Assembly: GCA_964442185.1 (NCBI GenBank) | Contig: CAYTWT010000293.1 | Location: 17,902 to 81,901, forward strand | DNA length: 64,000 bases | Direction of reading: 5' to 3' | Source of the DNA: an uncultured Acidobacteriota bacterium | GTDB lineage: Bacteria > Acidobacteriota > Vicinamibacteria > Fen-336 | In this document: one piece after another, positions 1-64,000 of the stretch | How the letters are laid out: each line of letters opens with the position of its first letter | Position numbering within the stretch: position 1 is the first letter of the stretch | Program-made: the position numbers and the translations under genes | The notes under the pieces: model-generated | The model's database searches: none | What the model saw: the letters and a program-made list of their open reading frames with translations, nothing else | Told to the model about the DNA's origin: nothing

Positions 1-395
1 CCGGAGCTGATGAAGATCGAGCGCTACAGCCACGTCACGCACCTGGTGAGTTCCGTCGTCGGGGAGCTGGCGCCCGGCAGGGACGCCCTGGACGCGGTGG
101 TCGCGACGTTCCCTGCGGGAACGCTCTCGGGCGCGCCGAAGATCCGCGCGATGGAGATCATCGACGCGCTCGAGCCTGCGCGCCGCGGCTTGTATGGCGG
201 GGCCTTGGGCTACGTGGATCTCCGGGGGAACCTCGACTTCTGCATCACAATCCGCACGGTCGTGATCGAGGCCGGCCGGGCCACCTTCCAGGCCGGGGCT
301 GGGATCGTGGCGGATTCCGATCCTTTGAGCGAGCAGCTCGAGACAGAGGCCAAGGCCGGCGCGATGCTCGAGGCCCTGCGCGTGGCGGGAGAGCT

Positions 396-399
<4 letters not shown>
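1..399 (+). CDS. trpE: Anthranilate synthase component I, C-terminal fragment (gene starts upstream of window)
   Basis: ORF frame continues from position 1; C-terminal TrpE motifs [15 protein letters not shown]...LYGGALGY; overlaps trpG start (GTGA). Confidence 0.88.
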
Positions 400-994
<595 letters not shown>

Positions 995-998
<4 letters not shown>

Positions 999-1993
999 GG
1001 GAGCATCTGGCGCGCGTCCTGGCTGGAGAACGGCTCGGCGAAGCCGAGGCGGGTGAGGCCATGGCCACGATCATGGACGGCGCGGCGACGCCGGCCCAGA
1101 TCGGCGCGCTGCTGGCGGCGCTTGCCGTGCGCGGTGAGACCGAAGACGAGGTCGTAGGTTTTGCGCGCGTCATGCGAGCGCGGGCCACCAAGCTCCGCTC
1201 CCGGGGCGCCATCGACACGTGTGGCACCGGCGGCGATGGCGCGGGCACTTTCAACATCTCGACGCTGGCCTCGTTCGTCGTCGCCGCCTGCGGCGTGAGT
1301 GTCGCCAAACACGGCAACCGCTCCTCGGGTGGGCAGTGCGGGAGCGCCGATCTGCTCGAGGCGCTCGGGCTGCGGCTGGATCCCGGCCCGGAAACGGTCC
1401 AGCGCTCGCTCGACGAAGCCGGCTGGGCCTTTCTCTTTGCACCCGCCTTCCATGCCTCGACGCGCCACGCCGTGGGCCCGCGCAAGGAGTTGGGCGTGCG
1501 CACGGCGTTCAACCTGCTTGGTCCGCTCACGAACCCAGCCTTCCCTGAAGCCCAGATCGTCGGCGTGCCCAGGCCAGAGCTGGTCGTTTTCGTGTCGCGC
1601 TGCCTACGCCGGCTCGGCCTGAAGCGAGCCTGGGTGGTGCACGGCTCGGGCCTCGACGAGATCGGGCTCAGCGGGGAGACCCACGTAGTCGCCTTCGACG
1701 AGAGCGGCGATCGAGCCTTCACGATTCGCCCCGAAGAGGCTGGCCTGTCGCTGGCGCCGACGGAGGCGCTGCGTGGCGGCGACGCGGGCCAGAATGCCCG
1801 CTTGGCGCGGGCCATCCTCGAGGGAGAGGGCGGTCCAAGGCGCGACGTCGTGCTGCTCAACGCTGCGGCGGCCCTTTGCCTCGTCGGCCGGGGGGAGGAT
1901 CTGAGGAGCGGTGTTGCGCTCGCGGCGGCCGCCATCGACGACGGCCGGGCGCTTCGACTTCTGGAGCAGGTCAAGGAGATCGCTAGCACATGA
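995..1993 (+). CDS. trpD: Anthranilate phosphoribosyltransferase
   Basis: Start at in-frame ATG (MREHLARVL) overlapping trpG stop (ATGA); [20 protein letters not shown] motifs. Confidence 0.9.
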
Positions 1994-2793
1994 CCTCCGT
2001 CAGCGTGCTTGGCGAGATCGTGGCGCGGGCCCGGGCCCGCGTGCACGAGCAGCGGCGTGAGCTGCCGCTCGATCGGATTCTCTCGATGTCGCCTACGCCG
2101 GGCGGCCGCCGGGGCTTTCGCGCCAGCTTGGTGCGCCCCGATCGCATCAACGTGATCGCGGAGTTCAAGCGTCGCTCGCCCTCGAGCGGCCTGATCCGCG
2201 CCGATCTGCATCACGTGCGCGTAGCCCAGGCGTACGAGATCGCTGGCGCCGCGGCGCTATCCGTCCTCACTGAGGAAGAATACTTCGGCGGCTGCCTGGA
2301 CGACCTGCAAGAGTCCCGGGCTGCGACGCTTCTGCCCACGCTGCGGAAGGACTTTTTGGTCGACCCCTACCAGATCTGGGAATCCTGGATCGCAGGGACC
2401 GACGCCGCGCTCGTGATCGTGGCGGCGCTCTCGGATGCCGAGCTGAAGGCGCTGCTGGTCACGGCCGAGCAGGCCTCGATCGAGGCGCTCGTCGAGGTGC
2501 ACGACGAAACAGAGCTGGCGCGGGCCCTCCACGCCGGCGCCACCATCGTGGGAGTCAACAACCGCGACCTGCGCACCATGCAGGTCTCGCTTCAGACATC
2601 GCTGGATCTGGCCCCGCGCATCCCCGATGAGGTGGTCGCAATCTCGGAGAGTGGCATCCATGCGCCCGAGGACGTGCGCCGCCTGCGCGAGGCGGGCTAC
2701 GACGCAGTCCTGGTCGGCGAGCACCTGATGCGGGCGCCCGATCCCGGCGCCGCACTCGAGGCGCTGATCGCAGGGGCCTCGCAGGGCGCATGA
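1990..2793 (+). CDS. trpC: Indole-3-glycerol phosphate synthase
   Basis: NVIAEFKRRSPSSG, IGVNNRDL motifs; 4-bp overlaps both neighbours. Confidence 0.9.
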   Translation: MTSVSVLGEIVARARARVHEQRRELPLDRILSMSPTPGGRRGFRASLVRPDRINVIAEFKRRSPSSGLIRADLHHVRVAQAYEIAGAAALSVLTEEEYFGGCLDDLQESRAATLLPTLRKDFLVDPYQIWESWIAGTDAALVIVAALSDAELKALLVTAEQASIEALVEVHDETELARALHAGATIVGVNNRDLRTMQVSLQTSLDLAPRIPDEVVAISESGIHAPEDVRRLREAGYDAVLVGEHLMRAPDPGAALEALIAGASQGA

Positions 2794-3425
2794 GCCGACG
2801 CCGGCTGTTCGTGAAGATCTGCGGGATCACCACGAGCCAAGATGCGCAGCTGGCAGCGGAAGCCGGAGCCGACGCCATCGGCTTCGTGTTCTGGCCCGGC
2901 AGCCCGCGCTTCGTCGAGATCGACGCTGCGCGCGCGATCGGTGAGAAGCTGCCGGCGAGCGTGGTGCGCGTCGGCGTCTTCGTCGGCGCGAGCGGCGAAC
3001 AGATGCAGCGCACGGCGGACGCAGCGCGTCTCGATCTCCTCCAGCTTCACGGCGACGAACAGCCTGGTGCACTGCCGGCGCTGTGTCGCCCGGCCTGGAA
3101 GGTGCTGCGCGTCGGATCCGAGCTGGCACCGCACGAGATCCGGCGTTGGGCCGGGCGCGTCTCGGGGATCCTGCTCGATACGCGCTCCACGTCGGCGCCC
3201 GGGGGCACCGGCGAAAGCTTCGATTGGTCGCTGGCACGGATGGCGCGCGAGCATGCCGGCTTTCTGATGTTGGCCGGAGGCCTGCGCGCCGACAACGTGA
3301 GAGGCGCGATCGATGTCGTCCAACCCGACGGCGTCGATGTGTCGAGCGGCGTCGAGGCGAGCCCGGGCCGAAAGGACGCGGCAAAGGTGCGGGCGTTCGT
3401 GGCCGCGGCGCGGGCGACGGCATGA
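2790..3425 (+). CDS. trpF: Phosphoribosylanthranilate isomerase
   Basis: LFVKICGIT...[12 protein letters not shown] signature. Confidence 0.88.
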
Positions 3426-4597
3426 GCGTCGTGCCGGACGACAAGGGCCGCTTCGGACCCTACGGTGGACGCTACGTGCCCGAGACGCTTGTCGAACCAC
3501 TCGTCGAGCTGGAAGCCGCCTACGCCGAGGCCCGGCGCGACGTCGCGTTCCGGAAGGAACTTCAGGAGCGGCTGCGCGATTTCGTAGGGCGGCCGACACC
3601 GCTCACGTTCGCCGAGCGTCTCTCAACTCGCCTTGGCTGCCGCGTCTACCTCAAGCGCGAGGACCTGTGCCACACGGGGGCCCACAAGATCAACAACGCG
3701 CTCGGCCAGGGCCTGCTCGTGAAGCGCATGGGCAAGACGCGCGTGGTGGCCGAGACCGGGGCCGGTCAGCACGGCGTCGCGACCGCGACGGTCTGTGCGC
3801 TGCTCGGCCTCGAGTGTGTCGTCTACATGGGCACCGAGGACATGGCGCGCCAGGCGCCGAATGTCCAGCGCATGCGGCTGCTCGGCGCTGAGGTGCGCGG
3901 CGTCGACTCGGGCACGCGGACGCTCAAGGACGCGATCAACGAGGCCATGCGGGACTGGGTCACGAACGTGCGGACGACCCACTACCTGCTGGGCTCGGCC
4001 CTGGGCGCCCACCCATACCCGATGATGGTGCGCGACTTCCAAGCCGTGATCGGCGAGGAAGCGCGCATGCAGGTGCTCGGCCAGGCCGGCACGCTGCCCG
4101 ACCTGTTGGTCGCCTGCGTGGGCGGCGGTTCGAACGCGATCGGCCTCTTCACCGCCTTCCTCGACGACCCGGTCGCCATGTTCGGGGTCGAGGCCGGCGG
4201 CCGCTCGAGCAAGCCCGGCGATCATGCGGCCCGCTTCCTCGCCGTCGGCGCCGGCGTCGGCGTGCTTCACGGAACGCGCACGTACCTCCTGCAGGACGCG
4301 GCCGGCAACGTGCTGCCGACGCACTCGGTCTCGGCCGGTCTCGACTACCCGGCCGTCGGCCCCGAGCACGCGATGCTCCACGATCAGGGCCGCGTCACCT
4401 ACGACAGCGCGTCCGACGACGAGGCGCTGGCCGCGTTCCACCTGCTGAGCGAGATCGAGGGCATCGTTCCGGCGCTGGAGTCGTCCCACGCCATTGCATG
4501 GCTGGTGCGCTCGGCGTCGTCGTTCCCTGGCCAGCTGGCAATCCTCAACTTGAGCGGACGCGGCGACAAGGACCTGGGCATAGTCGAGGGCCGATGA
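3422..4597 (+). CDS. trpB: Tryptophan synthase beta chain
   Basis: Start at ATG ([23 protein letters not shown]) overlapping trpF stop; [12 protein letters not shown]-lysine motif. The long upstream extension in the ORF track is out-of-operon artefact. Confidence 0.92.
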
Positions 4598-5370
4598 CGC
4601 GCATTGGCCGGAGGTTCGACGCGCTCCAACGCGATGGCAAGAAAGCCTTCGTCGGCTTCGTGACCGCCGGGGACGTATCCCTCGACCACACGGTGGACGT
4701 GGCGCTCGCTATCGAAGCCGGCGGCTGCGACATTCTCGAGCTCGGCGTGCCGTTTTCGGATCCGCTCGCCGATGGGCCGGTGATCCAGCGTGCCAGCGAG
4801 CGGGCCCTCCGCCAGGGCACGACCCTGGCCGGCGTCCTCGATGCCGTGCGGCGGATCCGCAGGACAAGTGACTTGCCACTCGTTCTCTTCAGCTACCTGA
4901 ACCCGCTGCTGCGCTACGGCCTGGAGCGGCTCGCCCATGAGGCGGCCGACAGCGGCGTGGACGGTGTGCTGGTCACGGACCTGCCGCCCGAGGAAGCGAA
5001 CGGATGGCTGGACACGGCCCGGAGCGCGAGCCTCGACAGCGTGTTCCTGGCATCGCCGACTAGTCCGGATGCACGCCTCACGCTCGTGGCCGGCGCGTCG
5101 AGCGGTTTCATCTATGCTGTGAGCCGCACGGGCGTTACGGGCGAGCGCGACACGATCTCGGAGGAGGCGCGCCCGCTGGTCGAACGCCTGAAGGCGCTGA
5201 CCGCCGACCCGGTGGTATTGGGCTTCGGCCTTTCGACGCCGGAACAAGTCGGTGCCGCCGCAGCGGTTGCGGACGGCGTCGTGGTCGGCAGCGCCCTCGT
5301 CCGTTTCCTCGAAGAGCATCCGGAGGGCGACGTCGCTGAGAGGGTGAGATGGCTGAAGAGCGGGATCTGA
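4594..5370 (+). CDS. trpA: Tryptophan synthase alpha chain
   Basis: Start ATG (MTRIGRRFD) overlapping trpB stop (ATGA); FVTAGDVS...[17 protein letters not shown] motif. Confidence 0.9.
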
Positions 5371-5684
5371 GGGCGGGCCCGCTTCGAGTGGAAGCAGCGG
5401 TGGCCGAGTGGCGCCAGCGCATCGACCAGATCGATACGCAGCTCATGGGCCTGCTGAACAGCCGGTCCGCCTGCGCGGTCGAGATCGGCCGGGTCAAGCG
5501 GGCCCTGGGCCTGCCGATCTACTCGCCGGAGCGGGAAGCGGAGATCCTCGAACGCGTCATGCGCGAAAACCCCGGCCCGCTCGACGCGCTCGCCGTGCGC
5601 CGGGTTTTCGAGCGCATCATCGACGAGAGCCGCCGTTTGGAGCGGCTCGCTGGCCAAGACGCCCACGAGCCGCAGGAACCCTAG
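5349..5684 (+). CDS. Chorismate mutase (AroQ class)
   Basis: RQRIDQIDTQLMGLLNSR...EREAEILERV AroQ helix-bundle signature; 22-nt out-of-frame overlap with trpA end. Confidence 0.8.
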   Translation: MAEERDLRAGPLRVEAAVAEWRQRIDQIDTQLMGLLNSRSACAVEIGRVKRALGLPIYSPEREAEILERVMRENPGPLDALAVRRVFERIIDESRRLERLAGQDAHEPQEP

Positions 5685-5699
5685 TCAGGAGCAGGCGCA

Positions 5700-6740
5700 A
5701 TGGTCATCGTGATGGAGAAGGCCGCCAGCGAGGAACAGGTCCAGAAGGTCATCGAGTCGCTCGTCGCGGCGGGCTACGACGTGCACCGCTCGACTGGAGT
5801 CAGCCACACGGTCCTCGGCGCGGTGGGCACGCCTAGCCGCGTCGTCGACCCGAGCTCGCTCGAGATGTTGCCGGGGGTTCGCGAGGTCGTGAAGATCTCG
5901 GAGCCCTACAAGCTAGTGGGGCGCACCTTCAAGCGCGAAGATACAGTCGTGAACGTGTCGGGTACCCTGTTGGGCGGCCGCGAGGTGGTCGTGATGGCCG
6001 GGCCCTGCTCCGTCGAGTCGCGCGAGCAAGTGGGGAGGGTCGCGAAGGCGGTCCAGTCCGCGGGCGCACGTGTCTTGCGCGGCGGCGCCTTCAAGCCGCG
6101 AACCTCGCCCTACGCGTTTCAGGGTCACGGCGAGCAAGCCCTGCTCTGGATGCGCGAGGCGGCCGACGCGAACGGCCTCACGGTGATCAGCGAAGTGATG
6201 GACCCTCGCGCGCTCGAGATGATGTTGCGCTACGTCGACTGTCTCCAGGTCGGGGCGCGCAACATGCAGAACTTCGACCTGCTGAAGGAGCTGGGTAGAG
6301 TGCGCCGGCCCGTGCTGCTGAAGCGCGGCCTCTCGGCCACGATCGAGGAGTGGCTGCTGTCGGCCGAGTACATGCTTGCCGGCGGCAACCTGCAGATCAT
6401 TCTCTGTGAGCGCGGGATCAGGACTTTCGAGAGCGCCACGCGCAACACCCTCGACATCTCGGCGATCCCGGTGGTCAAGAAGCGAAGCCATCTGCCGATC
6501 GTCGTCGACCCGAGCCATGGAACCGGCCGGCGCGATATGGTGATCCCGATGGCCCGGGCGGCAATCGCCGCGGGCGCCGATGGCCTGCTGATCGAGGTCC
6601 ACAACGATCCCGACCGGGCGCTTTCCGACGGCGCCCAGAGTCTCTATCCTGAGCAGTTCGAGGCGCTGATGGGGGAGCTGCGCGTGATCGCGCCGGTGCT
6701 CGGCCGGAGCCTGCCACTGGCACGCGCTCTCACATCGTGA
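5700..6740 (+). CDS. 3-deoxy-7-phosphoheptulonate (DAHP) synthase, type I-beta with N-terminal ferredoxin-like regulatory domain
   Basis: N-terminal ~70 aa regulatory domain then NVSGTLLGG...VVMAGPCSVES...KPRTSPY catalytic core as in Thermotoga/Bacillus DAHPS. Confidence 0.85.
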   Translation: MVIVMEKAASEEQVQKVIESLVAAGYDVHRSTGVSHTVLGAVGTPSRVVDPSSLEMLPGVREVVKISEPYKLVGRTFKREDTVVNVSGTLLGGREVVVMAGPCSVESREQVGRVAKAVQSAGARVLRGGAFKPRTSPYAFQGHGEQALLWMREAADANGLTVISEVMDPRALEMMLRYVDCLQVGARNMQNFDLLKELGRVRRPVLLKRGLSATIEEWLLSAEYMLAGGNLQIILCERGIRTFESATRNTLDISAIPVVKKRSHLPIVVDPSHGTGRRDMVIPMARAAIAAGADGLLIEVHNDPDRALSDGAQSLYPEQFEALMGELRVIAPVLGRSLPLARALTS

Positions 6741-7507
6741 GCGAGGCCGCCATAGTCGTAGAGGGCCTCACCAAGGTCTTCAAGGAAAAGACCGCGGTCG
6801 ATCGCCTCTCGTTTCGGGTGGCACGCGGGTGCTTCTTCGGTTTTCTCGGACCCAACGGCGCGGGCAAGAGCACGACGATCAAGATGCTCACCGGCCTGCT
6901 GCGGCCGACCTCGGGAGACGCCGTCATCGAGGGCCTTCGGCTCTCGCAGAACCTGCTCGGCGTGAAAGGCCTGATCGGCGTCCTGCCCGAGGAGCTACCG
7001 CTCTACGAGCGCCTCACGGGCGAGGAGTATCTGCACTTCGCCGGCCGCATGTACGGGCTGGGCCGGGCCGAGGTTCGGCGGCGGAGCGAGGAACTGCTGG
7101 AGTTTCTGTCGCTCGAGGGCGATCGCCGCAAGCTGCTCCTTGACTACTCGCAGGGCATGAAGAAGAAGGCAGCCCTGGCCGCGGCCCTCATCCACAATCC
7201 GCGGGTGCTCTTCCTCGACGAGCCCTTGAATGGCATCGATCCGATCTCGGGCCGCGTGGTGACTGACCTGCTCCGGCGCATGGCCCAGAAGGGCGTCACG
7301 CTGTTCTTCACCACCCACGCCCTCGACGTCGCCGAGCGGCTGTGCGACGAGGTGGCTGTAATCGACCACGGGCGGATCGTGGCCCAGGGGACGCTCGATG
7401 AGATCCGAGCGCAGCGCCAGGTCGAGGGTGGCGCCAGCCTCGAAGACGTGTTTCTGAAGCTGGTGGCGGCTGACGTGCGGAGGGATGACCTCTCGTGGCT
7501 CGGCTGA
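6737..7507 (+). CDS. ABC transporter ATP-binding protein (ABC-2 / exporter type)
   Basis: Walker A GPNGAGKST, ABC signature and Walker B FLDEP; start overlaps DAHPS stop. Confidence 0.85.
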   Translation: MSEAAIVVEGLTKVFKEKTAVDRLSFRVARGCFFGFLGPNGAGKSTTIKMLTGLLRPTSGDAVIEGLRLSQNLLGVKGLIGVLPEELPLYERLTGEEYLHFAGRMYGLGRAEVRRRSEELLEFLSLEGDRRKLLLDYSQGMKKKAALAAALIHNPRVLFLDEPLNGIDPISGRVVTDLLRRMAQKGVTLFFTTHALDVAERLCDEVAVIDHGRIVAQGTLDEIRAQRQVEGGASLEDVFLKLVAADVRRDDLSWLG

Positions 7508-9096
7508 TCGCCCTGGTGCTGCTGCGCTTCAGGATGGACGTCCGGGCCATCCTTGGCGCCCGCGAGCGGATTTTCGGCTTGATGTTGCTGGTCCCGGGCC
7601 TGCTGTTCTTCTCGGCGCTCTGCTGTTTCGTGGCGCTCTTCGGTGTGCGCGCGTTGGAAGTAGCGCAGCCCGAGGCGCTCGTCCCGGTGCTTTCGGCGGC
7701 CGCCTCGGTCATCGGTCTATTGTGGTGTCTCTCCCCGCTGCTCGCCGGCGTTGCCTTCACGGAAAGCCACGACATGACGCGGCTGCTCCATTTTCCGATC
7801 CCGCTCTCGACGCTTGTGGCCTCGTCGCTCGTCGCCAATCTCGCGCAGCCCGCCGTCCTCGCTGAGCTCCCGATGCTGCTGTGCCTTGCGCTGGCCACGG
7901 CGGGCCTCTCCGTCCGGCTACCCTTCGCCTTCGCGGGCGTCACGCTGAGCTTTCTCGCGATCCTGGCGCTGGCGCAGGTGAGCGGCCTCGTGATCCACGC
8001 CCTCTCGCGGAACCGACGGCTCCACGACATCGCGCTATCCTTCGGGATCGTATTCGGATTCGCCCTGAGTCTCGCGCCGCTCTTACTTCTGACACGCGGC
8101 CTGCCGGCACTCGGGGGAGTGCTTGGGTTTGTGGTGCGAACCGACCTCTTCGCGCTCAGCCCGTTTGGCTGGGGGGTGAGGGCCGCAGTGTACGCCGGCC
8201 GCGGCCAGCTGGCCGCCTGTGCAGGTTTCTCGCTCCTCGGCGTGTTCGCGATCGCCGCTGCGATGGGCGCCTCGACGCATCTCATCCATCGTATCTATCG
8301 CGGCGACGTCAGTCTCGAGGCCGGAACGCGCTCGGCGGGTGCCTCGCGCATGATCTTCGGCGGGCCTATCGGAGCGCTGCTCGAGAAGGACGTGCGTTCG
8401 GCCTGGCGCGATCCGGCCCTGAAGACGCTGCTGCTGATCGGTTTCAGCGGGCCGCTCTTCTTCCTATTCGTGATCACCCAGGCGCCTCTGGACTGGCATT
8501 CCGGGCGTCCGCTCCTGTTCCTGGCGATGCTCGTCGGGATCTCCAGCTTCGGCGCCAACGCGCTCGGCTTCGAGCGCCGTGGCATCGGCCTGCTGCTGAG
8601 CTTCCCGGTGCCACGCGAGAAAGTGCTCGTGGCCAAGAACCTCTCGGCGACCCTGTTCCGGCTGCCGAGCTTCGTAACGCTCACGATCGCGACGCTGGCT
8701 CTTGCCTCGCCCGTGCTTCTGCCGGCAGTCCTGACAGTGGCGGTGGTGACGATGCTGCAGGCCGCGGCCGTAGACAACTACCTTTCCATCCTCTTTCCCG
8801 TGGCCATTCCGGAGCCGGGCAAGAACCCGTACGGCGGGACCGCGGGCGGTGGCCGTGGCCTGGCGGCATCGGTGATGGCGATGCTGACGCTCGGCATAGC
8901 CCTCCTGCTCACCGCGCCGTTTGCGTTCCTGGCCTGGCTGCCGCTGCTCCTGCGGCAGCCGAGCCTCTGGTTCGTGACGCTGCCGCTGGCGCTGGCCGGC
9001 GCGGCTGCCGTTTATGCCATGCTGGTAGTGGGCGCCGCGCGTCTGTTCTCGCGCCGCGAACCAGAGCTGCTCGAACGGATTCTGGGCGAGTCGTGA
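7495..9096 (+). CDS. ABC transporter permease, polytopic (about 12 predicted TM segments)
   Basis: Highly hydrophobic 533-aa ORF translationally coupled to ATPase (13-nt overlap) and to tyrA. Confidence 0.7.
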   Translation: MARLIALVLLRFRMDVRAILGARERIFGLMLLVPGLLFFSALCCFVALFGVRALEVAQPEALVPVLSAAASVIGLLWCLSPLLAGVAFTESHDMTRLLHFPIPLSTLVASSLVANLAQPAVLAELPMLLCLALATAGLSVRLPFAFAGVTLSFLAILALAQVSGLVIHALSRNRRLHDIALSFGIVFGFALSLAPLLLLTRGLPALGGVLGFVVRTDLFALSPFGWGVRAAVYAGRGQLAACAGFSLLGVFAIAAAMGASTHLIHRIYRGDVSLEAGTRSAGASRMIFGGPIGALLEKDVRSAWRDPALKTLLLIGFSGPLFFLFVITQAPLDWHSGRPLLFLAMLVGISSFGANALGFERRGIGLLLSFPVPREKVLVAKNLSATLFRLPSFVTLTIATLALASPVLLPAVLTVAVVTMLQAAAVDNYLSILFPVAIPEPGKNPYGGTAGGGRGLAASVMAMLTLGIALLLTAPFAFLAWLPLLLRQPSLWFVTLPLALAGAAAVYAMLVVGAARLFSRREPELLERILGES

Positions 9097-9845
9097 AGGT
9101 TGCGATCGTGGGTCTGGGTCTGATCGGCGGCTCGCTGGCGCGCGCCCTCGCGAGGCAGGGTGTGCGCGTCATCGGCGTCGATCGGCCGGCCGTGTGCCGC
9201 GCGGCGCGGAAGGTGCGGGCGATCGCCTCGGTGGCATCCCTCGCGACCGCGGCGCAAGAAGCGGACGTCTTGGTACTCGCGGCCTCTCCGAGCGCCAACC
9301 TGCGGCTGCTGGGGCAGCTCGCGCGCTTCGCGGCGGGGCCTCTCGTCATCACCGACGTCAGCAGCGTAAAGAGCCCCATCGTCCGCGAGGCGCTGCGCTT
9401 GAAGCTGCGGCGCTTCGTCGGAGGCCACCCGATGGCCGGCAGCGAGCACTCCGGGTTCGCGGCGTCCGCGGCCGGGCTATTCCAGCGCCGCCCGTGGATC
9501 CTGACGCCCGCCGCCGATCCGCGTGCAACTCGCAGCGTGAGCGCGCTCGTGCGTCGCGTCGGAGCGCGCCCGGTCCAACTCGGGGCCGCCGACCACGACC
9601 GGCTCGTCGCGCTGATCTCGCACGTGCCGCAGATCGTGTCCTGGGCGCTGTTCGAGACGGCCGCCGCCGATCGGGTGGTGAGGGGCCGTCTCCACCTCGC
9701 CGGCCCGGGCTTCCTGGACATGACGCGGCTGGCGCGTAGCCCGCGCGCGCTCTGGAAGGAGATTCTCGGGAGCAACGCTCGTGAGGTGAGGCGAGGGCTG
9801 TCGGCACTCCGGCGGGCCCTTTCCCGTGACGGAGTTTGGGGCTAA
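9093..9845 (+). CDS. tyrA: Prephenate/arogenate dehydrogenase
   Basis: GTG start overlapping permease stop (GTGA); VAIVGLGLIGGSLA NAD Rossmann, FVGGHPMAGSE catalytic motif. Confidence 0.8.
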   Translation: MKVAIVGLGLIGGSLARALARQGVRVIGVDRPAVCRAARKVRAIASVASLATAAQEADVLVLAASPSANLRLLGQLARFAAGPLVITDVSSVKSPIVREALRLKLRRFVGGHPMAGSEHSGFAASAAGLFQRRPWILTPAADPRATRSVSALVRRVGARPVQLGAADHDRLVALISHVPQIVSWALFETAAADRVVRGRLHLAGPGFLDMTRLARSPRALWKEILGSNAREVRRGLSALRRALSRDGVWG

Positions 9846-9884
9846 GCTGCGCGCCTCGGGGCAGGCGTTGTGAGGAGACACGCC

Positions 9885-10430
9885 ATGAGCATCAGAAAAG
9901 TCCTTACAGGAGTGGTGCTGCTCGCGCTGGTGGGCGCAGCGCAGCCGGGCGCACAGGAGATGCCGAAGCCGGGGCCGGAACACGCGGTCCTCAAGCAGGA
10001 CGCTGGGACCTGGGACGCCACGGTCGAGGCCTGGATGGCGCCGAACACGCCGCCTTCCATTTCGAAGGGGGTCAGCGAGAGCCGGGTTCTCGGAGGCTTC
10101 TGGCTGATCGAAGACTTCAAAGCCGAGTTCATGGGACTACCCTTCGAGGGCCACGGGACCACGGGCTACGACGCCGCAAAAAAGAGGTACGTCGGGACCT
10201 GGGTGGACTCGATGTCGCCCGGCCTCAACACCTCGGAGAGCACCTGGGACCCGGAGGCGAAGACGATGTCCGGTTACAACGAAGGACCCGGCCCCGACGG
10301 CAAGCCGGCCAGGAGCCGCGGTGTCACGCATTGGCCGGATGCGGACACCAAGGTCTTCAGCATGTACCAGCCCACCCCGGACGGCAAGGAGTTCCTGATG
10401 ATGCGCATCACTTACAAGCGGCGTAAGTAG
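9885..10430 (+). CDS. Secreted DUF1579-family protein
   Basis: AGGAGA SD + ATG; signal peptide MSIRKVLTGVVLLALVGAAQPGA; DUF1579-like composition. Confidence 0.7.
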   Translation: MSIRKVLTGVVLLALVGAAQPGAQEMPKPGPEHAVLKQDAGTWDATVEAWMAPNTPPSISKGVSESRVLGGFWLIEDFKAEFMGLPFEGHGTTGYDAAKKRYVGTWVDSMSPGLNTSESTWDPEAKTMSGYNEGPGPDGKPARSRGVTHWPDADTKVFSMYQPTPDGKEFLMMRITYKRRK

Positions 10431-10496
10431 GCCAGGCCGACAACCGGTTGCGGGCCGGTCTGGGTCGTAGCGGTCCGAGGGGCAGGGGGGAGGTCG

Positions 10497-11861
10497 ATGT
10501 TGAACAAGCTGATGAGGGACGCGGCGGAAGCCGTCCGAGACATCCCCGACGGCGCCTCGATCATGGTGTCGGGCTTCGGCCTGTGCGGGATTCCCGAGAA
10601 CCTGCTCACGGCGCTGCGCCAGCACGGGGCCCGGAACCTCACGATGATCAGCAACAACGCCGGCACGAACGACTTCGGGATCACGATCCTGCTGCAGAAC
10701 AAGCAGGTGCGCAAGATGATCTCGACCTACGTCGGCGAGAACAAGGTCTTCGAGAAGATGGCCCTGGCGGGCGAGATCGAGGTCGAGCTGAGCCCGCAAG
10801 GCACCTTCGCCGAGCGCATGCGCGCGGGTGGCGCCGGCGTTCCGGCGTTCTTCACACCCACCGGCTACGGCACGCTCATCGCCGAGGGCAAGGAGGTGCG
10901 CTGGTTCGGCGGCAGGCCCCACATCCTGGAAACGGGCCTCCGCGCCGACTATGCCTTCGTCAAGGCATGGAAAGGCGATCAGGCGGGCAACCTCCTGTTC
11001 CGCCGCACCACCCGCAACTTCGCGCCGGTGATGGCGATGGCGGCGAGGTGCACGATCGCCGAGGTGGAGCAGGTCGTGCCGGCGGGCGGCATCGATCCCG
11101 ATTCGGTGACGACGCCGGGGATATTCGTGCAACGCGTGTTCCAGGGCAAGAACTACGAGAAGCGCATCGAGAAGCGCACGCTGCTCGGTGGCGGCGGGGT
11201 CGAGATCGATCCCAGGCGCGAGCGCATCGTGAGGCGCGCCGCGAAGGAGATGAAGGACGGCTTCTACGTGAACCTGGGCATCGGCATGCCGACACTCGCG
11301 GCCAACTATCTCCCGGAGGGCGTTAAGGTCGTGCTTCACTCCGAGAATGGCATGCTGGGTGTGGGGCCGTATCCGGCGCCGGGCCAGGAGGACCCCGACC
11401 TGATCAACGCCGGCAAGGAAACCGTCACCGAGTTGCCTGGCGCGTCGTACTTCTCGAGCGCCGACTCCTTCGCGATGGTGCGTGGCGGCCACGTCGACCT
11501 CACGATTCTGGGCGCGCTCCAGGTCGACAAGGCGGGCAATCTCGCCAACTGGATGATCCCGGGCAAGATGGTCAAGGGGATGGGCGGGGCCATGGATCTG
11601 GTCTCGGGTGCGAAGCGCGTCGTCGTGACGATGGAACATTCTGCAAAGGACGGCTCGCCCAAGATCCTCGACTACTGCACCCTGCCCCTGACCGGCCAGC
11701 GCTGCGTCAACGTCATCGTCACCGAGATGGCGGTGATCGAGGTCGTGAAAGAGGGTCTGCTGCTCAAGGAAATCGCCCCCGACACGAACCTAGAGGCCGT
11801 GAAGAAGGTCACTGGAGCCGTGCTGATCGTCGACCCGGCCTTGAAGAGCATGGAGTTCTAG
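10497..11861 (+). CDS. 3-oxoacid CoA-transferase, fused subunit A + subunit B (ScoA/ScoB-like)
   Basis: N-half matches CoA-transferase A ([13 protein letters not shown] region), C-half matches subunit B (ending ...LIVDPALK) in one 454-aa ORF. Confidence 0.85.
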
Positions 11862-11884
11862 GCTTCCTTCCCAGAGAGCCGGGA

Positions 11885-11911
11885 TTGACAAGTCCGGCTG
11901 TCTTTTACTAT
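11885..11911 (+). promoter_or_regulatory. Candidate sigma-70 promoter for rho (TTGACA-N15-TACTAT) followed by ~80-nt leader with GAGCGAG/CTCGCTC hairpin
   Basis: Consensus -35 hexamer in AT-richer intergenic region 130 bp upstream of rho ATG. Confidence 0.35.
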
Positions 11912-11991
11912 CGTCGTGCCTATCCGGTCCAAGTGAGCGAGAGAAAGACCTTCCTCGCTCTCCTTCATTTCGCCGCTCCCGCGAGATCCTC

Positions 11992-13506
<1,515 letters not shown>

Positions 13507-13540
13507 TGCTCGCCCGCCTTGCCGACACGCTCGCCGGGAC

Positions 13541-13975
13541 TCAGGGGTCCTGTACGTCCGTGCGATCGCCGGCGCCGGGCCGGACGGTGATCTGTACGTT
13601 CTGCGTCGCGAAGGGCTTGCCGGTGCGGCGCAGCGTCACCTTGACGTTGTAGGTGGAAGCCCGGCCGTAGGTGTGGTTGGCCGTGAAGCGACGCTCGATC
13701 TTGGTGGTTCCGGGCTCGAACGGAACACAGTCGCCTTCCTGCACGCTCTTGCCCCCGTCGTCCCATTCCCACGTGAGCTCGGGACAGTAGAAGTCCTCGA
13801 TGTCGTCGCCGCCAGCCAGCTCCGCCGTGAACAGCACGCTGACGGGCGAGAAGGAGAAGCGCGGGGTCCCGCGCAGGGCCAAGCTCGGCTTCTTGCCCTT
13901 GGCGTCCTCCGCCGCGCTGCCGGGGCCGGCGGCGAGAGCAAGCAGGACGGGGAAGGCCACGGCACGGACATGCAT
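13541..13975 (-). CDS. Secreted hypothetical protein, PKD/Ig-like beta-sandwich
   Basis: Signal peptide MHVRAVAFPVLLALAAGPGSAAE; two Cys; no catalytic motif recognised. Confidence 0.5.
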   Translation of the reverse strand: MHVRAVAFPVLLALAAGPGSAAEDAKGKKPSLALRGTPRFSFSPVSVLFTAELAGGDDIEDFYCPELTWEWDDGGKSVQEGDCVPFEPGTTKIERRFTANHTYGRASTYNVKVTLRRTGKPFATQNVQITVRPGAGDRTDVQDP

Positions 13976-14047
13976 CGGAAACTCCTCGGAAGCCCCCTTC
14001 CAATTTTCATTCTAGTCTCAAACGCCCCCGCCATAGAATGCGGGGTC

Positions 14048-14761
14048 ATGTCCGAGCCAAGGCTCCTGCGCCTCGCACCCAGCGCCTCCCTCAAGGAGAA
14101 GCGTCTGACCGCGCTCCTTGCAGGACGAGCCGCCGATGATCCCGCACTCGCCGAGGTCGTCGAAGACGCGCAGCTTCTCGGCAGCCTGGAGCTTGCCGGC
14201 CTCGCGGCGAGTTGGGGCGAGGTCCGGGCCTCACGCCGGGGCGAGGCGGCGCCGGTGGGAATCGCGGCTCTGCGCAGCGCCAACGTCGCCGTGGCACGCG
14301 ACAGCCCGCTCACGGTAGAAGCGCTCCTGGCGTGGCATGGCAGCGCCACCGGCAGCAGGGCTGGCTTTCGCACGACCGAAAGGTCCCGGGACGTCGGCCC
14401 TCCGCCAGCGCCGGCTTTGTTCGTCAAGAGCCGCCTGGCGATCGCCGAGCAGTGGCTCGGGAGCGCCAGCGCCCACGAGTTGAAGCCGGTCGAAGCCGCG
14501 GCCCTGGCGCTGGCACGGATCGTGGAAATCGCGCCATTCGCCGACGGCAACGGCCGCGTCTCTCGCCTCGCCGCTGCGCACTTGCTGCGCCGCGGAGGCG
14601 CCAGGCCGCCGATTCTCGTGGGCGGGGATCGGCCGCGGCTCGAGGCCGCACTTGCGTCGGCCTTCCGGCTCGACATGAGCCCGCTCGTGGCGCTCCTCGA
14701 TGAAGCCTCGGAACGGGCCCTCGACGTGATGATCCAGAGTCTCGAAGGGCGCGGCTACTAG
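14048..14761 (+). CDS. Fic/DOC-family protein with degenerate Fic motif (APFADGNGR instead of HPFx[DE]GNGR)
   Basis: Fic motif region IVEIAPFADGNGRVSRLAAAHLL; start ATG 72 bp from divergent secreted gene. Confidence 0.7.
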   Translation: MSEPRLLRLAPSASLKEKRLTALLAGRAADDPALAEVVEDAQLLGSLELAGLAASWGEVRASRRGEAAPVGIAALRSANVAVARDSPLTVEALLAWHGSATGSRAGFRTTERSRDVGPPPAPALFVKSRLAIAEQWLGSASAHELKPVEAAALALARIVEIAPFADGNGRVSRLAAAHLLRRGGARPPILVGGDRPRLEAALASAFRLDMSPLVALLDEASERALDVMIQSLEGRGY

Positions 14762-15729
14762 AGCAGGGCACCCAGGAAGTCGACGGCCCGCTCGCCGGCC
14801 CAGAAGGAACCGGGCGCCCCGCATGGAGCCACGAAGCCAACGTGGCCACCGGTCTTGAGCATCTCACGCGTGAGCAGGCCCGACGCCGGCAGTGGCCAGC
14901 GCGATACCGAAGCGGCCGGGATCATCGGGTCGTCCTGCGCCATGAGAATCAGTGCGGGTCGTCCGATCGCGCCAAGGTGTGGCCCAGCGCTCGAGCGAGC
15001 GTAGTAATCCGCCGCGTCTCGGTAGCCGCCATAGGGCGCCGTGATGGCTTCGTCGTAGCCGCGCACACTCGTGAGGCCCTGCTCGCGGCCGGCTTCGTAC
15101 AGGTCGGGTCGCGCCGCCTGGCGCTCGCGATAGGCGCGTCGCAGGTTGCGCATGAAGTAGAGCTGGTAGAGAACGTTGCCCGGCGCATCGAGCGCGGTCG
15201 CGCAGGCGTCGAGATCCAGCGGCGGCGACACGCCGACGACGCCGACGAGGCCGGCCGGCAGCTGGTCGCCGCTCCGGCCGAGCGCCAGCAGGACGAGGTT
15301 CGCGCCGAGCGAGAAACCCACCACGGCCAGGCGCGGCGTCAAATCGGCCAGCGCGTCCAGCACGGCCACCAGGTCCGAGTCGAGGCCGGCATTGTAGAGA
15401 ACTGCCGAGAAACCCATCCCGTCGCCAGCGCCGCGCATGTTCATGCGCACCACGTGCCAGCCTCTCGACCAGGCCAAAGCGCCCGTGGCCAAACCATACG
15501 TGGCGCTGTCCCAGCCGCCCAGCCCGTGGATCAGGACGAGCGCCGGCCGCGATTTGCGTGGCCCCGGCTGCCAGCTCGCGCGGAGCAGGAGACGAATCCC
15601 CCTGCCCGCCTCCACGATCACGTCCTCAGTGGGGTGCCGCCACTCGAGGTGGCGCCTTGACCAATAGCCGAGCAGCGTCTGGCGGTGACCGCCGGACGTG
15701 AAGAGGCGGGGCCTGAAAGGCCTCAACAA
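14758..15729 (-). CDS. Alpha/beta hydrolase, YheT/abhydrolase-type
   Basis: N-terminal FRPRLFTSGGHRQTLLG (YheT-family start), HG motif LVLIHGLGG, nucleophile elbow GFSLGAN; start assigned to TTG next to ADH stop (uncertain +/- few codons). Confidence 0.7.
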   Translation of the reverse strand: MLRPFRPRLFTSGGHRQTLLGYWSRRHLEWRHPTEDVIVEAGRGIRLLLRASWQPGPRKSRPALVLIHGLGGWDSATYGLATGALAWSRGWHVVRMNMRGAGDGMGFSAVLYNAGLDSDLVAVLDALADLTPRLAVVGFSLGANLVLLALGRSGDQLPAGLVGVVGVSPPLDLDACATALDAPGNVLYQLYFMRNLRRAYRERQAARPDLYEAGREQGLTSVRGYDEAITAPYGGYRDAADYYARSSAGPHLGAIGRPALILMAQDDPMIPAASVSRWPLPASGLLTREMLKTGGHVGFVAPCGAPGSFWAGERAVDFLGALL

Positions 15730-16751
15730 CGCAGGACGAGCTTTCCGAAGTGCTGCGAGGCCTCCATCATCTCGTGAGCGCGCCGCGCCTCCGCGAGGGG
15801 CAGCACGGCGTGGATCGCCGGTTTCAGCTTGCCGGCGAAGAGCAGCTCCGCCGCTTCGAGCAGCTCCGCTTTGCTGCCCATGTACGAGCCCATCAGCGTG
15901 AGCTGCTTGGAGAACAGGTAGCGGAGCTCGGTCGCGCCGTTCGGCCCCGTCGTCGCGCCGCACGTCACCAGCCGGCCCCGATGGGCGAGAGCCTGGATCG
16001 AGCGTTCCCACGTCGCTTGCCCGACATGTTCGATCACCACCTCCACGCCCTTCTTGTTCGTGAGGCGCCGGACTTCGGCGAGCACGTCGCCCTGGTGATG
16101 GTCGATCACCTCGTCGGCGCCCAGGCTCCGCGCCAGTTTCAGCTTCGGACCGGTGCCGGCAGTAGCGATCACGCGCGCGCCCCAGTGCTTCGCGACCTGG
16201 ATCGCCGCCATGCCGACACCGCTACCGGCGGCCCAGACGAGCACGTCCTCGCCCGGCCTCACACGGGCGCGGGTCACGAGCATGCGCCACGCGGTGAGGA
16301 ACACGAGCGGAAAGGCCGCGGCCGCTTCGAAGCTGATGTTGCCTGGGAGCGGGATCACGTTTGCGAGCGGGCAGCGCACCAGTTCCGCGTAGCCGCCGTG
16401 GAGCTGGGCGCCGAGGATCCGGTAGTGGCGACAGGCGCTGTCCTCGCCGGAAAGGCAGGCGCGACATCGACCGCAGGAGGTGCCGGGCGAAAGCATGACA
16501 CGCTGGCCGATGGCCAGGCCCTCGCAGGCGCTGCCGAGTGCTTCGACCTCCCCGGCGATGTCGTTGCCGAGGATGTGCGGGAGGGGGATCGGCCGCCCAG
16601 GCAGGCCGCGCCGCGTCCACAGGTCGAGATGGTTGAGTGCGCACGTGCGCACGCGAACCAGGACCTCGCCGGGCGCCGCGACGGGATCGGGGGAGTCCTC
16701 GTAGCGCAGGACTTCCGGTCCGCCGTGCTCGTGCATCACCACCGCCTTCAT
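15723..16751 (-). CDS. Zinc-dependent alcohol dehydrogenase / MDR-family oxidoreductase
   Basis: MKAVVMHEHGGPEVL..., GxGxxG Rossmann AAGSGVGMAAIQ; MDR fold. Confidence 0.85.
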   Translation of the reverse strand: MKAVVMHEHGGPEVLRYEDSPDPVAAPGEVLVRVRTCALNHLDLWTRRGLPGRPIPLPHILGNDIAGEVEALGSACEGLAIGQRVMLSPGTSCGRCRACLSGEDSACRHYRILGAQLHGGYAELVRCPLANVIPLPGNISFEAAAAFPLVFLTAWRMLVTRARVRPGEDVLVWAAGSGVGMAAIQVAKHWGARVIATAGTGPKLKLARSLGADEVIDHHQGDVLAEVRRLTNKKGVEVVIEHVGQATWERSIQALAHRGRLVTCGATTGPNGATELRYLFSKQLTLMGSYMGSKAELLEAAELLFAGKLKPAIHAVLPLAEARRAHEMMEASQHFGKLVLRC

Positions 16752-16805
16752 GACCTTTCCTCCGGCCTATAATCGCCGCTGCTCGAGAGGCGCTGAGAGC
16801 CCGAA

Positions 16806-17456
16806 ATGATACAGGCGTTTCATGTTTACAAGCAGTACGACCGGGACTCCATAGCACTCTCGGACATCACGCTGCATGTCGAAAAGGGCGAGTTCTGCTT
16901 TCTCACGGGCCCCTCGGGCGCCGGGAAGACGACCTTCCTCAAGTTGGTGTTCCGCGAGGAGCTGCCTACCCAGGGCCAGATCCTCGTGGGCGGGCGCAAC
17001 GTCACCGCGATTCCCGATGTGCAGATCCCCGAGCTGCGGCGCTCCATCGGCGTCGTGTTCCAGGACTTCAAGCTGCTCAAGCGGAAAACCATCCTGGAGA
17101 ACGTCGCCTTCGTGCTGCGGATCCTCGCGGTGCCGCACAAGGAGCAAAAGCGGCGCGCCTTCGCGGCGCTCAAGGCCGTGGGCCTTCACCACAAGATGCA
17201 CGCCTACCCGATGCAGCTCTCAGGCGGTGAGCAGCAGCGTGTGGCGATCGCCAGGGCCTTGATCAACGAGCCGATGCTGCTGCTGGCGGACGAGCCCACG
17301 GGCAACCTCGACCCCGAGATGGCCCAGGAGATCATGACCCTCTTCCAGGAGGTCAACGCGCGCGGCACGACGGTGCTCGTTGCCACCCACGATCGCGAGA
17401 TGATCCAGCGCATGGGTAAGCGCGTGATCACGATAGAGCGGGGGCGCGTGAGTTAG
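16806..17456 (+). CDS. ftsE: Cell-division ABC ATPase FtsE
   Basis: MIQAFHVYKQY..GPSGAGKTT..LSGGEQQRVAIARAL..LLADEPTGNLD; FtsE-specific N-terminus. Confidence 0.88.
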   Translation: MIQAFHVYKQYDRDSIALSDITLHVEKGEFCFLTGPSGAGKTTFLKLVFREELPTQGQILVGGRNVTAIPDVQIPELRRSIGVVFQDFKLLKRKTILENVAFVLRILAVPHKEQKRRAFAALKAVGLHHKMHAYPMQLSGGEQQRVAIARALINEPMLLLADEPTGNLDPEMAQEIMTLFQEVNARGTTVLVATHDREMIQRMGKRVITIERGRVS

Positions 17457-17605
17457 GCGTTCGACAGGGCACGCTCCGCGCTGTGATGAAACAGCGCAGG
17501 AATTGCGATCGGCCCCAAGGGCCGCGCGAAGGCCTTGCCGCCCTGGCCTCGCAAGCGGATTGCGTGCCGGCATCTTGATTGCATCAAACTCGAAAGGGGT
17601 TCCCC

Positions 17606-18367
17606 ATGGCGCTGGGATCGGGAGGCATGAGCCGGGCGCGGCGTGGCGCCCTTTTCGGCGCCTTCTGGTCGGCGGGTGCGCCTATCGGCTTGCTGTTGGT
17701 GCGCGGCCTCGCCGCGGGCACGCTTGATGCAGCCTTCGTCATGGCTGACCTGCGGGCCGAGGCTTGGAGCTACGCCTACGTTGCCGCGTCTACGGCTGTT
17801 GCCTTCACGCTGCTCGGATTCATCTTGGGCCGCCAGGCCGACCAGTTCTTCGAGGCCTCGACCAGCGACCCACTCACCGGACTGCGCAACCGGCGGGCGC
17901 TGCGCGAGTCTCTGGTGAGAGAATGGGCCAGGGCCCGGCGCTACCAAACACCCTTGTCGGTTCTCGCCATCGACCTCGACGGGCTGAAGGTCATCAACGA
18001 CAGCCTGGGCCACAGGGCCGGCGACGCGGCCATCGACTGCGCTGCCCAGGCGCTCGTCCGAAATTCGCGCCAGGCGGACACGGCGGCCCGCTGGGGAGGC
18101 GACGAGTTCCTCCTGCTAGCGCCAGAGACCGACCGGGCCGAGGCTCTGCGCCTCGGCGAGCGGGTTCGCGCCGTGTGCACCGAGCAGGCGCAGAGCGGCA
18201 TCGGGCGTCGGCTCACGCTCTCGATCGGCGTCGCCACGCGAACACCCGGCTCGTGTTCGGAAGCCACCGAATTGGAAGCCACCGAAGAAGAGCTGCTGCG
18301 TGCCGCCGATCAGGCGCTCTACCAGGCCAAGCGCGCCGGTGGCAACTGCGTCACGGCGGCCGAGTGA
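17606..18367 (+). CDS. Membrane-anchored GGDEF diguanylate cyclase
   Basis: N-terminal 3 TM segments, then RNRRAL...AIDLDGLKVINDSLGH...RWGGDEFLLL GGDEF active site; AAAGGGG SD 6 nt upstream of ATG. Confidence 0.8.
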   Translation: MALGSGGMSRARRGALFGAFWSAGAPIGLLLVRGLAAGTLDAAFVMADLRAEAWSYAYVAASTAVAFTLLGFILGRQADQFFEASTSDPLTGLRNRRALRESLVREWARARRYQTPLSVLAIDLDGLKVINDSLGHRAGDAAIDCAAQALVRNSRQADTAARWGGDEFLLLAPETDRAEALRLGERVRAVCTEQAQSGIGRRLTLSIGVATRTPGSCSEATELEATEEELLRAADQALYQAKRAGGNCVTAAE

Positions 18368-18402
18368 AGGCTTGGCCCTTGGGTATGTGAGGTGCGCGGC
18401 GC

Positions 18403-19017
18403 TCAGGCGCCAAGCATGGCGCTGACACGGGCGACAACCGCCTCGAGCGCGACGGCATTCTCGGCGCCTTCGGGCACAATCAGGTCCGCATAACGCTTGC
18501 TGGGCTCGACGAACTCGAGATGCATCGGACGCACCGAGGACAGATACTGCCGCTCGACGGACTCGAACGAACGGCCGCGATCCTTGATGTCGCGGCGCAG
18601 ACGCCGCAGGATCCGCACGTCGGCGTCGGTGTCGATGAAGAGCTTGATATCCATCAGCCGACGCAGCGGCTCTTCGGCCAGGATCAGGATGCCCTCTAGC
18701 AAGATCACGGGTCGTGGCAGCAGGGGATCGCTCAGGACTCGCCGCGAATACATGGCGTGGTCATAGCTCAACTGCGGCGCCGGCCGACCGGCCTTGAGGT
18801 CGCGCAGGTCCTGCACCAGCAGTGTCGTGTCGAAGGCGTCGGGATGATCGTAGTTGATCGCCGCCCGCGCGGCGGCGTCCAGGTTGCTACCGTCCTTGTA
18901 GTAGGAGTCCTGCGCAATCGTCACGCAGCGCTCGCGGTCAAAGCGCGAAGCGACTTTCTCTGCAAAGGAGGTCTTGCCGGAGCCAGTCCCGCCTGCGATC
19001 CCGATCAGAACGCCCAC
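18403..19017 (-). CDS. udk: Uridine kinase
   Basis: GIAGGTGSGKTS P-loop, DSYYK, LLEGILIL motifs. Confidence 0.9.
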   Translation of the reverse strand: MGVLIGIAGGTGSGKTSFAEKVASRFDRERCVTIAQDSYYKDGSNLDAAARAAINYDHPDAFDTTLLVQDLRDLKAGRPAPQLSYDHAMYSRRVLSDPLLPRPVILLEGILILAEEPLRRLMDIKLFIDTDADVRILRRLRRDIKDRGRSFESVERQYLSSVRPMHLEFVEPSKRYADLIVPEGAENAVALEAVVARVSAMLGA

Positions 19018-19022
19018 TGGCG

Positions 19023-19038
19023 CTGGATTATAATCCAG
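19023..19038. promoter_or_regulatory. Perfect 16-bp palindrome CTGGATTATAATCCAG containing a consensus -10 (TATAAT) in the 26-bp udk/ftsX divergent spacer
   Basis: Self-complementary AT-rich element in a ~70% GC genome, 5-10 bp from both start codons. Confidence 0.4.
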
Positions 19039-19043
19039 GGCGC

Positions 19044-19937
19044 ATGCTGCTCCTGCGGGCCCTCGCGTACTTCGTGGAGGAGGCGTTCACCAGCCTCTGG
19101 CGGAGCCGGCTCATCAACGCGCTTTCGATCGGCACCATCGGTGTCAGCCTGTTCGTGCTCGGCGCGTTCCTGACCGTGGCGAGCAACCTGAATGCGGTCG
19201 TCACGCGCTGGACGCAGAAGGTGCAGGTGACGTTCTACCTCGAAGACGGCCTCGAGCCACGGATTCGCGAGATGTTTGAAAGCCGGCTCAAGGACGATCC
19301 CGCCGTGGAGAGCCTGGCGAGCGTGAGCCGGCAGGCGGCTCTGGATCGGTTTAGAGCGCTGTTCCGCGATCTGCGCGCCTTGCCCGACGACCTCGGCGAG
19401 AACCCGTTCCCGGAATCGCTCGAGGTGACAGTCAAGGCGGGGCACCAGTCGCCCGAGGAGATCGGCCGCTTCGTGGCCGCTTTCGGAGGGGCGGCCGGCG
19501 TCGAGGAGGTGCAGTACGACCTGCTGTGGATCGAGCGACTCGCAACGGTGGTGCGTTTGGTGCGTGGCCTGGGCGGCGTGCTCGGCGGGATCCTCGCCCT
19601 CGCCAGCATCTTCACGATCTCGAATGTGATCCGCCTGACTGTCTATGCTCGCCAGGACGAACTCGACATCATGCGCCTGGTGGGCGCGACGCGGGCCTAC
19701 GTGCGCGGGCCGTTCATCGTCGAAGGCATGCTGCAGGGAGGGCTCGGCGGCCTCGTGGCGGTGGGCCTGCTCTGGGGCGCACTGCGCTTCGTCTCGCGCG
19801 ACGTGCTGGCCGCCTCGGAGTTGCTGGGCCGCGCTGCGGTCTTCCTGCCCGGGGAATTGAGCGTCGCGATCGTGCTGGGTGGGATGACGGTCGGGCTGGT
19901 CGGAAGCCTCGTGAGCCTTGGCCGCAGCCAGGTGTAG
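19044..19937 (+). CDS. ftsX: Cell-division permease-like protein FtsX
   Basis: FtsX-family N-terminus, periplasmic loop, 4 TM; RLV conserved region IRLTVYARQDELDIMRLVGAT. Confidence 0.85.
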   Translation: MLLLRALAYFVEEAFTSLWRSRLINALSIGTIGVSLFVLGAFLTVASNLNAVVTRWTQKVQVTFYLEDGLEPRIREMFESRLKDDPAVESLASVSRQAALDRFRALFRDLRALPDDLGENPFPESLEVTVKAGHQSPEEIGRFVAAFGGAAGVEEVQYDLLWIERLATVVRLVRGLGGVLGGILALASIFTISNVIRLTVYARQDELDIMRLVGATRAYVRGPFIVEGMLQGGLGGLVAVGLLWGALRFVSRDVLAASELLGRAAVFLPGELSVAIVLGGMTVGLVGSLVSLGRSQV

Positions 19938-19945
19938 GGCCGTCT

Positions 19946-20707
19946 CTAGAAGGTGTAGGTTCGGCCCTGCACCATGACGTGCAGGTTACGGATCTTCAGC
20001 GCTTTCAGCTCGCGCTTGATCACAGCCAGGTGCTTGGGCTTGCAGCCGTAAATGTAGACCGGCACGTCCCGCTTGAGCTTCTTTAGTTCGAGCTCCAGCA
20101 TCCAAGGCGTCAGGTGGCCGGAGACCTTGGCCAGTTCCCTCAGTTCGTTGGGGAAGGAACACTCCGTGATCACGCCCTTCAGGCGCTTGGTGTTGTTGGT
20201 GATCTCCCAGAAGCGATGCGTTGGCCCCGTGTCGCTCGAGAAGGCGAGCGCGCCCTTCTTGTCCTCGAGGATGTAGCCCGCGGTCGGCACGCTATGCGAG
20301 ACGTGGACCGCGCGAATCCTGAGGCCGTTCACGACGAAGGGCTCCTCGGGCTGGACCTCGACGAGCTTCAAGACCGGGGTCATGTCGTTGGGGAGGCAGG
20401 TAAAGTCGGGCCAGGTGTGATTGTTGAAGAGATGATTCCGCATCGACGCGACGACCTCGGGGATCGCGTAGATGCGTAGCGCGAAACCAGGTGCCGTGAA
20501 GTTGTTGTCGATCAGAAACGGGAGGGTGCAGGTGTGATCCAGGTGCGAGTGCGAGATGAGGATGTCCTTGACGCGCTCCTGCTCACGCAGTGACAGCGCG
20601 TTCGAGACCCAGCCGGCGTCGAGAGCAAGCGTGTCGTTCACGAGGAACGACGTCATGCCGTGGCCCGGGATGTTGCCCCCGTAGCACCCAAGAGCTCTGA
20701 GCTTCAT
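19946..20707 (-). CDS. Class II 3',5'-cyclic-nucleotide phosphodiesterase (metallo-beta-lactamase fold)
   Basis: HxHLDH signature ISHSHLDHTC; ~58% GC versus ~70% flank. Confidence 0.7.
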   Translation of the reverse strand: MKLRALGCYGGNIPGHGMTSFLVNDTLALDAGWVSNALSLREQERVKDILISHSHLDHTCTLPFLIDNNFTAPGFALRIYAIPEVVASMRNHLFNNHTWPDFTCLPNDMTPVLKLVEVQPEEPFVVNGLRIRAVHVSHSVPTAGYILEDKKGALAFSSDTGPTHRFWEITNNTKRLKGVITECSFPNELRELAKVSGHLTPWMLELELKKLKRDVPVYIYGCKPKHLAVIKRELKALKIRNLHVMVQGRTYTF

Positions 20708-20934
20708 GCGCGCCTAGGGCTCACAGCCCTGCCGCCGCGAGGCCTCGTCTTCCATGCTGTTACGTCCCAAGTCTCTCATCTTTCGGCGGTTACTGGGCAG
20801 TAGCTCAGGGACGGTAGCACGCGCTCTCGGGAAGTGTCAAGTGTACGGCGCACTGCGCCACGCCGCGCTGGGCACGGCTCATACAATGGTTGGTATGTTG
20901 CTGCGTAAGATCCCCGAGGGATTGTACTTTTCCC

Positions 20935-20964
20935 TTGACACGCCAAAGGGCCGATCCGTAAACT
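20935..20964 (+). promoter_or_regulatory. Candidate sigma-70 promoter TTGACA-N18-TAAACT
   Basis: Consensus -35 hexamer, TAnnnT -10, in 507-bp lower-GC intergenic region. Confidence 0.35.
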
Positions 20965-20971
20965 CGACGCA

Positions 20972-21200
20972 CGCGAGAAAGGAGGTGGTCCAGTGGACAG
21001 TAGCAAACCCCGCGAGGTGGCTGACGCCTAGGTCATAAGCCGAGCGAATCCATCCTGAATCGCTTCAACTGGATGCCTCCAAGCCGGGTCGCAGGATCGG
21101 TCCCGCGAAATCGGAAAGAGGCCCGCTAGGCCGTAGCCGACCTGGCGAATCCCAACAGCGCACCGGGCCCTGGGGAGTTGGTGTACTCTCCAGGGTTTTC
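20972..21200 (+). ncRNA. Candidate ~230-nt small transcript (sRNA or small-protein mRNA) bounded by promoter and intrinsic terminator; contains SD AAAGGAGGTG + GTG-initiated 12-codon ORF (20993..21031)
   Basis: Promoter at 20935-20964, perfect SD at 20978-20987, 12-codon ORF, terminator hairpin at 21168-21199. Confidence 0.3.
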
Positions 21201-21210
21201 GTGTTTCTGG
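21168..21210 (+). terminator. Rho-independent terminator: CCCTGGGGAG-loop-CTCTCCAGGG followed by TTTTCGTGTTTC
   Basis: GC stem plus U-tract on + strand only (A-tract precedes on - strand, so not the OPT terminator). Confidence 0.45.
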
Positions 21211-21214
21211 CAGC

Positions 21215-23362
21215 CTACTTCGCGCTGTCGAGCGGCTTGCGCGCGAAGTGGTAGAGGGAGAAAGCGAGCGCCGCGAAAGCGAGGATCCCGACCAGTGCGC
21301 TATCGTGGATGGCAGGCAGGGCCGCGCCTAGATCGATCGCTGCCTTGGGCAGCCATTCCCACTTCTCGGCGAGCTTGACGACGATCCCGAGCAGACCCAC
21401 GATGCCGCCCGCGGCGATGAGGCCGCTGGCATAGAGAGCGCCCGGGCTCGCCTCGTCGTCGTGCTTCTTCTCCTGGCCGCGCTCCACGAGCCAGCGCACG
21501 AGCCCACCGCAGAAGATCGCCGCGGTCGTGCCGATGGACAGGTAGGAGCCGACGGCGAAGCTCAGCGAGCGGATCCCGAGCAACTCGACGCCGATCACGA
21601 GAAAGACGCCAAGGAACACGAGTCCCCACGGCAGCCGTCGGTCGAGGATGCCGCGGATCACGACCGACATGAGGCGCGCCTGCGGCGCCGGAGCCTCCTG
21701 GCTGCCGATGCCCTGCACCCATTGAATCTCGATGCGCCCGGTCGCGGGATTGAACAGATAGGTTCCCTCGGGGATGGTCGGCGAACCGAGCACGTTGAGC
21801 AGCTTGTAGCTGTGCCCTTCGTAGCTGTAGGACTCCTCCAGGACGCTCACGCCCTCGGGAAGCTGCGCGGCGTCTACGGCGATGTCGGCTGGGACGTATT
21901 TCTCGAGCCCCTTGTTGACCGCGAGCAGCGTCACGCCGATCACGAACGAGGACGCGAGCACGCCCAGGAAGAGGCCTAGCTGCTGCGCTGACGGCGTGGC
22001 GCCCACCAGGTAGCCCGTTTTCAGGTCTTGCGAGGTGTTGCCGGCGTTGGCGGCGGCGATGCACACCGTGCCGCCGATCATCAGGGCGAGCGCGCCGTAG
22101 GCGCCGCTCGTCCAGCCTTGCAACAGGAAGAGCCCGCACGTCGCCATCAGGGTAGCGATCGCCATCCCTGAGATCGGGTTCGAGGAGGTGCCGATCAGCC
22201 CGACGAGCCGCGAGGACACGGTGACGAACAGGAAGCCGAAGATCACGATCAGGATGGACGCCAGCAGGTTGTGCAACGCGCTCGTGTGTGCCCCGGGCAC
22301 CGGCTTGAACGTGAGCAGCAGCCACATCGCGACGACGATCGCGGCGGAGCCTGCCAGCACGACGGTCATCGGCAAATCGCGCGCCGTGCGACCCACGCTC
22401 GGCGCCGCCTGGGGCGAGCGACTCTTGCGCAGGTCGGCCGCGCCGGCCTTGAGCGCGGCGATGATGGTGGGTAGCGTGCGCGCCAGCGTGATGAGCCCGG
22501 CGGCCGCCACCGCGCCGGCGCCGATGTAGCGGATGTAGAAGTTCCACATCTCGCTCGAGGTCATGTCCGCGATTGGCTTGACGCTCGGGTAGATCGGCGT
22601 CGGCACCATGCTGCCGAAGAACTTGATCGTGGGCATCATCACGAGCCAGGAGAAGACGCCGCCCGAGAAGATCACGCCGGCGATCTTCGGCCCGATGATG
22701 TAGCCGACGCCCAGGTACTCCGAGGTGGTCGCCGCGCGCAGCGACGCTCCCGGCAGCCACTTCGGGTCGTAGGTGGGGATCGGATTCAGCACCGCCAGCG
22801 CGTTCTCGTTCTGGAACACCGTGTACAGACTGCCCAGGCCGAGGCCGTAGAAGACCCGGCTCGCGAATGAGCCGCCCTTCTCGCCCGCGATCAACACGTC
22901 GGCGCAAGCGGTGCCCTCGGGATAGAGCAGGTTGCCGTGCTCCTTGACGATCAGTTGGCGCCGCAGCGGGATCATAAACAGTACGCCCAGGATGCCGCCG
23001 ATCATGGCGAGCAGCAGGATGCGCGTGTACTCGAGCGGGAAGCCCAGGAAGATCAGCGCCGGCAGCGTGAAGATGACCCCGCCCGCCACCGACTCGCCCG
23101 CGGAGCCCGTGGTCTGGACCAGGTTGTTCTCGAGGATGCTGGCCTTGCCGAGGGCCCGCAGCAAGCTGATCGAGAGCACGGCGATCGGGATCGAGGCCGC
23201 GACCGTCAGGCCCGCACGCAGGCCCACGTAGACCGTCACGGCGCCAAAGACGATACCGAACAGCATCCCGAGAATGACAGCCCGGGGCGTGAACTCGGGC
23301 ACGTTCGCCGTGTCGGCGATGTAGGGCTTGAACTCGGCGGCCTGGGGTTTCTCTTCAGCCAT
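21215..23362 (-). CDS. OPT-family oligopeptide transporter
   Basis: 715 aa, ~16 TM, OPT-family conserved segments. Confidence 0.85.
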   Translation of the reverse strand: MAEEKPQAAEFKPYIADTANVPEFTPRAVILGMLFGIVFGAVTVYVGLRAGLTVAASIPIAVLSISLLRALGKASILENNLVQTTGSAGESVAGGVIFTLPALIFLGFPLEYTRILLLAMIGGILGVLFMIPLRRQLIVKEHGNLLYPEGTACADVLIAGEKGGSFASRVFYGLGLGSLYTVFQNENALAVLNPIPTYDPKWLPGASLRAATTSEYLGVGYIIGPKIAGVIFSGGVFSWLVMMPTIKFFGSMVPTPIYPSVKPIADMTSSEMWNFYIRYIGAGAVAAAGLITLARTLPTIIAALKAGAADLRKSRSPQAAPSVGRTARDLPMTVVLAGSAAIVVAMWLLLTFKPVPGAHTSALHNLLASILIVIFGFLFVTVSSRLVGLIGTSSNPISGMAIATLMATCGLFLLQGWTSGAYGALALMIGGTVCIAAANAGNTSQDLKTGYLVGATPSAQQLGLFLGVLASSFVIGVTLLAVNKGLEKYVPADIAVDAAQLPEGVSVLEESYSYEGHSYKLLNVLGSPTIPEGTYLFNPATGRIEIQWVQGIGSQEAPAPQARLMSVVIRGILDRRLPWGLVFLGVFLVIGVELLGIRSLSFAVGSYLSIGTTAAIFCGGLVRWLVERGQEKKHDDEASPGALYASGLIAAGGIVGLLGIVVKLAEKWEWLPKAAIDLGAALPAIHDSALVGILAFAALAFSLYHFARKPLDSAK

Positions 23363-23411
23363 CCTCTGCTCCTCTCACGCCTGTTTGGAAGTATGGGATT
23401 ATACTCGGCCC

Positions 23412-24602
23412 ATGGTGCGGCGGCGGGCATCAGGCCTGCTCCTGATGGCATTCTTTGTAGCCGTCGCGGTCTTTCCCCAGGAACGCGCCTCGCGCTACGA
23501 GATGCAGTACGGGGAGCCGGTCGAAGTGTCGATCTCCGATCTTGCCCAAAACCCCTCTTCCTACGAGAACCGCTCGGTGCGGACGCGCGGACGGCTCGAA
23601 CTCGAGGCCTCGGGATCGTTCCACACGTATGCGATCCGCAACAACTTCGGCGACAAGGTTCGCGTGGCGCCGGTCTCCGAGGTCGCTGCGGCATGGGACT
23701 CCGAGGTCCTGACCATGATCGGCCGCGATCTCGACGTCACCGGCGTGTTCCTCAGGGCCACGTCGCAGCAACTCTCGAGCGCGGGGTCGGGTGGCACCGG
23801 CACCATCCAGTTCTGGACGTTCCTGGGCGAGGCGCCCGAGATCAAGGACGACGCGAAGGTGCCGGTTGCCACTCTCGAGCAGCTCGCCACGAACCCGGCT
23901 CGTTTCGAGGGGCGCCAGCTCAAGGTGATCGGCCAGTTTCGCGGCCGCAATCTCTTCGGCGATCTCCCGCCCAGCACGCAAACGAGCCGCGCCGACTGGG
24001 TCGTGAAGGACGACGTCTACGCACTCTGGATCACCGGCCGCAAACCCAAGGGTGAGGGCTTCGAGCTCGACCCCGGCCTCAAGCGCGACACCGGCAAGTG
24101 GCTGGAGGTGACCGGCCGCGTCGACGTACGCCGCGGCTTCGCCTACCTGACGGCGCAGCGCGTCGCCCTCAGCCTGCCGCCGACCCCCACGGCTCGAGTC
24201 GAGCCGCCCACGCCTCCGCCTGAGCGCCCGAAGCTGCCGCCGATGGTGATCTTCGCCCTGCCGCTCGACGGCGAGAGCGACGTGCCGGGCGAGGCGCGTT
24301 TCGCCGTCCAGTTCAGCAAGGACATGGATGAGGACAGCTTGAAGGGACGCGTCGTGCTGCGCTACGCCGGCCGGCCGCAACCGGGCGACCGCGACCTCGA
24401 CGGCGTCGTGATGCGCTACGACGGTGGCCGCCGCGCGCTCATCATCGACCCTGGCGATGTGCTTCGCCCTGGGCGCCAGGTCGAACTCCTGCTGCTGCCA
24501 GGGATCGTCGACTCAGACGGTGTGCCGCTGGCTCCGCGCCAGGGCCCGCTCCCGGAAGGCGCCACGGTCGTCGACGCTCTGCACTGGCGAATCAGGCTCT
24601 GA
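23412..24602 (+). CDS. Secreted/membrane-anchored hypothetical protein with C-terminal Ig-like/big domain
   Basis: Start at ATG MVRRRASGLLLMAFFVAVAVF (signal anchor); Pro-rich linker PPTPTARVEPPTPPPERPKLPP. Confidence 0.5.
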   Translation: MVRRRASGLLLMAFFVAVAVFPQERASRYEMQYGEPVEVSISDLAQNPSSYENRSVRTRGRLELEASGSFHTYAIRNNFGDKVRVAPVSEVAAAWDSEVLTMIGRDLDVTGVFLRATSQQLSSAGSGGTGTIQFWTFLGEAPEIKDDAKVPVATLEQLATNPARFEGRQLKVIGQFRGRNLFGDLPPSTQTSRADWVVKDDVYALWITGRKPKGEGFELDPGLKRDTGKWLEVTGRVDVRRGFAYLTAQRVALSLPPTPTARVEPPTPPPERPKLPPMVIFALPLDGESDVPGEARFAVQFSKDMDEDSLKGRVVLRYAGRPQPGDRDLDGVVMRYDGGRRALIIDPGDVLRPGRQVELLLLPGIVDSDGVPLAPRQGPLPEGATVVDALHWRIRL

Positions 24603-24664
24603 TCCGACGCCTTGCGACGCCGATGCGCACGCCGCGGCAGCGCTCCTGACAGCCGCGTCGGCAG

Positions 24665-25189
24665 CTATTTCAGCAATTCGCGGAGTTTCCCGGGTAGGGC
24701 TTTCGACTTTTCGAGGACGGCAGCGGCCATCGCCTTGCGGCGCTCCCCTACGCGGGCGCGCAGCCGCGCATCGCCCATCGCGAGCAGTGTCACGGCGAGA
24801 TGGCCGGCGTTGGCGGCGCCCATCGCGCCGACGCCGACGGTCGCGACCGGGATGCCCGTTGGCATCTGCACGGTCGAGAGCAGCGCGTCCACGCCCGCAA
24901 GCGACGAGCCCGCGAGCGGCACGCCGATGACCGGCAGCAGCGTGTGGGCTGCGACGACGCCGGCCAGATGCGCCGAGCCTCCCGCTCCGGCGATCACGAG
25001 CTTGAATCCGCGCCGCTCGGCCTCGCGCGCGAAACGCGTGGCCTGCTCGGGGCTGCGGTGGGCCGAGAGCACGCGGATGTCGTAGCCGAGGCGGTAGCTC
25101 TCGAGCACCTTCACGCACTCAGCCATCGCGGGCAGATCGCTGTCGCTGCCCATCAGTATCGCGATGGGCGGAGTCCCACGCCGGAGCAT
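24665..25189 (-). CDS. purE: N5-carboxyaminoimidazole ribonucleotide mutase
   Basis: [14 protein letters not shown]...[14 protein letters not shown] PurE signature. Confidence 0.9.
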
Positions 25190-25193
25190 CGCG

Positions 25194-26483
25194 CTACTTG
25201 GCTTGTAGTCGCGCGAGCGCGCGGCGGCCGATGTCCTTGCGGTAGTGCATGCCTGCGAAGGATACCTTGGCGACGCCCTCGTACGCCCGCTGGATCGCGC
25301 CTTCCAGGTTGGCGCCCAGTGCAGTGATCCCGAGCACGCGCCCGCCGACGGTGATCGTCTTCCCTTCCTTGGTCGCGGTTGCCGCGTGGAAGGCGAACAC
25401 GTCGCTCTGGCCCTTCAGCGAGTCGAGCCCGGAGATGGCCTGGCCAGCCTCGGAGTTGTCGGGATAGCCCTTGCTCGAGATCACGACACAGACCGACGGC
25501 TCCTTGGCCCACTCGATCTTGGCGTCCCTCAGCTGCCCGTCGGCGATGCCCTTCAGCACCGGCACGATGTCGGAGCGCATCCGGGCCAGGATCGCCTGCG
25601 TCTCCGGGTCGCCGAAGCGCGCGTTGAACTCGAGCGTCTTGGGACCCTGCTCCGTCATCATGATCCCGGCGTACAGCACGCCCTGGTAGCGGCGGTTCTC
25701 GGCAGCCATGCCGGCGATCGTGGGCAGGATGACCTCCTGCATGATCTGTTTGTGGCCGTCGAGCGTCAGCGTGGTCGCGGGCGAGACGGCGCCCATGCCT
25801 CCGGTGTTCGGGCCTTCGTCGTTTTCGAGCAGGCGCTTGTGGTCCTGCGCGGACATCAGCGGCAGCGCTCGGGCGCCGTCCGAGAAGACGAGGAACGAAA
25901 CCTCTTCGCCCGTCAGGAACTCCTCGATCACGAGCTTGGATCCGGCCGAACCGAATTTCTTGTCGGTCATCATGAGATTGATGACCGCCTTGGCTTCCTT
26001 CGCGTCTTTCGCGAGCACCGTTCCCTTGCCCGAGGCGAGGCCATCGGCCTTCAGCACGATCGGGAAGCCGAACGGCGCCTCCTTGACGACAGCAAGCGCC
26101 TCGTCGACGGTCGTGCAGATGCGGTAGCTCGGAGACGGGACCTTGTGGCGCTGCATGAACTCGCGGGCAAACGCCTTCGAGCCTTCGAGCTCGGCTGCGG
26201 CGCGGCTCGGACAGAAGATCGACAGCCCGCGCCGCGAGAACTCGTCGGCGATGCCGAGAACCATCGGAAGCTCGGGGCCGACGACGGTCAGATCGGCCTT
26301 GATCGTCTGCGCGAAGTCGGCCACCTCCACGATGTTGGAGGTGTCAATCGGGACGCAATCGGCCAGTTCGGCGATCCCGGCATTCCCGGGGGCGCAGTAC
26401 ACCTCGGTGACGAGGGGGCTCTGGCGGATCTTCCAGGCGAGGGCATGCTCACGGCCCCCGTTCCCGACGACCAAGACTCTCAC
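25194..26483 (-). CDS. purD: Phosphoribosylamine--glycine ligase
   Basis: MRVLVVGNGGREHALAWK... ATP-grasp; 4-bp gap to purE. Confidence 0.92.
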   Translation of the reverse strand: MRVLVVGNGGREHALAWKIRQSPLVTEVYCAPGNAGIAELADCVPIDTSNIVEVADFAQTIKADLTVVGPELPMVLGIADEFSRRGLSIFCPSRAAAELEGSKAFAREFMQRHKVPSPSYRICTTVDEALAVVKEAPFGFPIVLKADGLASGKGTVLAKDAKEAKAVINLMMTDKKFGSAGSKLVIEEFLTGEEVSFLVFSDGARALPLMSAQDHKRLLENDEGPNTGGMGAVSPATTLTLDGHKQIMQEVILPTIAGMAAENRRYQGVLYAGIMMTEQGPKTLEFNARFGDPETQAILARMRSDIVPVLKGIADGQLRDAKIEWAKEPSVCVVISSKGYPDNSEAGQAISGLDSLKGQSDVFAFHAATATKEGKTITVGGRVLGITALGANLEGAIQRAYEGVAKVSFAGMHYRKDIGRRALARLQAK

Positions 26484-26520
26484 GCTGGAGTTTCTCCGGT
26501 CAAAAAGACTGCTAAAGCTC

Positions 26521-27366
26521 TCATGAGTGGGACTTTCCTGTCAAGGAGAGCACCCTGGCGTAGACCTCGCGGGCAGGCAAGCCCAGGGCCCGGGCCACTT
26601 CCTTGACGGCTTCCCGACGGGTCTTTCCGCCTTCGACGAGGCGGGAGAACAGGGCCTCGGCAGATTCCTGGGGACCGGACGCTTTGGACGCTCCCGCCAA
26701 CACCAGGACGATCTCGCCTTTGACCGTTTGGCGGCTCGAAAGGCCCGCGCGGAGCGTCGAAAGCCGCCCGCGCAGGTGTTCCTCGTGCAGCTTTGTCAAC
26801 TCGCGGCCCAGGAACGCCTCGCGATCGCCGAAGGCCGCCTGCAGATCGGCCAGAGTCGCGAGAATACGCACCGGAGATTCGTAGAACACCAGCGTCTCAC
26901 GAGCGCTCGTGAACTCCGCGATCGCCTTCTGGCGCGCGCTGGCCTTGGCCGGGAGGAAGCCCACGAAGAGAAAGCGGTCCGTGGGGAGGCCCGCGACCGA
27001 AAGCGCGGCCACGGCCGCGCTGGCGCCTGGCACAGGTAGCACGCACAGGCCGGCGGCCCGCGCTTCCCGCACGAGCCGGAAGCCGGGGTCGGAGATGCCG
27101 GGCGTGCCGGCGTCCGAAACCAAGGCCACGTCATGGCCCAGGCGCAGCTCCGCCAGGATCTGCTCGCCCTTCCAGCGCTCGTTGTGCTCGAAGTAGGAGG
27201 TGGTCCTCGTCAAGATCCCATGCGCTCTCAACAGCTTGGCCGTCCGCCGAGTGTCTTCGCAGGCGATCAGGCTGGCATCGCGCAGCACCCGCAAGGCGCG
27301 CAGCGTCACGTCCTCGAGGTTGCCAAGGGGCGTCGCGACGACGTACAACCGGCCAGAAACCTCCAT
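26521..27366 (-). CDS. rsmI: 16S rRNA (cytidine1402-2'-O)-methyltransferase RsmI
   Basis: Start at internal ATG (MEVSGRLYVVATPLGNLEDVT); tetrapyrrole-methylase fold motifs. Confidence 0.85.
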   Translation of the reverse strand: MEVSGRLYVVATPLGNLEDVTLRALRVLRDASLIACEDTRRTAKLLRAHGILTRTTSYFEHNERWKGEQILAELRLGHDVALVSDAGTPGISDPGFRLVREARAAGLCVLPVPGASAAVAALSVAGLPTDRFLFVGFLPAKASARQKAIAEFTSARETLVFYESPVRILATLADLQAAFGDREAFLGRELTKLHEEHLRGRLSTLRAGLSSRQTVKGEIVLVLAGASKASGPQESAEALFSRLVEGGKTRREAVKEVARALGLPAREVYARVLSLTGKSHS

Positions 27367-27396
27367 GCCCGCCCGATCATAAGCCGAGGAGCTGGT

Positions 27397-27425
27397 TTGA
27401 CACCCCTCCGGGCCTCGTCTAGCAT
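27397..27425 (+). promoter_or_regulatory. Candidate sigma-70 promoter for rpsU: TTGACA-N17-TAGCAT
   Basis: Consensus -35 and good -10, 78 bp upstream of rpsU start, in rsmI/rpsU divergent region. Confidence 0.4.
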
Positions 27426-27502
27426 CACGAAAGCCTTGGGAGCGTTGCGGCCAGCGGCTCCCGGAGAGGCCCAATCCACGAGAGTCAGGGGGTGTATCCG
27501 TT

Positions 27503-27700
27503 TTGGCCGAGATCAAGATCCAAGATGGCGAGTCGATCGAGAATGCCCTCCGCCGCTTCAAGCGCAAAGTTCAGCAAGAAGACATCATCAAGGACATCAA
27601 GAAGCACACCTTCTACCTGAAGCCCGGCGACAAGAAACGGGCCAAGCAGGCCCTCGCCCGCAAGCGAAACCGCAAGAAACTTCGTCGCGAAGTCGAGTAA
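27503..27700 (+). CDS. rpsU: 30S ribosomal protein S21 (TTG start)
   Basis: MAEIKIQDGESIENALRRFKRKVQQEDI...KRAKQALARKRNRKK. Confidence 0.85.
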   Translation: MAEIKIQDGESIENALRRFKRKVQQEDIIKDIKKHTFYLKPGDKKRAKQALARKRNRKKLRREVE

Positions 27701-27777
27701 GCAGCCAAGAACCACCCCCCGGGGCGCTTTGGCAAGCCCCGGGGCGTTTACGCCCTTGTTCCCCGGAGGGCCCGAGC

Positions 27778-28083
27778 TTGGAATACCGCGACAAAACGCT
27801 CACCTGCGTCGATTGCGAGAAGCCATTCGTGTGGATCGCGAGCGAGCAGCTCTTCTACGCCGACCGTGGCTTCAAGAACGAGCCGAAGCGGTGCCGCGAG
27901 TGCAAGTCGAAGAAGTTTGCGGGAGCGGGCGGCCGCGCGCGAATCTCGACCGCCGCCGTGTGTTCGCAATGTGGAAAGCAGACGACCGTGCCCTTCGAGC
28001 CCAAGCACGGGCGCCCGGTGTTCTGCGAGGACTGCTTCAAGCAGCGCCGTCAGAGCCTCGGTCCCGTGCGTCGCGCGCGATAG
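27778..28083 (+). CDS. Small zinc-ribbon protein (two CxxC pairs)
   Basis: TCVDCEKPF...CRECKSKK...CSQCGKQ...CEDCF; TTG start inferred; 3' end overlaps convergent pta by ~47 bp. Confidence 0.5.
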
Positions 28084-29101
28084 CGCCTAAGGGCCGACGC
28101 TGCAGACTTCTTGCCTGCACGGCAGTGACGGCGATCGCGTCGACGATGTCGTCGATGGAACAGCCGCGCGACAGGTCGTTCGCCGGCTTCGCGAGGCCCT
28201 GGAGAATCGGGCCGATAGCCTTCGCTCCTGCGAGCCGCTCGACCAGCTTGTAGCCGATGTTGCCAGAGTCGAGGTCCGGGAAGACGAGGACGTTGGCTTG
28301 GCCCGCGACCGCGCTACCCGGGGCCTTGCTCTCGCCGACGGCGGGTACGAGCGCCGCGTCGAGTTGAAGCTCGCCGTCGCACACGAGAAGGCTCGATCGC
28401 TCGCGCGCCATCCGAGCCGCCTCGCGGACCTTGCGCGAACGCGCGTGCTCTGCGCTACCGTGCGTCGAGAACGACAAGAACGCGAGGCGCGGCGTCTGCC
28501 GCAGGAACAGGCGGGCACTTTCGGCCGCGAGCAAACCGATCTCGGCGAGCTCCGACGCCGTCGGCTCGGGGTTGACACCGCAATCGGCGAACACCAGCAG
28601 GCCTTCGTCCCCGAACTCAGCCCTTGGCGTCGCCATCAGCATGAAGGACGAGACCCGTTCCACTCCGGCGCGCGGGCCGATGCCACGCAACGCCGCACGC
28701 AGAGTCGCGGCTGTCGTGCTCCGCGCGCCCGCTACGAAGCCGTCGTATCGACCCGCCGCCACCTGGAGCGCACCCCACAGCAGGGGGTCAGAGAGGTGAC
28801 GGCGTGCCTCCTCGCCGACGACACCGCGGTGCCGCACGCGGGCCTCGTAGACGCCCAGGGCCGCTTCGAAGGCCGGTCCGGCCGAGGGAACCGCCTCCTG
28901 GGTGATGCCGGCGAGATCGACCGAAGCCTCGCGCGCCACTGCGTCCAACGCCGCTGGGTCGCCGAGCAGGGTGACGCGGGCAATGCCCTCAGCAGTCGCC
29001 TTGGCGGCGGCCCGCAGTGTGCGGGGCTCACTGCCCTCAGGCAATACGATCGAGGCGGAGACCTCGCGGGCGCGGGCGCGGAGCCGATCCACGAAACCCA
29101 T
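28037..29101 (-). CDS. pta: Phosphate acetyltransferase
   Basis: Start at [14 protein letters not shown]; Pta/PTA_PTB motifs ...[31 protein letters not shown]. Upstream ~490 codons of the track ORF are artefact. Confidence 0.85.
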
Positions 29102-29206
29102 CGCCGCGGACGCTAACACAAGTTGGGGACGCTTTCGTTGACACGCGGCGAGCCGCTGTGATAGCGTTTCCGCCTCGTAACTACCTGAAGCTGTGGGGGA
29201 ACGCCA

Positions 29207-29542
29207 ATGAAAATCGTCGAGCGCCAGGTCGAGGATGTGGTGATCTTGGATCTTCATGGGAAGATCCTGATCGGCGAAGGAGACGACGCGCTCCGCGACG
29301 CCGTCACCCGGGTCGTCGACAGCGGAAAGACGAAGATCCTCCTGAATCTGGAGGATGTGCCCTACGTGGATTCGGCCGGCCTGGGCGAGATCGTGCGGTG
29401 TTACACCACAGTCAGCCGCAAGAACGGCAAGCTCAAGCTGATCAACCTCACGAAGAAGATCAAGGACCTGCTGTCGATCACCAAGCTGCTCACGGTCTTT
29501 GAAACCTACGAGTCGGAATCCGAGGCGATCAAGAGCTTCTAG
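29207..29542 (+). CDS. STAS-domain anti-sigma-factor antagonist (SpoIIAA/RsbV-like), orphan
   Basis: Classic STAS layout with conserved phosphorylatable Ser region DSAGLGEI; ~57% GC. Confidence 0.8.
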
Positions 29543-29611
29543 CAAGGGCACTTCGGCCCGTCCGGGCGGCCCTGGTTCGCGCCACGCGGCCTTAGGGAGC
29601 CGCTCCTTTCC

Positions 29612-30508
29612 ATGAAACCGCTTCTCGTCTCCCTCCGGCCGCACCAGTGGACGAAGAACCTCCTGGTCTTCGCTCCGCTGGCGCTGTCCAAGCATCTTTT
29701 CGAGCCGGAGCCGTTCCTGCGCGCGCTCGTCGCCTTTACCCTGTTCTGCGGGCTCTCGGGCGCTGTGTACCTCGTCAACGATGTCGTCGACGTCGAGCGC
29801 GACCGGCTGCATCCGAGAAAGCGGCTGCGGCCCGTGGCGAGCGGTGTGCTCTCCGCGCGGACGGCTTGCACCTTCGCGGGCCTGATTGGGCTTTCGTGCC
29901 TCGGCGCTTCGTTTGCGCTGGGTCCGGCCTTCGGCCTCTCGGCCCTGGCCTATCTGCTGCTGAACCTCGCCTACTCGTTGAAACTCAAGGAGATCGTGAT
30001 CGTGGACGCACTCGCGCTCGCACTCGGTTTCGTGGTGCGAGCGGTCGCGGGCGCCGTGGCGATCGGCGTCGTCTTCAGCGCTTGGCTGCTGATCTGCACC
30101 ATCCTGCTGGCCCTGTTCCTGACCTTTTGCAAGCGACGGCACGAGCTGACCTTGCTCACCGATGCGGCCTCCGAGCATCGCAAGAGCCTCGGGGAGTACA
30201 GCCCGTATCTGCTCGACCAGATGATCGCCGTCGTAACCGCGTCGTGCCTGATGGCGTACGCCTCGTACACGACCGCACCGGAGACGATCGAGAAGTTCCA
30301 GACCGACCGCCTGCCCTGGACCATTCCTTTCGTGCTCTACGGCATCTTCCGTTATCTTTATCTCGTGCACCGGCGGGAGCTGGGCGGCAGCCCGACGGAC
30401 ATCCTCCTGACCGATCTGCCGCTCATCCTCGACGTGGTCCTGTGGGCCCTTGCGATCGTGGTGATCGTGTACACGGCCCAGGGCGCGCCGATGCCGCTGG
30501 GGCGCTGA
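29612..30508 (+). CDS. UbiA-family polyprenyl-phosphate phosphoribosyltransferase (DPPR-synthase / Rv3806c / NoeC-like)
   Basis: N-terminus [15 protein letters not shown] and first Asp-rich motif [23 protein letters not shown] resemble decaprenyl-phosphate phosphoribosyltransferases rather than UbiA/MenA; 8-9 TM. Confidence 0.7.
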
Positions 30509-30509
30509 C

Positions 30510-31058
30510 ATGAGCTTCGAGATCCAGTCGAAAGACGTCGACGTCGAGGCCATCATGCGCGCGATCCGCAAGCGCATTGACGAAAAAAGGCAAGGCCTCT
30601 ACAGCGACGAAGAGATCCGGGAGATCGCCGAGCATCGGCTGGATGCCGTGCTCGACGCGCACGACTTCAATCCCGACTTCATCAAGGACTTCCGTGCGCA
30701 GGCGGCTCGCTGGAACTTCCGCTTCGGGCAAGGCACCGTATACGAGTCGAGCCGCGGGGCGGTGGGCCGGGTCCTGGAGACGATCCGGCGGCTCCTGAAG
30801 CCGATCCAGAAGCTGTTCTGGAACCCGAACCCGATGATTGCGGCGCTCTCCCGCCAGTCGGATCTGAACTCGTACTACGTCCACCTGCTCCACAACCTGG
30901 CAGTCGAGATCACCAAGCTGAACCTCGAGGTGCAGGATCTGCGCAACCGCTGCTTGGAGCTGCAGGGCCGCCTCGAGTTCCAGGTGCGACGCGAGAAGAC
31001 GCTCGAGGGGATGGTCGTCTACCGGGACGACGCGCCGGACGGGCGCCGCACCGAGTAG
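30510..31058 (+). CDS. Conserved hypothetical protein, C-terminal coiled coil, no TM
   Basis: Tight coupling (1-bp gap upstream, 0-bp downstream) inside glycan operon; no recognisable catalytic motif. Confidence 0.5.
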
Positions 31059-32246
31059 GTGAGGCTCGCGTTCGTGGTCCAGCGCTATGGCCTGGAGATC
31101 GCTGGCGGGGCCGAGTACCACTGTCGGCTCATCGCCGAGCACCTCTCGCGGCATGCGAAGGTCGAGGTGTTCACGACCTGCGCCGCCGACTACGTGACGT
31201 GGGCCAACCACTATCCCGAAGGCACCGAGGTCCTGAACGGACTGCCCGTGCACCGCTTCCGGGTCCAGCGCGAGCGCGATACCGTTCGCTTCGCGCGCGC
31301 GAGCCGTGAAGTATTCGAGAGCCCCCGGGGCGAACGCGAGGAGCTCGCGTGGCTCGAAGAGGAGGGGCCGTTCTCGCCCCGGCTCGTGAAGCAGGTGGAA
31401 CGGCGCCGCGCCGACTTCGACAGCTGGGTGTTCTTCTCGTACCGCTACTACACGACCTTCCACGGCCTCAGGGCCGCCCGCGATCGCGCGCTGCTCGTGC
31501 CGACGGCTGAGGACGACGGGGTTTACAAGCTGTCCATCTTTCGGCCACTGTTCCGGATGCCGCGTGCCATTGTCTGGAACAGCGTCGAGGAGAAGACGAT
31601 GATCGAGGCGGTTGCGGCGAACAGCGATGTGCCCGGGGACGTAGTAGGTGTCGGCTCCGCGCTCCCTGCGAGTCTCGATGGCCACGCGTTCCGTTCCGCC
31701 CACGGCGTCGATGGGCCGTTCGTGCTCTATGTCGGCCGGATCGACGAGAACAAGGGCTGCCGCGAGTTGTTCGGGTTCTTTCGGCGCTACCGCGAGGAAA
31801 CCGGCTCGCGCCTGCGCCTGATCCTCATCGGCAAGCCCATCTTGTCGATCCCCGACGATCCCGGCATCGTGCCGCTCGGTTTCCTGCCCGACGCCGAGAA
31901 GTGGAACGCCCTTGCCGCGTGCGAGGCGTTGGTCATGCCCTCGCGCTACGAGAGCCTGTCGATGGTGACGCTCGAGGCGTGGTGGGCCGGCCGGCCGGTG
32001 CTCGCGAACGCGAAGTGCAGCGTGCTGCGAGGCCAGTGCCAACGGTCGAACGCGGGTCTATACTACGCCGGCTACGACGAGTTTCGCGAAGCGCTCGCCG
32101 TGCTCGAGTCCGAGGCGGGCTTGCGCCAGACGCTGGGAGCGAATGGCCGGCGCTATTTCGAACAGAACTATGCCTGGGACGTGATCGAGCGGAAGTATTT
32201 GGCGCTCTTTGCCCAGGCCGGTCGAAGCGCGGGCCAAGGAGCGTAG
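31059..32246 (+). CDS. GT4-family glycosyltransferase (type A paralogue)
   Basis: GT-B fold; N-terminal VVQRYGLEIAGGAEYH and C-terminal E-x7-E region; GTG start abutting previous stop. Confidence 0.8.
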   Translation: MRLAFVVQRYGLEIAGGAEYHCRLIAEHLSRHAKVEVFTTCAADYVTWANHYPEGTEVLNGLPVHRFRVQRERDTVRFARASREVFESPRGEREELAWLEEEGPFSPRLVKQVERRRADFDSWVFFSYRYYTTFHGLRAARDRALLVPTAEDDGVYKLSIFRPLFRMPRAIVWNSVEEKTMIEAVAANSDVPGDVVGVGSALPASLDGHAFRSAHGVDGPFVLYVGRIDENKGCRELFGFFRRYREETGSRLRLILIGKPILSIPDDPGIVPLGFLPDAEKWNALAACEALVMPSRYESLSMVTLEAWWAGRPVLANAKCSVLRGQCQRSNAGLYYAGYDEFREALAVLESEAGLRQTLGANGRRYFEQNYAWDVIERKYLALFAQAGRSAGQGA

Positions 32247-32249
32247 CGT

Positions 32250-33323
32250 GTGATCCGGCGCGTCCCGCAGCTGCTGGCCGCGCTGTCCTACGGCGATGCG
32301 ATCGGCAACGAGGCCCTCGCCATTCAGCGTCACTTGCGTGCGGCCGGTTACGAATCTGACATCTTCGCCGAGCGCGTGCACCCGCGGATGGCGCGCCTGG
32401 CGCGGCCGCTTCACGAGTACCGCGAGGTCTCGTCGCCGGAAACCGTCTGTCTGTTCCATTTCTCGATCGGCAGTGCGGCAGGGCGGATGGCCTTCCACGC
32501 CCCCGATCGGCTCGTCGCCATCTACCACAACATCACGCCCGCCGAGTTCTTCCTGGGCTTCCAGCCGCACCTCGCGGGTCTGTGCTATCACGGGCGGCGG
32601 GAGCTCGCGGCATTTGCTCCGCGCACCGCGCTGGGCCTGGGCGACAGCGAGTTCAACCGGCGCGAGTTGCAGGCTGCCGGGTACCGCCGGACTGAGGTGT
32701 TGCCGATTGTTCTCGATCTCGAACGCTATCGTCAGCCCGCCTCGCCGGTCGTGCGCGGCCTCTACAGCGACGGCCGGAAGAATCTGCTATTCGTCGGCCG
32801 AATCATCCCCAACAAAAAGATCGAGGACCTGCTCCGCGTCTTTGCGATCTATCAACGCTATCTCGAGCCTCGCAGTCGCCTGCTGCTGGTCGGCGAGTCT
32901 CGTGGCTTCGAGCGCTACCAGCGCCGCTTGCGCGAAAGGGCGGCGGCGCTCCGGCTCGACAACGTGGTCTTCGCCGGCCACGTCGACGACGACGACCTGC
33001 GAGCCTACTATTCCGTGGCCGACGTCTTCTTGTGCCTGTCGGAACACGAGGGCTTCTGCGTGCCGCTCGTCGAGGCCATGAACTTCGGCGTGCCTGTCGT
33101 GGCGTTCGACGCAGGGGCCGTGGCTGAGACACTGCGCGGCGGCGGTGTGCTCCTGAAAGAGAAGCAACCGGAGGTCGTGGCGGAGCTGGTCCACCGGGTC
33201 CTGACCGACGCAGCGTTGCGCTCCGCCGTGATGGGCACGCAAGAACGAGCGCTGGCCGAGGTCCGGGCGACCGATTTCGGCGCCCTCCTGCGCGAGCGCC
33301 TCGCGCCGGCCCTGGTCTCATGA
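32250..33323 (+). CDS. GT4-family glycosyltransferase (type B paralogue 1)
   Basis: GT4 C-terminal motif CLSEHEGFCVPLVEAM; GTG start 3 bp after previous stop. Confidence 0.8.
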   Translation: MIRRVPQLLAALSYGDAIGNEALAIQRHLRAAGYESDIFAERVHPRMARLARPLHEYREVSSPETVCLFHFSIGSAAGRMAFHAPDRLVAIYHNITPAEFFLGFQPHLAGLCYHGRRELAAFAPRTALGLGDSEFNRRELQAAGYRRTEVLPIVLDLERYRQPASPVVRGLYSDGRKNLLFVGRIIPNKKIEDLLRVFAIYQRYLEPRSRLLLVGESRGFERYQRRLRERAAALRLDNVVFAGHVDDDDLRAYYSVADVFLCLSEHEGFCVPLVEAMNFGVPVVAFDAGAVAETLRGGGVLLKEKQPEVVAELVHRVLTDAALRSAVMGTQERALAEVRATDFGALLRERLAPALVS

Positions 33324-34402
33324 GCGCCTCTCGCCGGGCGGTCCATCAGCTCCTGGGGGCGCTCCACGCCGGCGACGCCGTGGGGCACGAAGCCCTCGTG
33401 ATCCGCGACACGCTGCGTGGCGCCGGGCATGTTTCAGAGATCTTCGCGGGCTTCATCGACCCGGAGCTCACGGCCGAGGCGCGGCCCCTTTCCGGCTACG
33501 CGGCGGTCTCGGGACCCGAAAGCGTCTGCCTGTTTCACTTCGCGCCGGAGAGCCCCGCCGCGCGGCTCGCGCTGGCCGTGCCCGATCGACTGGCGCTCGT
33601 GTTCCACAACATGACCCCGGCGGCGTTCCTGGCGCGCTTCGATGCCGGCCTGGCGCGCGCTCACATCCTGGGTCTGGGGCAGCTGCGCGCGTTCGCCTCG
33701 CGCGCGCGCCTGGCGCTGGCTCACAGCGATTTCAGTCGTCGTGACCTCGTGAGGGCGGGCTTCGCGGAGCGTGCGCGGGTGGTGCCCTTCGCCGTGGACC
33801 TTCGCGAGAAGCGACCGGCGGCTGCGCCCGTACTCCGCACGCTGTTCGCCGACGGGCACAGGAACCTGCTGTTCGTGGGCCGCATCGCTCCGAACAAGCG
33901 GATCGAGGACCTGTTGCGTGTGTTTGCCGCCTACCGGCGCCTGGCAGGCAAGCGCAGCCGCCTGCTGCTCGTCGGCGACACCACTGGCTTCCCCCGGTAC
34001 GTGCAGAGCCTGCACGCGCTGACCCGAGAGCTGCGCCTCGACGACGTCGTGTTCAGCGGTCACGCGAACGAAGCCGAGCTTCAGGCGTACTACTCCGTGG
34101 CAGCAGCCTTCGTGTGCCTCTCCGAGCATGAAGGCTTCGGCGTGCCCTTGCTCGAAGCCATGCTCTGGGACGTGCCGGTGCTGGCCTTCGACGCGGCGGC
34201 GGTGGCCGAGACGATGCGGGGTGGCGGTGTGCTGCTCCGGGACAAGCGTCCGGCGCTTGTCGCCGAGCTTCTGAACGAGATCCTGAGTCGGCCGGCTCTG
34301 CGCGAAGCCGTGCTCACGACGCAGCGGCGCGCGCTGGCGCAGTGGCGGGCGATCGACTTTGGCGCGCGGCTGCTCGCAGAGCTTCGACCACTGGTGGCGT
34401 GA
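33320..34402 (+). CDS. GT4-family glycosyltransferase (type B paralogue 2)
   Basis: CLSEHEGFGVPLLEAM; ATGA overlap with upstream gene. Confidence 0.8.
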   Translation: MSASRRAVHQLLGALHAGDAVGHEALVIRDTLRGAGHVSEIFAGFIDPELTAEARPLSGYAAVSGPESVCLFHFAPESPAARLALAVPDRLALVFHNMTPAAFLARFDAGLARAHILGLGQLRAFASRARLALAHSDFSRRDLVRAGFAERARVVPFAVDLREKRPAAAPVLRTLFADGHRNLLFVGRIAPNKRIEDLLRVFAAYRRLAGKRSRLLLVGDTTGFPRYVQSLHALTRELRLDDVVFSGHANEAELQAYYSVAAAFVCLSEHEGFGVPLLEAMLWDVPVLAFDAAAVAETMRGGGVLLRDKRPALVAELLNEILSRPALREAVLTTQRRALAQWRAIDFGARLLAELRPLVA

Positions 34403-35502
34403 TGGCGCGCCCCAGCCGCGTCGATCAGTGGGTCCCCGCCCTCCACCGCGGCGACGCGATCGGAGACTCGACGCTGCTGATGCGCGACGCGTTCCGCTCC
34501 TGGGGCCTAGCGGCCGAGGTGTACACGCTCGACGTCGACGACGAAGTTGCCTCCCAGGCCAGGCGCTTCTCGGCCTGGAAGGCGGGCGGCCCGGACGATG
34601 TGGTGATCCTCCACTATGCTCTGCCCTCGCGCCTGAGCGGGGCGTTCCGCGAGTTGCGCTGCCGGCGCGTGCTGCTGCACCACAACATCACGCCGCCAGC
34701 GTTCTATGCGCCGTACGACCCGGAGCTGGCAGGGATCTGTGCGCTGGGGCAAGCGGAAGTCCGCAGCCTCACTGCTCACGCAGAACTGGCGCTGGGCGAC
34801 AGCGAGTGGACCCGTCAGGAGCTCGAACGGATGGGCTTCGCGCGCACCGGCGTGCTGCCGATCCTGCTCGATTTTGAGCGCTACGCGGAAGCCCCCGGGG
34901 CCGTTCTGTCGCGGGCGCTGGGCGACGAACGGGTCAATCTTCTGTTTGTCGGCCGTGTCGCTCCGAACAAGCGCCACGAAGACTTGATCCGCGTCGCATC
35001 CTATTGGAAGCGCTTCATCGCATCGGACGTGCGCCTGCTGCTCGTGGGCAAGCGGCCGCGCCGCGAGACTGGCAATGGCCTGCCGCTGCGCAAGCACTAT
35101 CTCGACGCGCTCCAGTCGTTCCACTACGAGGAAGGCCTGGACGCGACGGAAGTGGTCTTCACGGGCCACGTACCCCACGACGACCTGCTCGCCTGCTACT
35201 CGCGCTCCCGCGTGTTCCTTTCGATGAGCGAACACGAGGGCTTCGGCGTGCCGCTCGTCGAGGCGATGCTGATGAACGTGCCAGTGCTGGCATTTCGCGC
35301 AAGCGCCGTGGGCGACACGCTCGGCGACGCGGGTTTGCAGTTTGGCGAGAAGTGCTTTGCCGAGGTCGCGGAGCTCTGCCATCAGCTTGCGACAGACGAG
35401 TCGTTGCGCGCGAGCGTTCTCGCGGGGCAGCGCCGCCGCCTGGAGGCGTTCGCGCCCGCCGCCGTTGAGGCGACGCTGCGGCGCCACCTGGAGTCGCTGT
35501 GA
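34402..35502 (+). CDS. GT4-family glycosyltransferase (type B paralogue 3)
   Basis: Start ATG overlapping previous TGA (TGATG); SMSEHEGFGVPLVEAM. Confidence 0.8.
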   Translation: MARPSRVDQWVPALHRGDAIGDSTLLMRDAFRSWGLAAEVYTLDVDDEVASQARRFSAWKAGGPDDVVILHYALPSRLSGAFRELRCRRVLLHHNITPPAFYAPYDPELAGICALGQAEVRSLTAHAELALGDSEWTRQELERMGFARTGVLPILLDFERYAEAPGAVLSRALGDERVNLLFVGRVAPNKRHEDLIRVASYWKRFIASDVRLLLVGKRPRRETGNGLPLRKHYLDALQSFHYEEGLDATEVVFTGHVPHDDLLACYSRSRVFLSMSEHEGFGVPLVEAMLMNVPVLAFRASAVGDTLGDAGLQFGEKCFAEVAELCHQLATDESLRASVLAGQRRRLEAFAPAAVEATLRRHLESL

Positions 35503-36701
35503 GCCGCAAGCCGCGGGTCGCGATCGTCATCCAGCGCTACGGAGCGGAGATCGCAGGGGGCTCCGAGTCCCTGGCTCGGGCGGTCGCCGAACGCCTGACG
35601 AGCGATCACGAGGTGACCGTGCTGACGACGTGCGCGCGCGACTACGTGAGCTGGAAGAACGAGCTGCCGGAGGGAGCACAGGGCGAGAACGGCGTCGAGG
35701 TCCTGCGTTTTCCCGTCGAGCAAGAGCGCGATCTGGCGTCGTTCAACCGCATCTCCGAGAGGCTATACGCCGGCGCACGCACTGAGACCGAGGAACTCGA
35801 CTGGCTCCGAAAACAGGGACCCGACGTGCCACGACTCGTCCAGCGCCTCGAAGCGGATCGTGATCGTTACGATGCTGTGTTCTTCTTCACGTACTTGTAC
35901 TTCCCGACGTACTGGGGCTTGCGGGCGGCGGCGGAGCGCTCGATTCTGGTTCCCACCGCTCACGACGAGCCACCGCTGGGGTTTTCGATCTATCGTCGCG
36001 TCTTCGAGGCTCCGCGGGCCTTCGTGTTCTGCTCTTCCCCGGAACGGGAGCTGGTCCGCCGGCGTTTCGAGATTGGCGCGCGACCCGAGGAGGTGGCGGG
36101 GATCGGCGTCGAGGTTCCCGCGGCTGCCGATGTCGAGGGCTTCCGTATCCGCCACGAGGTCCGCGGCCCTTACGCGCTTTACGCCGGCCGCATCGATGCT
36201 GGCAAGGGTTGCGATGAGATGCTCGAATTCTTCGGCCGTTACCGTGCGAGCGTCCGTGGGGGCGTGCAGCTGCTCTTGATCGGGCGACTCGCCATGCCCG
36301 AGCCCCGCGTTCCGGGCGTGCGCTACCTCGGCTACTTGGGCGAGGCGGAGAAGTTCGCGGCGCTGGCTGGGGCGAGCGCCGTCGTCTGCCCCAGCTCCCT
36401 CGAAAGCCTGTCGATCGTCCTGCTCGAGGCAATGGCCTACGGCACTCCGGTTCTTGCAACCGCGCGCTCGGCCGTGCTCGAGGACCATTGCCAGCGCTCG
36501 AACGCGGGGTTGTTCTATCGGGACGCGCCCGAGTTCGTGGAGGCGCTCGACCTCCTGGCCACGCAGCGCGACCTGGCGCGGGCGCTCGGCGAGAACGGGC
36601 GACGCTACGTGACCGAAGGCTATCGTTGGGACGTGGTGATGGAAAAGTACCGCCGGGCGATCGCCGCGGTGCGCACGGCTCCATACCCGCCGAGCTTCTA
36701 A
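35499..36701 (+). CDS. GT4-family glycosyltransferase (type A paralogue 2)
   Basis: N-terminus VIQRYGAEIAGGSESL paralogous to 31059..32246; GTGA overlap. Confidence 0.8.
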   Translation: MSRKPRVAIVIQRYGAEIAGGSESLARAVAERLTSDHEVTVLTTCARDYVSWKNELPEGAQGENGVEVLRFPVEQERDLASFNRISERLYAGARTETEELDWLRKQGPDVPRLVQRLEADRDRYDAVFFFTYLYFPTYWGLRAAAERSILVPTAHDEPPLGFSIYRRVFEAPRAFVFCSSPERELVRRRFEIGARPEEVAGIGVEVPAAADVEGFRIRHEVRGPYALYAGRIDAGKGCDEMLEFFGRYRASVRGGVQLLLIGRLAMPEPRVPGVRYLGYLGEAEKFAALAGASAVVCPSSLESLSIVLLEAMAYGTPVLATARSAVLEDHCQRSNAGLFYRDAPEFVEALDLLATQRDLARALGENGRRYVTEGYRWDVVMEKYRRAIAAVRTAPYPPSF

Positions 36702-37534
36702 CGCAAGGTCCTCAACAGCTCGAGCAACGCCTCGGTCGTCGGGGCGCCCTTGAGGATCGAGGCCGCCCGTGCAATCTGGTTGACGGCTTCCTCGATCGCT
36801 TCGGCGCCAGCCCCTTTTTCGATCTCGCCCTTTGCCCTGGCGTAGTGCTTGTTCACGACGCTCTCGCCCACGGAGCCGAGCAGATTGTTGCAGGCATCGC
36901 GCACTGTGAGCAGCTTCGCGAGCAGTTCGCCGCTCGCGGGGCCCCCGGCGGCCAGCCTGCCCGCGGCCCCCGGCTTTGCGGCGGTCCCGGCGAGAACGGT
37001 TTCCCGCAGCCGGATCAGCCCGGTGGCGATCAGGCCGTAGAGGATCTTGGCGGCGTCGAACACGGAAAGGCCGCTCGCCAGCGCGATCTGCTTGATCGAG
37101 CGCGTGGCATCGATCTTCGACAGGACCAACCACTCGCTCGTGTTCAGGTTGATCTGGCCCTCTCGCGTTTCCTGCACTACGAACTCCGGCACCAGTTCGG
37201 TCGAAGGGATCTTCTTGGAGAGCACCCGCCACTCGTCGAGCCGCCGCGCCGCCTCCATGAGCAGGTTGGTGTTGCTCTTGGAGATGGTGCGTAGCTCCGT
37301 CGAGATGCCGGGCTCGAACTTGAAGTCACCCCGGCTCCAGATCGCGAGCGCATAGACCGCTTCCTCACCCGTGGCGTCTTCGAGCTGGGCATGGACGATC
37401 TTCCCGTCGTTCAGGTAGATCTGGCCCTTGAGCGCGCCGTCGGTGAGGTGGAACAGGCCCGTTTTCCCACTGACGCTTATGAGCTGGATGATGTCCGGTA
37501 GATGAAGTTCCGCGAGCGAGCCCTGGAAGGCCAT
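36698..37534 (-). CDS. DUF4388-domain protein
   Basis: N-terminal GSLAELHLPDIIQLISVSGKTGLFHL...GKIVHA DUF4388 signature; last gene of HK-RR operon. Confidence 0.75.
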   Translation of the reverse strand: MAFQGSLAELHLPDIIQLISVSGKTGLFHLTDGALKGQIYLNDGKIVHAQLEDATGEEAVYALAIWSRGDFKFEPGISTELRTISKSNTNLLMEAARRLDEWRVLSKKIPSTELVPEFVVQETREGQINLNTSEWLVLSKIDATRSIKQIALASGLSVFDAAKILYGLIATGLIRLRETVLAGTAAKPGAAGRLAAGGPASGELLAKLLTVRDACNNLLGSVGESVVNKHYARAKGEIEKGAGAEAIEEAVNQIARAASILKGAPTTEALLELLRTLR

Positions 37535-37613
37535 ATCAGAAGGCTCTAAACCTCAGAATTGTCTGCCAATTAGAAGAGGCGAGGTTATCAAGGCGCAAAG
37601 GCGCCTGTCAAGA

Positions 37614-39068
37614 TCAGGCCGGCGTTGGCTTGGCCTGGCTCAGTTCCACTTCACGGCTTGCGGGGTGGCCGCTGCGCCTCTCGCGCTCGCGGGGAATCGC
37701 GATGTTGTGACGCTTGATCATCTCGTTCAGAGTCGTGGGCTTCAGGCCCAGGAGCCGGGCGGCTTCCTTCTGCACGCCGCGGGTCGACTCCAGGGTCGAC
37801 TCGATCAGACGCCGCTCGAAGCTCGCGATCACGTCCTTGAAGCTGATGCCCTCGGGCGGCACAGTCAGGTGCGGCACGTGGAAAACCGGGGCGCTACGCA
37901 CGTGGTCGGGGATGATGTCGCGCTCGATTTGCATGTCGGTGGTGAGCACGACGCCACGCTCGATCACGTTTTCGAGCTCGCGCACGTTGCCCGGCCAGTC
38001 GTAGTCCATCAGCACCTGAAGCGCTCCGGGTGCGACACCCGTCACGGTCTTGCCGTTCTCGCCCGCATACTTGTCGACGAAGTGCATGGCGAGGGCCGGG
38101 ATATCCTCTTTGCGCTGGCGCAGTGGCGGGAGCTGGATCGCGATGACGTTCAGGCGGTAGTAGAGATCCTCGCGAAAACGGCCCTCTTCCACAGCGCGGC
38201 GCAGGTCGATGTTGGTCGCGGCCACGATCCGCACGTCGACCTTGACCGTCTCGACGCCACCGAGGCGCATGAACTCACGCTCCTGCATCACGCGTAGCAG
38301 CTTGGCCTGGGTCTCGAGCGGGATGTTGCCGATTTCGTCGAAGAAGAGCGTGCCCTTGTCCGCCAGCTCGAAGAGGCCCTTCTTTGCGTACACCGCGCCG
38401 GTGAAGGCGCCCTTCACGTGGCCGAAGAGGTTGGACTCGAGCAACTCATGGGGAAGGCTTCCGGAGTTGACCACGATGAAGGGCCGTTCAGCACGCGGGC
38501 TGTTGGCGTGGATAGCCTTGGCCACCAACTCCTTGCCGGTGCCGCTTTCGCCGACCACCAGGATCGTCGAGCGCGAGGGAGCCGCCTGCGAGATCAGACC
38601 AAAGACCTGCTGCATCCGCTGGCTCTTCCCGATGATCTCGGTAAAACGCGCCTGGTCGCGCAAAGCGGTGCGCAGTTGGCGGTTCTCGTCCTGCAGATGC
38701 CGCTGCTTGAGCGCGTTCCGCAGGATGTGCAATACCTCTTCGTGCTTGAAGGGCTTCGTGACGTAGTCGAAGGCGCCCTTCTTCATGGCGGTGATCGCGG
38801 TCTCGACGGAGGCATAGGCGGTGATCATCAGCACGACGAGATCGGGATCCACGCGCTTCAGCTCCTCGAGCACCTCGAGGCCGCCAAGCTCCGGCAGCAT
38901 CACGTCCACGATGGCCGCGTCGAAGCCGGCCTTGCGGGCGAGTGAGAGGCCTTCGACCCCAGTCTCGGCCAGCGTCACCCGGTAGCCCGACTGGGTCAGC
39001 AGTGTCGTGAGCACGTCGCGCATCACCTCTTCGTCGTCGACGACGAGGATGGATTCGCCCTTGCTCAC
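37614..39068 (-). CDS. Sigma-54-dependent response regulator (NtrC family: REC + AAA+ + HTH)
   Basis: REC Asp (IVDVMLPE), GESGTGKE Walker A, GAFTGA sigma-54 contact motif, C-terminal Fis-type HTH. Confidence 0.9.
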   Translation of the reverse strand: MSKGESILVVDDEEVMRDVLTTLLTQSGYRVTLAETGVEGLSLARKAGFDAAIVDVMLPELGGLEVLEELKRVDPDLVVLMITAYASVETAITAMKKGAFDYVTKPFKHEEVLHILRNALKQRHLQDENRQLRTALRDQARFTEIIGKSQRMQQVFGLISQAAPSRSTILVVGESGTGKELVAKAIHANSPRAERPFIVVNSGSLPHELLESNLFGHVKGAFTGAVYAKKGLFELADKGTLFFDEIGNIPLETQAKLLRVMQEREFMRLGGVETVKVDVRIVAATNIDLRRAVEEGRFREDLYYRLNVIAIQLPPLRQRKEDIPALAMHFVDKYAGENGKTVTGVAPGALQVLMDYDWPGNVRELENVIERGVVLTTDMQIERDIIPDHVRSAPVFHVPHLTVPPEGISFKDVIASFERRLIESTLESTRGVQKEAARLLGLKPTTLNEMIKRHNIAIPRERERRSGHPASREVELSQAKPTPA

Positions 39069-41893
39069 CGTTGGGCGGCCTCGGCTACGAGGGCAGCCGG
39101 AAGTGCGACCTGGAACGTCGTGCCCGTGCCCGGCGCCGACTCCACGAAGATCGCGCCACCGTGCTCCTGGACGATGCCGTAGGAAACCGAGAGGCCGAGG
39201 CCGGTTCCGCGCCCGATGCCCTTGGTCGTGAAGAACGGGTCGTAGATGCGCTTGACGTCCTCACGCTTGATGCCGTGACCGGTGTCGCGCACCTCCACGA
39301 TCACCGTGTCGTCGTCGTCGGCGCGCGTCGCGATCGTGAGCCAGCCGCCCTTGGGCATGGCATCGCGGGCGTTCAGAATCAGGTTGAAGAACACCTGCTG
39401 AATGCGGTTCTCGTTGCCACGAATCGCAGGCAGGTCCTCGGCCATCTCCCGCACCACGCGGATGCGCGCCTTGTCCAGCTGGTGCTCGAGCAGCGACAAC
39501 ACCTCGAGCAGCGTCTTGTTCACGTCGAGGATTTCGAACTCGGAGCTCGAGGAGCGCGCGAAGTTCAAGAGGTTGTTGATGATCCTGGCCGCGCGGAAAG
39601 TCTGCTTCTCGATCTTATCGAGGAGCGGGAAGCGCAGGTCTTCGGGTTGCACCTGTTCTTTCAGCATCTGGGTGTAGGACGAGATGCCGGTGAGCGGGGT
39701 GTTCACCTCGTGGGCGACACCCGCCGCGAGCAGGCCGATCGAGGCCATCTTCTCCGAGTGCTGCAGCTGTTCTTCGAGGCGCACCCGCCCCGTGACGTCC
39801 TCGAGGATCAGCACCGTTCCGTGGCGCTCGCCCGAGACGACCTCGAAGGGCGCGATCGAGACGTTCACCATCAGGCTCCGGCCGTCGGCTGCCGGTAGGT
39901 GCAGCTTGTAAATGTGCGCGATCTCCTCGTGATCCTCGAGCACCAGGCTCCCGCGCAGCGCTTCGAGAAACGCGGCCGGGAAGATCTCGTCCAGGGTGCG
40001 TCCAAGTACCTCCCCGCGCTTCCGGCCGTAGAGCGATTCCATCGCCTTGTTCCAGCGCGCCACGGCGCCGTCGAGGTCGAGGACCAGGATCCCCGAGTCC
40101 ATGCTTTCGAGGATGTTCTGGTTGTATTCCGTGAGACGCTGCAACTCCTCGGCCTTCTCGCGCAGGCTCTTGTAGAGCCGGCCATTCATGAACGCCGTGG
40201 CGGCCTGACCGGCGAGGGCCTGGAGGACGTCGACCTCCTCACTGTTCAGCGTATCGAAGCCGTCCTTGCGGCCGATACCCAGTACCGCGATCACCTCGCC
40301 CTTCACCCGGCAAGGGAAGTAGTAGACGAAATCGAGCGGCCCGGCTTCGGGGAACGACTCGCCCGTGGCCTCGGCGTTCACGGGCTCGCCATGCGCAAGA
40401 CGCCGCAGCAGCGCGCCCCCGCGCGGCAGCCGTACGGTCTCGTTTTCCGGTGCGCAACCGCGCGACTCGAAAATCGAGAACGAGCCGTCGGCCTCCGGCA
40501 GGAAGGCGGCCACCGACGAGACGCGCAGCGCGGTGCCGACGCCTTCGAGCAGCCGAGCGGTCATCGAGTGCAGATCCAGGTCGGAGTTGAGGTCTTGCGA
40601 GAGGCGCAGCAGGGCCCGGCGTGGGCTCTCCCGCTCGCGGTAGAGCAGCTTGTCGATTACGTCCTGGATGCGGCTCTTGACGGGCGGGAAGAGCAACACC
40701 ACGACCAGCGTCGAGAGAATCGCGATGACGGTGACGTGGGGCTCCTCGTCGCCCGTGACGAACGAACCGAGCAGGCCGACGACCAGCAGGCAGATGCCGA
40801 CGATCGCGGCCGTGGCGAGGACGTAGACGAGCGAGCGTCGGAAGATCAGTTCGACGTCCATCAGCCGGTGTTTCACGACCGCGTAGGCGAGCGACAACGG
40901 GATGAGCGCCAGCGGGATGTAGCCAGCCAGCTCCATCGCAAAGCGCGGCTCACGCCCCAGCGCGAAGGGGATCGCGTAGAACAGGAAGAACGGGAGCACC
41001 CCGGCGCCGGTGCCCCACACCAGCCACTTCATCTGCTTGCGCGCCGTAAGGGAGCGGGTCTTGCGGTAGGAATCAAGCAGGATGCCGAAGGAGACCGCGA
41101 ACAGGAAGCCGAAGTAGAATGGCTTGCTGCGATCGATCGCCGCGGTGATCCGCCACAGCACCTCGCCCCCGGGCGTCGTCACGAACAGCACCTGGCTCGC
41201 GACGGCGGCGCCCGCCAAGGCCAGCGCGGGCATGTACGCGGCGGGCACGAGCCAGGCGCGGGACGAGGGCAGCCGCCTTTCCGGGAACGAGATGCAGAAA
41301 TGCAGGAAAACGACTGGCAGCAACAGGATCGCCAGGTGGTCGGTCCACAGCAGCGTCCAGTCGGCAAGGTTGAGCCGCCCCGTGTAGGACGTTGAGTACA
41401 TCAGGAAGAACAGCAGGCAGATCGCGTAGAAGTGGAGCGCCGCGCGGTCGGGCGGCCGGCGCAGCATCACGATCGTGCCGACGATCAAGCTGAAGAAGCC
41501 GACCAGCGAGAGATAGTAGAAGAGCGTTACGTTGCCCTTGCTGAGCGGCTTCACCGTGACTTCGAGCGAGCGACGCTCGTCGGCGCGCAGCAGCGAGTAC
41601 TGGACGTGGTCCCCGGCGGCGCGCCGCGCCAACCGCGCCTGGACCTGCGTTTGGGCGAGCACCTCGTCGCCATCGAGTGCTAGGAGCACGTCGCCGACCC
41701 GCACTCCGGAGAGGGCAGCGGGTCCACCGGATGCCACGCGAGCGGCGACAACGCCGGCGGCCCCGTTCTTCCAGAACACACCGTCGTCGAGCAGCGTCCA
41801 GGTCGCTTTCAGGAAGATGTTGTAGACCCCGAGGCTGGTGAGCAGCAGTGCCACCGCAAGAACAGCGAAGTTGCGGACCCGGGACCCCTTCAT
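39065..41893 (-). CDS. Sensor histidine kinase: N-terminal TM + periplasmic PDZ + ~8-TM block + GAF + PAS + HisKA + HATPase_c
   Basis: Start at ATG MKGSRVRNFAVLAV; PDZ-like GVRVGDVLLALDGDEV; H-box HEVNTPL; N, G1, G2 boxes; overlaps RR start by 4 bp. Confidence 0.85.
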   Translation of the reverse strand: MKGSRVRNFAVLAVALLLTSLGVYNIFLKATWTLLDDGVFWKNGAAGVVAARVASGGPAALSGVRVGDVLLALDGDEVLAQTQVQARLARRAAGDHVQYSLLRADERRSLEVTVKPLSKGNVTLFYYLSLVGFFSLIVGTIVMLRRPPDRAALHFYAICLLFFLMYSTSYTGRLNLADWTLLWTDHLAILLLPVVFLHFCISFPERRLPSSRAWLVPAAYMPALALAGAAVASQVLFVTTPGGEVLWRITAAIDRSKPFYFGFLFAVSFGILLDSYRKTRSLTARKQMKWLVWGTGAGVLPFFLFYAIPFALGREPRFAMELAGYIPLALIPLSLAYAVVKHRLMDVELIFRRSLVYVLATAAIVGICLLVVGLLGSFVTGDEEPHVTVIAILSTLVVVLLFPPVKSRIQDVIDKLLYRERESPRRALLRLSQDLNSDLDLHSMTARLLEGVGTALRVSSVAAFLPEADGSFSIFESRGCAPENETVRLPRGGALLRRLAHGEPVNAEATGESFPEAGPLDFVYYFPCRVKGEVIAVLGIGRKDGFDTLNSEEVDVLQALAGQAATAFMNGRLYKSLREKAEELQRLTEYNQNILESMDSGILVLDLDGAVARWNKAMESLYGRKRGEVLGRTLDEIFPAAFLEALRGSLVLEDHEEIAHIYKLHLPAADGRSLMVNVSIAPFEVVSGERHGTVLILEDVTGRVRLEEQLQHSEKMASIGLLAAGVAHEVNTPLTGISSYTQMLKEQVQPEDLRFPLLDKIEKQTFRAARIINNLLNFARSSSSEFEILDVNKTLLEVLSLLEHQLDKARIRVVREMAEDLPAIRGNENRIQQVFFNLILNARDAMPKGGWLTIATRADDDDTVIVEVRDTGHGIKREDVKRIYDPFFTTKGIGRGTGLGLSVSYGIVQEHGGAIFVESAPGTGTTFQVALPAALVAEAAQR

Positions 41894-42054
41894 GCGCTTA
41901 GACTGAATCCACCCGGCTGCAATCGGCATGCCGCAATCGAGGCGGACTCGCACGCGTAAGGCGCTGATATCACACAGACTTCCCCCCTCATTCGGGGCTG
42001 CGAATCCGGATTCACGGAATCGAAGTTCATTGCGTTGGAGTGCCAGTCCGATCA

Positions 42055-42083
42055 AGAAAAAAGCGAGGCCCGCGGCGCCTCGC
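42055..42083 (-). terminator. Rho-independent terminator downstream of outer-membrane protein gene (stem GCGAGGC/GCCTCGC, then UUUUUUCUU on - strand)
   Basis: 7-bp GC stem + U-tract read on minus strand, 48 nt after the stop at 42131. Confidence 0.4.
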
Positions 42084-42130
42084 TGCTTCCTCTTCGGCCG
42101 GCTCGCTCTGCGAACGGGCCTCCTTTGCCC

Positions 42131-43864
42131 TTAGAAGCGAACCGAGATCCCTCCCATCAGGCGCGTCGGCGGGTTCAGGACAGCCATTTCGTCTAGCATG
42201 CCCCCCTCCGCCGTTTCGTAGAACAGGTTCCTCACGGCGACCAGCAGGTCCCAGTCGGCTCGCGTCAGATCGCCCAGAAAGGGAAGTCCCTGGCTGAGTT
42301 GCACGTCGAACCGCGTGTTACGGCTTGTCTCCGCTTCGCCGGCCTCAGGCCGGATGAAGTTCAGGCGGTAGAAGGCGACAAGGCGGGTGTCGGTTGGTTC
42401 GACGAATGTCTCCACGCGAGCCGTCAGGTCGTGGAAGCGGCCGTCTGCGATCGCCAGCGGCGCGGCCTCGAAAGCGACGCCCGGCCCTGCCAGGTCGCGA
42501 TGAAGTCGCCCGAACGAGTAGGCGACCGAGCCGCGAATCACCCGGCCGACACCGTGCCCGAGGTCGATCGTGACACCCTGCGTGGCCATGGCGCCACGGT
42601 TGTCGATGCGCAGGCTTTGCGACGTTTCCGAGCCACCGAAGGTGTTGACCAGCTGGTCGGTCGTCGATTCACGGAACGCCCGCAGACCGATACGGCCGGC
42701 GCCGAAGCGCTGATCGACACCCATCGCGTATCGCACCAGGTGCTCGGGCGCCAAGCTGCCTTCGAGATCGGCATACACGATCGCCGGCGCCACGGACAGT
42801 GTCGAGAGCGTCAGGAGGTCGCCGCCCGGAACGATGCTGCGTTCCTCGGCCGAGGCCAGGAGGGTCGTGGTGGCACCGGCCTCGAACTCGAGAGCCAGCA
42901 GCGGATCGATGTGGTTCTGGTCGCCGGTCACGAAACCCACGTAGGAGTGCCGCGCACCAATCGTAGCCGTGACCTGGTCGCTCATCGTCCAGCGGTCTTC
43001 GACGAACAGTGCGCCGATCGTTCCCGCCTGGAGCCGCACTTCGGGTTCGAGGCCGTTCATGGGACGCACGAAGCGCGTTCCGTAGCCTGCGCCGGTTCGG
43101 ATCTGGTGGCCGCCACCCGGCTCCAGCAGGAACTCTGCAGCCATGCGCCAAGTCGTGTCCTCGCTCTCCGCCACGAGCCCGCCCAGCGTGAAGCTCGCGG
43201 AATCCCCGAGCTTGCCTTGGAGGCGCAACACGCCGGTACCGGAGAGCAGGTTTCCCGCCGCGGTGTCGTCGCCCTGGGCACCGAGGCTGTGCGCGTTTGC
43301 GACCACCTCCATGGACCCACCGAGTTCCGGCAGCCAGGGCGAAGCGCCCCGTTCGGTTTCGGACGATACGGCATCGCGTGGCGCCACTACCGCGCCCCTG
43401 TCCTCGAGCACCGAGCGCGTCTTGTGCCGCAGCAGCCACGTCCATTCGCGCGCATTGTCCGCGCCTTCCTTCTCGCTCAGCTCGCCGAAGCCCGGCAGGC
43501 TGAGCGACAGGATCGCGCCCTGATTGGGGAACACGGTGACGCGCTGTGCTTGGGCCTGCTTCAGGCCCCGGCCCACTGCGCGCACGGTGTACGAGCCGGC
43601 CGGAAGCGACGGCAACATGAAGTGCCCAGCCTCGTCGGAGAAGGCTATCAGTCCCCCGCCACGCATGCCCTTCGCGAAGAACGAAACCAAGGCGCCCGAG
43701 ACGGGCGTGCCGCGGCTGTCCTCGACCCAGCCGATGACACTCCCCGCTGCCGATTCTTCGGCGTCGGCCGGGCACAGGGGAAGGGCCAAGAGCAGAAGTG
43801 TGGTGCTCCCGACGGCGGCCAGAGTCGATCGGATCTTTCTCACGGGTTCCAAAGGATCGCCCAC
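42131..43864 (-). CDS. Outer-membrane beta-barrel protein with N-terminal carboxypeptidase-regulatory-like (CarbopepD_reg) domain
   Basis: Signal peptide; GSVIGWVEDSRGTPVSGALVSF...DEAGHFMLPSLPAGSYTV; ends in aromatic F (beta-barrel C-term). Confidence 0.7.
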   Translation of the reverse strand: MGDPLEPVRKIRSTLAAVGSTTLLLLALPLCPADAEESAAGSVIGWVEDSRGTPVSGALVSFFAKGMRGGGLIAFSDEAGHFMLPSLPAGSYTVRAVGRGLKQAQAQRVTVFPNQGAILSLSLPGFGELSEKEGADNAREWTWLLRHKTRSVLEDRGAVVAPRDAVSSETERGASPWLPELGGSMEVVANAHSLGAQGDDTAAGNLLSGTGVLRLQGKLGDSASFTLGGLVAESEDTTWRMAAEFLLEPGGGHQIRTGAGYGTRFVRPMNGLEPEVRLQAGTIGALFVEDRWTMSDQVTATIGARHSYVGFVTGDQNHIDPLLALEFEAGATTTLLASAEERSIVPGGDLLTLSTLSVAPAIVYADLEGSLAPEHLVRYAMGVDQRFGAGRIGLRAFRESTTDQLVNTFGGSETSQSLRIDNRGAMATQGVTIDLGHGVGRVIRGSVAYSFGRLHRDLAGPGVAFEAAPLAIADGRFHDLTARVETFVEPTDTRLVAFYRLNFIRPEAGEAETSRNTRFDVQLSQGLPFLGDLTRADWDLLVAVRNLFYETAEGGMLDEMAVLNPPTRLMGGISVRF

Positions 43865-43990
43865 GTACCCTGCGAAGACCCACGCTAGCAGCGGGCGAGG
43901 GGGCTGTCAACCCGGTTTTCGGCCCCTCCGGGAGAGGCCTTACGCTATGCTAGGCGTCGCTCGGAAGGCTCTCGCTTCAGAAGGCAAGCC

Positions 43991-44623
43991 ATGACTCGAA
44001 TCTTCGACGTCACCGTTCCGCTTTCCTCCACGGTCCCCACCTTCCCGGGGGACCCGCGTTTCCACATGGAGTTCACCCACAAGATCGAGGACGGTCAGCC
44101 TTACAACGTCGCCCGGATCACCATGGGGGCGCACTCGGGCACGCACGTGGACGCGCCTTATCATTTTCTCCCCGATGGGGCGACGGTGGAACAACTTCCC
44201 CTGGAAATCCTGATGGGGAAGGCGCGCGTGGTGGAGATCTCCGCCCGCGAGAAGATCGAGCGCTCCGACCTCGAGGCCCTGGACTTGCGCGATGACCTGC
44301 GGGTGCTGCTCAAGACCCGCATGTCCGGCCAACTTCGCCTGGCCCATTTCCAGGAGGACTTCGTGTACTTGACCCCGGACGCCGCGACCTACCTGGTGCA
44401 GGCCGGGATCAAGCTGGTGGGGATCGACTACCTTTCGGTCGAGCAGTTCGGCAGCCACGACTTTCCCTCCCATCACGCGCTGCTGGGCGCTGGGGTCGTG
44501 GTCATCGAGGGGCTCGACCTGTCGCAGGTGGAACCTGGGGAATACGAGATGGCGTGCCTGCCATTGCTCATCGCGGGAGCCGATGGCTCACCGGCGAGGG
44601 TCGTTCTCAGGACCCGGCCGTGA
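43991..44623 (+). CDS. Cyclase-family protein (kynurenine formamidase/KynB-like)
   Basis: HxGTHxDxPxH motif GAHSGTHVDAPYHF. Confidence 0.75.
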   Translation: MTRIFDVTVPLSSTVPTFPGDPRFHMEFTHKIEDGQPYNVARITMGAHSGTHVDAPYHFLPDGATVEQLPLEILMGKARVVEISAREKIERSDLEALDLRDDLRVLLKTRMSGQLRLAHFQEDFVYLTPDAATYLVQAGIKLVGIDYLSVEQFGSHDFPSHHALLGAGVVVIEGLDLSQVEPGEYEMACLPLLIAGADGSPARVVLRTRP

Positions 44624-45267
44624 GCCACGCGCTCGCGGCTGCCGTCGAGGAATCGAAGGCCTTCGCCGTGATCCGTACCGACACGGCTGCGCAGGCGATC
44701 GACGCCGGTCGCGCCTGCGTGCGCGGGGGGCTACGGCTGCTGGAGATCACGCTGACGGTCAAGAACGCTCTCGACGCCGTGATTGCGCTCGGCGCCGAGA
44801 CTGGCGCCATCGTGGGAGTGGGCTCCGTCACCGAGCGCGAGCAGGTGCGCGCCGCGGCCAGAGCCGGCGCCCGCTTCGCGGTGTCGCCGCACTTCGACGC
44901 CGATCTGCTCGCCGAGGCGCGCGGCCACGGGCTCATGGTCTCGATGGGCGGCGTCACGGCGAGCGAGGCGATGACCTGTCACAAAGCCGGCGTCGACGTG
45001 ACCAAGATCTTTCCGGCCACGATTTTCGGGCCCGCTTACTTGAAGGCGCTGCGCGAGCCGCTTCCGTTCCTGCGACTGATGCCGACCGGCGGCGTCGACG
45101 AACAGAACCTGACGGCCTGGCTCGACGCTGGCGCGACAGCGGTGGGCCTCGGCGGCAGCCTCGTCGATCGGAAAAGCGCGGCGGCAGGGGACTTCCAGCC
45201 GATCGAAGACCGGGCCCGGCGCATCGCGAAGGCGATCGGGGAATGGCGGTCGCGGCGGGGGCGTTAG
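44620..45267 (+). CDS. eda: KDPG / 4-hydroxy-2-oxoglutarate aldolase
   Basis: GTG start overlapping cyclase stop; Eda fold with Schiff-base Lys region GVDVTKIFPA. Confidence 0.8.
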   Translation: MSHALAAAVEESKAFAVIRTDTAAQAIDAGRACVRGGLRLLEITLTVKNALDAVIALGAETGAIVGVGSVTEREQVRAAARAGARFAVSPHFDADLLAEARGHGLMVSMGGVTASEAMTCHKAGVDVTKIFPATIFGPAYLKALREPLPFLRLMPTGGVDEQNLTAWLDAGATAVGLGGSLVDRKSAAAGDFQPIEDRARRIAKAIGEWRSRRGR

Positions 45268-45274
45268 TCCGACC

Positions 45275-46519
45275 GTGAACGTCCTCCTGCTGCGGGACGT
45301 GGTAGCGGTGCTCCTCGCGGGGGGAGCGGGAGAGCGCCTCTACCCGCTTACGCGCGATCGCGCCAAGCCCGCGGTCTCCTTCGGTGGCGCTTATCGGATC
45401 ATCGACTTTACGCTCTCGAACTGCATCAACTCCGGCCTGCGCAAGATCTTCATCGTGACCCAGTACAAGTCGCAGAGTCTCAACCGCCACATCCGCCTGG
45501 GCTGGAGCGTCGTGAACACCGAGCTCGGCGAGTTCGTCGAGATCCTGCCGCCCCAGAAGCGAACCGGCGAGAACTGGTACCTCGGCACTGCCGACGCGGC
45601 GTACCAGAATCTTTATTCGCTGGGCCGTGAGCAGCCGCGCTGGGTGATCGTGCTGTCGGGCGATCACATCTACAAGATGGACTACGGCAAGATGCTCGAC
45701 GTGCACATCGCGCGCGGCGCGACGCTCACGGTCGGTGCGATCGAGGTGCCCGTGGCCGACTCGCGCCGCTTCGGTATCCTCGAGGTCGACGACGACAGCC
45801 GCGTCACCGGCTTCCAGGAGAAGCCGGACGAGGCGACCCCCACGCCCTGGAACGCCGGTTGCGCGCTCGGCTCGATGGGCATCTACATCTTCGACTTCGA
45901 GGCGCTCGAGCGCGAACTGCTGCGCGACTCCGAGGAACCCTCCAGCCACGACTTCGGCAGGGACATCATTCCGAACCTGGTGCGGTGCGGCGAGCGCGTC
46001 TACGCCCACCTGTTCTGGGACGAGAACAAGAAGGAATCGCAATACTGGCGCGACGTCGGCACGCTCGACGCGTACTTCGACGCCTCCATGGACCTGATCC
46101 AGGTCGACCCCGTCTTCAACCTGTACGACCCCGACTGGCCGATGCGCACCTACCAGCCGCAGTTCCCGCCGGCGAAGTTCGTCTTCAACCAGGAAGGCCG
46201 GCGCGGCGAGGCCACCGAATCGATCGTGTCTCTGGGCTGCATCGTCTCGGGCAGCCGGGTACAGCGCTCGATCCTCGCGCCCAACGTGCGGGTGCATTCG
46301 TTCTGCGACATCCAGGACTCGATCCTGATGCCGAACGCAATCGTGCATCGCAACGCCCGGATCCGCCGCGCGATCCTCGATCGCGACGTCGAGATCCCGG
46401 CGGGCGCCGTGATCGGCTACCATCCCGCGGAGGATCGCCGGCGCCACACGGTCACGGAGAACGGCGTGGTAGTCGTGACCCCCGGCGAAGAGTGCTTTGT
46501 AGAGAACACGGGGGGGTAA
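45275..46519 (+). CDS. glgC: Glucose-1-phosphate adenylyltransferase
   Basis: LAGGAGERLYPLTRDRAKPAV...left-handed beta-helix C-term. Confidence 0.9.
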   Translation: MNVLLLRDVVAVLLAGGAGERLYPLTRDRAKPAVSFGGAYRIIDFTLSNCINSGLRKIFIVTQYKSQSLNRHIRLGWSVVNTELGEFVEILPPQKRTGENWYLGTADAAYQNLYSLGREQPRWVIVLSGDHIYKMDYGKMLDVHIARGATLTVGAIEVPVADSRRFGILEVDDDSRVTGFQEKPDEATPTPWNAGCALGSMGIYIFDFEALERELLRDSEEPSSHDFGRDIIPNLVRCGERVYAHLFWDENKKESQYWRDVGTLDAYFDASMDLIQVDPVFNLYDPDWPMRTYQPQFPPAKFVFNQEGRRGEATESIVSLGCIVSGSRVQRSILAPNVRVHSFCDIQDSILMPNAIVHRNARIRRAILDRDVEIPAGAVIGYHPAEDRRRHTVTENGVVVVTPGEECFVENTGG

Positions 46520-46637
46520 CAATCCCGCCGCGCTCTTCGGGGCTGCCCCCCAGCCGCTCCGCGCCAGCGTAAATCTGGCGCTCCGCCGCCAGTGGACCCG
46601 AGCCAGTTGGCTCGCTGCTGATGCTTTCATCGGTTAG

Positions 46638-47954
<1,317 letters not shown>

Positions 47955-48023
47955 CCGCTGGCCGACGGCTCCGCCGTCCTCGCGACGCTTCTCGCCTATC
48001 TCGCCTTCGCGGCGCTCGCGATC

Positions 48024-49814
48024 GTGGGCCCCGGCGTCGCGCTGCAGCGCCTGCTGCGGCTGGCGACCGACGTGGCGCTGGTCGTCCCGATCGGCCTGAC
48101 CTTCTCCGCACTCTCGGCCTGGGCGGCATTCGCCTCAGGCCGGCACTGGCTGTTTCCGGCGCTGGTCCTTGCGGTGGACGCGACCCTGTTGCTGCCGCTC
48201 GGCCCGTGGCGGCGCTCCCCGGGCCCGTCGCTGCGGGGCGCGGCACCTGCCGCCCTGGCCATCGTCGGGGTGCTGGCTGTGACCCAGTACCCGCTGAACC
48301 GGATCGACGCGAACGGCGACTTCCTGCTGGACGACCTCGAGCGCATCGACACGGCGTTCCACGTAGCCGTCACCTGGGAGCTCACGAACTCGTGGCCGCC
48401 GCAGGTGCCGGGCCTCGCGGGCGTCCCGCTTCACTATCACCTCGGGCCGCATCTGATCCGGGCGGCGGCATGGCGCTGGGCGGGGATCACGCCCTACGAC
48501 GCGATGTATCGCTTCGACGTGACGCTCTGGGCGATCGGCCTGGTACTGGCCCTGCGCGCGGCGGCACGGGCGCTCGGTGGCGGTCGCTTCGCGCTCGCAC
48601 TCGCCGGCTTCAGTCCGCTGCTCGCGGATTTCTCGTTCGTCTTCGCCGGGCAGCCGAGCGCACGCTGGTGGCCCGAGTTGATGGGCGGAAACCTGCTGCT
48701 GTCCTTGATCTTCGCGAACTCCCTCGTCCCGGCGCTGGCCCTCACGCTGGGCGTGGTCGTCGCGCTCGGCCGCGCACGCGCGGGCGAGGGGCGCGGATGG
48801 CTGGTGCTGGCCGGGGTGCTCGCAGCCGCTGTCCCGTTCTTCAAGATCTTCCTGGCCGCACCGCTCGCCGCGGGGCTGCTGGTCGCGCTGGTGGTGTGCG
48901 GCAGCGCGGAGTCGCTACTGGCGGTCGCGGCGTCTTGTCTGGTCGCGACGGTCGCGCTCGTGCTCGGTTCCGGAACGCCGCTCGAGATCCTGCTCGACCC
49001 ATTGGCGCCCGTGGCTCACACGCGGCAACTGCTCGGCCTGCCGCCGCTCGAAGGCGCGCGGCTCGCAAGCTTTGCCGCGCCCTGGCTCGCCGCGGCTTTG
49101 GGCTTGCGTCTGCTGGCCTTGCCGGGCGCACTGCGCGCCCTCGGGTCGCGCTCGGTGGCCCTGGTCGTGCTGGGGACGATGGCGCTTGTCGGTTGGCCGA
49201 TCGCCCTGCTGCTCCGGCTCAGCGCGGACCGGGAGTTCAACGAGGCGGTCTACTTTACGGTTCAAAGCGGCGCGCTGCTCTGGCTCTTCGTGGCCCTGGC
49301 CCTCGAGCGTCTCGCGCTTTCGGGCATCCGGCCAGGGCTGCTGGTCGCGATCGCCGCGGCCCTCTCGCTGCCCGCCACGGCCGAACTGGTGATTCGCAAG
49401 GCGCTCTCGCCACCCGATGTCGTTCCCGCGCGAGTGCTCGAGGCGATGGCTGCCCTCGCCGGCGACTCTCGCCCGGGCGACGTCGTGCTGATGCGCCCCT
49501 ATTCGCGCTTTCCGCCACCGCCGGTCGTGTTCGTGCGGCGGCGCCTGCCGTACACGATCTACCTGCCGTACATGCGCCAGTTCGCTACGCCGGCGCTGTT
49601 GCACGCACGTTCGGAGCTGCTGCGCAGTTTTTTCCGAAGTAGCGACCCTACCGAGGCGGGCCGCCTTGCGGCTGAGCTTCACGCGCGCCACGTGTTCGTC
49701 CACGGGCCGCAGCCGATCGGCCCCGGAGCTCGCGCGATCCTCGATCCCATCTATTTGAAACAGGACACCGGGCTGTACCGGATTCGCTTCCCGAACTCGC
49801 CCGTACCGGAGTGA
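48024..49814 (+). CDS. Polytopic integral membrane protein (>=12 TM) with C-terminal soluble domain; possibly GT-C-like glycosyltransferase (speculative)
   Basis: GTG start in track; upstream in-frame hydrophobic codons back to eno stop suggest N-terminus may be longer. Confidence 0.5.
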   Translation: MGPGVALQRLLRLATDVALVVPIGLTFSALSAWAAFASGRHWLFPALVLAVDATLLLPLGPWRRSPGPSLRGAAPAALAIVGVLAVTQYPLNRIDANGDFLLDDLERIDTAFHVAVTWELTNSWPPQVPGLAGVPLHYHLGPHLIRAAAWRWAGITPYDAMYRFDVTLWAIGLVLALRAAARALGGGRFALALAGFSPLLADFSFVFAGQPSARWWPELMGGNLLLSLIFANSLVPALALTLGVVVALGRARAGEGRGWLVLAGVLAAAVPFFKIFLAAPLAAGLLVALVVCGSAESLLAVAASCLVATVALVLGSGTPLEILLDPLAPVAHTRQLLGLPPLEGARLASFAAPWLAAALGLRLLALPGALRALGSRSVALVVLGTMALVGWPIALLLRLSADREFNEAVYFTVQSGALLWLFVALALERLALSGIRPGLLVAIAAALSLPATAELVIRKALSPPDVVPARVLEAMAALAGDSRPGDVVLMRPYSRFPPPPVVFVRRRLPYTIYLPYMRQFATPALLHARSELLRSFFRSSDPTEAGRLAAELHARHVFVHGPQPIGPGARAILDPIYLKQDTGLYRIRFPNSPVPE

Positions 49815-49837
49815 GGGGGCCGGAATGGTAGCGGGCG

Positions 49838-50152
49838 CTACTCTTCTTCGCCGATCGAGATCTTGAGGGAGCGCAGGAACTTCTTGTCGAGCGGCGTCAT
49901 CCTGACGGGCGCGGGCTCGGCCTTCTCGACGCGGAAGTCGAAGGTCGAGACCTCGGCGGGTTCGCGAGTGCCGGTCTTGCTGAACCCGATCGTGGCCTCG
50001 AGGACGAGCGAGACCTCGAATCCCTCGGAGCGGATGCGGTTCAGACAAAAGGCGATCTGCGTCGATTCGGAAAGCGTGCGCTGGATCGTGGTGCCGAGGT
50101 CCTGCACCAGCCGTTTGACATCTTCGCCGTGTGTCGAATCCGTCTTCTCCAT
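49838..50152 (-). CDS. Small hypothetical protein (104 aa from [14 protein letters not shown])
   Basis: ~60% GC; preceded on - strand by TTGACA-N18-CATAAT and GGAAGG SD. Confidence 0.45.
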
Positions 50153-50229
50153 CAGCCTTCCATGAAAATTATGGGGAGCAGGCGTTTTCGCTGTCAAGCC
50201 CCGCGACTCATGTTACCGTTTCCGCCCGC

Positions 50230-51813
50230 ATGACACACGAGTTCCGTACGGCCTCCGGAGGGCCGCGCGAGCGCGTCTACCGGCCACAGGACCCTGCCCA
50301 CCTCGAACGCGAGGTGGGCGAGCCGGGCAGCTTCCCGTTCACTCGCGGGCTGCACGCCACGGGCTATCGGGGACGCCTTTGGACCATGCGGCAGTATGCC
50401 GGCTTCGGCACGGCCGCCGAATCAAACCGCCGCTACCGCTACCTTCTCGAGCACGGCACGACCGGCCTGTCAGTGGCCTTCGACCTGCCGACGCAGATCG
50501 GTTACGACTCCGACGACCCGCACGCCGCCGGCGAGGTCGGTCGCGTGGGCGTCGCGATCTGCAGCCTCGAGGACATGGAGACGCTGTTCGAGGGGATCCC
50601 GCTCGACAAGATTTCGACGTCGATGACGATCAACGCCACCGCAGCGATCGTGCTGGCGCTGTACATCGCCGTGGCGCAGCGCCGCGGTCTTCCCGAGGCC
50701 TCGCTCTCGGGCACCATCCAGAACGACATCCTGAAGGAGTACGTCGCGCGCGGCACGTACATCTACCCGCCCAGCCCGTCGCTACGCCTCGTGACCGACG
50801 TGTTCGCGTACTGCTCGGGGCGCGTGCCGAAATGGAACACGATCTCGATCTCCGGCTACCACATCCGCGAGGCCGGAGCGACGGCGCCGCAGGAGATCGC
50901 CTTCACCTTCGCGAACGCCCTCGAGTACGTGCGCGCTGCGCAGGCCGCCGGCCTCGATGCCACGCACTTCGGCGAGCGGATCTCCTTCTTCTTCGCCTGC
51001 CATTCCGACTTCATCGAGGAGGTGGCCAAGTTCCGTGCGGCGCGCCGGCTGTGGGCGAAGCTGATGCGCGAGCGCTTCGGAGTCGAGAACCCGAAGGCCC
51101 AGCAGCTGCGCTTTCACGTCCAGACGGGCGGCGTCACGCTGACCGTCCAGCAGCCTGACAACAACGTGGTCCGCGTTGCGTTGCAGGCCCTGGCGGCGGT
51201 GCTCGGCGGCTGCCAGAGCCTGCACACGAACGGCAAGGACGAGGCGCTCGCCCTGCCCACCGAGGCCGCAGCGCGGCTCGCGCTGCGCACGCAGCAGGTC
51301 ATTGCCTACGAGTCCGGCGTGGCCGACACGGTGGACCCGCTGGGCGGCAGCTTCGCCGTCGAAGCCCAGACCGACGCGCTCGAGGCCGAGGCGCTGCGGC
51401 TGCTAAACGGCATCGAGGAGCGCGGCGGCGCGCTACGCGCAATCGAGCGGGGCGAGATCCAGCGCGAGATCCAGGAGTCGGCCTACCGCTTCCAGAAGCA
51501 GGTCGAGTCCGGCGAGCGGGTGATCGTGGGCGTGAACCGCTTCGAGGACGCCGGCGAGACGCCACCGTTCGAGATCCTGCGCATCGATCCAGCACTCGAG
51601 CGCGAGCAGGTGCTTCGGCTGCGCGCGCTGCGCGGGCGGCGCGACCAGGCGGCCTGCCAGGGGGCGCTGGCGGCGCTCTCCGACCGGGCCCGCAGCGACG
51701 ACAACCTGATGCCCGCGATCATCGCGGCCGTATCTGTAGACGCCACGGTTGGCGAGATCGCCGGCGCGCTGCGCCAGGTGTTCGGGGAGCACCGCGAGAG
51801 GCTGGTGCTGTGA
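50230..51813 (+). CDS. Methylmalonyl-CoA-mutase-family catalytic (substrate-binding TIM-barrel) domain protein, no fused B12-binding domain
   Basis: Start [14 protein letters not shown]; MCM N-domain conserved blocks ...[11 protein letters not shown]..., HTNGKDEAL. Confidence 0.85.
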
Positions 51814-51818
51814 ATCTA

Positions 51819-51844
51819 GCGGGGGCGAAGTCCCTCGCCCCCGC
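51819..51844. terminator. Perfect 10-bp GC hairpin GCGGGGGCGA-AGTCCC-TCGCCCCCGC between convergent genes (candidate bidirectional terminator)
   Basis: Located 6 bp after MCM stop and 18 bp before DUF2911 stop. Confidence 0.4.
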
Positions 51845-51861
51845 GAGATTCAGGCTTTCGA

Positions 51862-52449
51862 CTATTTGGCTGCGGCGAGGTCGAGGGACCAGCTCTTGTC
51901 GCCCCACGCCATCGTCATCGTCGCACCGACGCCGGCGGGCGCCAGCTTGATCGTGAACAGCTCAGCCGCCGGGGTGGTCGTCCCGGCCTTCATCGCCGCT
52001 CGTGCCACTTCGTTTGCCAGGATGTTGGAATAGCCCTCTAGGTGCGGCCACGGCGCATTCGCGAGATTGGCCGGGGCCTTGTCCCAGAGCTTGATGAGCG
52101 CAATTCCCGGGTCGGTGTTGAGGACGAGCGACCAGTCGCCCTGCGCGGGTGCTTGCACGTAGACGGAGTACTTGCCGGCCGGCAGCTTCTTGCCGCCGAT
52201 CGTCACTGCGCCCTCGGACGTGAGTGTGGTGACCTGGTCGACGCCAGCGCGCCAGATGCGATCCTCTGGGAGCTGGGCGATCAGGCTGTCGAGCGTACGG
52301 CCCTTGAGCGACGGCCGGCCATATTCGATCGACAGCTTCTTGCCGCCGACGCTCGCGGAAACGGTCTCGCGGGGCGCGGGTGCGTCTTGTGCGAAGGCCG
52401 CGGTGCTCAGTGCCAGAGCCGCGGCCATGGTTGCGAAACGAGTGCGCAT
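51862..52449 (-). CDS. Secreted DUF2911-family protein
   Basis: Signal peptide MRTRFATMAAALALSTAAFAQ; GGKKLPAGKYSVYV...WSLVLN DUF2911 pattern. Confidence 0.75.
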   Translation of the reverse strand: MRTRFATMAAALALSTAAFAQDAPAPRETVSASVGGKKLSIEYGRPSLKGRTLDSLIAQLPEDRIWRAGVDQVTTLTSEGAVTIGGKKLPAGKYSVYVQAPAQGDWSLVLNTDPGIALIKLWDKAPANLANAPWPHLEGYSNILANEVARAAMKAGTTTPAAELFTIKLAPAGVGATMTMAWGDKSWSLDLAAAK

Positions 52450-52483
52450 GGATCCACTACCTCCTTGGAAAACGAACGACCCC

Positions 52484-53953
52484 CTACGAATCGAGTGCCT
52501 TCTTGACCAACGTGTTCACGAGCCGCGGGTCTGCCTTCCCGCCCATTCTCCGCATTACCTGGCCCACGAACCAGCCAAGCGTGCTGGCCTTGCCGCCCTT
52601 GTAGACAGCCACCTGATCCGGACTCGCGGCCAACACCTCGGCGACCGTTGCCTCGATCGTTCCTGCGTCGGAGACTTGAAGCAACCCCTCGCGCTCCACG
52701 ATTGCCTGCGGACTCTCGCTGCTCTCCCAAGCGCGTTCGAAGACTCCCTTCGCGATCGTGCGGCTGATGCCGCCCGCATCGACCAGCCGGATCAACTCCG
52801 CGAGCTGGGCCGGCTTCAACGCGATATCCACAGCCGTGTGAGCGTCGGCCTTCAGTTTGCGCAGGACCTCGGTCATGACCCAGTTCGAGGCGGCCTTGGG
52901 GCTGCGGCTGTCTCTCGCGACGGCCTCGAAGTAGTCGGCCACCGAGCGGGACGCCGTCAGCACCCCCGCGTCGTACTCCGGGAGGCCGTACTCCGCCACG
53001 AAGCGGTGCCGCCTCGCCGCAGGCAGCTCGGGAAGCGACGCGCGCACTTCGGCCTGCCAGGCGCGGCTCACGACGAGCGGGGGTAGGTCCGGCTCCGGGA
53101 AGTAGCGGTAGTCGTGGGCCTCTTCCTTCGAACGCATCGAGACCGTCTCCCCGCGATCGGCGTTCCACAGCCGCGTCTCCTGGACGACGCGCGCGCCCGA
53201 GTCGACCACGGCTGCCTGCCTCGCGATCTCGTGCGCGATGGCGCGCTCAACGTTGCGAAACGAGTTCAGATTCTTGATCTCGGCCCGCGTGCCGAGCGCC
53301 TGGGCGCCCCGCGGACGGATCGAGACGTTGGCATCGCAGCGCAGCGAGCCCTCCTCCATGTTGCCGTCGGAAACCTCGGCGTAGACCAGGATCGAGCGGA
53401 GGGCCGCCAGATACTCGTGAGCCTCGGCAGGGCTGCGCAGCTCCGGGTCAGAGACAATCTCGATCAGCGGCACGCCGCTGCGGTTGAAGTCGACGCCGCT
53501 CTTCTCGTCGGACCACGCAAAGCCTTCGTGAAGCAGCTTGCCCGCGTCCTCCTCGATGTGGATGCGCTCGACGCGGATCGGGCGAGGCAAGTCGCCCGAG
53601 GCGATCTCGAGCTTGCCCCCGGTCGCGAGCGGCCGCTGGTACTGCGAGATCTGATAACCCTTCGGCAGGTCTGGGTAGAAATAGTTCTTGCGTTCGAAGA
53701 TCGAGGTCTCGTGGACGGTGCACTGCGTCGCAAGCGCCGCCCGCACCGCCAGCGTCACGGCGTGACGATTCAGGACCGGCAGGGCGCCTGGCAGGCCGAG
53801 ACACACCGGGCAGACATTGGCGTTGGGCACATGGCCGAAGCGGTTAAGACAGCCGCAGAACAGCTTGGTCTTCGTCAGGAGCTGGCAGTGGACTTCGAGC
53901 CCGATCACCGGCTCGTACTTCGCAAGGACATCCTCGCGGGCCGCGCTCGCCAT
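52484..53953 (-). CDS. gatB: Asp-tRNA(Asn)/Glu-tRNA(Gln) amidotransferase subunit B
   Basis: YEPVIGLEVHCQL...KLFCGC GatB N-terminus and full-length conservation. Confidence 0.92.
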   Translation of the reverse strand: MASAAREDVLAKYEPVIGLEVHCQLLTKTKLFCGCLNRFGHVPNANVCPVCLGLPGALPVLNRHAVTLAVRAALATQCTVHETSIFERKNYFYPDLPKGYQISQYQRPLATGGKLEIASGDLPRPIRVERIHIEEDAGKLLHEGFAWSDEKSGVDFNRSGVPLIEIVSDPELRSPAEAHEYLAALRSILVYAEVSDGNMEEGSLRCDANVSIRPRGAQALGTRAEIKNLNSFRNVERAIAHEIARQAAVVDSGARVVQETRLWNADRGETVSMRSKEEAHDYRYFPEPDLPPLVVSRAWQAEVRASLPELPAARRHRFVAEYGLPEYDAGVLTASRSVADYFEAVARDSRSPKAASNWVMTEVLRKLKADAHTAVDIALKPAQLAELIRLVDAGGISRTIAKGVFERAWESSESPQAIVEREGLLQVSDAGTIEATVAEVLAASPDQVAVYKGGKASTLGWFVGQVMRRMGGKADPRLVNTLVKKALDS

Positions 53954-54161
53954 GGGGACGCGATTCTAGCACTGGGGAGGCGTGCCTTGACCGCGCCGGG
54001 CGCGCCGCGTAACGTCGTGCCATGCGAGACTCGCCGCTCACGTACAGCCCGCTGAACCTGGCCACGGGGGCCGCACGCGCGCAGCCGACGCCGCTGGTCC
54101 TCGGCTTTTCGCAACCACACGGCGAAGCTGCCGCGAGCAGCTTCTTCGGGCGGATCCGCCA

Positions 54162-55274
54162 GTGAGTCTCGTCGCTCTCGCATTGCTCGGCGCCGTGACG
54201 GGCGCCGTCTTCGACGACGCCAACGCGAACGGCCGCCGCGAAGGGAACGAGCGCGGTCTTGCGAAGGTGGTCGTCACGGATGGCAAGGCGGTCGTGGCGA
54301 CCGATGCCGAGGGCCGCTATCGGCTCGAAGACGGCGGCGGCCTGGTGTTCGTCGTGCTGCCCGGCGATCGCCGGCCGGTGGGCGCGTGGTACGCGCCCCG
54401 CCGCGAGCGCGTCGACTTCGCGCTCGCGCCGAGTCCTCTGGGCGAGAGCTGGAGCTTCGCGCATCTGTCGGACACCCACGTCCAGCCGGAAAACGTTGCG
54501 CGCACGCAGCGCGCGCTGGCCCTGGCCGGCAGCCGCAGGGTGGATCTCGCGCTGGTGAGCGGCGACCTCGTGAAGGACTCGCTCCGCGTCGGCGAAGAGC
54601 GCGCCCGCTCGCTCTTCACGCTCTACACCTCCGAGCTGGCGAAGGCTCCGTTTCCAGTACACAGCGTGATGGGCAACCACGATGTCTTCGGCATCGAGCG
54701 CGACCAGAGCGGCGTCAGCGAAGCGAATCCTGCCTACGGCAAGGCGCTCTTCGAGGAGTTCCTCGGGCCCCGCTTCAGCGCTTTTAGCCGCGGCCGCCTG
54801 CACTTCATCGTGCTCGACAGCATCGGTGTCGAGGGCATGCGCTATTACGGCTTGCTCGACGCGGCACAGCTCGACTGGATCGCGCGCGAAGTCGCGCTAC
54901 TTCCGCTGGACACCCCGATCGTCACGGTCTCTCACATTCCGTTGCGCAACGGAGGCGTGTCGATCCTGAACGAGTTCACGGGGGAACGCTTCTCGGTGGC
55001 CGGCCTGGATGGCTTTCGCCACGTGGTGCGCAATGCCCCGGCCCTGGAGCGCGTCCTCACAGGCCGGCCCTGGACACTCGCGCTGCAAGGCCACTTCCAT
55101 GCGGCGGAACGCCTGCGCAACTGGGACGAGGGTGCGGCGCGCTATCACACGGCTCCGGCGGTGGATCACACGGCGTCGACGGAGCCGCGCTCCGGTCTGT
55201 TCGTCTACAAGGTCCAGGGCGCCGAGATCGACGACGGCGAGTTGCTCTGGCTGGATGGCGAAGCCGCGCATTGA
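54162..55274 (+). CDS. Calcineurin-like metallophosphoesterase with N-terminal Ig-like/CarbopepD_reg-like domain
   Basis: GTG start; FAHLSDTHV, GDLV, GNHD metallophosphatase motifs. Confidence 0.75.
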   Translation: MSLVALALLGAVTGAVFDDANANGRREGNERGLAKVVVTDGKAVVATDAEGRYRLEDGGGLVFVVLPGDRRPVGAWYAPRRERVDFALAPSPLGESWSFAHLSDTHVQPENVARTQRALALAGSRRVDLALVSGDLVKDSLRVGEERARSLFTLYTSELAKAPFPVHSVMGNHDVFGIERDQSGVSEANPAYGKALFEEFLGPRFSAFSRGRLHFIVLDSIGVEGMRYYGLLDAAQLDWIAREVALLPLDTPIVTVSHIPLRNGGVSILNEFTGERFSVAGLDGFRHVVRNAPALERVLTGRPWTLALQGHFHAAERLRNWDEGAARYHTAPAVDHTASTEPRSGLFVYKVQGAEIDDGELLWLDGEAAH

Positions 55275-55312
55275 AGCGAAACGTCGGGCGGCCCCTGGCC
55301 TAGAATGTCGTC

Positions 55313-55825
55313 ATGTTGCAAAAAGCCGACATTGCCCGGCTCTTCGAATACACGAGTTGGGCCAATCATCGCGTCCTGCGCGCGGTCGCGCTGCTCTCGG
55401 TCGAGGAATTCCGCCGTGACCTGGGCTCGAGCCATGGCGGGGTGCGCGGAACACTCGTCCACACGCTGGGCGCAGAGTGGATCTGGCTGGAGCGCTGGAA
55501 GGGCGTCTCGCCGACGCGCGGTTTCGACGAAGCCGAGTTCAAGGACGTGATCGCGATCCGCGACCGCTGGGTGACGATCGAGCAGCACCGCGCATCCTGG
55601 TTGCGTGGCCTCAAGAAGGACGACCCGTCCGATAAGATCCGCTACAAGAATCTTCAGGGCCAGGCGTTCGAGAGCCCGCTGTGGGCACTCGCCCAGCATG
55701 TCGCGAACCACTCGAGCTACCATCGCGGGCAGCTCATCACACTGCTGCGCCAGCTCGGCGCGAAGCCGGTCGTCACCGACATGGTGGTCTGGGACCGCGA
55801 GCGCGAAGCCAGGAAGGCAGGTTAG
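55313..55825 (+). CDS. DinB/YfiT-like (DinB_2) four-helix-bundle protein
   Basis: FEYTSWANHRVL...HxxxHRGQ motifs. Confidence 0.8.
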   Translation: MLQKADIARLFEYTSWANHRVLRAVALLSVEEFRRDLGSSHGGVRGTLVHTLGAEWIWLERWKGVSPTRGFDEAEFKDVIAIRDRWVTIEQHRASWLRGLKKDDPSDKIRYKNLQGQAFESPLWALAQHVANHSSYHRGQLITLLRQLGAKPVVTDMVVWDREREARKAG

Positions 55826-55847
55826 GGAGCTTGTAGACGGTGCCGCC

Positions 55848-56867
55848 ATGAACGTCATCGACCTGCGCTCGGATACCGTGACCAAGCCGACGCCCGCCAT
55901 GCGCAAGGCGATGGCCGAGGCCGAGGTCGGGGACGATCTTTACGGCGAGGATCCGACCGTCAATCGCCTTCAGGCGCAGGCGGCGCAACTCCTGGGCTTC
56001 GAGGCCGCGCTCTTCGTCCCGACGGGCACGATGGGGAACGAGATTGCGATCGCGCTGCTCACGACGCCCGGCCAGCTGGTGCTCGCCGACGAGCGCAGCC
56101 ACGTGATCGAGTACGAGCTCGCGGGTATGGCTGCGCACTCGGGCGTAATGCCGCGCGTCGTCCGCACGCAGGACGGGAAGCTGACGCCCGAACTGCTGCG
56201 CTCCGCACAGAAACCAGCGGCTCCCAATCGCTCCGCGATCGGGATGGTCGTTCTCGAGAACACCCACAACCTCGCGGGTGGCAGCGTCTCGAACGTCGCC
56301 GAGATGCAGGCGGCGATCGCGGTGGCCCACGAGCTCGGCTGGCGCGTCCACGTGGACGGCGCCCGCTTGTGGAACGCGGCCGTGGCCCTGGCTGTCGAGC
56401 CGAAGGCCCTCGTGTCCGGCGCGGACACGCTGATGGTGGCGCTGTCTAAGGGCCTGTGTTGCCCCGTGGGCTCGTTGCTGCTCGGCTCCGGAGAACTCGT
56501 GGCTAGCGCCCGTCGTCACCGGCAGCTCTTCGGCGGCGGCATGCGTCAGAGCGGCATCCTCGCGGCGGCGGGCCTGGTGGCCCTGGATACGCTGCTCCCG
56601 CGCCTGGCCGAGGATCATGCGCACGCGCGGCTTCTGACCGATGCCATGATGGGCCATGCCGGCGTTCGCGCTCTTCCGGCGCAGACCAACATCGCGGTTG
56701 CCACGCTCGAGGCCGGGAACGCCCCCGAGATCGCGGCGGCCCTCAAGGGTCGGGGCGTGCTCGGGAGCGCGATGGACCAGGTGACGCTGCGTCTGGTCAC
56801 GCATCGCGACGTGTCGCGCAGCGACTGCGAGCGCGCGGCGGAGATCCTCCGGGAGGTCCTGGCATGA
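55848..56867 (+). CDS. ltaE: Low-specificity L-threonine aldolase
   Basis: Start ATG MNVIDLRSDTVTKPT; PLP-Lys region ALSKGLCCPVGS. Confidence 0.85.
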   Translation: MNVIDLRSDTVTKPTPAMRKAMAEAEVGDDLYGEDPTVNRLQAQAAQLLGFEAALFVPTGTMGNEIAIALLTTPGQLVLADERSHVIEYELAGMAAHSGVMPRVVRTQDGKLTPELLRSAQKPAAPNRSAIGMVVLENTHNLAGGSVSNVAEMQAAIAVAHELGWRVHVDGARLWNAAVALAVEPKALVSGADTLMVALSKGLCCPVGSLLLGSGELVASARRHRQLFGGGMRQSGILAAAGLVALDTLLPRLAEDHAHARLLTDAMMGHAGVRALPAQTNIAVATLEAGNAPEIAAALKGRGVLGSAMDQVTLRLVTHRDVSRSDCERAAEILREVLA

Positions 56868-58609
56868 AACGTATGGTGGTTGTTGGTCTCGCCGCGATCT
56901 TCGATGCGGGCGCGGCGCGGGCGGCGGAGCCGGTTATCCTGCGCGATGTGGCCGTGCCGATGCGCGATGGCGTCGTGCTCCGAGCCGACGTGCTTCGGCC
57001 CCAGACCACGGGCCCGTTCGCCGTCCTCGTCTACCGCACGCCGTACGACAAGAAATCGTCGCAGGAAAGCTACACGACGTTCGCGCACGCGGTCGAGCGC
57101 GGCTACGCGGTGGTGATCCAGGACGTGCGCGGACGCTATGCCTCGGCCGGCGAGTATGCGGCCTATCGGCACGAGGGCCAGGACGGCTTCGACACGATCG
57201 AGTGGGCCGCGAAGCAGCCCTGGTCGAACGGCGACGTGGGAACTTTCGGGCTTTCGTATCCTGGCGCCGTGCAGTGGCTCGCCGCGATGGAGTCGCCGCC
57301 GCACCTCAAGGCGATGGCGCCGGCCATGACGTTCGCCACGCCGCGCAACTTTTTCCTCTCCGGCGGGGTGTTCGACCTCTCCTGGATCAGCTGGATCTGG
57401 AACAACATCGCGCCCGACACGCGTGTTCGCAAGAACCTGCCCGGCCCACGCACCGGTGAAGAGGCCGAGGCGGAATGGGTGAAGCGCCGCGACGACTTCC
57501 GCCGACGCCTGCCGCTGAATGCGCTCCACGAGCTGCGTGACACGGCGCCCTACTACTTCGAATGGATGGAGCATCCCGCGGCCGATCCGTGGTGGGACTG
57601 GGCCGAGCTGCGCGGCAAGTACTCCCGCGTCAAGGCTGCGGTGCTGAACCTCTCGGGCTGGCACGACGAGGCCTACGGTCCCGACGGCGCCATCACCAAC
57701 TTCCGTGGCTTGCTCGAGTCGCGCAAGGGCGAAGCCGATCCGCGAGCGCGGCTCGTGATGGGACCGTGGGTGCACGGCGTCGGGGCGACGAAGGCCGAGA
57801 AGGCGGGTGATCGAGCATTCGGTCCCGCGGCGGCGATCGACTACGACGAGACGCTGCTGCGCTTCATGGACCGTTACCTGCGCGGGATCGACAACGGACT
57901 CGACAAGGAGAAGCGGGCCCGTGTCTTCGTGATGGGCGAGAACGCCTGGCACGAAGGCGACGGCTGGCCGTTGGCGCCCACGCGCCGCCTCACGTTCTTT
58001 CTCTCGCGTGACGGAGCCGGTCCGGGCCGGCTCGTGACCGAGGCCCCGTCGGTTCACGGCGGCGCCACGTCATTCGTCTCGGACCCGGCGAATCCGGTCA
58101 CCGATCCGTTCGCGAACAGCGTGGGCGCTCACGACTACCGCGAGCTTCCGAAACGTGCCGATACCGCGAGCTTCGAGACAGAGCCCTTCGAGGCCGACGT
58201 CACCGTGATCGGCGCGATGCAGGCGGAGATCTGCATCTCCGCCGACGCGCCCGACACCGACTTGTGGGTCAAGGTCTACGACGTCGCGCCCGACGGCACC
58301 GCTTTCAACCTGATGAGCCCGGGCCTCGACGTGCAGCGCGCCAGCACACGCGACGGCAGCCTGACGCCGCGGCTCCTGAAGAAGGGCGAGGTCGTCGTGC
58401 TCGAGTTCGCCAATCTCTATACGGGCAACCGTTTCTTGAAAGGCCATCGGCTTCGCGTCGTCCTCACGCCCGAGTTCTTCCCGCACTTCTCGCGCAACCT
58501 GCACAGCGGCGAGCGCGAGACGACTTCGGCCGACATGCGCAAGGCCAGGATCACGATTCATCACGACTCGCGCCACCCGTCGCGCCTCGTGCTGCCGGTG
58601 CTCCCGTAG
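56864..58609 (+). CDS. Secreted CocE/NonD-family hydrolase (S15 X-Pro dipeptidyl-peptidase-like)
   Basis: Signal peptide; nucleophile GLSYPG; C-terminal beta-sandwich; ATGA overlap with ltaE. Confidence 0.8.
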   Translation: MKRMVVVGLAAIFDAGAARAAEPVILRDVAVPMRDGVVLRADVLRPQTTGPFAVLVYRTPYDKKSSQESYTTFAHAVERGYAVVIQDVRGRYASAGEYAAYRHEGQDGFDTIEWAAKQPWSNGDVGTFGLSYPGAVQWLAAMESPPHLKAMAPAMTFATPRNFFLSGGVFDLSWISWIWNNIAPDTRVRKNLPGPRTGEEAEAEWVKRRDDFRRRLPLNALHELRDTAPYYFEWMEHPAADPWWDWAELRGKYSRVKAAVLNLSGWHDEAYGPDGAITNFRGLLESRKGEADPRARLVMGPWVHGVGATKAEKAGDRAFGPAAAIDYDETLLRFMDRYLRGIDNGLDKEKRARVFVMGENAWHEGDGWPLAPTRRLTFFLSRDGAGPGRLVTEAPSVHGGATSFVSDPANPVTDPFANSVGAHDYRELPKRADTASFETEPFEADVTVIGAMQAEICISADAPDTDLWVKVYDVAPDGTAFNLMSPGLDVQRASTRDGSLTPRLLKKGEVVVLEFANLYTGNRFLKGHRLRVVLTPEFFPHFSRNLHSGERETTSADMRKARITIHHDSRHPSRLVLPVLP

Positions 58610-58613
58610 CCGC

Positions 58614-61418
58614 ATGACGCTTGTTCACCGGCTGCTGCTGCCCGTAGCGCTCGCCGCTCCAGCCGCGTGGGCGCAGGACGATCCCGAGGCCCGCCTCAAG
58701 GCGACGCTCTCGGCCGAGCGGATCGGCGAATTTCACGCCCGTCTGACGCGCGAGCCTCACGTCGCCGGCACGCCGGAGAGCCGGGGGGTCGCGGCTGAGA
58801 TCGAGCGGACGCTCGCGACGATGGGCTTGGCGACGGAGGTCCGCAGCTACGACGTATACCTGTCGTATCCGAAGCAGATCGCGGTCCGCCTGACCCGGCC
58901 CGAGAGGCGCGCGCTTTCCGTCACCGAGCCCGTGGACCCGCGCGATCCGGACACGGCGAACCCCAGGCTCACGCCGGGCTTCGTGGCCTATTCGGCGTCC
59001 GGTCACGTGACCGCTCCCGTCGTCTACGTGAACTACGGCCTGCCCGCCGACCACGAGGCGCTCGAGGCCAAGGGCGTCACCGTGCGCGGCGCCATCGCGC
59101 TCGCCCGCTACGGCAAGGTGCACCGCGCCGTGAAGGTGCACACGGCCGAGACGCGGGGCGCCGCGGGCATCCTGATCTACAGCGACCCCGCCGACGATGG
59201 CGCGGCGCAGGGCGAGGTCTGGCCGAAGGGACCGTGGCGCGCGCCGACGTTCCTGCAACGCGGCAACGCGAAGTACAGCTGGTTCTGGCACGGCGATCCG
59301 CTGACGCCCGGTGTCGCGGCGACCGCTGAGGCGAAGCGGCTCGACCCGAGGAGCGTCCCTACCCTTCCGAAGATTCCTGCGGCCGTGCTCTCCGCGGCTG
59401 CGGCGCAGGAGATCCTTTCGCGGCTGCGCGGCGGCGGCCCTGGTCCCGCGGTCGTCGAGATGGACGTCGCGATGACGAACGGCCTGCGGCCGATCTATGA
59501 CGTGATCGCGCGGATCGACGGCAAGGAAGAACCCGATCGCGAGGTGATCCTCGGCACGCACCATGACGCGTGGACCTTCGGCGGCGTCGATCCCGGCAGC
59601 GCGGCAGCGTCGGTCCTGGAACTGGCGCGCGCGTTTTCTGAGATGCGCAAGAGCGGCTGGCAGCCACGGCGCTCGATCGTGTTCGCATTCTGGGATGCGG
59701 AGGAGTACGGCCTGATCGGCTCCACAGAGTATGCCGAGGACCGCGGGGCCGAGCTACGTGAGCGCGCCGTCACGTACATCAACACCGACTACTACCTCGC
59801 GGGCCGGCTCGAAGCGGGTGGGACGGCGTCGCTGCGCGATCTGATGGACTCGGTCGCGGGTGAGAAGATCGAGCTAGCACCCCTCGGCAGCGGCGCCGAC
59901 TTCGTGCCGTTTCAGGATCACCTAGGCCTGCCGGCACTGTCGATCGAGTACGGGATCCCCGGGAGCTACGGCTCGTACCACTCAGCCTACGACACGCGGC
60001 AGTGGATGCAGAGATACGGCGACCCAGGCTGGGCCTACGGCGTGAAGCTCGCCGACACGCTCGGTCGCACGGTGTTGCGCCTGGCCTCGGCTCCGGTGCT
60101 GCCATTTCAGTTCACGCGCACGGCCGAGGCGCTCACCGGCTACCTCGATCAGCTCGAGGCAGTGAACCGTGCCGCGGGTTCCAGGCTCGCCGAGCTTGGC
60201 TTCGGATCCACGCGCGCGAAGCTCACGGCGCTGGCCGAAGCGGCCCGCGCTTTCGAGGCGTCGTCCTCGCGAGGCGCCAGCGTTACGTCGTCTGCGCTGC
60301 GCGAGATCAACGACCGCTTGCTGCGCGCCGAGACCGGCTTTGCTCGACCCGCGGGCGAGTCGTGGTACCGGCACGTGGTCTACGGCTGGGACATCTACTC
60401 GCTCTACAGCGGCGACACGCTGCCAACCCTGCGCGCCGCGATCGCAAAGGCGGACACGCCGGCGTTCGCCCGCGAACGCGAGCGGCTGGAGCAGGCGATC
60501 ACCGCTGCGACGAGCGAACTCACGGCCGCTACAGCCCTTGCGTCCGCGCAAACGAGCGAGCCTTGGTGCGACCAGTTGCCGCGGCCAGCCTACGCGTCGC
60601 TCGAGCGCGTGCCGGTTTCAGACGCCTGGTTCCAGGTCTACCGGGTGTCTGCTGGTGTCTTTGCGATCTACGAGCCGTACCAGTTCCAGGAGGTCATCTC
60701 GTATCTGATCGTGGGCTCCGAGCAGGCCATCTTGTTCGACACCGGTATGGGCATCGGCCGACTTCGCTCGGTAGTGAGCGATCTCACCAATCTTCCGCTC
60801 CGCGTCGTCAACTCCCACACGCACTTCGATCACGTGGGCGCAAACGCGGACTTCGACACGGTTCTCGCCATGGACACTGCCTTCACGCGCCAGAGCGCGG
60901 AAGGCCTGCCCCACGAAGCGGTGCGAGGCGAAGTCGCGGCGGAGGCGCTGTGTCGCGCGCTCCCGGAAGGCGTCACGGCCGAGTTGTATCGGAGCCGGCC
61001 TTTCAAGATCAGCGGACGCTTGAAGGATGGCGATGTGCTCGACCTCGGCGGCCGGAGTCTCGAGGTCCTGAGCGTGCCGGGCCACACGCCTGACGCCATC
61101 GCGCTACTGGACCGAGCCGGCGGCCTGCTGTGGACGGGAGATACGTTCTACCTAGGTCCGATCTGGCTGTTTGTCCCCGAGACCGACTTCGAGGCCTACG
61201 CGGCCTCCGTAGAGCGCCTTGCGAAGCTGGTCCCGGAGCTCCGGCTGCTCCTGCCGGCGCACAACACTCCGACGGCCGAGCCCCGTCGCCTCGAGCAACT
61301 GAAGGCAGCCGTCGCCGCGATCCGCGCGGGGACGGCGAAGTCGCACCCAGGGCCGGAGGATCGCGTCGAGTTCGAGTTCGACGGCTTCTCGATCTTGCTC
61401 AAGCCGGGCGCACGCTAA
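58614..61418 (+). CDS. Secreted PSMA/glutamate-carboxypeptidase-II-like M28 peptidase (PA + M28 + TFR-dimer domains) fused to a C-terminal metallo-beta-lactamase-fold domain
   Basis: Signal peptide MTLVHRLLLPVALAAPAAWA; M28 zinc ligands (HHDAW, DAEEYGLIGS); C-terminal ~290 aa with HTHFDHVG, GHTPD, TGDTF, PAHN MBL motifs in same uninterrupted frame. Confidence 0.8.
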   Translation: MTLVHRLLLPVALAAPAAWAQDDPEARLKATLSAERIGEFHARLTREPHVAGTPESRGVAAEIERTLATMGLATEVRSYDVYLSYPKQIAVRLTRPERRALSVTEPVDPRDPDTANPRLTPGFVAYSASGHVTAPVVYVNYGLPADHEALEAKGVTVRGAIALARYGKVHRAVKVHTAETRGAAGILIYSDPADDGAAQGEVWPKGPWRAPTFLQRGNAKYSWFWHGDPLTPGVAATAEAKRLDPRSVPTLPKIPAAVLSAAAAQEILSRLRGGGPGPAVVEMDVAMTNGLRPIYDVIARIDGKEEPDREVILGTHHDAWTFGGVDPGSAAASVLELARAFSEMRKSGWQPRRSIVFAFWDAEEYGLIGSTEYAEDRGAELRERAVTYINTDYYLAGRLEAGGTASLRDLMDSVAGEKIELAPLGSGADFVPFQDHLGLPALSIEYGIPGSYGSYHSAYDTRQWMQRYGDPGWAYGVKLADTLGRTVLRLASAPVLPFQFTRTAEALTGYLDQLEAVNRAAGSRLAELGFGSTRAKLTALAEAARAFEASSSRGASVTSSALREINDRLLRAETGFARPAGESWYRHVVYGWDIYSLYSGDTLPTLRAAIAKADTPAFARERERLEQAITAATSELTAATALASAQTSEPWCDQLPRPAYASLERVPVSDAWFQVYRVSAGVFAIYEPYQFQEVISYLIVGSEQAILFDTGMGIGRLRSVVSDLTNLPLRVVNSHTHFDHVGANADFDTVLAMDTAFTRQSAEGLPHEAVRGEVAAEALCRALPEGVTAELYRSRPFKISGRLKDGDVLDLGGRSLEVLSVPGHTPDAIALLDRAGGLLWTGDTFYLGPIWLFVPETDFEAYAASVERLAKLVPELRLLLPAHNTPTAEPRRLEQLKAAVAAIRAGTAKSHPGPEDRVEFEFDGFSILLKPGAR

Positions 61419-61452
61419 CGGCGGCGCCGGGCGCGATGCTATCGTCGGCCGA

Positions 61453-62892
61453 ATGAAGCGGGATCTCGGCGCGCTGACCGGGCGTGAGCACGACGTGCTC
61501 GTGATCGGCGGCGGCATTCACGGTGCCTTCGCGGCCTGGGACGCCGCGCAGCGCGGGCTTCTGACGGCACTGGTCGAGGCCGAGGACTTCGGCGCGGGCA
61601 CCTCCTGGAACAGCCTGAAGACGATTCACGGCGGCCTGCGCTACCTGCAGTCTCTCGACCTGCCGCGCATGCGCGAATCGATTCGTGAACGGCGGACGCT
61701 GCTGGCCATCGCGCCCGAGCTGGTGCGGCCGCTGGCCTTCGTGGTTCCGACCTACGGTCACGGAATCAAGGGCCGCGAAGCCTTGGCGCTCGCGCTTCGC
61801 ATCAACGACCTCGTGAGCGCCGATCGCAACGCCGGCCTAGCTCCAGCCCAGTGGCTCGCCCCGAGCCGGAGCCTGTCGCGGGACGAGTTCCTGCGCCTCG
61901 TGCCGGGAGCGTCGGCGGAGCGGCTGACCGGCGGGGGAATCTGGATCGATGCGCAGGTGGAGAGCAGCGAGCGGCTGGTCGTTGGCCTGCTGCACGCGGC
62001 GGCGGAGTGCGGCGCAGCACTCGCGAACCACGCGCGCGTCACGCGGGCGCTCCGCCGCGATGGTCGCATCGTTGGCGTTTCGGTGCTCGACGCCTTGGGC
62101 GGCGGCGCCCTCGAGGTTCGGGCGCGCCAGGTTCTGAACGCCGCTGGTCCGGGGATGGACGACGTGCTCGCCAGCCTGGGCGTGCGGCGCACGCCGGTGC
62201 CGCTGCTTCGCGCCTTGAACCTCGTCCTGAAGCGTTCCGTCGCCAAGGGTCACGCGATCGGCGCCTTGAGCTCAGGCCGCTATTTGTTCCTCGTCCCCTG
62301 GCGCGAGCGCGCGATGATCGGCACGGATTACGTGCCCGCCAGTGGAGCGAGCGATCCCGCCGAGGCACGCCGCTTTCTCGAAGAAGCCTCACGCGCGTTT
62401 CCCTGGGCGAAGCTCGGCATGGAGGACGTGGCGCTGGTCCATCGGGGCCGAGTGCCGGGCCTCGATGCGAAGCGCCTGGCGGTGCGCCACCTGCTGCTCG
62501 ACCACGCGGCCGAAGGCGCGCCGGGCCTGAGCTCCGTGCAGGGCGTCAAGTACACGACCGCTCGAGCCGTGGCCGAAGAGGCGATCGATCGGCTCTGCCA
62601 CAAGCTCGGTCAGGCGCGGCCCTCGCGCACGGCCGCGACACGACTCCTCCACGCGCGCGCTCTCGAAGGCGCCCTTCCGACGCGGGCCCTGCAGGCCGTT
62701 CGCGAGGAGATGGCGCTGACCCTCCCCGACGCTGTACTCCGGCGCCTCGATCTCGGGACCGCTGGCCCGGCCGCCGCGGCGGACGTCGAGATCGTGGCGC
62801 AGACGCTGGCCACGGAACAAGGCTGGGACCAGGCACGCGTCGAGGCCGAGAAGCAGGCGCTGACCGACGCCGTGGCGCGCACCGTGCTATGA
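61453..62892 (+). CDS. glpD: FAD-dependent glycerol-3-phosphate dehydrogenase
   Basis: DVLVIGGGIHGAFAAWDAAQRGL FAD Rossmann, GGLRYL motif. Confidence 0.85.
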   Translation: MKRDLGALTGREHDVLVIGGGIHGAFAAWDAAQRGLLTALVEAEDFGAGTSWNSLKTIHGGLRYLQSLDLPRMRESIRERRTLLAIAPELVRPLAFVVPTYGHGIKGREALALALRINDLVSADRNAGLAPAQWLAPSRSLSRDEFLRLVPGASAERLTGGGIWIDAQVESSERLVVGLLHAAAECGAALANHARVTRALRRDGRIVGVSVLDALGGGALEVRARQVLNAAGPGMDDVLASLGVRRTPVPLLRALNLVLKRSVAKGHAIGALSSGRYLFLVPWRERAMIGTDYVPASGASDPAEARRFLEEASRAFPWAKLGMEDVALVHRGRVPGLDAKRLAVRHLLLDHAAEGAPGLSSVQGVKYTTARAVAEEAIDRLCHKLGQARPSRTAATRLLHARALEGALPTRALQAVREEMALTLPDAVLRRLDLGTAGPAAAADVEIVAQTLATEQGWDQARVEAEKQALTDAVARTVL

Positions 62893-62925
62893 GCGCCCCG
62901 GGAAACTTGCTATCGTGAGCTTTGC

Positions 62926-64000
62926 ATGAGCCCCCGCGAGAAGGCCCGGCCCCAGCCGCTTCGCGAGGCACAGGACCGGACGATCCGCGCGCTCATGTCG
63001 CTGGTCGACGACCTGACGGTCGAGGTCGACGAAGAAGGCTTGCTCACCTCGACGCTCGAGCACGTGGTGCGGACGCTCGCTGTGACCGGGGGGCTCACGC
63101 TGCTGGCGGACTCGGAGCGCGTGCTCCGGGCGGCGGCCCAGTTCCGCGCGCCCAGCCACGACATGGCAGCGACCATGGAGCTGGCGCGGGCTTCGCTCGA
63201 TCGGGAGCGTCCGCTCGTGAAGGAAAGCGACGGCGGGGGCTGGCTCGCCGCCGCTCCGCTCATAACCAAGCAGCGCCAGCTCGGCGTGCTCACGATTCAC
63301 GACGCAACCGAAGACAGCATGGCCCCGGACCTGGAGCTGCTCGAGGCCCTGGGCAAGCAGATCGGCACGGGCCTCGACAATGCCCGGCTCTACGCCGAGC
63401 TGCGCGCGAGCACGACAAGGCTCGAGTTCCTGAACCGCATCTCCTCGGCGCTGACGGCGGGCATGGACCTGAAGACGGTCGTGCCGGCCTTCGCGAAAGA
63501 GATCGCGGCGCTGCAGGAATTCGACCGGCTGGCCTGCGGCTTCGTCAACGAGTCGGGGGACTACATCGAGATCACGGGCTATCCCGACGAGGCGACCTGG
63601 GGTCTGGGCAGCGTGCTGCCCGTGGTCGGCAGCGGGCCCGGCTCGGTCGTCCTCAACAACCGGGCGATCCTGCAGCACGACCTGCTCCACGAGCATCGCT
63701 TCATCGAAGACATGCGCCTGCTCGAGGAGGGGATCCGCTCCTACGTGATCCTGCCGCTCAACGCGCGTGGCCGCAGCATCGGCGTGCTGGCGCTCGGCTC
63801 CACGCGCGCGGAGGCGTACGGCGACGCGACGCTCGCGCACGTTCAGCCGCTCGCCGACTCGGTCGCGCTCGCCTTCGAGAACGTGCGGCTGTTCCAGAAG
63901 ACACGCGAGCTCTCGATCACCGACGAGGTGACGCCGCTCTACAACTTCCGTTTCTTCCACCAGATCCTCGATCGCGAGCTGAAGCTCGTGGACCGCTACA
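62926..64000 (+). CDS. GAF-GAF-GGDEF protein, 5' part (continues past window end)
   Basis: Open frame from ATG MSPREKARPQP to window end (not in ORF track because no stop); two GAF-like units then GGDEF-domain start TPLYNFRFFHQILDRELK. Confidence 0.65.
   Translation, partial: MSPREKARPQPLREAQDRTIRALMSLVDDLTVEVDEEGLLTSTLEHVVRTLAVTGGLTLLADSERVLRAAAQFRAPSHDMAATMELARASLDRERPLVKESDGGGWLAAAPLITKQRQLGVLTIHDATEDSMAPDLELLEALGKQIGTGLDNARLYAELRASTTRLEFLNRISSALTAGMDLKTVVPAFAKEIAALQEFDRLACGFVNESGDYIEITGYPDEATWGLGSVLPVVGSGPGSVVLNNRAILQHDLLHEHRFIEDMRLLEEGIRSYVILPLNARGRSIGVLALGSTRAEAYGDATLAHVQPLADSVALAFENVRLFQKTRELSITDEVTPLYNFRFFHQILDRELKLVDRY

Follow-up and report, generated by a model that had tools for sequence, protein, structure and literature searches.

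Two paralogue classes of predicted GT4 glycosyltransferases in a conserved UbiA-led operon of Vicinamibacteria

The five GT4 glycosyltransferase genes at 31059-36701 make up the downstream end of an operon of seven genes, which runs from a UbiA-type polyprenyl-phosphate phosphoribosyltransferase through U182 to A, B1, B2, B3 and A2 (Table 1), and this UbiA-U182-GT4 module is kept in the same neighbourhood across the class Vicinamibacteria of the Acidobacteriota. From their sequences the five are predicted to be retaining-type enzymes of GT-B fold belonging to two paralogue classes, A and B. We read the whole, with a probability of roughly 0.6, as a class-conserved operon for an envelope glycoconjugate, each GT4 clade adding one sugar. 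All five GT4 ORFs are intact and translationally coupled, with junctions of -4 to +3 nt between the genes of the operon. For B3 the ORF list begins at a GTG (34342); the ATG in Table 1 is preferred, as it shares 1 nt with the B2 stop and agrees with the starts of orthologues. A scan of 28900-37700 for promoters and terminators gave counts not above those of shuffled sequence.

Table 1. Features of the operon and its flanks; positions are those of the window, the whole 64-kb stretch of DNA that was analysed.
Feature	Coordinates	Strand	Evidence
STAS-domain anti-sigma-factor antagonist	29207..29542	+	Pfam STAS 59.9 bits; TIGR00377 70 bits, cutoff 53
UbiA-family polyprenyl-phosphate 5-phosphoribosyltransferase (DPPRS/PPPRS-like), first operon gene	29612..30508	+	NF008977
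U182, conserved 182-aa hypothetical protein	30510..31058	+	between UbiA and GT4 array
GT4 gene A (395 aa), outer paralogue 1	31059..32246	+	PF00534 56 bits
GT4 gene B1 (357 aa), core inner paralogue	32250..33323	+	PF00534 107 bits
GT4 gene B2 (360 aa), probable lineage-specific extra copy from B1	33320..34402	+	PF00534 78 bits
GT4 gene B3 (366 aa from ATG 34402), core inner paralogue	34402..35502	+	PF00534 70 bits
GT4 gene A2 (400 aa), outer paralogue 2	35499..36701	+	PF00534 62 bits
PatA_N (DUF4388)-type protein, convergent to array	36698..37534	-	orthologues annotated PF14332 PatA_N
NtrC-type sigma-54-dependent response regulator	37614..39068	-	NCBIfam AtoC/NtrC matches, all below equivalog cutoffs
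PDZ/GAF/PAS sensor histidine kinase, paired with response regulator	39065..42055	-	AtoS-like NCBIfam matches below cutoff; orthologue Pfam domains

All five proteins carry the C-terminal Glycos_transf_1 domain (PF00534) above its gathering score (56-107 against 26.4 bits) together with the Ex7E motif and the phosphate-binding motif GRxxxxK. An AF2 model of A has the two Rossmann domains of a GT-B fold (pLDDT 91.2), and its best Foldseek matches were the retaining GT4 enzymes 6kih, MshA, GlgM, PglA and BshA, at TM 0.6-0.74. All but two of the 147 related GT4s that were examined keep the GRxxxxK-type and Ex7E motifs; the exceptions are the A2 proteins of two distant genomes (L045 and L047), in which no GRxxxxK match was found and Asp replaces the first Glu. 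Judged by these motifs and by the confident fold of A, all copies of the array look functional. None of the five reaches any NCBIfam equivalog cutoff (best 42-74 bits against 260-550), the named GT4 equivalogs missed including EpsE, BshA, MshA, PimA/B, HpsP and GlcN-PG synthase.

Within the window, A and A2 are 47% identical over 379 aa without a gap (BLASTP, E 8e-118), and the inner three are related to one another at 56% for B1/B2 (352 aa, E 7e-129), 40% for B1/B3 (E 7e-77) and 41% for B2/B3 (E 3e-74). A-type and B-type proteins align over part of the C-terminal domain only, at 23-39% (E 1e-4 to 1e-10), which is the family-level GT4 baseline. A and A2 have an N-domain insert of about 50 residues in common, and an insert peculiar to B3 measures about 13 residues. 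Bootstrap support is 100/100 for the A|B split, 99 for the B3 clade (in the all-GT tree) and 99 for the A clade, which takes in the deepest lineages; each paralogue forms a separate orthologue clade in many genomes. A preliminary description of this DNA, whose quoted peptide strings are all present in the translations of the five plus-strand ORFs, had taken the first and fifth GT4s for paralogues and the three central ones for mutual paralogues, nested in the order A-B-B-B-A and long diverged. These identities bear out both relationships and the nested order, lying above the level of random GT4 enzymes and accompanied by class-specific indels, and together the two mean that the similarity is far above chance and the generic GT4 level.

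When the DNA was compared with itself, no repeat above 77% identity was found, and similarity of 66-77% was confined to patches, as expected of old and diverged copies. The best case was B1/B2, at 66% over 1063 nt, and the longest exact word common to copies was 19 nt. The self-comparison thus revealed no remaining recent repeat or gene conversion, nor the long near-identical DNA repeats of a recent tandem duplication array. GT4 genes often cluster in glycan loci, and the generic GRxxxxK and Ex7E motifs are common to all five, so a mere family-level resemblance, or else recent duplication or gene conversion, might be proposed in place of any special architecture. We regard this as very improbable: the BLASTP identities (full-length with common indels within a class, partial-domain between classes), the trees with an orthologue clade for each paralogue, and the absent DNA repeat refute it.

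The array was classified at 43 genome loci and 80 metagenome loci, and gene tables were drawn from further contigs. About 120 related contigs are all assigned to Acidobacteriota except one binned as Hyphomicrobium, and those named below phylum are of the class Vicinamibacteria. The copy number of the B-type gene varies, and A-B1-B3-A2 is the commonest and most widespread array. A2 was found in every complete array seen and B3 in most arrays, while one set of genomes is without A and some relatives have A-A2 only. Orthologues are 60-97% identical (B1 orthologues 70-97%, on many contigs) and paralogues 40-56%. Because orthologue identity is so far above paralogue identity, the A/A2 and B1/B3 splits are judged to predate most of the sampled diversity. 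Other lineages have an extra B copy of their own, which lies ahead of B1, between it and B3, or behind B3, and B1 has probably been duplicated repeatedly, at differing positions.

The central genes had been attributed to an ancient tandem triplication, and in this the preliminary description is not supported as it stands. The commonest form of the array is A-B1-B3-A2, and orthologues of B2 occur in none but the nearest relatives of the window (L005, L048-L051 and L128-L130); the B copies appear to have arisen not in a single event but in two or more steps set far apart in age. B2 orthologues are 84% identical in L048 and 81% in L049, with partial copies in L050 and L051. Between the window and L005 B2 is the most diverged gene of the operon, at 64% against 74-86% for the other six. 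In a relative-distance test B2 was 52% identical to crown-group B1 and 40% to deep-lineage B1, and because the outgroup B3 gave only 41 against 38, about 3 points, we take B2 for a younger, fast-evolving derivative of B1, confined to near relatives of the window.

A single tandem triplication inside the A/A' pair, with B1, B2 and B3 equally old and B2 repeatedly lost, would fit the neighbour-joining trees, which put the extra B copies, B2 included, outside the B1 clade that holds the deep lineages (support 66), and it would fit the finding that B2 is no closer to the B1 of its own genome than to other B1s. Resolution at the base of the B1/extra-B group is weak in these trees, with bootstraps of 23-66. 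All extra B copies are about 10-12 points nearer to crown than to deep B1, a gap that points to an origin inside the crown lineage combined with long-branch attraction. The extra copies also lie at three positions with a mutual identity of only 50-56%, and with B2-type orthologues restricted to near relatives we consider the triplication improbable.

The protein encoded by the first operon gene scored 282 bits against NCBIfam NF008977 (cutoff 234) and aligned at full length (residues 6-282, E 3.7e-35) with the M. tuberculosis DPPRS Rv3806c (8j8j). The Asp-rich stretch YLVNDVxDVExDRxHPxKRxRPxAxGV is conserved, so that profile, alignment and motif all place it among polyprenyl-phosphate phosphoribosyltransferases. 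In related loci the GT4 array is preceded by UbiA and U182, except that the complete chromosome L043 has an array without UbiA at this site, which means that the link to UbiA is not obligatory in cis. U182 itself has no match in Pfam, NCBIfam or the PDB. Its 1118 homologues fall into 645 clusters at 50% identity, and the 120 listed are all unnamed or 'hypothetical protein'; in distant loci, diverged copies were detected by profile. An AF2 model of U182 is all-helical with a long C-terminal helix (106-174), at pLDDT 64. A single U182-GT4 fusion protein (P0427) ties U182 to the GT4s, whereas the other long homologues have mostly disordered tails.

The surroundings of the array are housekeeping and regulatory genes. 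The STAS gene is always directly upstream of the operon (64-97% identity across related loci), the PatA_N-type protein is a conserved neighbour at 50-80%, and the response regulator, whose synteny is conserved, is a candidate regulator. An assignment of the regulators to PEP-CTERM PrsK/PrsR was rejected, the matches being below cutoffs. Pfam searches of the main ORFs predicted in the 64-kb window found no Wzx or other flippase, Wzy or other polymerase, ABC exporter, GT-C enzyme, phosphatase or initiating phosphoglycosyltransferase, and the window is accordingly not recognisable as a Wzx/Wzy- or ABC-transporter-dependent repeat-unit locus. With no initiator or exporter genes in it, the start and end of the pathway are not seen.

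In the pathway that we propose, each GT4 clade would be responsible for one particular sugar or linkage, drawing on a nucleotide sugar at the cytoplasmic side of the membrane and extending a lipid-linked (or lipid) acceptor. Between them, the four core GT4s would thereby produce a short oligosaccharide of defined structure for an envelope glycoconjugate, and the extra B copy, here B2, may add or alter one residue to give lineage-specific glycan variants. The UbiA enzyme would feed polyprenyl-phospho-ribose(-5-P) to the same pathway, as acceptor or primer or as pentofuranose donor, and U182 is a probable coiled-coil organiser. The earlier suggestion of a 'repeating-unit oligosaccharide' made by successive transferases is plausible.

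Multi-GT4 glycan assembly is known from the E. coli O9a polymannan, with WbdA, WbdB, WbdC and the coiled-coil terminator WbdD, and from mycobacterial PimA/PimB'. As here, several paralogous retaining GT4s lie side by side in these loci, each presumed to add one sugar at the cytoplasmic face, and the small, predicted coiled-coil U182 recalls a scaffold or ruler. In contrast to the Wbd and Pim systems, the window GT4s miss every curated family cutoff; unlike O9a, the 64-kb window has no ABC exporter, WecA/WbaP-type initiator or terminator domains near the array, and U182 has no detectable homology to WbdD. The mycobacterial decaprenyl-phospho-arabinose pathway comprises Rv3806c DPPRS, Rv3807c and DprE1/DprE2. 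The UbiA protein resembles its first enzyme along the full length, with the Asp-rich motif kept, but the 64-kb window has no DprE1/DprE2 or Rv3807c-like genes, and the host is an acidobacterium rather than an actinobacterium. Three-component pentofuranose glycosylation, described in a paper that also mentions WbdB and WbdC, employs PPPRS, a phosphatase, a MATE flippase and a GT-C/GT136 enzyme (Kelly et al. 2024, PMC11127046). The first operon gene here is a UbiA-family PPPRS homologue, but no phosphoribose phosphatase, MATE flippase or GT136 was found beside it among the main ORFs of the 64-kb window, and its translational coupling is instead to Leloir GT4s of the cytoplasm.

The UbiA enzyme and the GT4s might alternatively serve two arms of a lipoarabinomannan-like or three-component pathway, in which a glycolipid or polysaccharide backbone is made by the GT4s in the cytoplasm and then decorated, outside the membrane, from a flipped polyprenyl-P-ribofuranose, or an epimer, by a GT-C enzyme encoded elsewhere. 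The PPPRS/DPPRS homology of the UbiA protein and the use of such an enzyme in the published three-component pathway (PMC11127046) speak for it, as do PimB'/PimA among the sequence and fold matches of the window GT4s. Also in its favour, a PMT_2-like protein is encoded about 2.5 kb upstream in L001, L003 and L004; its Pfam match to a GT-C family is weak, and in L003 and L004 the homologous proteins match no Pfam family. As the missing extracytoplasmic transferase it was rejected, since the gene is absent from the window, L005 and L128-L130. The window also holds no MATE flippase, HAD or PAP2 phosphatase, DprE1/E2 or GT-C, and the tight UbiA-U182-GT4 coupling better fits a single assembly line, so that two arms seem rather unlikely. 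Somewhat less likely still, the UbiA-type enzyme could replace the initiating phosphoglycosyltransferase, with polyprenyl-P-ribofuranose-5-P as the primer on which U182-organised GT4s build a monophosphate-linked oligosaccharide. Were this so, it would be a route of glycan initiation undescribed in bacteria and conserved across Vicinamibacteria, and the recurrent duplication of B1 would diversify its product.

The paralogue pattern alone is ordinary in evolutionary terms; the operon is an uncharacterised one. Few of the Vicinamibacteria, which are abundant in soil, have been cultured, and we know of no envelope glycans described from them; searches of the literature for their glycosyltransferases and for DPPRS in acidobacteria turned up nothing relevant. 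A strictly syntenic, class-conserved operon among housekeeping genes points to a core envelope glycoconjugate, and the stable GT4 core with its recurrently duplicated B1 position offers a tractable example of glycan diversification. A phosphoribosyltransferase coupled to Leloir GT4s, in a window that has neither a flippase nor a GT-C enzyme, is not explained by known pathways and can be tested in vitro.

Some gene calls in related loci call for comment. No Pfam family was matched by the ORFs inserted in the expanded arrays of L014, L027 and L003. What looked like a U182-A fusion in L057 proved to be an out-of-frame ORF extension, the true U182 lying in another frame. In L025, what appears to be a B1-A2 array in fact has a further GT4 in the same ORF as A2.

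The five adjacent GT4 genes A, B1, B2, B3 and A2 lie directly downstream of a UbiA-family gene and of U182, which encodes a 182-aa protein. The junctions from UbiA to A2 measure, in order, +1, 0, +3, -4, -1 and -4 nt, indicating translational coupling. The ORF called mechanically for B3 opens with a GTG at 34342; the ATG adopted in the table overlaps the B2 stop and agrees with the gene calls of orthologues. Elsewhere the 64-kb window consists of housekeeping genes (trpC, DAHP synthase, rho, purD, rsmI, pta, glgC, enolase, methylmalonyl-CoA mutase and gatB among them), and no additional glycan genes were found in it.

Features of the window, with protein identity to L005, a near relative that also carries B2
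Feature	Position	Strand	Identity to L005 (%)	Remark
535-aa ORF	7489-9096	+		High GC3; 3' of ABC ATPase gene; no Pfam match
STAS (anti-sigma antagonist)	29207-29542	+		Pfam/NCBIfam
UbiA family	29612-30508	+	86	
U182	30510-31058	+	85	182 aa
GT4 A	31059-32246	+	81	
GT4 B1	32250-33323	+	80	
GT4 B2	33320-34402	+	64	
GT4 B3	34402-35502	+	74	ATG start 34402
GT4 A2	35499-36701	+	82	
PatA_N/DUF4388 protein, NtrC-type sigma-54 response regulator, PDZ/GAF/PAS histidine kinase	36698-42055	-		Convergent to array
619-aa ORF	47955-49814	+		High GC3; no Pfam or NCBIfam match

The preliminary description arranged the array as nested paralogues, A-B-B'-B''-A', and the peptide strings it quoted are all present in the translations. 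Both its two classes and their nested order are confirmed. By BLASTP, A and A2 are 47% identical over 379 aligned residues with zero gaps (E 8e-118), B1 and B2 56% over 352 residues (E 7e-129), B1 and B3 40% (E 7e-77) and B2 and B3 41% (E 3e-74), whereas any A-type protein matches any B-type protein at only 23-39% over 38-211 residues of the C-terminal domain (E 1e-4 to 1e-10). A five-way alignment revealed an N-domain insert of about 50 residues common to A and A2 and a separate insert in B3, so that the resemblance within classes exceeds that of random GT4 enzymes and extends to common indels. The GRxxxxK and Ex7E motifs are kept in all five proteins. At the DNA level B1 and B2 are 66% identical over 1063 nt and A and A2 about 69% in patches; the longest exact word shared between copies is 19 nt, and on this self-comparison no recent repeat or gene conversion is left.

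Searching proteins with A and with B1 gave thousands of matches in each case. At 65-97% identity, the best 120 lie well above the level seen between paralogues, as expected if the classes are old. A scan with a U182 alignment, covering 185,579 species genomes, yielded 43 loci, all from Acidobacteriota MAGs and, where named below phylum, from class Vicinamibacteria, with one evidently mis-binned contig; scanning metagenomes with B2 gave 80 further loci. The contig gene tables show a recurring order of rsmI, S21, often a zinc-ribbon gene and pta, then STAS, UbiA, U182, the GT4 array and, on the opposite strand, PatA_N, response regulator and histidine kinase. The STAS gene is among the best conserved of this neighbourhood, exceeding every glycosyltransferase of the array (identity mostly 85-97%, falling to 64-73% in the deepest loci). 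The PatA_N/DUF4388 protein, the sigma-54 regulator and the PDZ-GAF-PAS kinase, convergent to the array in most related loci, may regulate it; assignment of the latter two as PrsR and PrsK was ruled out by scores below the cutoffs.

We classified every GT4 ORF in the 43 genome and 80 metagenome loci. The arrangement A-B1-B3-A2 occurs in 11 genome loci, among them those of the deep lineages L037-L041 and L044, and in the great majority of the metagenome contigs that were informative. Ten genome loci have B1-B3-A2 without A, and three distant genomes (L045-L047) have A and A2 only, which could be either the ancestral state or the result of loss of the B genes. Copy number of the B type varies: a third B precedes B1 (L009, L010), lies between B1 and B3 (the window, L005, L003, L024, L027, L128-L130) or follows B3 (L001, L014, L028, L031, L032, L052-L054). 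Gene A is missing in L015, L019, L023-L036 and L043, where B1 lies directly 3' of U182; in this clade the A-catalysed step is either dispensable or supplied elsewhere. The expanded arrays of L013, L014 and L016 (about 10.5-20.5 kb) carry two additional A-type copies and, between B3 and an extra B copy, an ORF of ~880 aa without a Pfam match. In L025 (11603-13975) a second GT4, B3 by position, is continuous with A2 in one ORF; either the two are naturally fused or the long-read assembly is wrong there. The U182-GT4 fusion P0427 is a comparable case.

True B2 orthologues (64-96% identical) are confined to the window's nearest relatives, L005, L048-L051 and L128-L130, whose B1 is 79-97% identical to that of the window. 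In neighbour-joining trees (100 bootstraps) the A-type/B-type split is supported at 100, the B3 clade at 99, the A clade at 99 and the main A2 clade at 65. The A clade takes in the deepest lineages, and therefore the A/A2 split is older than the sampled diversity. The extra B copies fall into several small groups (support 88-100; window B2 pairs with its L005 counterpart at 88), which lie basal to B1 in a grade of poor resolution (23-66). With all crown B1s, and among themselves, these copies share 50-56% identity, and the B1 of the same genome is no nearer to them than other B1s. In a relative-distance test, window B2 is 52% identical to crown B1 and 40% to deep-lineage B1, and the remaining extra copies show the same gap (6-16 points), compared with 41 versus 38 for the B3 outgroup. 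This larger gap implies descent from B1 inside the crown lineage followed by fast divergence; B2 is also the fastest-evolving gene of the operon (64% between the window and L005, against 74-86% for the other six). Judged from these distances, the basal placement is best read as long-branch attraction. The reading first proposed, an ancient tandem triplication inside a duplicated pair, is thus partly supported: it is right as to classes and antiquity, but a single triplication is unsupported, with B2 restricted to near relatives and A-B1-B3-A2 in deep lineages. The most parsimonious history is an old A/A2 pair with an old B1/B3 pair between, recurrent later duplications of B1 including B2, and loss of A in one clade. 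Tandem glycosyltransferase paralogues as such are ordinary; moderate interest lies in the UbiA-U182-GT4 module and in the repeated duplication of its B1 gene.

For A, AF2 predicts a GT-B fold with high confidence (pLDDT 91). The solved structures that match it best belong to retaining GT4 enzymes, 11-21% identical to A, namely sucrose-phosphate synthase (6kih), MshA, GlgM, methylmannose-polysaccharide mannosyltransferase, PglA, BshA, PimB' and WaaG. Sequence searches gave the same generic picture and none of the five proteins approached an NCBIfam equivalog cutoff; we therefore assign them to the GT4 family only. The suggested repeat-unit polysaccharide is not supported. The catalytic signature is kept in all 147 GT4 proteins examined except A2 of two distant genomes, which has no GRxxxxK match and has Asp in place of the first Glu.

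The UbiA protein exceeds the NCBIfam equivalog cutoff for decaprenyl-phosphate phosphoribosyltransferase and aligns full-length with Mycobacterium tuberculosis DPPRS, whose Asp-rich motif it retains. One known pathway with such an enzyme uses DprE1/E2; neither was found in the 64-kb window. Another, a three-component system, shares the UbiA-type phosphoribosyltransferase but also requires a phosphatase, a flippase and a GT-C enzyme (PMC11127046), none of which was found in the window. Between purD and rsmI, L001 (5111-6820), L003 (3311-4999) and L004 (3381-5069) encode a 562-569-aa protein that in L001 weakly matches PMT_2 (GT-C family) and in L003 and L004 matches no Pfam family; a search found no such gene in the window or L005, nor is it at that position in L128-L130. 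We infer that the operon serves an envelope glycoconjugate conserved across the class. Its GT4 clades would act one after another on the cytoplasmic face, B-copy number would vary the product, and polyprenyl-phosphoribose would be either primer or donor. In L043 (OY970399.1, 9639-13838), a complete chromosome, the order is STAS-U182-B1-B3-A2, with UbiA absent between STAS and U182, so the phosphoribosyltransferase is not always encoded in cis.

U182 has no known domain in Pfam, NCBIfam or PDB searches; its predicted structure is helical, the C-terminal helix being long. This hypothetical protein is well conserved (645 clusters at 50% identity), and even the distant loci have diverged copies of it. 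In the deep lineages (L037-L047) it bears long disordered Arg/Glu/Asp/Gly-rich tails with a 10-residue motif, and in one database protein, P0427, it is fused to a GT4.

Follow-up and report, generated by a model that had tools for sequence, protein, structure and literature searches.

The locus described here shares features with several characterised systems. With the two-component pairs NtrB/NtrC, ZraS/ZraR and AtoS/AtoC it has in common a HisKA/HATPase kinase and an activator built of REC, AAA+ (GAFTGA) and HTH_8 domains. To the NtrB/NtrC class also belong a -24/-12 promoter, inverted-repeat putative enhancer sites about 75-110 nt upstream and translational coupling, all of which have likenesses in this locus. 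A membrane-anchored PDZ domain of the HtrA/PDZ_2 type is known from DegS and RseP of the sigma-E pathway, and the one found here is predicted to be periplasmic. The FecA-FecR-FecI system has a TonB-receptor-type barrel with an extra periplasmic N-terminal domain, encoded beside genes for an inner-membrane transducer and an activator, and a similar arrangement was found here. PrsK/PrsR of the PEP-CTERM/exosortase system likewise combines a multi-transmembrane (TM) GAF kinase with a sigma-54 regulator near polysaccharide genes. PatA, PixG, PixE and the standalone PATAN proteins of Myxococcus and Geobacter resemble a further protein of the locus in their N-terminal PATAN/DUF4388 domain, which scores above the Pfam cut-off.

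Acidobacteriota rank among the most abundant bacteria in soil, and their signalling has barely been studied. Literature searches returned nothing relevant on PDZ-bearing histidine kinases or on sigma-54 signalling in Acidobacteria, and no description of a histidine kinase with a PDZ domain for its extracytoplasmic input was met in the literature searched. In this study, we analysed a 64-kb stretch of DNA (the window) from a soil acidobacterium of the class Vicinamibacteria, in which three minus-strand genes code for a sensor kinase, a sigma-54 regulator and a DUF4388 protein. The reading that we favour, with a probability of roughly 0.6, is a lineage-wide core Acidobacteriota module that would consist of an outer-membrane protein, a PDZ/10-TM/GAF/PAS kinase with periplasmic PDZ input, and an autoregulated NtrC-type sigma-54 activator.

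Gene organization

The three minus-strand genes recognized by a first-pass annotation were all recovered, and its domain calls proved correct in Pfam searches (Table 1). It had described them as one operon with 4-bp overlaps. Such an overlap (GTGA) does join kinase and regulator, but the regulator and the PATAN gene are separated by a 79-nt gap without overlap, and a conserved promoter lies inside this gap. Judged from the sequence, kinase and regulator form a single translationally coupled unit, with a conserved sigma-54 promoter in front of it. Separate transcription, each from a conserved sigma-70-type promoter of its own, is predicted for the outer-membrane protein gene, the PATAN gene and the glycan operon (STAS-UbiA-GT4).

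Table 1. Features of the kinase-regulator locus, with positions in the window.
Feature	Position	Strand	Remarks
Standalone PATAN/DUF4388 protein, 278 aa	36698..37534	-	PF14332 at aa 4-103
Conserved leader box CTAATTGG...	37545..37574	-	immediately downstream of PATAN -10
Sigma-70-type promoter of PATAN gene, TTGACA-N15-TTGATAACCT	37582..37611	-	starts 3 nt past regulator stop codon
NtrC-type sigma-54 activator, 484 aa	37614..39068	-	REC, AAA+ GAFTGA, HTH_8; GTG start overlaps kinase stop by 4 bp
Sensor histidine kinase, 942 aa	39065..41893	-	TM1, PDZ, nine TM, GAF, PAS, HisKA, HATPase_c
Sigma-54 (-24/-12) promoter GGCATgccgaTTGCA	41918..41932	-	ends 25 nt before kinase ATG
Upstream box 2 (putative activator box), perfect palindrome GAATCCGGATTC	42002..42013	-	~75 nt upstream of -24 GG
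Upstream box 1 (putative activator box), contains TCCAA	42031..42044	-	~105 nt upstream of -24 GG
Intrinsic terminator after outer-membrane protein gene, 8-bp GC-rich stem then TTTTTTCTT	42054..42084	-	terminator scan
Outer-membrane protein gene	42131..43864	-	probable start GTG 43843; directly upstream of kinase
Sigma-70-type promoter of outer-membrane protein gene, TTGACA-N15-TGCTAGCGT	43882..43910	-	

The sigma-70-type promoters were found by phylogenetic footprinting. A generic sigma-70 scan found no promoter in the region; the -10 element of this lineage (TAnnnT after TGn) resembles TATAAT too little. The promoter type was conserved before the outer-membrane protein gene in 39 of 43 relatives (TTGACN-N14-17-TGnTAnnnT), before the PATAN gene in 34 of 42, and before the STAS operon in the window and six of six relatives; these counts, like the others given here, overstate the number of independent observations since the sequences are phylogenetically non-independent, which is mitigated by distant, compositionally different loci. 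An Rfam search of 36500-42300 detected no RNA family.

The regulator is of the NtrC type, as first annotated. Pfam places REC (PF00072, 102 bits), Sigma54_activat (PF00158, 237 bits), AAA_lid_14 and HTH_8 (PF02954, 42 bits) in it, the domain set of the NtrC class, and its sequence carries the GAFTGA motif together with Walker A (GESGTGKE) and Walker B (DEIG). Its scores against the NCBIfam models stay below every cut-off (AtoC 484/714, NtrC 437/559, ZraR 417/760, PrsR 390/503), and those of the kinase do so as well (AtoS 305/646, ZraS 175/479, PrsK ~136/300).

The sensor kinase

The kinase starts at ATG 41893 and has 942 aa rather than the 943 first given; the alternative ATG 41929 falls within the promoter. 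Pfam matches were obtained to PDZ_2 (PF13180, aa 42-114, E 8e-11, 42.5-43.5 bits against a cut-off of 27) and to the four domains already named in the first reading, GAF (440-567), PAS (592-705), HisKA (721-782, PF00512, 51.7 bits) and HATPase_c (826-933, PF02518, 93.5 bits). The translation shows the H-box AHEVNTPL and, for the N, G1 and G2 boxes of HATPase_c, the motifs NLILNARDAM, DTGHGI and GTGLGL, as in class I histidine kinases. The N-terminus had been described as one TM helix, a PDZ-like domain and about eight further helices. TM1 (9-28) and the PDZ domain (~33-118, predicted periplasmic) stand, but nine helices follow (~122-405), which makes ten in total by hydropathy. The Arg/Lys-rich loops all lie on the side of the N-terminus and the kinase core, as judged by hydropathy and the positive-inside rule. 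With ten helices the PDZ domain would be periplasmic and the kinase core cytoplasmic, so that the predicted orientation is N-in with the PDZ domain outside between TM1 and TM2.

The N-terminal module is widespread, with 234 clusters at 50% identity (E<=1e-30), mostly of 940-1000 aa. Its strongest-conserved motifs, FPERR, YRxTRSxTARKQxKW and KHRLMDVELIFRR, are located in the TM bundle. The bundle shares FPExR and RxRLxDhE with HisKA_3-type kinases, which align over 85% of the module. The window kinase itself has no match to the membrane-sensor model HisKA_7TM (PF16927) even at E<=10, and four of 15 aligned relatives match it, with a best E of 7e-7; the bundle is probably a remote homologue.

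The outer-membrane protein and the conserved set

The outer-membrane protein (577 aa) comprises a signal peptide, a CarboxypepD_reg beta-sandwich, a conserved helix RExxWLxRHKxRSVLE, a barrel, and a C-terminus ...GGISVRF. Pfam matches were PF13620 (aa 43-123) and PF00593 (aa 239-451), the latter weak but above its cut-off (32.9 against 27 bits); neither a Plug domain nor STN was found by Pfam, and no NCBIfam model matched. The AlphaFold2 model, which like that of the PATAN protein is of moderate confidence (pLDDT 65-69; 64.5 for this one), places the sandwich at 40-123 and builds residues 209-576 into about 18-20 barrel strands; residues 146-215, the expected site of a plug, are disordered. 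Best Foldseek matches were the barrels of TonB-dependent transporters (Cir, FrpB, PqqU; E ~1e-6). By domain content the protein has a TonB-receptor-like barrel and no detected plug, which sets it apart from TonB-dependent receptors, defined by a 22-strand PF00593 barrel, an N-terminal plug (PF07715) and a TonB box; such receptors are typically longer than 577 aa. The C-terminus VRF is kept in 45 of 53 orthologues; a terminal Phe in GG-x-x-V-x-F is a generic outer-membrane assembly signal and denotes no specific ligand.

A GC-rich hairpin with a T-run akin to the window terminator is visible behind the gene in many relatives, and no sigma-54 motif was found upstream of it in any of the 43 relatives. 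The outer-membrane protein gene and the kinase are thus divided by a terminator and served by different sigma factors. Their neighbourhood is kept: every Vicinamibacteria locus has this gene immediately upstream of the kinase, and so do six of eight distant loci, the exceptions being L061 and the P0247 contig, and it remains there in lineages where all other neighbours differ. A sigma-54 regulator follows the kinase in eight of eight distant loci. Outer-membrane protein, PDZ kinase and sigma-54 regulator are therefore the set conserved down to about 30% kinase identity, and gene order points to the upstream outer-membrane protein gene, not the glycan operon or the DUF4388 gene, as the conserved partner of the pair.

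This partnership bears on where the signal is received. It is possible, if somewhat doubtful, that reception does not lie with the PDZ domain and that the outer-membrane protein gene is a mere syntenic neighbour, sensing being done by the nine-TM bundle in a HisKA_7TM-like manner or by the cytoplasmic GAF/PAS domains. The position of the strongest motifs in the bundle, the matches of some relatives to PF16927, the existence of bundle kinases without PDZ, and the separate promoter and terminator of the outer-membrane protein gene all fit such sensing. However, the PDZ motifs DDGVxW and GxPAxxAGhxxGDhhhxhNG are retained family-wide in relatives down to 27% identity, and the persistence of the outer-membrane protein gene where other neighbours changed also argues for the PDZ domain as input.

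The PATAN gene

The DUF4388 protein was correctly described as standalone, since DUF4388 at aa 4-103 is its sole Pfam match (PF14332, 93.5 bits, cut-off 25); nothing in Pfam matches aa 104-278, and there is no REC domain. The AlphaFold2 model (pLDDT 68.9) divides it into PATAN (1-118), a predicted winged helix (132-177), a Pro/Ala-rich linker and a four-helix bundle (200-277). DUF4388 had been taken as usually fused to receiver domains, which is right in part: most DUF4388 proteins have either a single REC or no other domain at all (bioRxiv 10.1101/2021.06.11.447907). With REC absent, the protein is not of the PatA type, which has PATAN and a C-terminal REC.

Across the class, relatives are 73-90% identical to the window protein in the family alignment, and the gene directly follows the regulator in all Vicinamibacteria loci covering that position. 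Behind its -10, CTAAYTN recurs at a fixed distance in 27 of 42 relatives; this leader box has no Rfam match. Such strong conservation next to the regulator, and a terminator scan that detected none between the two genes, would suit a role as output or partner in Vicinamibacteria through regulator-dependent read-through, for example as an MglB/longin-like switch or as a type IV pilus motor adaptor, given that PilB1 and PilC are binding partners of PATAN domains in Synechocystis (bioRxiv 10.1101/2021.06.11.447907). We consider this unlikely: a conserved promoter stands in front of the gene itself, the window contains neither pilus nor MglA genes, and the structural similarities come from a model of pLDDT 69 with large rmsd. 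The gene is also missing from most distant loci, and does not adjoin the pair in seven of eight more distant relatives; in L057 it lies 3.6 kb downstream of the regulator. It is probably a neighbour of the pair outside its conserved core, and the protein is at most a lineage-specific accessory.

The sigma-54 promoter and upstream boxes

A GGCA-N6-NTGC element was found upstream of the kinase in all 46 Vicinamibacteria relatives examined. The exact motif GGCAY-N5-TTGCW has two matches in the window, the kinase promoter and a site at 17569-17583 upstream of a GGDEF gene, both suitably placed. In 917 kb of related loci it has 48 matches, of which 46 are directly upstream of the kinase and two about 460 nt upstream, and none was found elsewhere or on the other strand. 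Promoters of the form TGGCAC/TGGCAT-N5-TTGC are present in L062 and L063. Only the exact lineage motif combined with conservation is informative, and a scan of the whole window for TGGCAC-N5-TTGCW with up to two mismatches, which gave 22 matches against 21 expected, is uninformative alone. An IHF-like site, WATCARNNNNTTR at 41957-41969, was present in only four of 47 sequences, and we do not claim it as conserved.

Two boxes lie further upstream. The first, TCCAA at -118..-95, was recovered from 30 of 47 sequences (shuffle mean 0.7, maximum 3), and the second, GGATYC or TGGAT at -90..-65, from 39 of 47 (shuffle mean 1.3, maximum 5). Perfect TTGGAT-N5-ATCCAA palindromes stand at the corresponding place in the distant loci L057 and L060, the latter AT-rich. 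By their motifs and fixed positions the two boxes are identified as putative TTGGAT/ATCCAA half-sites. When TTGGAT-N5-ATCCAA and ATCCAA-N4-TTGGWT were searched in the window with up to three mismatches, matches were at chance level and the sole relevant one was in the kinase upstream region. The window holds no dense GGATYC clusters, and its own enhancer is weak. Box 1 of the window is degenerate.

A conserved sigma-54 promoter with position-fixed boxes, palindromic in distant relatives, indicates positive autoregulation, and the kinase-regulator pair probably switches on its own promoter. A different enhancer-binding protein could instead drive the promoter, the pair being downstream in a cascade without autoregulation. 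Conserved position is what ties the neighbouring regulator to the boxes, and the GGDEF-gene promoter, which lacks boxes, implies that other activators operate in this genome. We regard a cascade as quite unlikely, since the boxes accompany the operon from Vicinamibacteria of 67% GC to an AT-rich distant relative, most simply explained by a cis-site that co-evolves with the adjacent regulator, and autoregulation is common in NtrC-class pairs. The GGDEF gene was considered as a target of the regulator and judged unlikely, because its promoter is without upstream boxes.

The glycan operon

In the first-pass annotation the adjacent glycan operon had been proposed as a target of the pair, reached through sigma-54. 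A conserved sigma-54 promoter exists, but it is placed before the pair itself. Upstream of the operon start (29207) lies a conserved sigma-70-type promoter, TTGACA-N15-TGTGATAGCGT at 29138-29167, and a search there for the GG-N10-GC motif, on which the proposal had been made to depend, found none in the window or in six relatives. The exact motif is also absent in and near glycan genes in the 917 kb of related loci. The stop codons of the DUF4388 gene and the last GT4 gene do overlap by 4 bp at 36698-36701, as reported. This convergent overlap is not kept, with intergenic distances in relatives from 17 bp to about 4.6 kb. The neighbourhood belongs to core-genome synteny (enolase, glgC-like, purD, pta), so that adjacency weighs little. 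From these results, the adjacent glycan operon does not appear to be a direct sigma-54 target.

A single three-gene operon with an envelope-stress PDZ kinase, an activator driving STAS-UbiA-GT4 via sigma-54 and DUF4388 as dedicated partner is thus very improbable: pair, PATAN gene and glycan operon do stay adjacent across Vicinamibacteria, L058 retains a reduced STAS/GT4 cluster in convergent orientation to the regulator gene, and L057 keeps a PATAN gene past the regulator, but the glycan operon has its sigma-70-type promoter and no sigma-54 motif, the window has no other TTGGAT/ATCCAA site, the PATAN gene has its own promoter, most distant relatives lack PATAN and glycan genes beside the pair, and the surrounding housekeeping genes are equally syntenic. 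The correction matters in itself, as neither the glycan-operon link nor the three-gene operon holds.

Proposed mechanism

In the favoured module, the PDZ domain would be periplasmic, held at the membrane between TM1 and TM2, and would take its signal from the co-conserved outer-membrane protein. It may contact the periplasmic N-terminal CarboxypepD_reg/helix region of that protein, or bind the C-terminal ...GGISVRF of its unassembled form. The nine-TM bundle would relay the signal to GAF, PAS and the kinase core, and the phosphorylated activator would then bind the upstream boxes, turn on its own operon, and also turn on a regulon elsewhere in the genome. A periplasmic PDZ sensor watching the envelope is plausible; the link between outer-membrane protein and PDZ domain is inferred from gene neighbourhood. 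We propose only tentatively the complete trans-envelope route, hitherto undescribed, by which a plug-less TonB-receptor-like protein might signal through its CarboxypepD_reg/helix or ...VRF to a 10-TM kinase, whose periplasmic PDZ domain would receive the signal, and on to a sigma-54 regulon.

The module was present in every related Vicinamibacteria locus retrieved, and its sensor half spans hundreds of 50%-identity clusters. PDZ domain and co-conserved outer-membrane protein together offer a concrete model for envelope or surface monitoring, and the conserved promoter and enhancer motifs provide a handle for regulon prediction in any complete genome.

Comparison with known systems

The module is an uncharacterised sensor variant of a known two-component type. 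Compared with the NtrB/NtrC class, its proteins are under every curated NCBIfam equivalog cut-off, its sensor module (TM1, PDZ, nine TM, GAF, PAS) is unlike that of any characterised member, and its half-site is TTGGAT whereas the NtrC site is TGCACC. The kinase differs from HisKA_7TM in having nine helices after the PDZ domain, which is inserted between TM1 and TM2. PrsK has no PDZ domain, and TIGR02916 is matched by the core of the window kinase only (~135 bits, cut-off 300); with a score of 390 the regulator stays short of the 503 set for the PrsR model TIGR02915, and the window has no exosortase gene. In contrast to PatA-type proteins, the window PATAN protein is without REC and has a predicted winged helix and a C-terminal four-helix bundle with no Pfam match; no pilus or MglAB genes are near its gene.

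The PDZ domains of the DegS/RseP pathway sense the C-termini of outer-membrane proteins, and the window system resembles it in that the outer-membrane protein encoded beside the kinase terminates in an aromatic x-F motif. It has neither the protease domain nor the anti-sigma factor of that pathway, its output being phosphotransfer to a sigma-54 activator. Relative to FecA-FecR-FecI, the outer-membrane protein has CarboxypepD_reg instead of STN and no detected plug, the transducer is a histidine kinase rather than an anti-sigma factor, and sigma-54 takes the place of an ECF sigma factor. If the trans-envelope route is true, it would be a two-component counterpart of DegS/sigma-E and FecA/FecR that is core to Acidobacteriota.

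Gene organization and domain content

The histidine kinase, the NtrC-type sigma-54 activator (the regulator) and the standalone DUF4388 protein (the PATAN protein) are encoded on the minus strand of a window with ~67% G+C; homologues are found in metagenome-assembled genomes of the Acidobacteriota class Vicinamibacteria. Pfam places PDZ_2 (aa 42-114), GAF, PAS, HisKA and HATPase_c domains on the kinase, REC, Sigma54_activat, AAA_lid_14 and HTH_8 domains on the regulator, and a DUF4388/PATAN domain (aa 4-103) on the third protein, which bears out the domain calls of the first-pass annotation; the GAFTGA motif noted there is readable in the translation of the regulator. The kinase start was placed at ATG 41893, since an ATG further upstream, at 41929, falls within the promoter; the sensor kinase, described as 943 aa, is 942 aa long. 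TM1 and the PDZ domain were likewise recovered, but hydropathy gives nine rather than about eight further helices, the only parity by which the PDZ domain would lie on the outer face with the kinase in the cell interior; all five Arg/Lys-rich loops are then cytoplasmic. The three genes had been read as one overlapping operon. The end of the kinase gene does share GTGA with the start of the regulator gene, but 79 nt without overlap separate the regulator and PATAN genes. The reported overlap with the last GT4 gene is real, the two stop codons overlapping in convergent orientation.

Features of the kinase-regulator region (distances of boxes are from the -24 GG)
Feature	Position	Strand	Details
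Outer-membrane protein gene	42131..43864		upstream of kinase
Kinase gene	39065..41893	minus	942 aa
Regulator gene	37614..39068	minus	484 aa
PATAN/DUF4388 gene	36698..37534	minus	278 aa
Sigma-54 promoter motif GGCATgccgaTTGCA	41918-41932	minus	ends 25 nt before kinase start codon
TCCAA box	42031-42044		-118..-95; 30/47 sequences; shuffle mean 0.7, maximum 3
GGATYC or TGGAT box (in window, palindrome GAATCCGGATTC)	42002-42013		-90..-65; 39/47 sequences; shuffle mean 1.3, maximum 5
Terminator of outer-membrane protein gene	42054-42084		hairpin then T-run
Sigma-70-type promoter, outer-membrane protein gene	43882-43910		39/43 relatives
Sigma-70-type promoter, PATAN gene	37582-37611		34/42 relatives
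Sigma-70-type promoter, STAS-UbiA-GT4 operon	29138-29167		6/6 relatives reaching that far

Promoter classes and transcription units

Scanning a single genome for each species yielded 55 related loci. Of these, 52 are close relatives whose N-terminal kinase module is 49-95% identical to that in the window, and three are matches that are short or distant. The related loci share the order enolase, glgC-like gene, cyclase (opposite strand), outer-membrane protein, kinase, regulator, PATAN protein and converging GT4 operon, with a gap of 17 bp to ~4.6 kb between the PATAN gene and the last GT4 gene. All 46 relatives in which the sequence before the kinase is long enough carry the sigma-54 promoter element there, despite diverged flanks. 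With both strands of the related loci (917 kb) scanned, its exact form, GGCAY-N5-TTGCW, occurs 48 times: 46 times directly upstream of the kinase, twice ~460 nt upstream of it, and nowhere else. Two putative enhancer boxes lie further upstream, each at a fixed distance from the -24 GG.

The exact motif matches twice in the whole window, the kinase-upstream copy being one. The other, GGCATcttgaTTGCA (17569-17583, plus strand), is found 23 nt upstream of a gene for a small membrane GGDEF diguanylate cyclase (17606..18367, plus strand), which is flanked by ftsE-like (16806..17456) and udk / ftsX-like (19044..19937) genes. Neither TCCAA nor GGATYC boxes are present at this site, which makes a different activator probable for this gene. 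Elsewhere in the window, a 619-aa ORF (47955..49814, plus strand) displays strong codon-position G+C bias and matches no Pfam or NCBIfam family.

The PATAN gene, the outer-membrane protein gene and the STAS-UbiA-GT4 (glycan) operon each have a conserved sigma-70-type promoter, and all three promoters follow a single lineage pattern, TTGACA-N14-17-TGnTAnnnT. The sigma-54 motif was found neither upstream of the outer-membrane protein gene in the relatives compared nor at the glycan operon promoter in any of the six relatives reaching that far. Phylogenetic footprinting of the promoters thus divides the region into four predicted transcription units, among which only the kinase-regulator unit appears sigma-54-dependent. 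Their transcription starts are predicted near 41907 (kinase-regulator unit), 37575 (PATAN gene), 43875 (outer-membrane protein gene) and 29174 (STAS-UbiA-GT4 operon). Two genes of the supposed three-gene operon are retained in that unit, but the PATAN gene, with its own promoter, is not. Regulation of the adjacent glycan operon by the pair, a proposal that had been made to hang on a sigma-54 promoter near that operon, is not supported, since the operon has a conserved sigma-70-type promoter without the sigma-54 motif. The first-pass annotation was largely right in observation and partly wrong in interpretation.

In its full form, TTGACA-N14-17-TGnTA(G/A/C)(C/G)(C/G/T)T, the pattern precedes three genes unrelated to one another and is conserved throughout the class (loci L002-L053). 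The hexamer of its extended -10 element is far from TATAAT, and a generic sigma-70 scan missed the pattern, which appears to be the consensus of housekeeping promoters in Vicinamibacteria. Right after the -10 element of the PATAN gene there is a conserved CTAATTGG... box (37545-37574, minus strand; 27 of 42 relatives), followed by an (A/G)GG(A/T/C)(C/T)TTA(G/A) element. The box has no Rfam match and could be an operator or leader element.

The glycan operon (29207..36701, plus strand) comprises, in this order, genes for a STAS anti-sigma-antagonist-like protein, UbiA and a 182-aa protein of unknown function, and five GT4 genes. A polyprenyl-phosphoribose-derived glycolipid or glycan, not a generic exopolysaccharide, is suggested as its product because UbiA scores above the NCBIfam threshold for decaprenyl-phosphate phosphoribosyltransferase (282 bits vs 234). 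An ORF tail at ~27800-28083 (plus strand) encodes a four-CxxC zinc-ribbon protein (…CVDCEKPF…CRECK…CSQCGK…CEDCF…). In two related loci (L041 and L052) the homologous gene immediately precedes the STAS gene; in the window genome the two are separated by an inserted pta gene (28037..29101, minus strand).

The outer-membrane protein

The product of the gene upstream of the kinase consists of a signal peptide, a CarboxypepD_reg sandwich, an invariant amphipathic helix RExxWLxRHKxRSVLE (aa 140-154; ~43400-43450, minus strand), a low-confidence linker of ~60 residues where the plug normally sits, and a beta-barrel. The barrel matches the TonB-receptor Pfam family just above cut-off; no Plug domain was detected with Pfam, and no NCBIfam model matches the protein. 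Its AF2 model (pLDDT 64.5) contains ~18-20 strands and resembles TonB-dependent transporter barrels (E ~1e-6). The C-terminus ...GGISVRF (C-terminal peptide PPTRLMGGISVRF) is nearly invariant (45 of 53 orthologues end in VRF), in contrast to an overall identity of only ~45% for the protein across the class.

Conservation beyond the class

When the first 441 residues of the kinase were searched exhaustively, 234 clusters (50% identity) were returned at E<=1e-30, mostly of 940-1000 aa and aligned in a single stretch over residues 10-441. The PDZ motifs (DDGVxW; GxPAxxAGhxxGD...NG) are kept down to 27% identity. Many copies of the kinase in databases have been called as split or truncated genes (250-650 aa), in some cases on long contigs, and automated annotation therefore often separates a "PDZ domain-containing protein" from a "PAS domain S-box protein".

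Eight distant members, with ~30-47% kinase identity, were looked up. A sigma-54 response regulator is directly downstream of the kinase in all of them. Directly upstream, six have either a homologue of the window upstream gene or a 505-696-aa CarboxypepD_reg protein ending ...GG-x-x-h-x-F; in locus L058 the called gene covers the barrel only (296 aa). Five have a recognisable sigma-54 promoter (GGTAT, TGGAAT, TGGAAC, TGGCAC or TGGCAT, then N5-TTGC) and a sixth has an imperfect one, and perfect TTGGAT-N5-ATCCAA palindromes are found upstream in L057 and the AT-rich L060. A PATAN gene is near the pair in L057 only, 3.6 kb downstream of the regulator, and glycan genes in L058 only. These neighbourhoods argue for an evolutionarily stable module of outer-membrane protein, PDZ kinase and sigma-54 regulator, with its own putative enhancer and promoter. 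GWxTD-domain proteins adjoin the triad in L057, where the copy has TPR repeats and its gene shares 4 bp with the regulator stop, and in L059; they may be lineage-specific accessory genes or targets.

The main alternative to this composition is that the PATAN protein is a real partner of the pair in this class, where it is very strongly conserved (73-90% identity to the window protein in the family alignment). Its AF2 model (pLDDT 68.9) displays a PATAN domain (1-118), a winged-helix-like region (132-177), a Pro/Ala-rich linker and a 4-helix bundle (200-277); structural comparisons gave nothing firm, with no solved structure resembling the model at E<=0.001 (Foldseek). In cyanobacterial regulators the PATAN domain binds PilB1 and PilC, and most DUF4388 proteins carry either no further domain or one REC domain (bioRxiv 10.1101/2021.06.11.447907). 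No pilus, MglA or MglB genes lie in the window. Given its separate promoter and its rarity near the distant pairs, the PATAN protein is treated here as a lineage-specific neighbour of the pair.

Proposed mechanism and relation to known systems

Alongside the gene content, domains, promoter classes and conserved cis-elements, which the sequence analysis shows, we propose that the regulator would bind the TTGGAT/ATCCAA boxes and activate its own sigma-54 promoter, and would also drive a regulon elsewhere in the genome; the chief rival here is that a different activator drives the kinase-regulator promoter. The PDZ domain would be the periplasmic input domain. Its input would come from the co-conserved outer-membrane protein, via the N-terminal periplasmic region or the C-terminal peptide, a step that we consider doubtful (probability roughly 0.3) as judged from gene neighbourhood alone. 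The main competing reading places sensing in the membrane bundle or in the GAF/PAS domains.

In the literature searched, no paper was found on histidine kinases that use a PDZ domain for input. The pair represents an uncharacterised but widespread sensor variant with clear testable cis-elements, and the outer-membrane protein is its new candidate partner. It belongs to the NtrC-class two-component systems, but scores below every curated equivalog cut-off, including those of AtoSC, NtrC, ZraSR and PrsKR. Although it possesses neither the protease and anti-sigma factor parts of DegS/sigma-E nor the STN domain, anti-sigma factor and ECF sigma of FecA/FecR/FecI, the window system would follow a logic similar to both, to the former in outer-membrane-protein sensing and to the latter in cell-surface signalling.

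Follow-up and report, generated by a model that had tools for sequence, protein, structure and literature searches.

A PSMA-like M28B peptidase and a metallo-beta-lactamase-fold hydrolase encoded by one open reading frame in an uncultured Acidobacteriota bacterium

The window, i.e. the whole stretch of 64 000 nucleotides that was analysed, comes from a contig of an uncultured Acidobacteriota bacterium. The frame at 58614–61418 was translated and contained no internal stop. Its 934-aa product was searched against Pfam and four domains were found, each above its gathering cut-off. The ORF list, the translation and Pfam agree with the earlier note on this DNA, which had described a single frame with PA, M28, TFR_dimer and metallo-beta-lactamase (MBL) domains in this order, a set of motifs and two complete catalytic centres. 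An identical protein (P0241, 100% identity) was recovered from an NCBI contig. The features of the locus are as follows (aa positions refer to the fusion protein).

55848–56867, + strand: threonine-aldolase-like PLP enzyme (Beta_elim_lyase; ltaE-like), ATG at 55848; Pfam PF01212, E 8e-94
56864–58609, + strand: CocE/NonD (S15) serine hydrolase, 581 aa; Pfam Peptidase_S15 and PepX_C, predicted N-terminal signal peptide, GLSYPG nucleophile motif
58614–61418, + strand: fusion gene, PSMA-like M28B peptidase joined to MBL-fold hydrolase; from the ORF list, ATG start, 934 aa, coordinates including the stop codon
58614–58673, + strand: putative signal peptide, aa 1–20 (ending AAWA, followed by QDD); from the translation, by eye
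59007–59210, + strand: PA (protease-associated/apical) core, aa 132–199; Pfam PF02225, E 1.7e-9, contains Arg171 (GCPII Arg210)
59502–60002, + strand: M28 di-zinc peptidase, aa 297–463; Pfam PF04389, E 3.5e-21, ligands H316, D326, E364, D392 and H456, catalytic E363
60213–60521, + strand: TFR_dimer helical domain, aa 534–636; Pfam PF04253, E 2.2e-14, contains Leu597-Tyr598 (GCPII Lys699-Tyr700)
60543–60566, + strand: fusion junction/short linker, aa 644–651 (SAQTSEPW); from alignment with standalone PSMA-like and MBL proteins
60567–61415, + strand: MBL-fold hydrolase, aa 652–934; ligands H735, H737, D739, H740, H824, D843 and H883
61453–62892, + strand: FAD-dependent oxidoreductase (DAO and DAO_C, GlpD-like); Pfam, 34 nt downstream of the fusion gene

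The peptidase motifs lie at residues 316–320 (HHDAW) and 361–370 (DAEEYGLIGS). Those of the MBL part lie at 735–742 (HTHFDHVG), 823–827 (GHTPD), 841–845 (TGDTF) and 881–884 (PAHN), and the Lactamase_B match of Pfam covers residues 696–877. The N-terminus (MTLVHRLLLPVALAAPAAWA, followed by QDD) reads by eye as a Sec signal peptide; AF2 pLDDT was below 50 at residues 1–21.

The stop codon of the ltaE-like gene overlaps the start of the CocE/NonD gene (ATGA, 56864–56867), and the CocE/NonD stop is separated from the start of the fusion gene by 4 nt. On this evidence the ltaE-like, CocE/NonD and PSMA-like genes form a translationally coupled unit. Scans for promoters and terminators found no signal that exceeded shuffled sequences. 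At orthologous loci the genes are ordered GatB, DinB, ltaE-like, CocE/NonD, PSMA-like, DAO and GGDEF. The ltaE-like gene is syntenic in L001, L002, L007 and L013 and the FAD-dependent oxidoreductase in L002, L013 and L007. The oxidoreductase has a cytoplasmic-type N-terminus with GGGIHG and probably lies outside the hydrolase module. The 'run of secreted hydrolase genes' that had been proposed for this region stands only in part, as signal peptides are absent from DinB, the threonine-aldolase-like protein and the oxidoreductase encoded downstream. In 30 of 55 loci the PSMA-like gene was immediately preceded by a CocE/NonD homologue, and in 6 the two were fused; the fused proteins include P0012, P0035 and P0111, and in the orthologous locus L007 the two are encoded as a single ORF. 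Both Acidobacteriota and Gemmatimonadota conserve this CocE/NonD and PSMA-like gene pair, often in fused form.

The peptidase part was compared with human GCPII (PSMA/FOLH1; PDB 2c6c, 2oot) and GCPIII (MEROPS M28B). The PA (apical), M28 (protease-like) and TFR_dimer (helical) domains occur in identical order (E 2.9e-87, phmmer against PDB). The zinc ligands H316, D326, E364, D392 and H456 and the general base E363 correspond to GCPII H377, D387, E425, D453, H553 and E424; the ligands and the catalytic Glu363 were invariant among 70 homologues. In the transferrin receptor the M28B zinc ligands and general base are missing. GCPII binds the C-terminal glutamate through Arg210, Asn257, Tyr552, Lys699 and Tyr700, and Lys699 holds the gamma-carboxylate of the glutamate side chain. 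In the fusion protein R171, N218, Y455 and Y598 match Arg210, Asn257, Tyr552 and Tyr700; Lys699 aligns with Leu597 (alignment to 2c6c), and the glutamate-specific S1' pocket of GCPII is therefore not reproduced. By alignment, the alpha-carboxylate clamp appears to be kept and the gamma-carboxylate ligand to be gone. Because the clamp is kept, the PSMA half is most likely a carboxypeptidase, within the di-zinc M28B exopeptidases. The gamma-glutamyl substrate suggested in the earlier note is weakened, because the residue that binds the gamma-carboxylate in GCPII is a leucine here.

Other differences from GCPII concern the ends and the loops of the protein. GCPII carries a type II membrane anchor, whereas the fusion protein is predicted to be soluble and exported, with a cleavable signal peptide. 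It is ~25 and ~30 residues shorter than GCPII at two internal sites; at these same sites the fused clade lacks ~16 and ~35 aa relative to standalone bacterial PSMA-like proteins. Past its helical domain it continues into the 283-aa MBL domain, and it would presumably form a dimer. Bacterial PSMA/GCPII homologues abound in the Acidobacteriota and Gemmatimonadota of soils. PSMA-like proteins with no MBL domain (P0006, P0010, P0016) and CocE/NonD::PSMA-like fusions (P0012, P0035, P0111) are 55–60% identical to the window protein over the peptidase part. These proteins stop at the helical domain and neither carry nor adjoin an MBL gene; the CocE/NonD fusions have their additional domain at the N-terminus and no longer contain the PSMA signal peptide.

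The C-terminal part has the alpha-beta/beta-alpha fold and the HxHxDH, H, D and H ligands of the MBL-fold superfamily (Pfam PF00753). The seven metal ligands were invariant across 118 sequences, as was Tyr846; Cys652 and Cys780 were nearly invariant and may form a disulfide in this domain. The fold model was confident. The full-length AF2 model, computed from an alignment of fused and PSMA-only sequences, reached a pTM of 0.72 with no confident inter-domain geometry; pLDDT was low in its MBL part because only 6 sequences cover that part. The solved structures SPM-1 (4bp0), YcbL (2xf4), LACTB2 (4ad9), TTHA1429 (2zo4), PqsE (2q0j) and chlorothalonil dehalogenase (6uxu) share only 14–24% identity with the domain (Foldseek TM 0.5–0.66, query-normalised). 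Compared with them, the domain carries additional strands at its N-terminus and a ~60-residue insertion that holds the second cysteine. More than 9,000 relatives of the subfamily are detectable. The domain scored 19.4 bits with the AHL lactonase model (AiiA type, NCBIfam NF045699; cut-off 375), 40 with glyoxalase II (GloB, TIGR03413; 200.8), and 57.4 and 41.4 with the SoxH-related quinoprotein-relay zinc hydrolase models (TIGR04558/TIGR04559; 300 and 280). It was also below the class B beta-lactamase cut-offs (NCBIfam bla_class_B_core, bla_subclass_B3). Since it falls below the curated AHL lactonase, glyoxalase II and class B beta-lactamase cut-offs, the MBL half can be classed, from its sequence, as a binuclear MBL-fold hydrolase of an orphan subfamily. 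Membership in the AHL lactonases or glyoxalase II, which the earlier note listed among MBL domains of this motif type, is not supported by these scores. The literature searched contained no biochemical data on this MBL subfamily or on bacterial PSMA-like (M28B) proteins.

Two substrate-specific readings bear on these features. The protein could serve quorum quenching or the catabolism of N-acyl lactones, the MBL domain acting as a lactonase on N-acyl-homoserine lactones and the PSMA-like half deacylating N-acyl-homoserine. The ligand set with a bridging Asp is common to lactonases, and the invariant Tyr lies 3 residues past this Asp (D843-x-x-Y846), a spacing that we liken to that of Asp191/Tyr194 in AiiA. 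A non-acidic P1' residue would agree with the absence of the Glu-specific Lys699, and the partners fused elsewhere to this MBL subfamily are acylase-like (C69/Ntn, amidohydrolases). We regard this reading as improbable. It is still less probable that the locus serves beta-lactam (cyclic amide) catabolism or resistance, with the lactam opened by the MBL domain and the side chain removed by either the peptidase or CocE/NonD.

The continuity of the frame was then assessed. It is common to the window and to P0001, P0002, P0003, P0004 and P0005 (68–85% identity), and in the alignment of the six fused proteins the junction differs by substitutions and in-frame indels. The linker has a higher dN/dS and carries in-frame indels in P0004 and P0005. 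The junction falls between the end of standalone PSMA-like proteins and the mature start of standalone MBL proteins (WCDxLPR). In standalone MBL homologues a signal peptide or lipobox precedes 'ERWCDxLPR'; at the junction no hydrophobic remnant of an MBL signal peptide was found. The loci L001, L002/L014 and L013 are syntenic (L013 and L014 are Acidobacteriota MAGs), and the window gene belongs with them: it is one ORF, joined where the mature MBL protein would start, in a syntenic locus. GC3 was alike in the two halves (0.864 vs 0.827). Purifying selection acts on both halves, with a dN/dS of 0.15 in the PSMA half and 0.16–0.18 in the MBL half.

A missed stop or an indel joining two genes during sequencing or assembly would be an artefact to which high-GC MAG contigs are prone, and L003 is indeed shredded by frameshifts and L014 has one in its N-terminal part. 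However, six assemblies obtained independently in different projects (NCBI, JGI, Logan) all keep one frame, selection is purifying on either side of the junction, and a read-through would have kept the MBL signal peptide and the intergenic spacer, both of which are missing. An artefact is thus extremely improbable, and the sequences argue that the single ORF is a genuine gene fusion maintained by selection. P0121, a candidate standalone MBL with 87% identity, was rejected as such: it lies on the frameshift-shredded, syntenic contig L003 and represents a broken fused gene. In the P0004/P0005 branch the MBL domain has diverged further (58–62% identity, dN/dS 0.39) than in standalone relatives (72–76% identity), and the branch is long in the NJ tree of MBL domains built for one versus two fusion events. 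For this reason a single origin of the fusion is not proven.

The architecture is rare. It was found in 6 protein clusters of a 5.8-billion-protein collection and in 2 of 185,579 species genomes, all Acidobacteriota. The nearest fused relatives have no assigned name and no description of a PSMA-like::MBL fusion was found in the literature searched, in line with the earlier note, which was not aware of this fusion as a described architecture. As the fusions are rare, functional coupling is not needed by either enzyme. Standalone exported MBLs (for example P0122, P0123, P0133 and P0137) are 71–76% identical over the whole domain and share its invariant ligands and its cysteine pair. Each is ~290–340 aa long and has a signal peptide or lipobox of its own, and their genomic contexts vary. 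Their annotations read 'glyoxylase-like metal-dependent hydrolase' or 'MBL fold metallo-hydrolase'. With these exported relatives and the predicted N-terminal signal peptide, the 'secreted bifunctional enzyme' put forward earlier is plausible. For the standalone MBL, neither neighbour clustering over 83 loci nor a Pfam survey of 117 flanking ORFs gave a conserved neighbour (top family, 5/117 neighbours), and a PSMA-like gene adjoined it in 0/83 loci. Most members of the MBL family therefore function with no peptidase attached to them or encoded next to them. Two contexts considered as clues to MBL function, RraA-like/GGACT/GlnA-like (L011, L012) and amidase/M20/CocE (L113, L121), were set aside as lineage-specific.

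The same MBL subfamily was also found fused to a C69 dipeptidase, to Amidohydro_1 (P0242) and to Amidohydro_3 (P0310), with the MBL domain C-terminal every time. The C69 dipeptidase::MBL proteins form 11 conserved clusters (P0261, P0390–P0399) in Thermoanaerobaculia. In all three types the fusion point is the mature N-terminus of the MBL domain (38–61% identity) and the partner supplies the signal peptide, as in PSMA-like::MBL, but the partner comes from other amide-hydrolase families; the fusion events are independent. In L150 an unfused Amidohydro_3 gene adjoins the MBL gene, and P0405 combines three hydrolase domains in one protein. Together with these, the PSMA-like::MBL fusion hints that the MBL family works with peptide-cleaving enzymes.

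Alternatively, the two halves could act on unrelated substrates, the MBL domain riding on the signal peptide and promoter of the peptidase and persisting because it is harmless. The highly variable contexts of standalone MBLs, with no conserved partner, and the confinement of PSMA-like::MBL to a small clade fit such a neutral or expression-level fusion, and adjacent exported hydrolase genes fuse readily in these phyla (CocE::PSMA in 6 of 30 adjacent pairs; P0405). Nevertheless, amide-bond hydrolases have captured this subfamily at least four times (M28B, C69, Amidohydro_1, Amidohydro_3), no unrelated class was found as N-terminal partner among the long proteins checked, and purifying selection is equal on both halves. 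We consider a neutral fusion unlikely.

Taking the locus as a whole, we think it likely that the gene is a genuine, selected fusion of two exported metallohydrolases, both with intact centres, acting beside the CocE/NonD hydrolase in peptide scavenging. In one Acidobacteriota lineage, a standalone gene for a periplasmic or secreted MBL would have come to adjoin the PSMA-like operon gene on its downstream side; the stop codon, the intergenic spacer and the MBL signal peptide would then have been lost. The product would be exported through its single N-terminal signal peptide and is most likely a periplasmic two-step hydrolase of a peptide-scavenging operon. With the exported CocE/NonD serine hydrolase, it would scavenge peptides or peptide-like compounds. 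The MBL domain might open or cleave an ester, thioester, lactone or cyclic amide and so generate or remove a blocked carboxyl end. The tethered exopeptidase, probably a carboxypeptidase requiring a free C-terminal carboxylate and lacking the lysine that gives GCPII its glutamate specificity, could then cut the neighbouring amide bond. The best specific hypothesis would be that a ring or ester is opened first and an amide bond is cleaved afterwards.

Gene fusions are among the few clues to function that sequence offers. Three linked ones are present here: the repeatedly fused CocE/NonD and PSMA-like pair, the PSMA-like::MBL protein, and the independent occurrence of the MBL domain on C69 and two amidohydrolase families. 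Together they lead to a testable hypothesis, in which the activities follow one another on small peptide-like substrates that require a free carboxyl end, and they make the fusion protein a compact candidate for expression. If the coupling is true, this would be a new two-step extracellular catabolic route; if it is false, the locus exemplifies the easy fusion of adjacent exported hydrolase genes in these phyla. A broader reading, which we hold to be doubtful, is that the MBL subfamily serves terminal amide hydrolases as a dedicated 'unmasking' partner. The lactone, lactam or ester in N-acylated or C-terminally blocked amino-acid or peptide derivatives would be opened by the MBL domain, and the tethered carboxypeptidase, dipeptidase or aminoacylase would finish the reaction. 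If this were so, PSMA-like::MBL and CocE/NonD would make up a three-activity catabolic machine in soil Acidobacteriota and give a first functional handle on bacterial PSMA homologues. Candidate substrates under the 'unmasking' reading include AHL-like signals, beta-lactam-like compounds, depsipeptides and peptide esters.

The fusion gene was translated as one uninterrupted frame, in which four Pfam domains were found above the gathering threshold. It is the third gene of a packed same-strand unit.

Genes of the unit and domains of the fusion protein
55848-56867, + strand: threonine-aldolase-like PLP enzyme gene, stop overlapping the next start (ATGA)
56864-58609, + strand: exported CocE/NonD S15 hydrolase gene, with signal peptide and GLSYPG motif
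58614-61418, + strand: fusion gene, after a 4-nt spacer; ATG start, 934 codons, no internal stop
34 nt after the fusion gene: GlpD-like FAD oxidoreductase gene
aa 132-199 of the fusion protein: PA
aa 297-463: Peptidase_M28
aa 534-636: TFR_dimer
aa 696-877: Lactamase_B

The Pfam domains agreed with the order PA, M28, TFR_dimer and metallo-beta-lactamase fold (MBL) read in one frame in the earlier note, and all the peptidase and MBL motifs quoted there were found in the translated ORF. Its observation of a one-ORF fusion was confirmed; its interpretation was borne out in part only. A database protein (P0241), from an NCBI contig, was 100% identical to the window fusion protein. Judged by eye, the protein starts with what resembles a Sec signal peptide (MTLVHRLLLPVALAAPAAWA|QDD). 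The gene is predicted to encode one exported chain in which both metallohydrolase centres are intact and which is maintained by selection.

Five further proteins with the four domains in one chain (P0001-P0005) were recovered from about 5.8 billion protein clusters. They are 85, 85, 81, 69 and 68% identical, respectively, to the window protein and come from NCBI, JGI and Logan assemblies. In the alignment of these proteins with the window, the junction is in frame throughout, yet variable: the window reads ...ELTAATALASAQTSEPWCDQLPRP, and P0004 and P0005 have differing residues plus two in-frame two-codon gaps. The linker starts exactly where standalone PSMA-like relatives end, and the standalone MBL relatives (unfused, 71-76% identity) carry a signal peptide or lipobox followed by 'ERWCDxLPR'. 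From these ends, the peptidase's final helix has been linked to the MBL protein at the latter's mature N-terminus. The junction has no stop codon, no spacer and no second signal peptide; a missed stop or frameshift is disfavoured because either would have preserved them. A sequencing or assembly artefact joining two genes is extremely improbable, since the frame is kept in proteins from five other assemblies and the junction lacks the MBL signal peptide and spacer. In dN/dS (Nei-Gojobori, window against the related loci L001 or L013) the peptidase half gave 0.15 and the MBL half 0.16-0.18, and GC3 was 0.864 versus 0.827; these values indicate neither decay nor recent foreign insertion.

P0121 was considered as a standalone MBL protein (87% identity) and rejected: its syntenic contig, L003, is shredded by frameshifts, and P0121 represents the fused gene in a broken state. 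L003 comes from a long-read metagenome assembly; almost all genes of its syntenic stretch (L003:198-13757) are fragmented in this way, and the metallophosphoesterase gene is separated from DinB by an inserted reverse transcriptase gene of a group II intron (RVT_1 + GIIM). In MAG RBC046 (L014:10001-10299 = L002:9702-10000), the PSMA half has a break in its N-terminal part, with about 19 codons absent and the frame shifted, and the called P0005 therefore begins at the equivalent of residue 136, without a signal peptide. The break reflects either a faulty assembly or the onset of pseudogenisation.

The peptidase half matched human glutamate carboxypeptidase II (GCPII) with an E-value of 2.9e-87 (phmmer, PDB sequences). 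The GCPII zinc ligands H377, D387, E425, D453 and H553 correspond to H316, D326, E364, D392 and H456, the catalytic base E424 to E363, and the substrate-binding residues R210, N257, Y552 and Y700 to R171, N218, Y455 and Y598. K699, which binds the glutamate gamma-carboxylate, is L597 in the fusion protein. None of the zinc ligands, nor the catalytic Glu, R171, N218 or Y455, varies across 70 homologues; Y598 is nearly invariant (at least 90%). In the structural literature on GCPII, the alpha-carboxylate of the C-terminal residue is held by Arg210, Tyr552 and Tyr700, and the glutamate side chain by Asn257 and Lys699. By alignment, the clamp residues for a free C-terminal carboxylate are kept. 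The peptidase half is predicted to be an active di-zinc exopeptidase that would not be glutamate-specific, and is probably a carboxypeptidase. Two segments present in all the nearest standalone PSMA-like proteins are missing from the fused clade: one of about 16 aa past the PA domain (aa 273/274, nt ~59432), and one of about 35 aa past D392 (aa 416/417, nt ~59861), which includes '...YDxWR...'. GCPII is longer by 25 and 30 residues at these two regions. Fusions of CocE with PSMA keep the ~16-aa segment and have a shortened ~35-aa segment.

The MBL half belongs to a family of 9,342 representatives (E<=1e-3, 50%-clustered library), with more than 6,000 matches in a word-indexed search; members are mainly about 300 aa long. 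An alignment of 118 MBL sequences shows no variation at H735, H737, H740, H824, D843 and H883 (numbered on the full protein), nor at Tyr846, three residues past the bridging Asp; D739, Cys652 and Cys780 are nearly invariant. The two cysteines would fit an extracytoplasmic disulfide. Values in the structure table were 22.0 for SPM-1, 21.9 for SPS-1, 21.4 for BcII, 21.3 for CcrA, 21.2 for Sfh-I, 21.1 for chlorothalonil dehalogenase, 20.5 for YcbL, 20.2 for LACTB2, 19.9 for TTHA1429, 19.6 for PqsE, 15-16 for glyoxalase II and 13-15 for AHL lactonases. Query-normalised Foldseek TM was just 0.5-0.66, and every profile-to-PDB match was below 58 bits. The domain fell far below every curated NCBIfam cut-off examined.

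NCBIfam scores of the MBL domain
AiiA (AHL lactonase): 19.4 bits, cut-off 375
GloB (glyoxalase II): 40 bits, cut-off 200.8
bla_class_B_core: 44 bits, cut-off 100
bla_subclass_B3: 32.7 bits, cut-off 240
SoxH-related: 57.4 bits, cut-off 300

On these scores the domain falls in an orphan MBL subfamily; its binuclear site is complete, and homology points to no particular reaction. The AHL lactonase or glyoxalase II type proposed earlier was not upheld by the AiiA and GloB scores. Readings specific to AHL lactones or to beta-lactams are unlikely; both failed their family tests (AiiA, and the two bla models, respectively). At L011:7289-9658 and L012:4665-7606, a standalone MBL gene (71-72% identity to the window domain) lies between RraA-like and GGACT (gamma-glutamyl cyclotransferase-like) genes, with a glutamine-synthetase-like gene nearby; this context belongs to one lineage and is absent from the other loci.

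One genome per species (185,579 species) was scanned and relatives were encoded at 67 loci, of which only two, L013 (Acidobacteriota MAG_453_bin-14) and L014 (uncultured Acidobacteria RBC046), covered both halves. Fusion counts are lower bounds, given that the cluster containing the window protein has a 194-aa fragment as its representative and that the genome scan used only two peptide patterns. By tblastn of the MBL domain against 79 loci, MBL adjoined a PSMA-like gene solely where fused, with no unfused neighbours, and none of 83 standalone MBL loci had a PSMA-like gene nearby. The combination, which the earlier note did not know as a described architecture, is a rare, unnamed, lineage-restricted variant assembled from two known superfamilies. 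The peptidase halves of all fused proteins have common synteny and both derived deletions, which favours a single fusion event. The MBL domains of P0004 and P0005 are 58-62% identical to that of the window, versus up to 72-76% for standalone MBL; fused MBL domains were non-monophyletic in the NJ tree, and dN/dS was 0.39 on the P0004/P0005 branch. One fusion with faster evolution, domain replacement and a second fusion are alternative explanations.

Of 55 species-representative loci with sufficient upstream DNA (L016-L070), 30 have a CocE/NonD gene immediately upstream of the PSMA-like gene and in the same orientation; in six (L017, L018, L019, L022, L023, L025) the two genes form one ORF. The pair occurs in Acidobacteriota, Vicinamibacterales and Gemmatimonadales. 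At the orthologous locus of a more distant lineage (L007/L008), the two are one 1,242-aa ORF without MBL. CocE::PSMA fusions were also among the top protein matches (P0012, P0024, P0026, P0035, P0111), with the signal peptide at the CocE end. From this synteny, the conserved functional module is CocE/NonD plus PSMA-like, and MBL is a lineage-specific addition. The order GatB, metallophosphoesterase, DinB, aldolase-like/CocE-NonD/fusion unit, DAO and GGDEF is kept in L001, L002 and L013. The run of secreted hydrolases described earlier is borne out only in part: the CocE/NonD enzyme is exported and the N-terminus of the metallophosphoesterase is hydrophobic, but neither DinB nor the aldolase nor the oxidoreductase is exported. 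The operon is oriented to peptides and amino acids.

Among the best 150 of the 9,342 MBL representatives, several long proteins had a C-terminal MBL domain; N-terminal parts were assigned by Pfam.

N-terminal partners of the MBL domain, with MBL identity to that of the window
P0242: Amidohydro_1, 61%
P0261: C69 dipeptidase, 47%
P0310: Amidohydro_3, 38%
P0005: PSMA-like M28B, 58%

In all four the junction is the mature MBL N-terminus (WCD, WWN or WWD), and in complete fusion proteins the partner bears the signal peptide. C69::MBL is a conserved clade of 11 clusters (P0261, P0390-P0399; 67-75% identity), one named Thermoanaerobaculia C69 dipeptidase; P0242 and P0310 are one representative each. 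At L150:6037-10184, Amidohydro_3 adjoins MBL unfused, with a second amidohydrolase downstream. A caution against reading too much into these fusions is that standalone MBL genes had no conserved neighbour family (commonest, 5 of 117 immediate neighbours). P0405 (1108 aa) joins Amidohydro_3, C69 and Amidohydro_1 in one chain, and in P0254 (504 aa) an MBL of the window-domain family precedes LprI and MliC lysozyme-inhibitor domains.

The fusion protein is likely a genuine exported enzyme with two functions, part of a unit for peptide scavenging. From the partner classes (carboxypeptidase, dipeptidase, aminoacylase-type amidohydrolases), we infer that each of the four independent MBL partners either liberates a C-terminal amino acid or works in some other way on substrates whose carboxyl end is free. 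The usual targets of MBL-fold hydrolases are esters, thioesters, lactones or cyclic amides, and their cleavage produces a carboxylate. The MBL domain might thus uncover a blocked or cyclised carboxyl end, after which the tethered peptidase would cleave the neighbouring amide; the CocE/NonD enzyme would act at the opposite end or on ester bonds. This sequential unmasking is graded the most economical coupling and is put forward tentatively. The main rival, a neutral fusion of two independent periplasmic enzymes, is considered rather unlikely. The main value of the fusion is as a Rosetta-stone clue tying together bacterial PSMA homologues, CocE/NonD hydrolases and the orphan exported MBL subfamily.

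A minus-strand Amidohydro_1 gene (430 aa) lies between the DinB and ltaE-like genes at L001:5886-7178, L002:5544-6836 and L013:~6680-7030; in the window this gap is just 22 nt (55826-55847), without the amidohydrolase of the sister genomes. Three long window ORFs had no Pfam match at E<=1e-3: 52172-53086 (+), 53114-54055 (+) and 62887-63960 (-). The two plus-strand ORFs overlap GatB on the minus strand (52484-53953) and are unlikely to be genuine genes.
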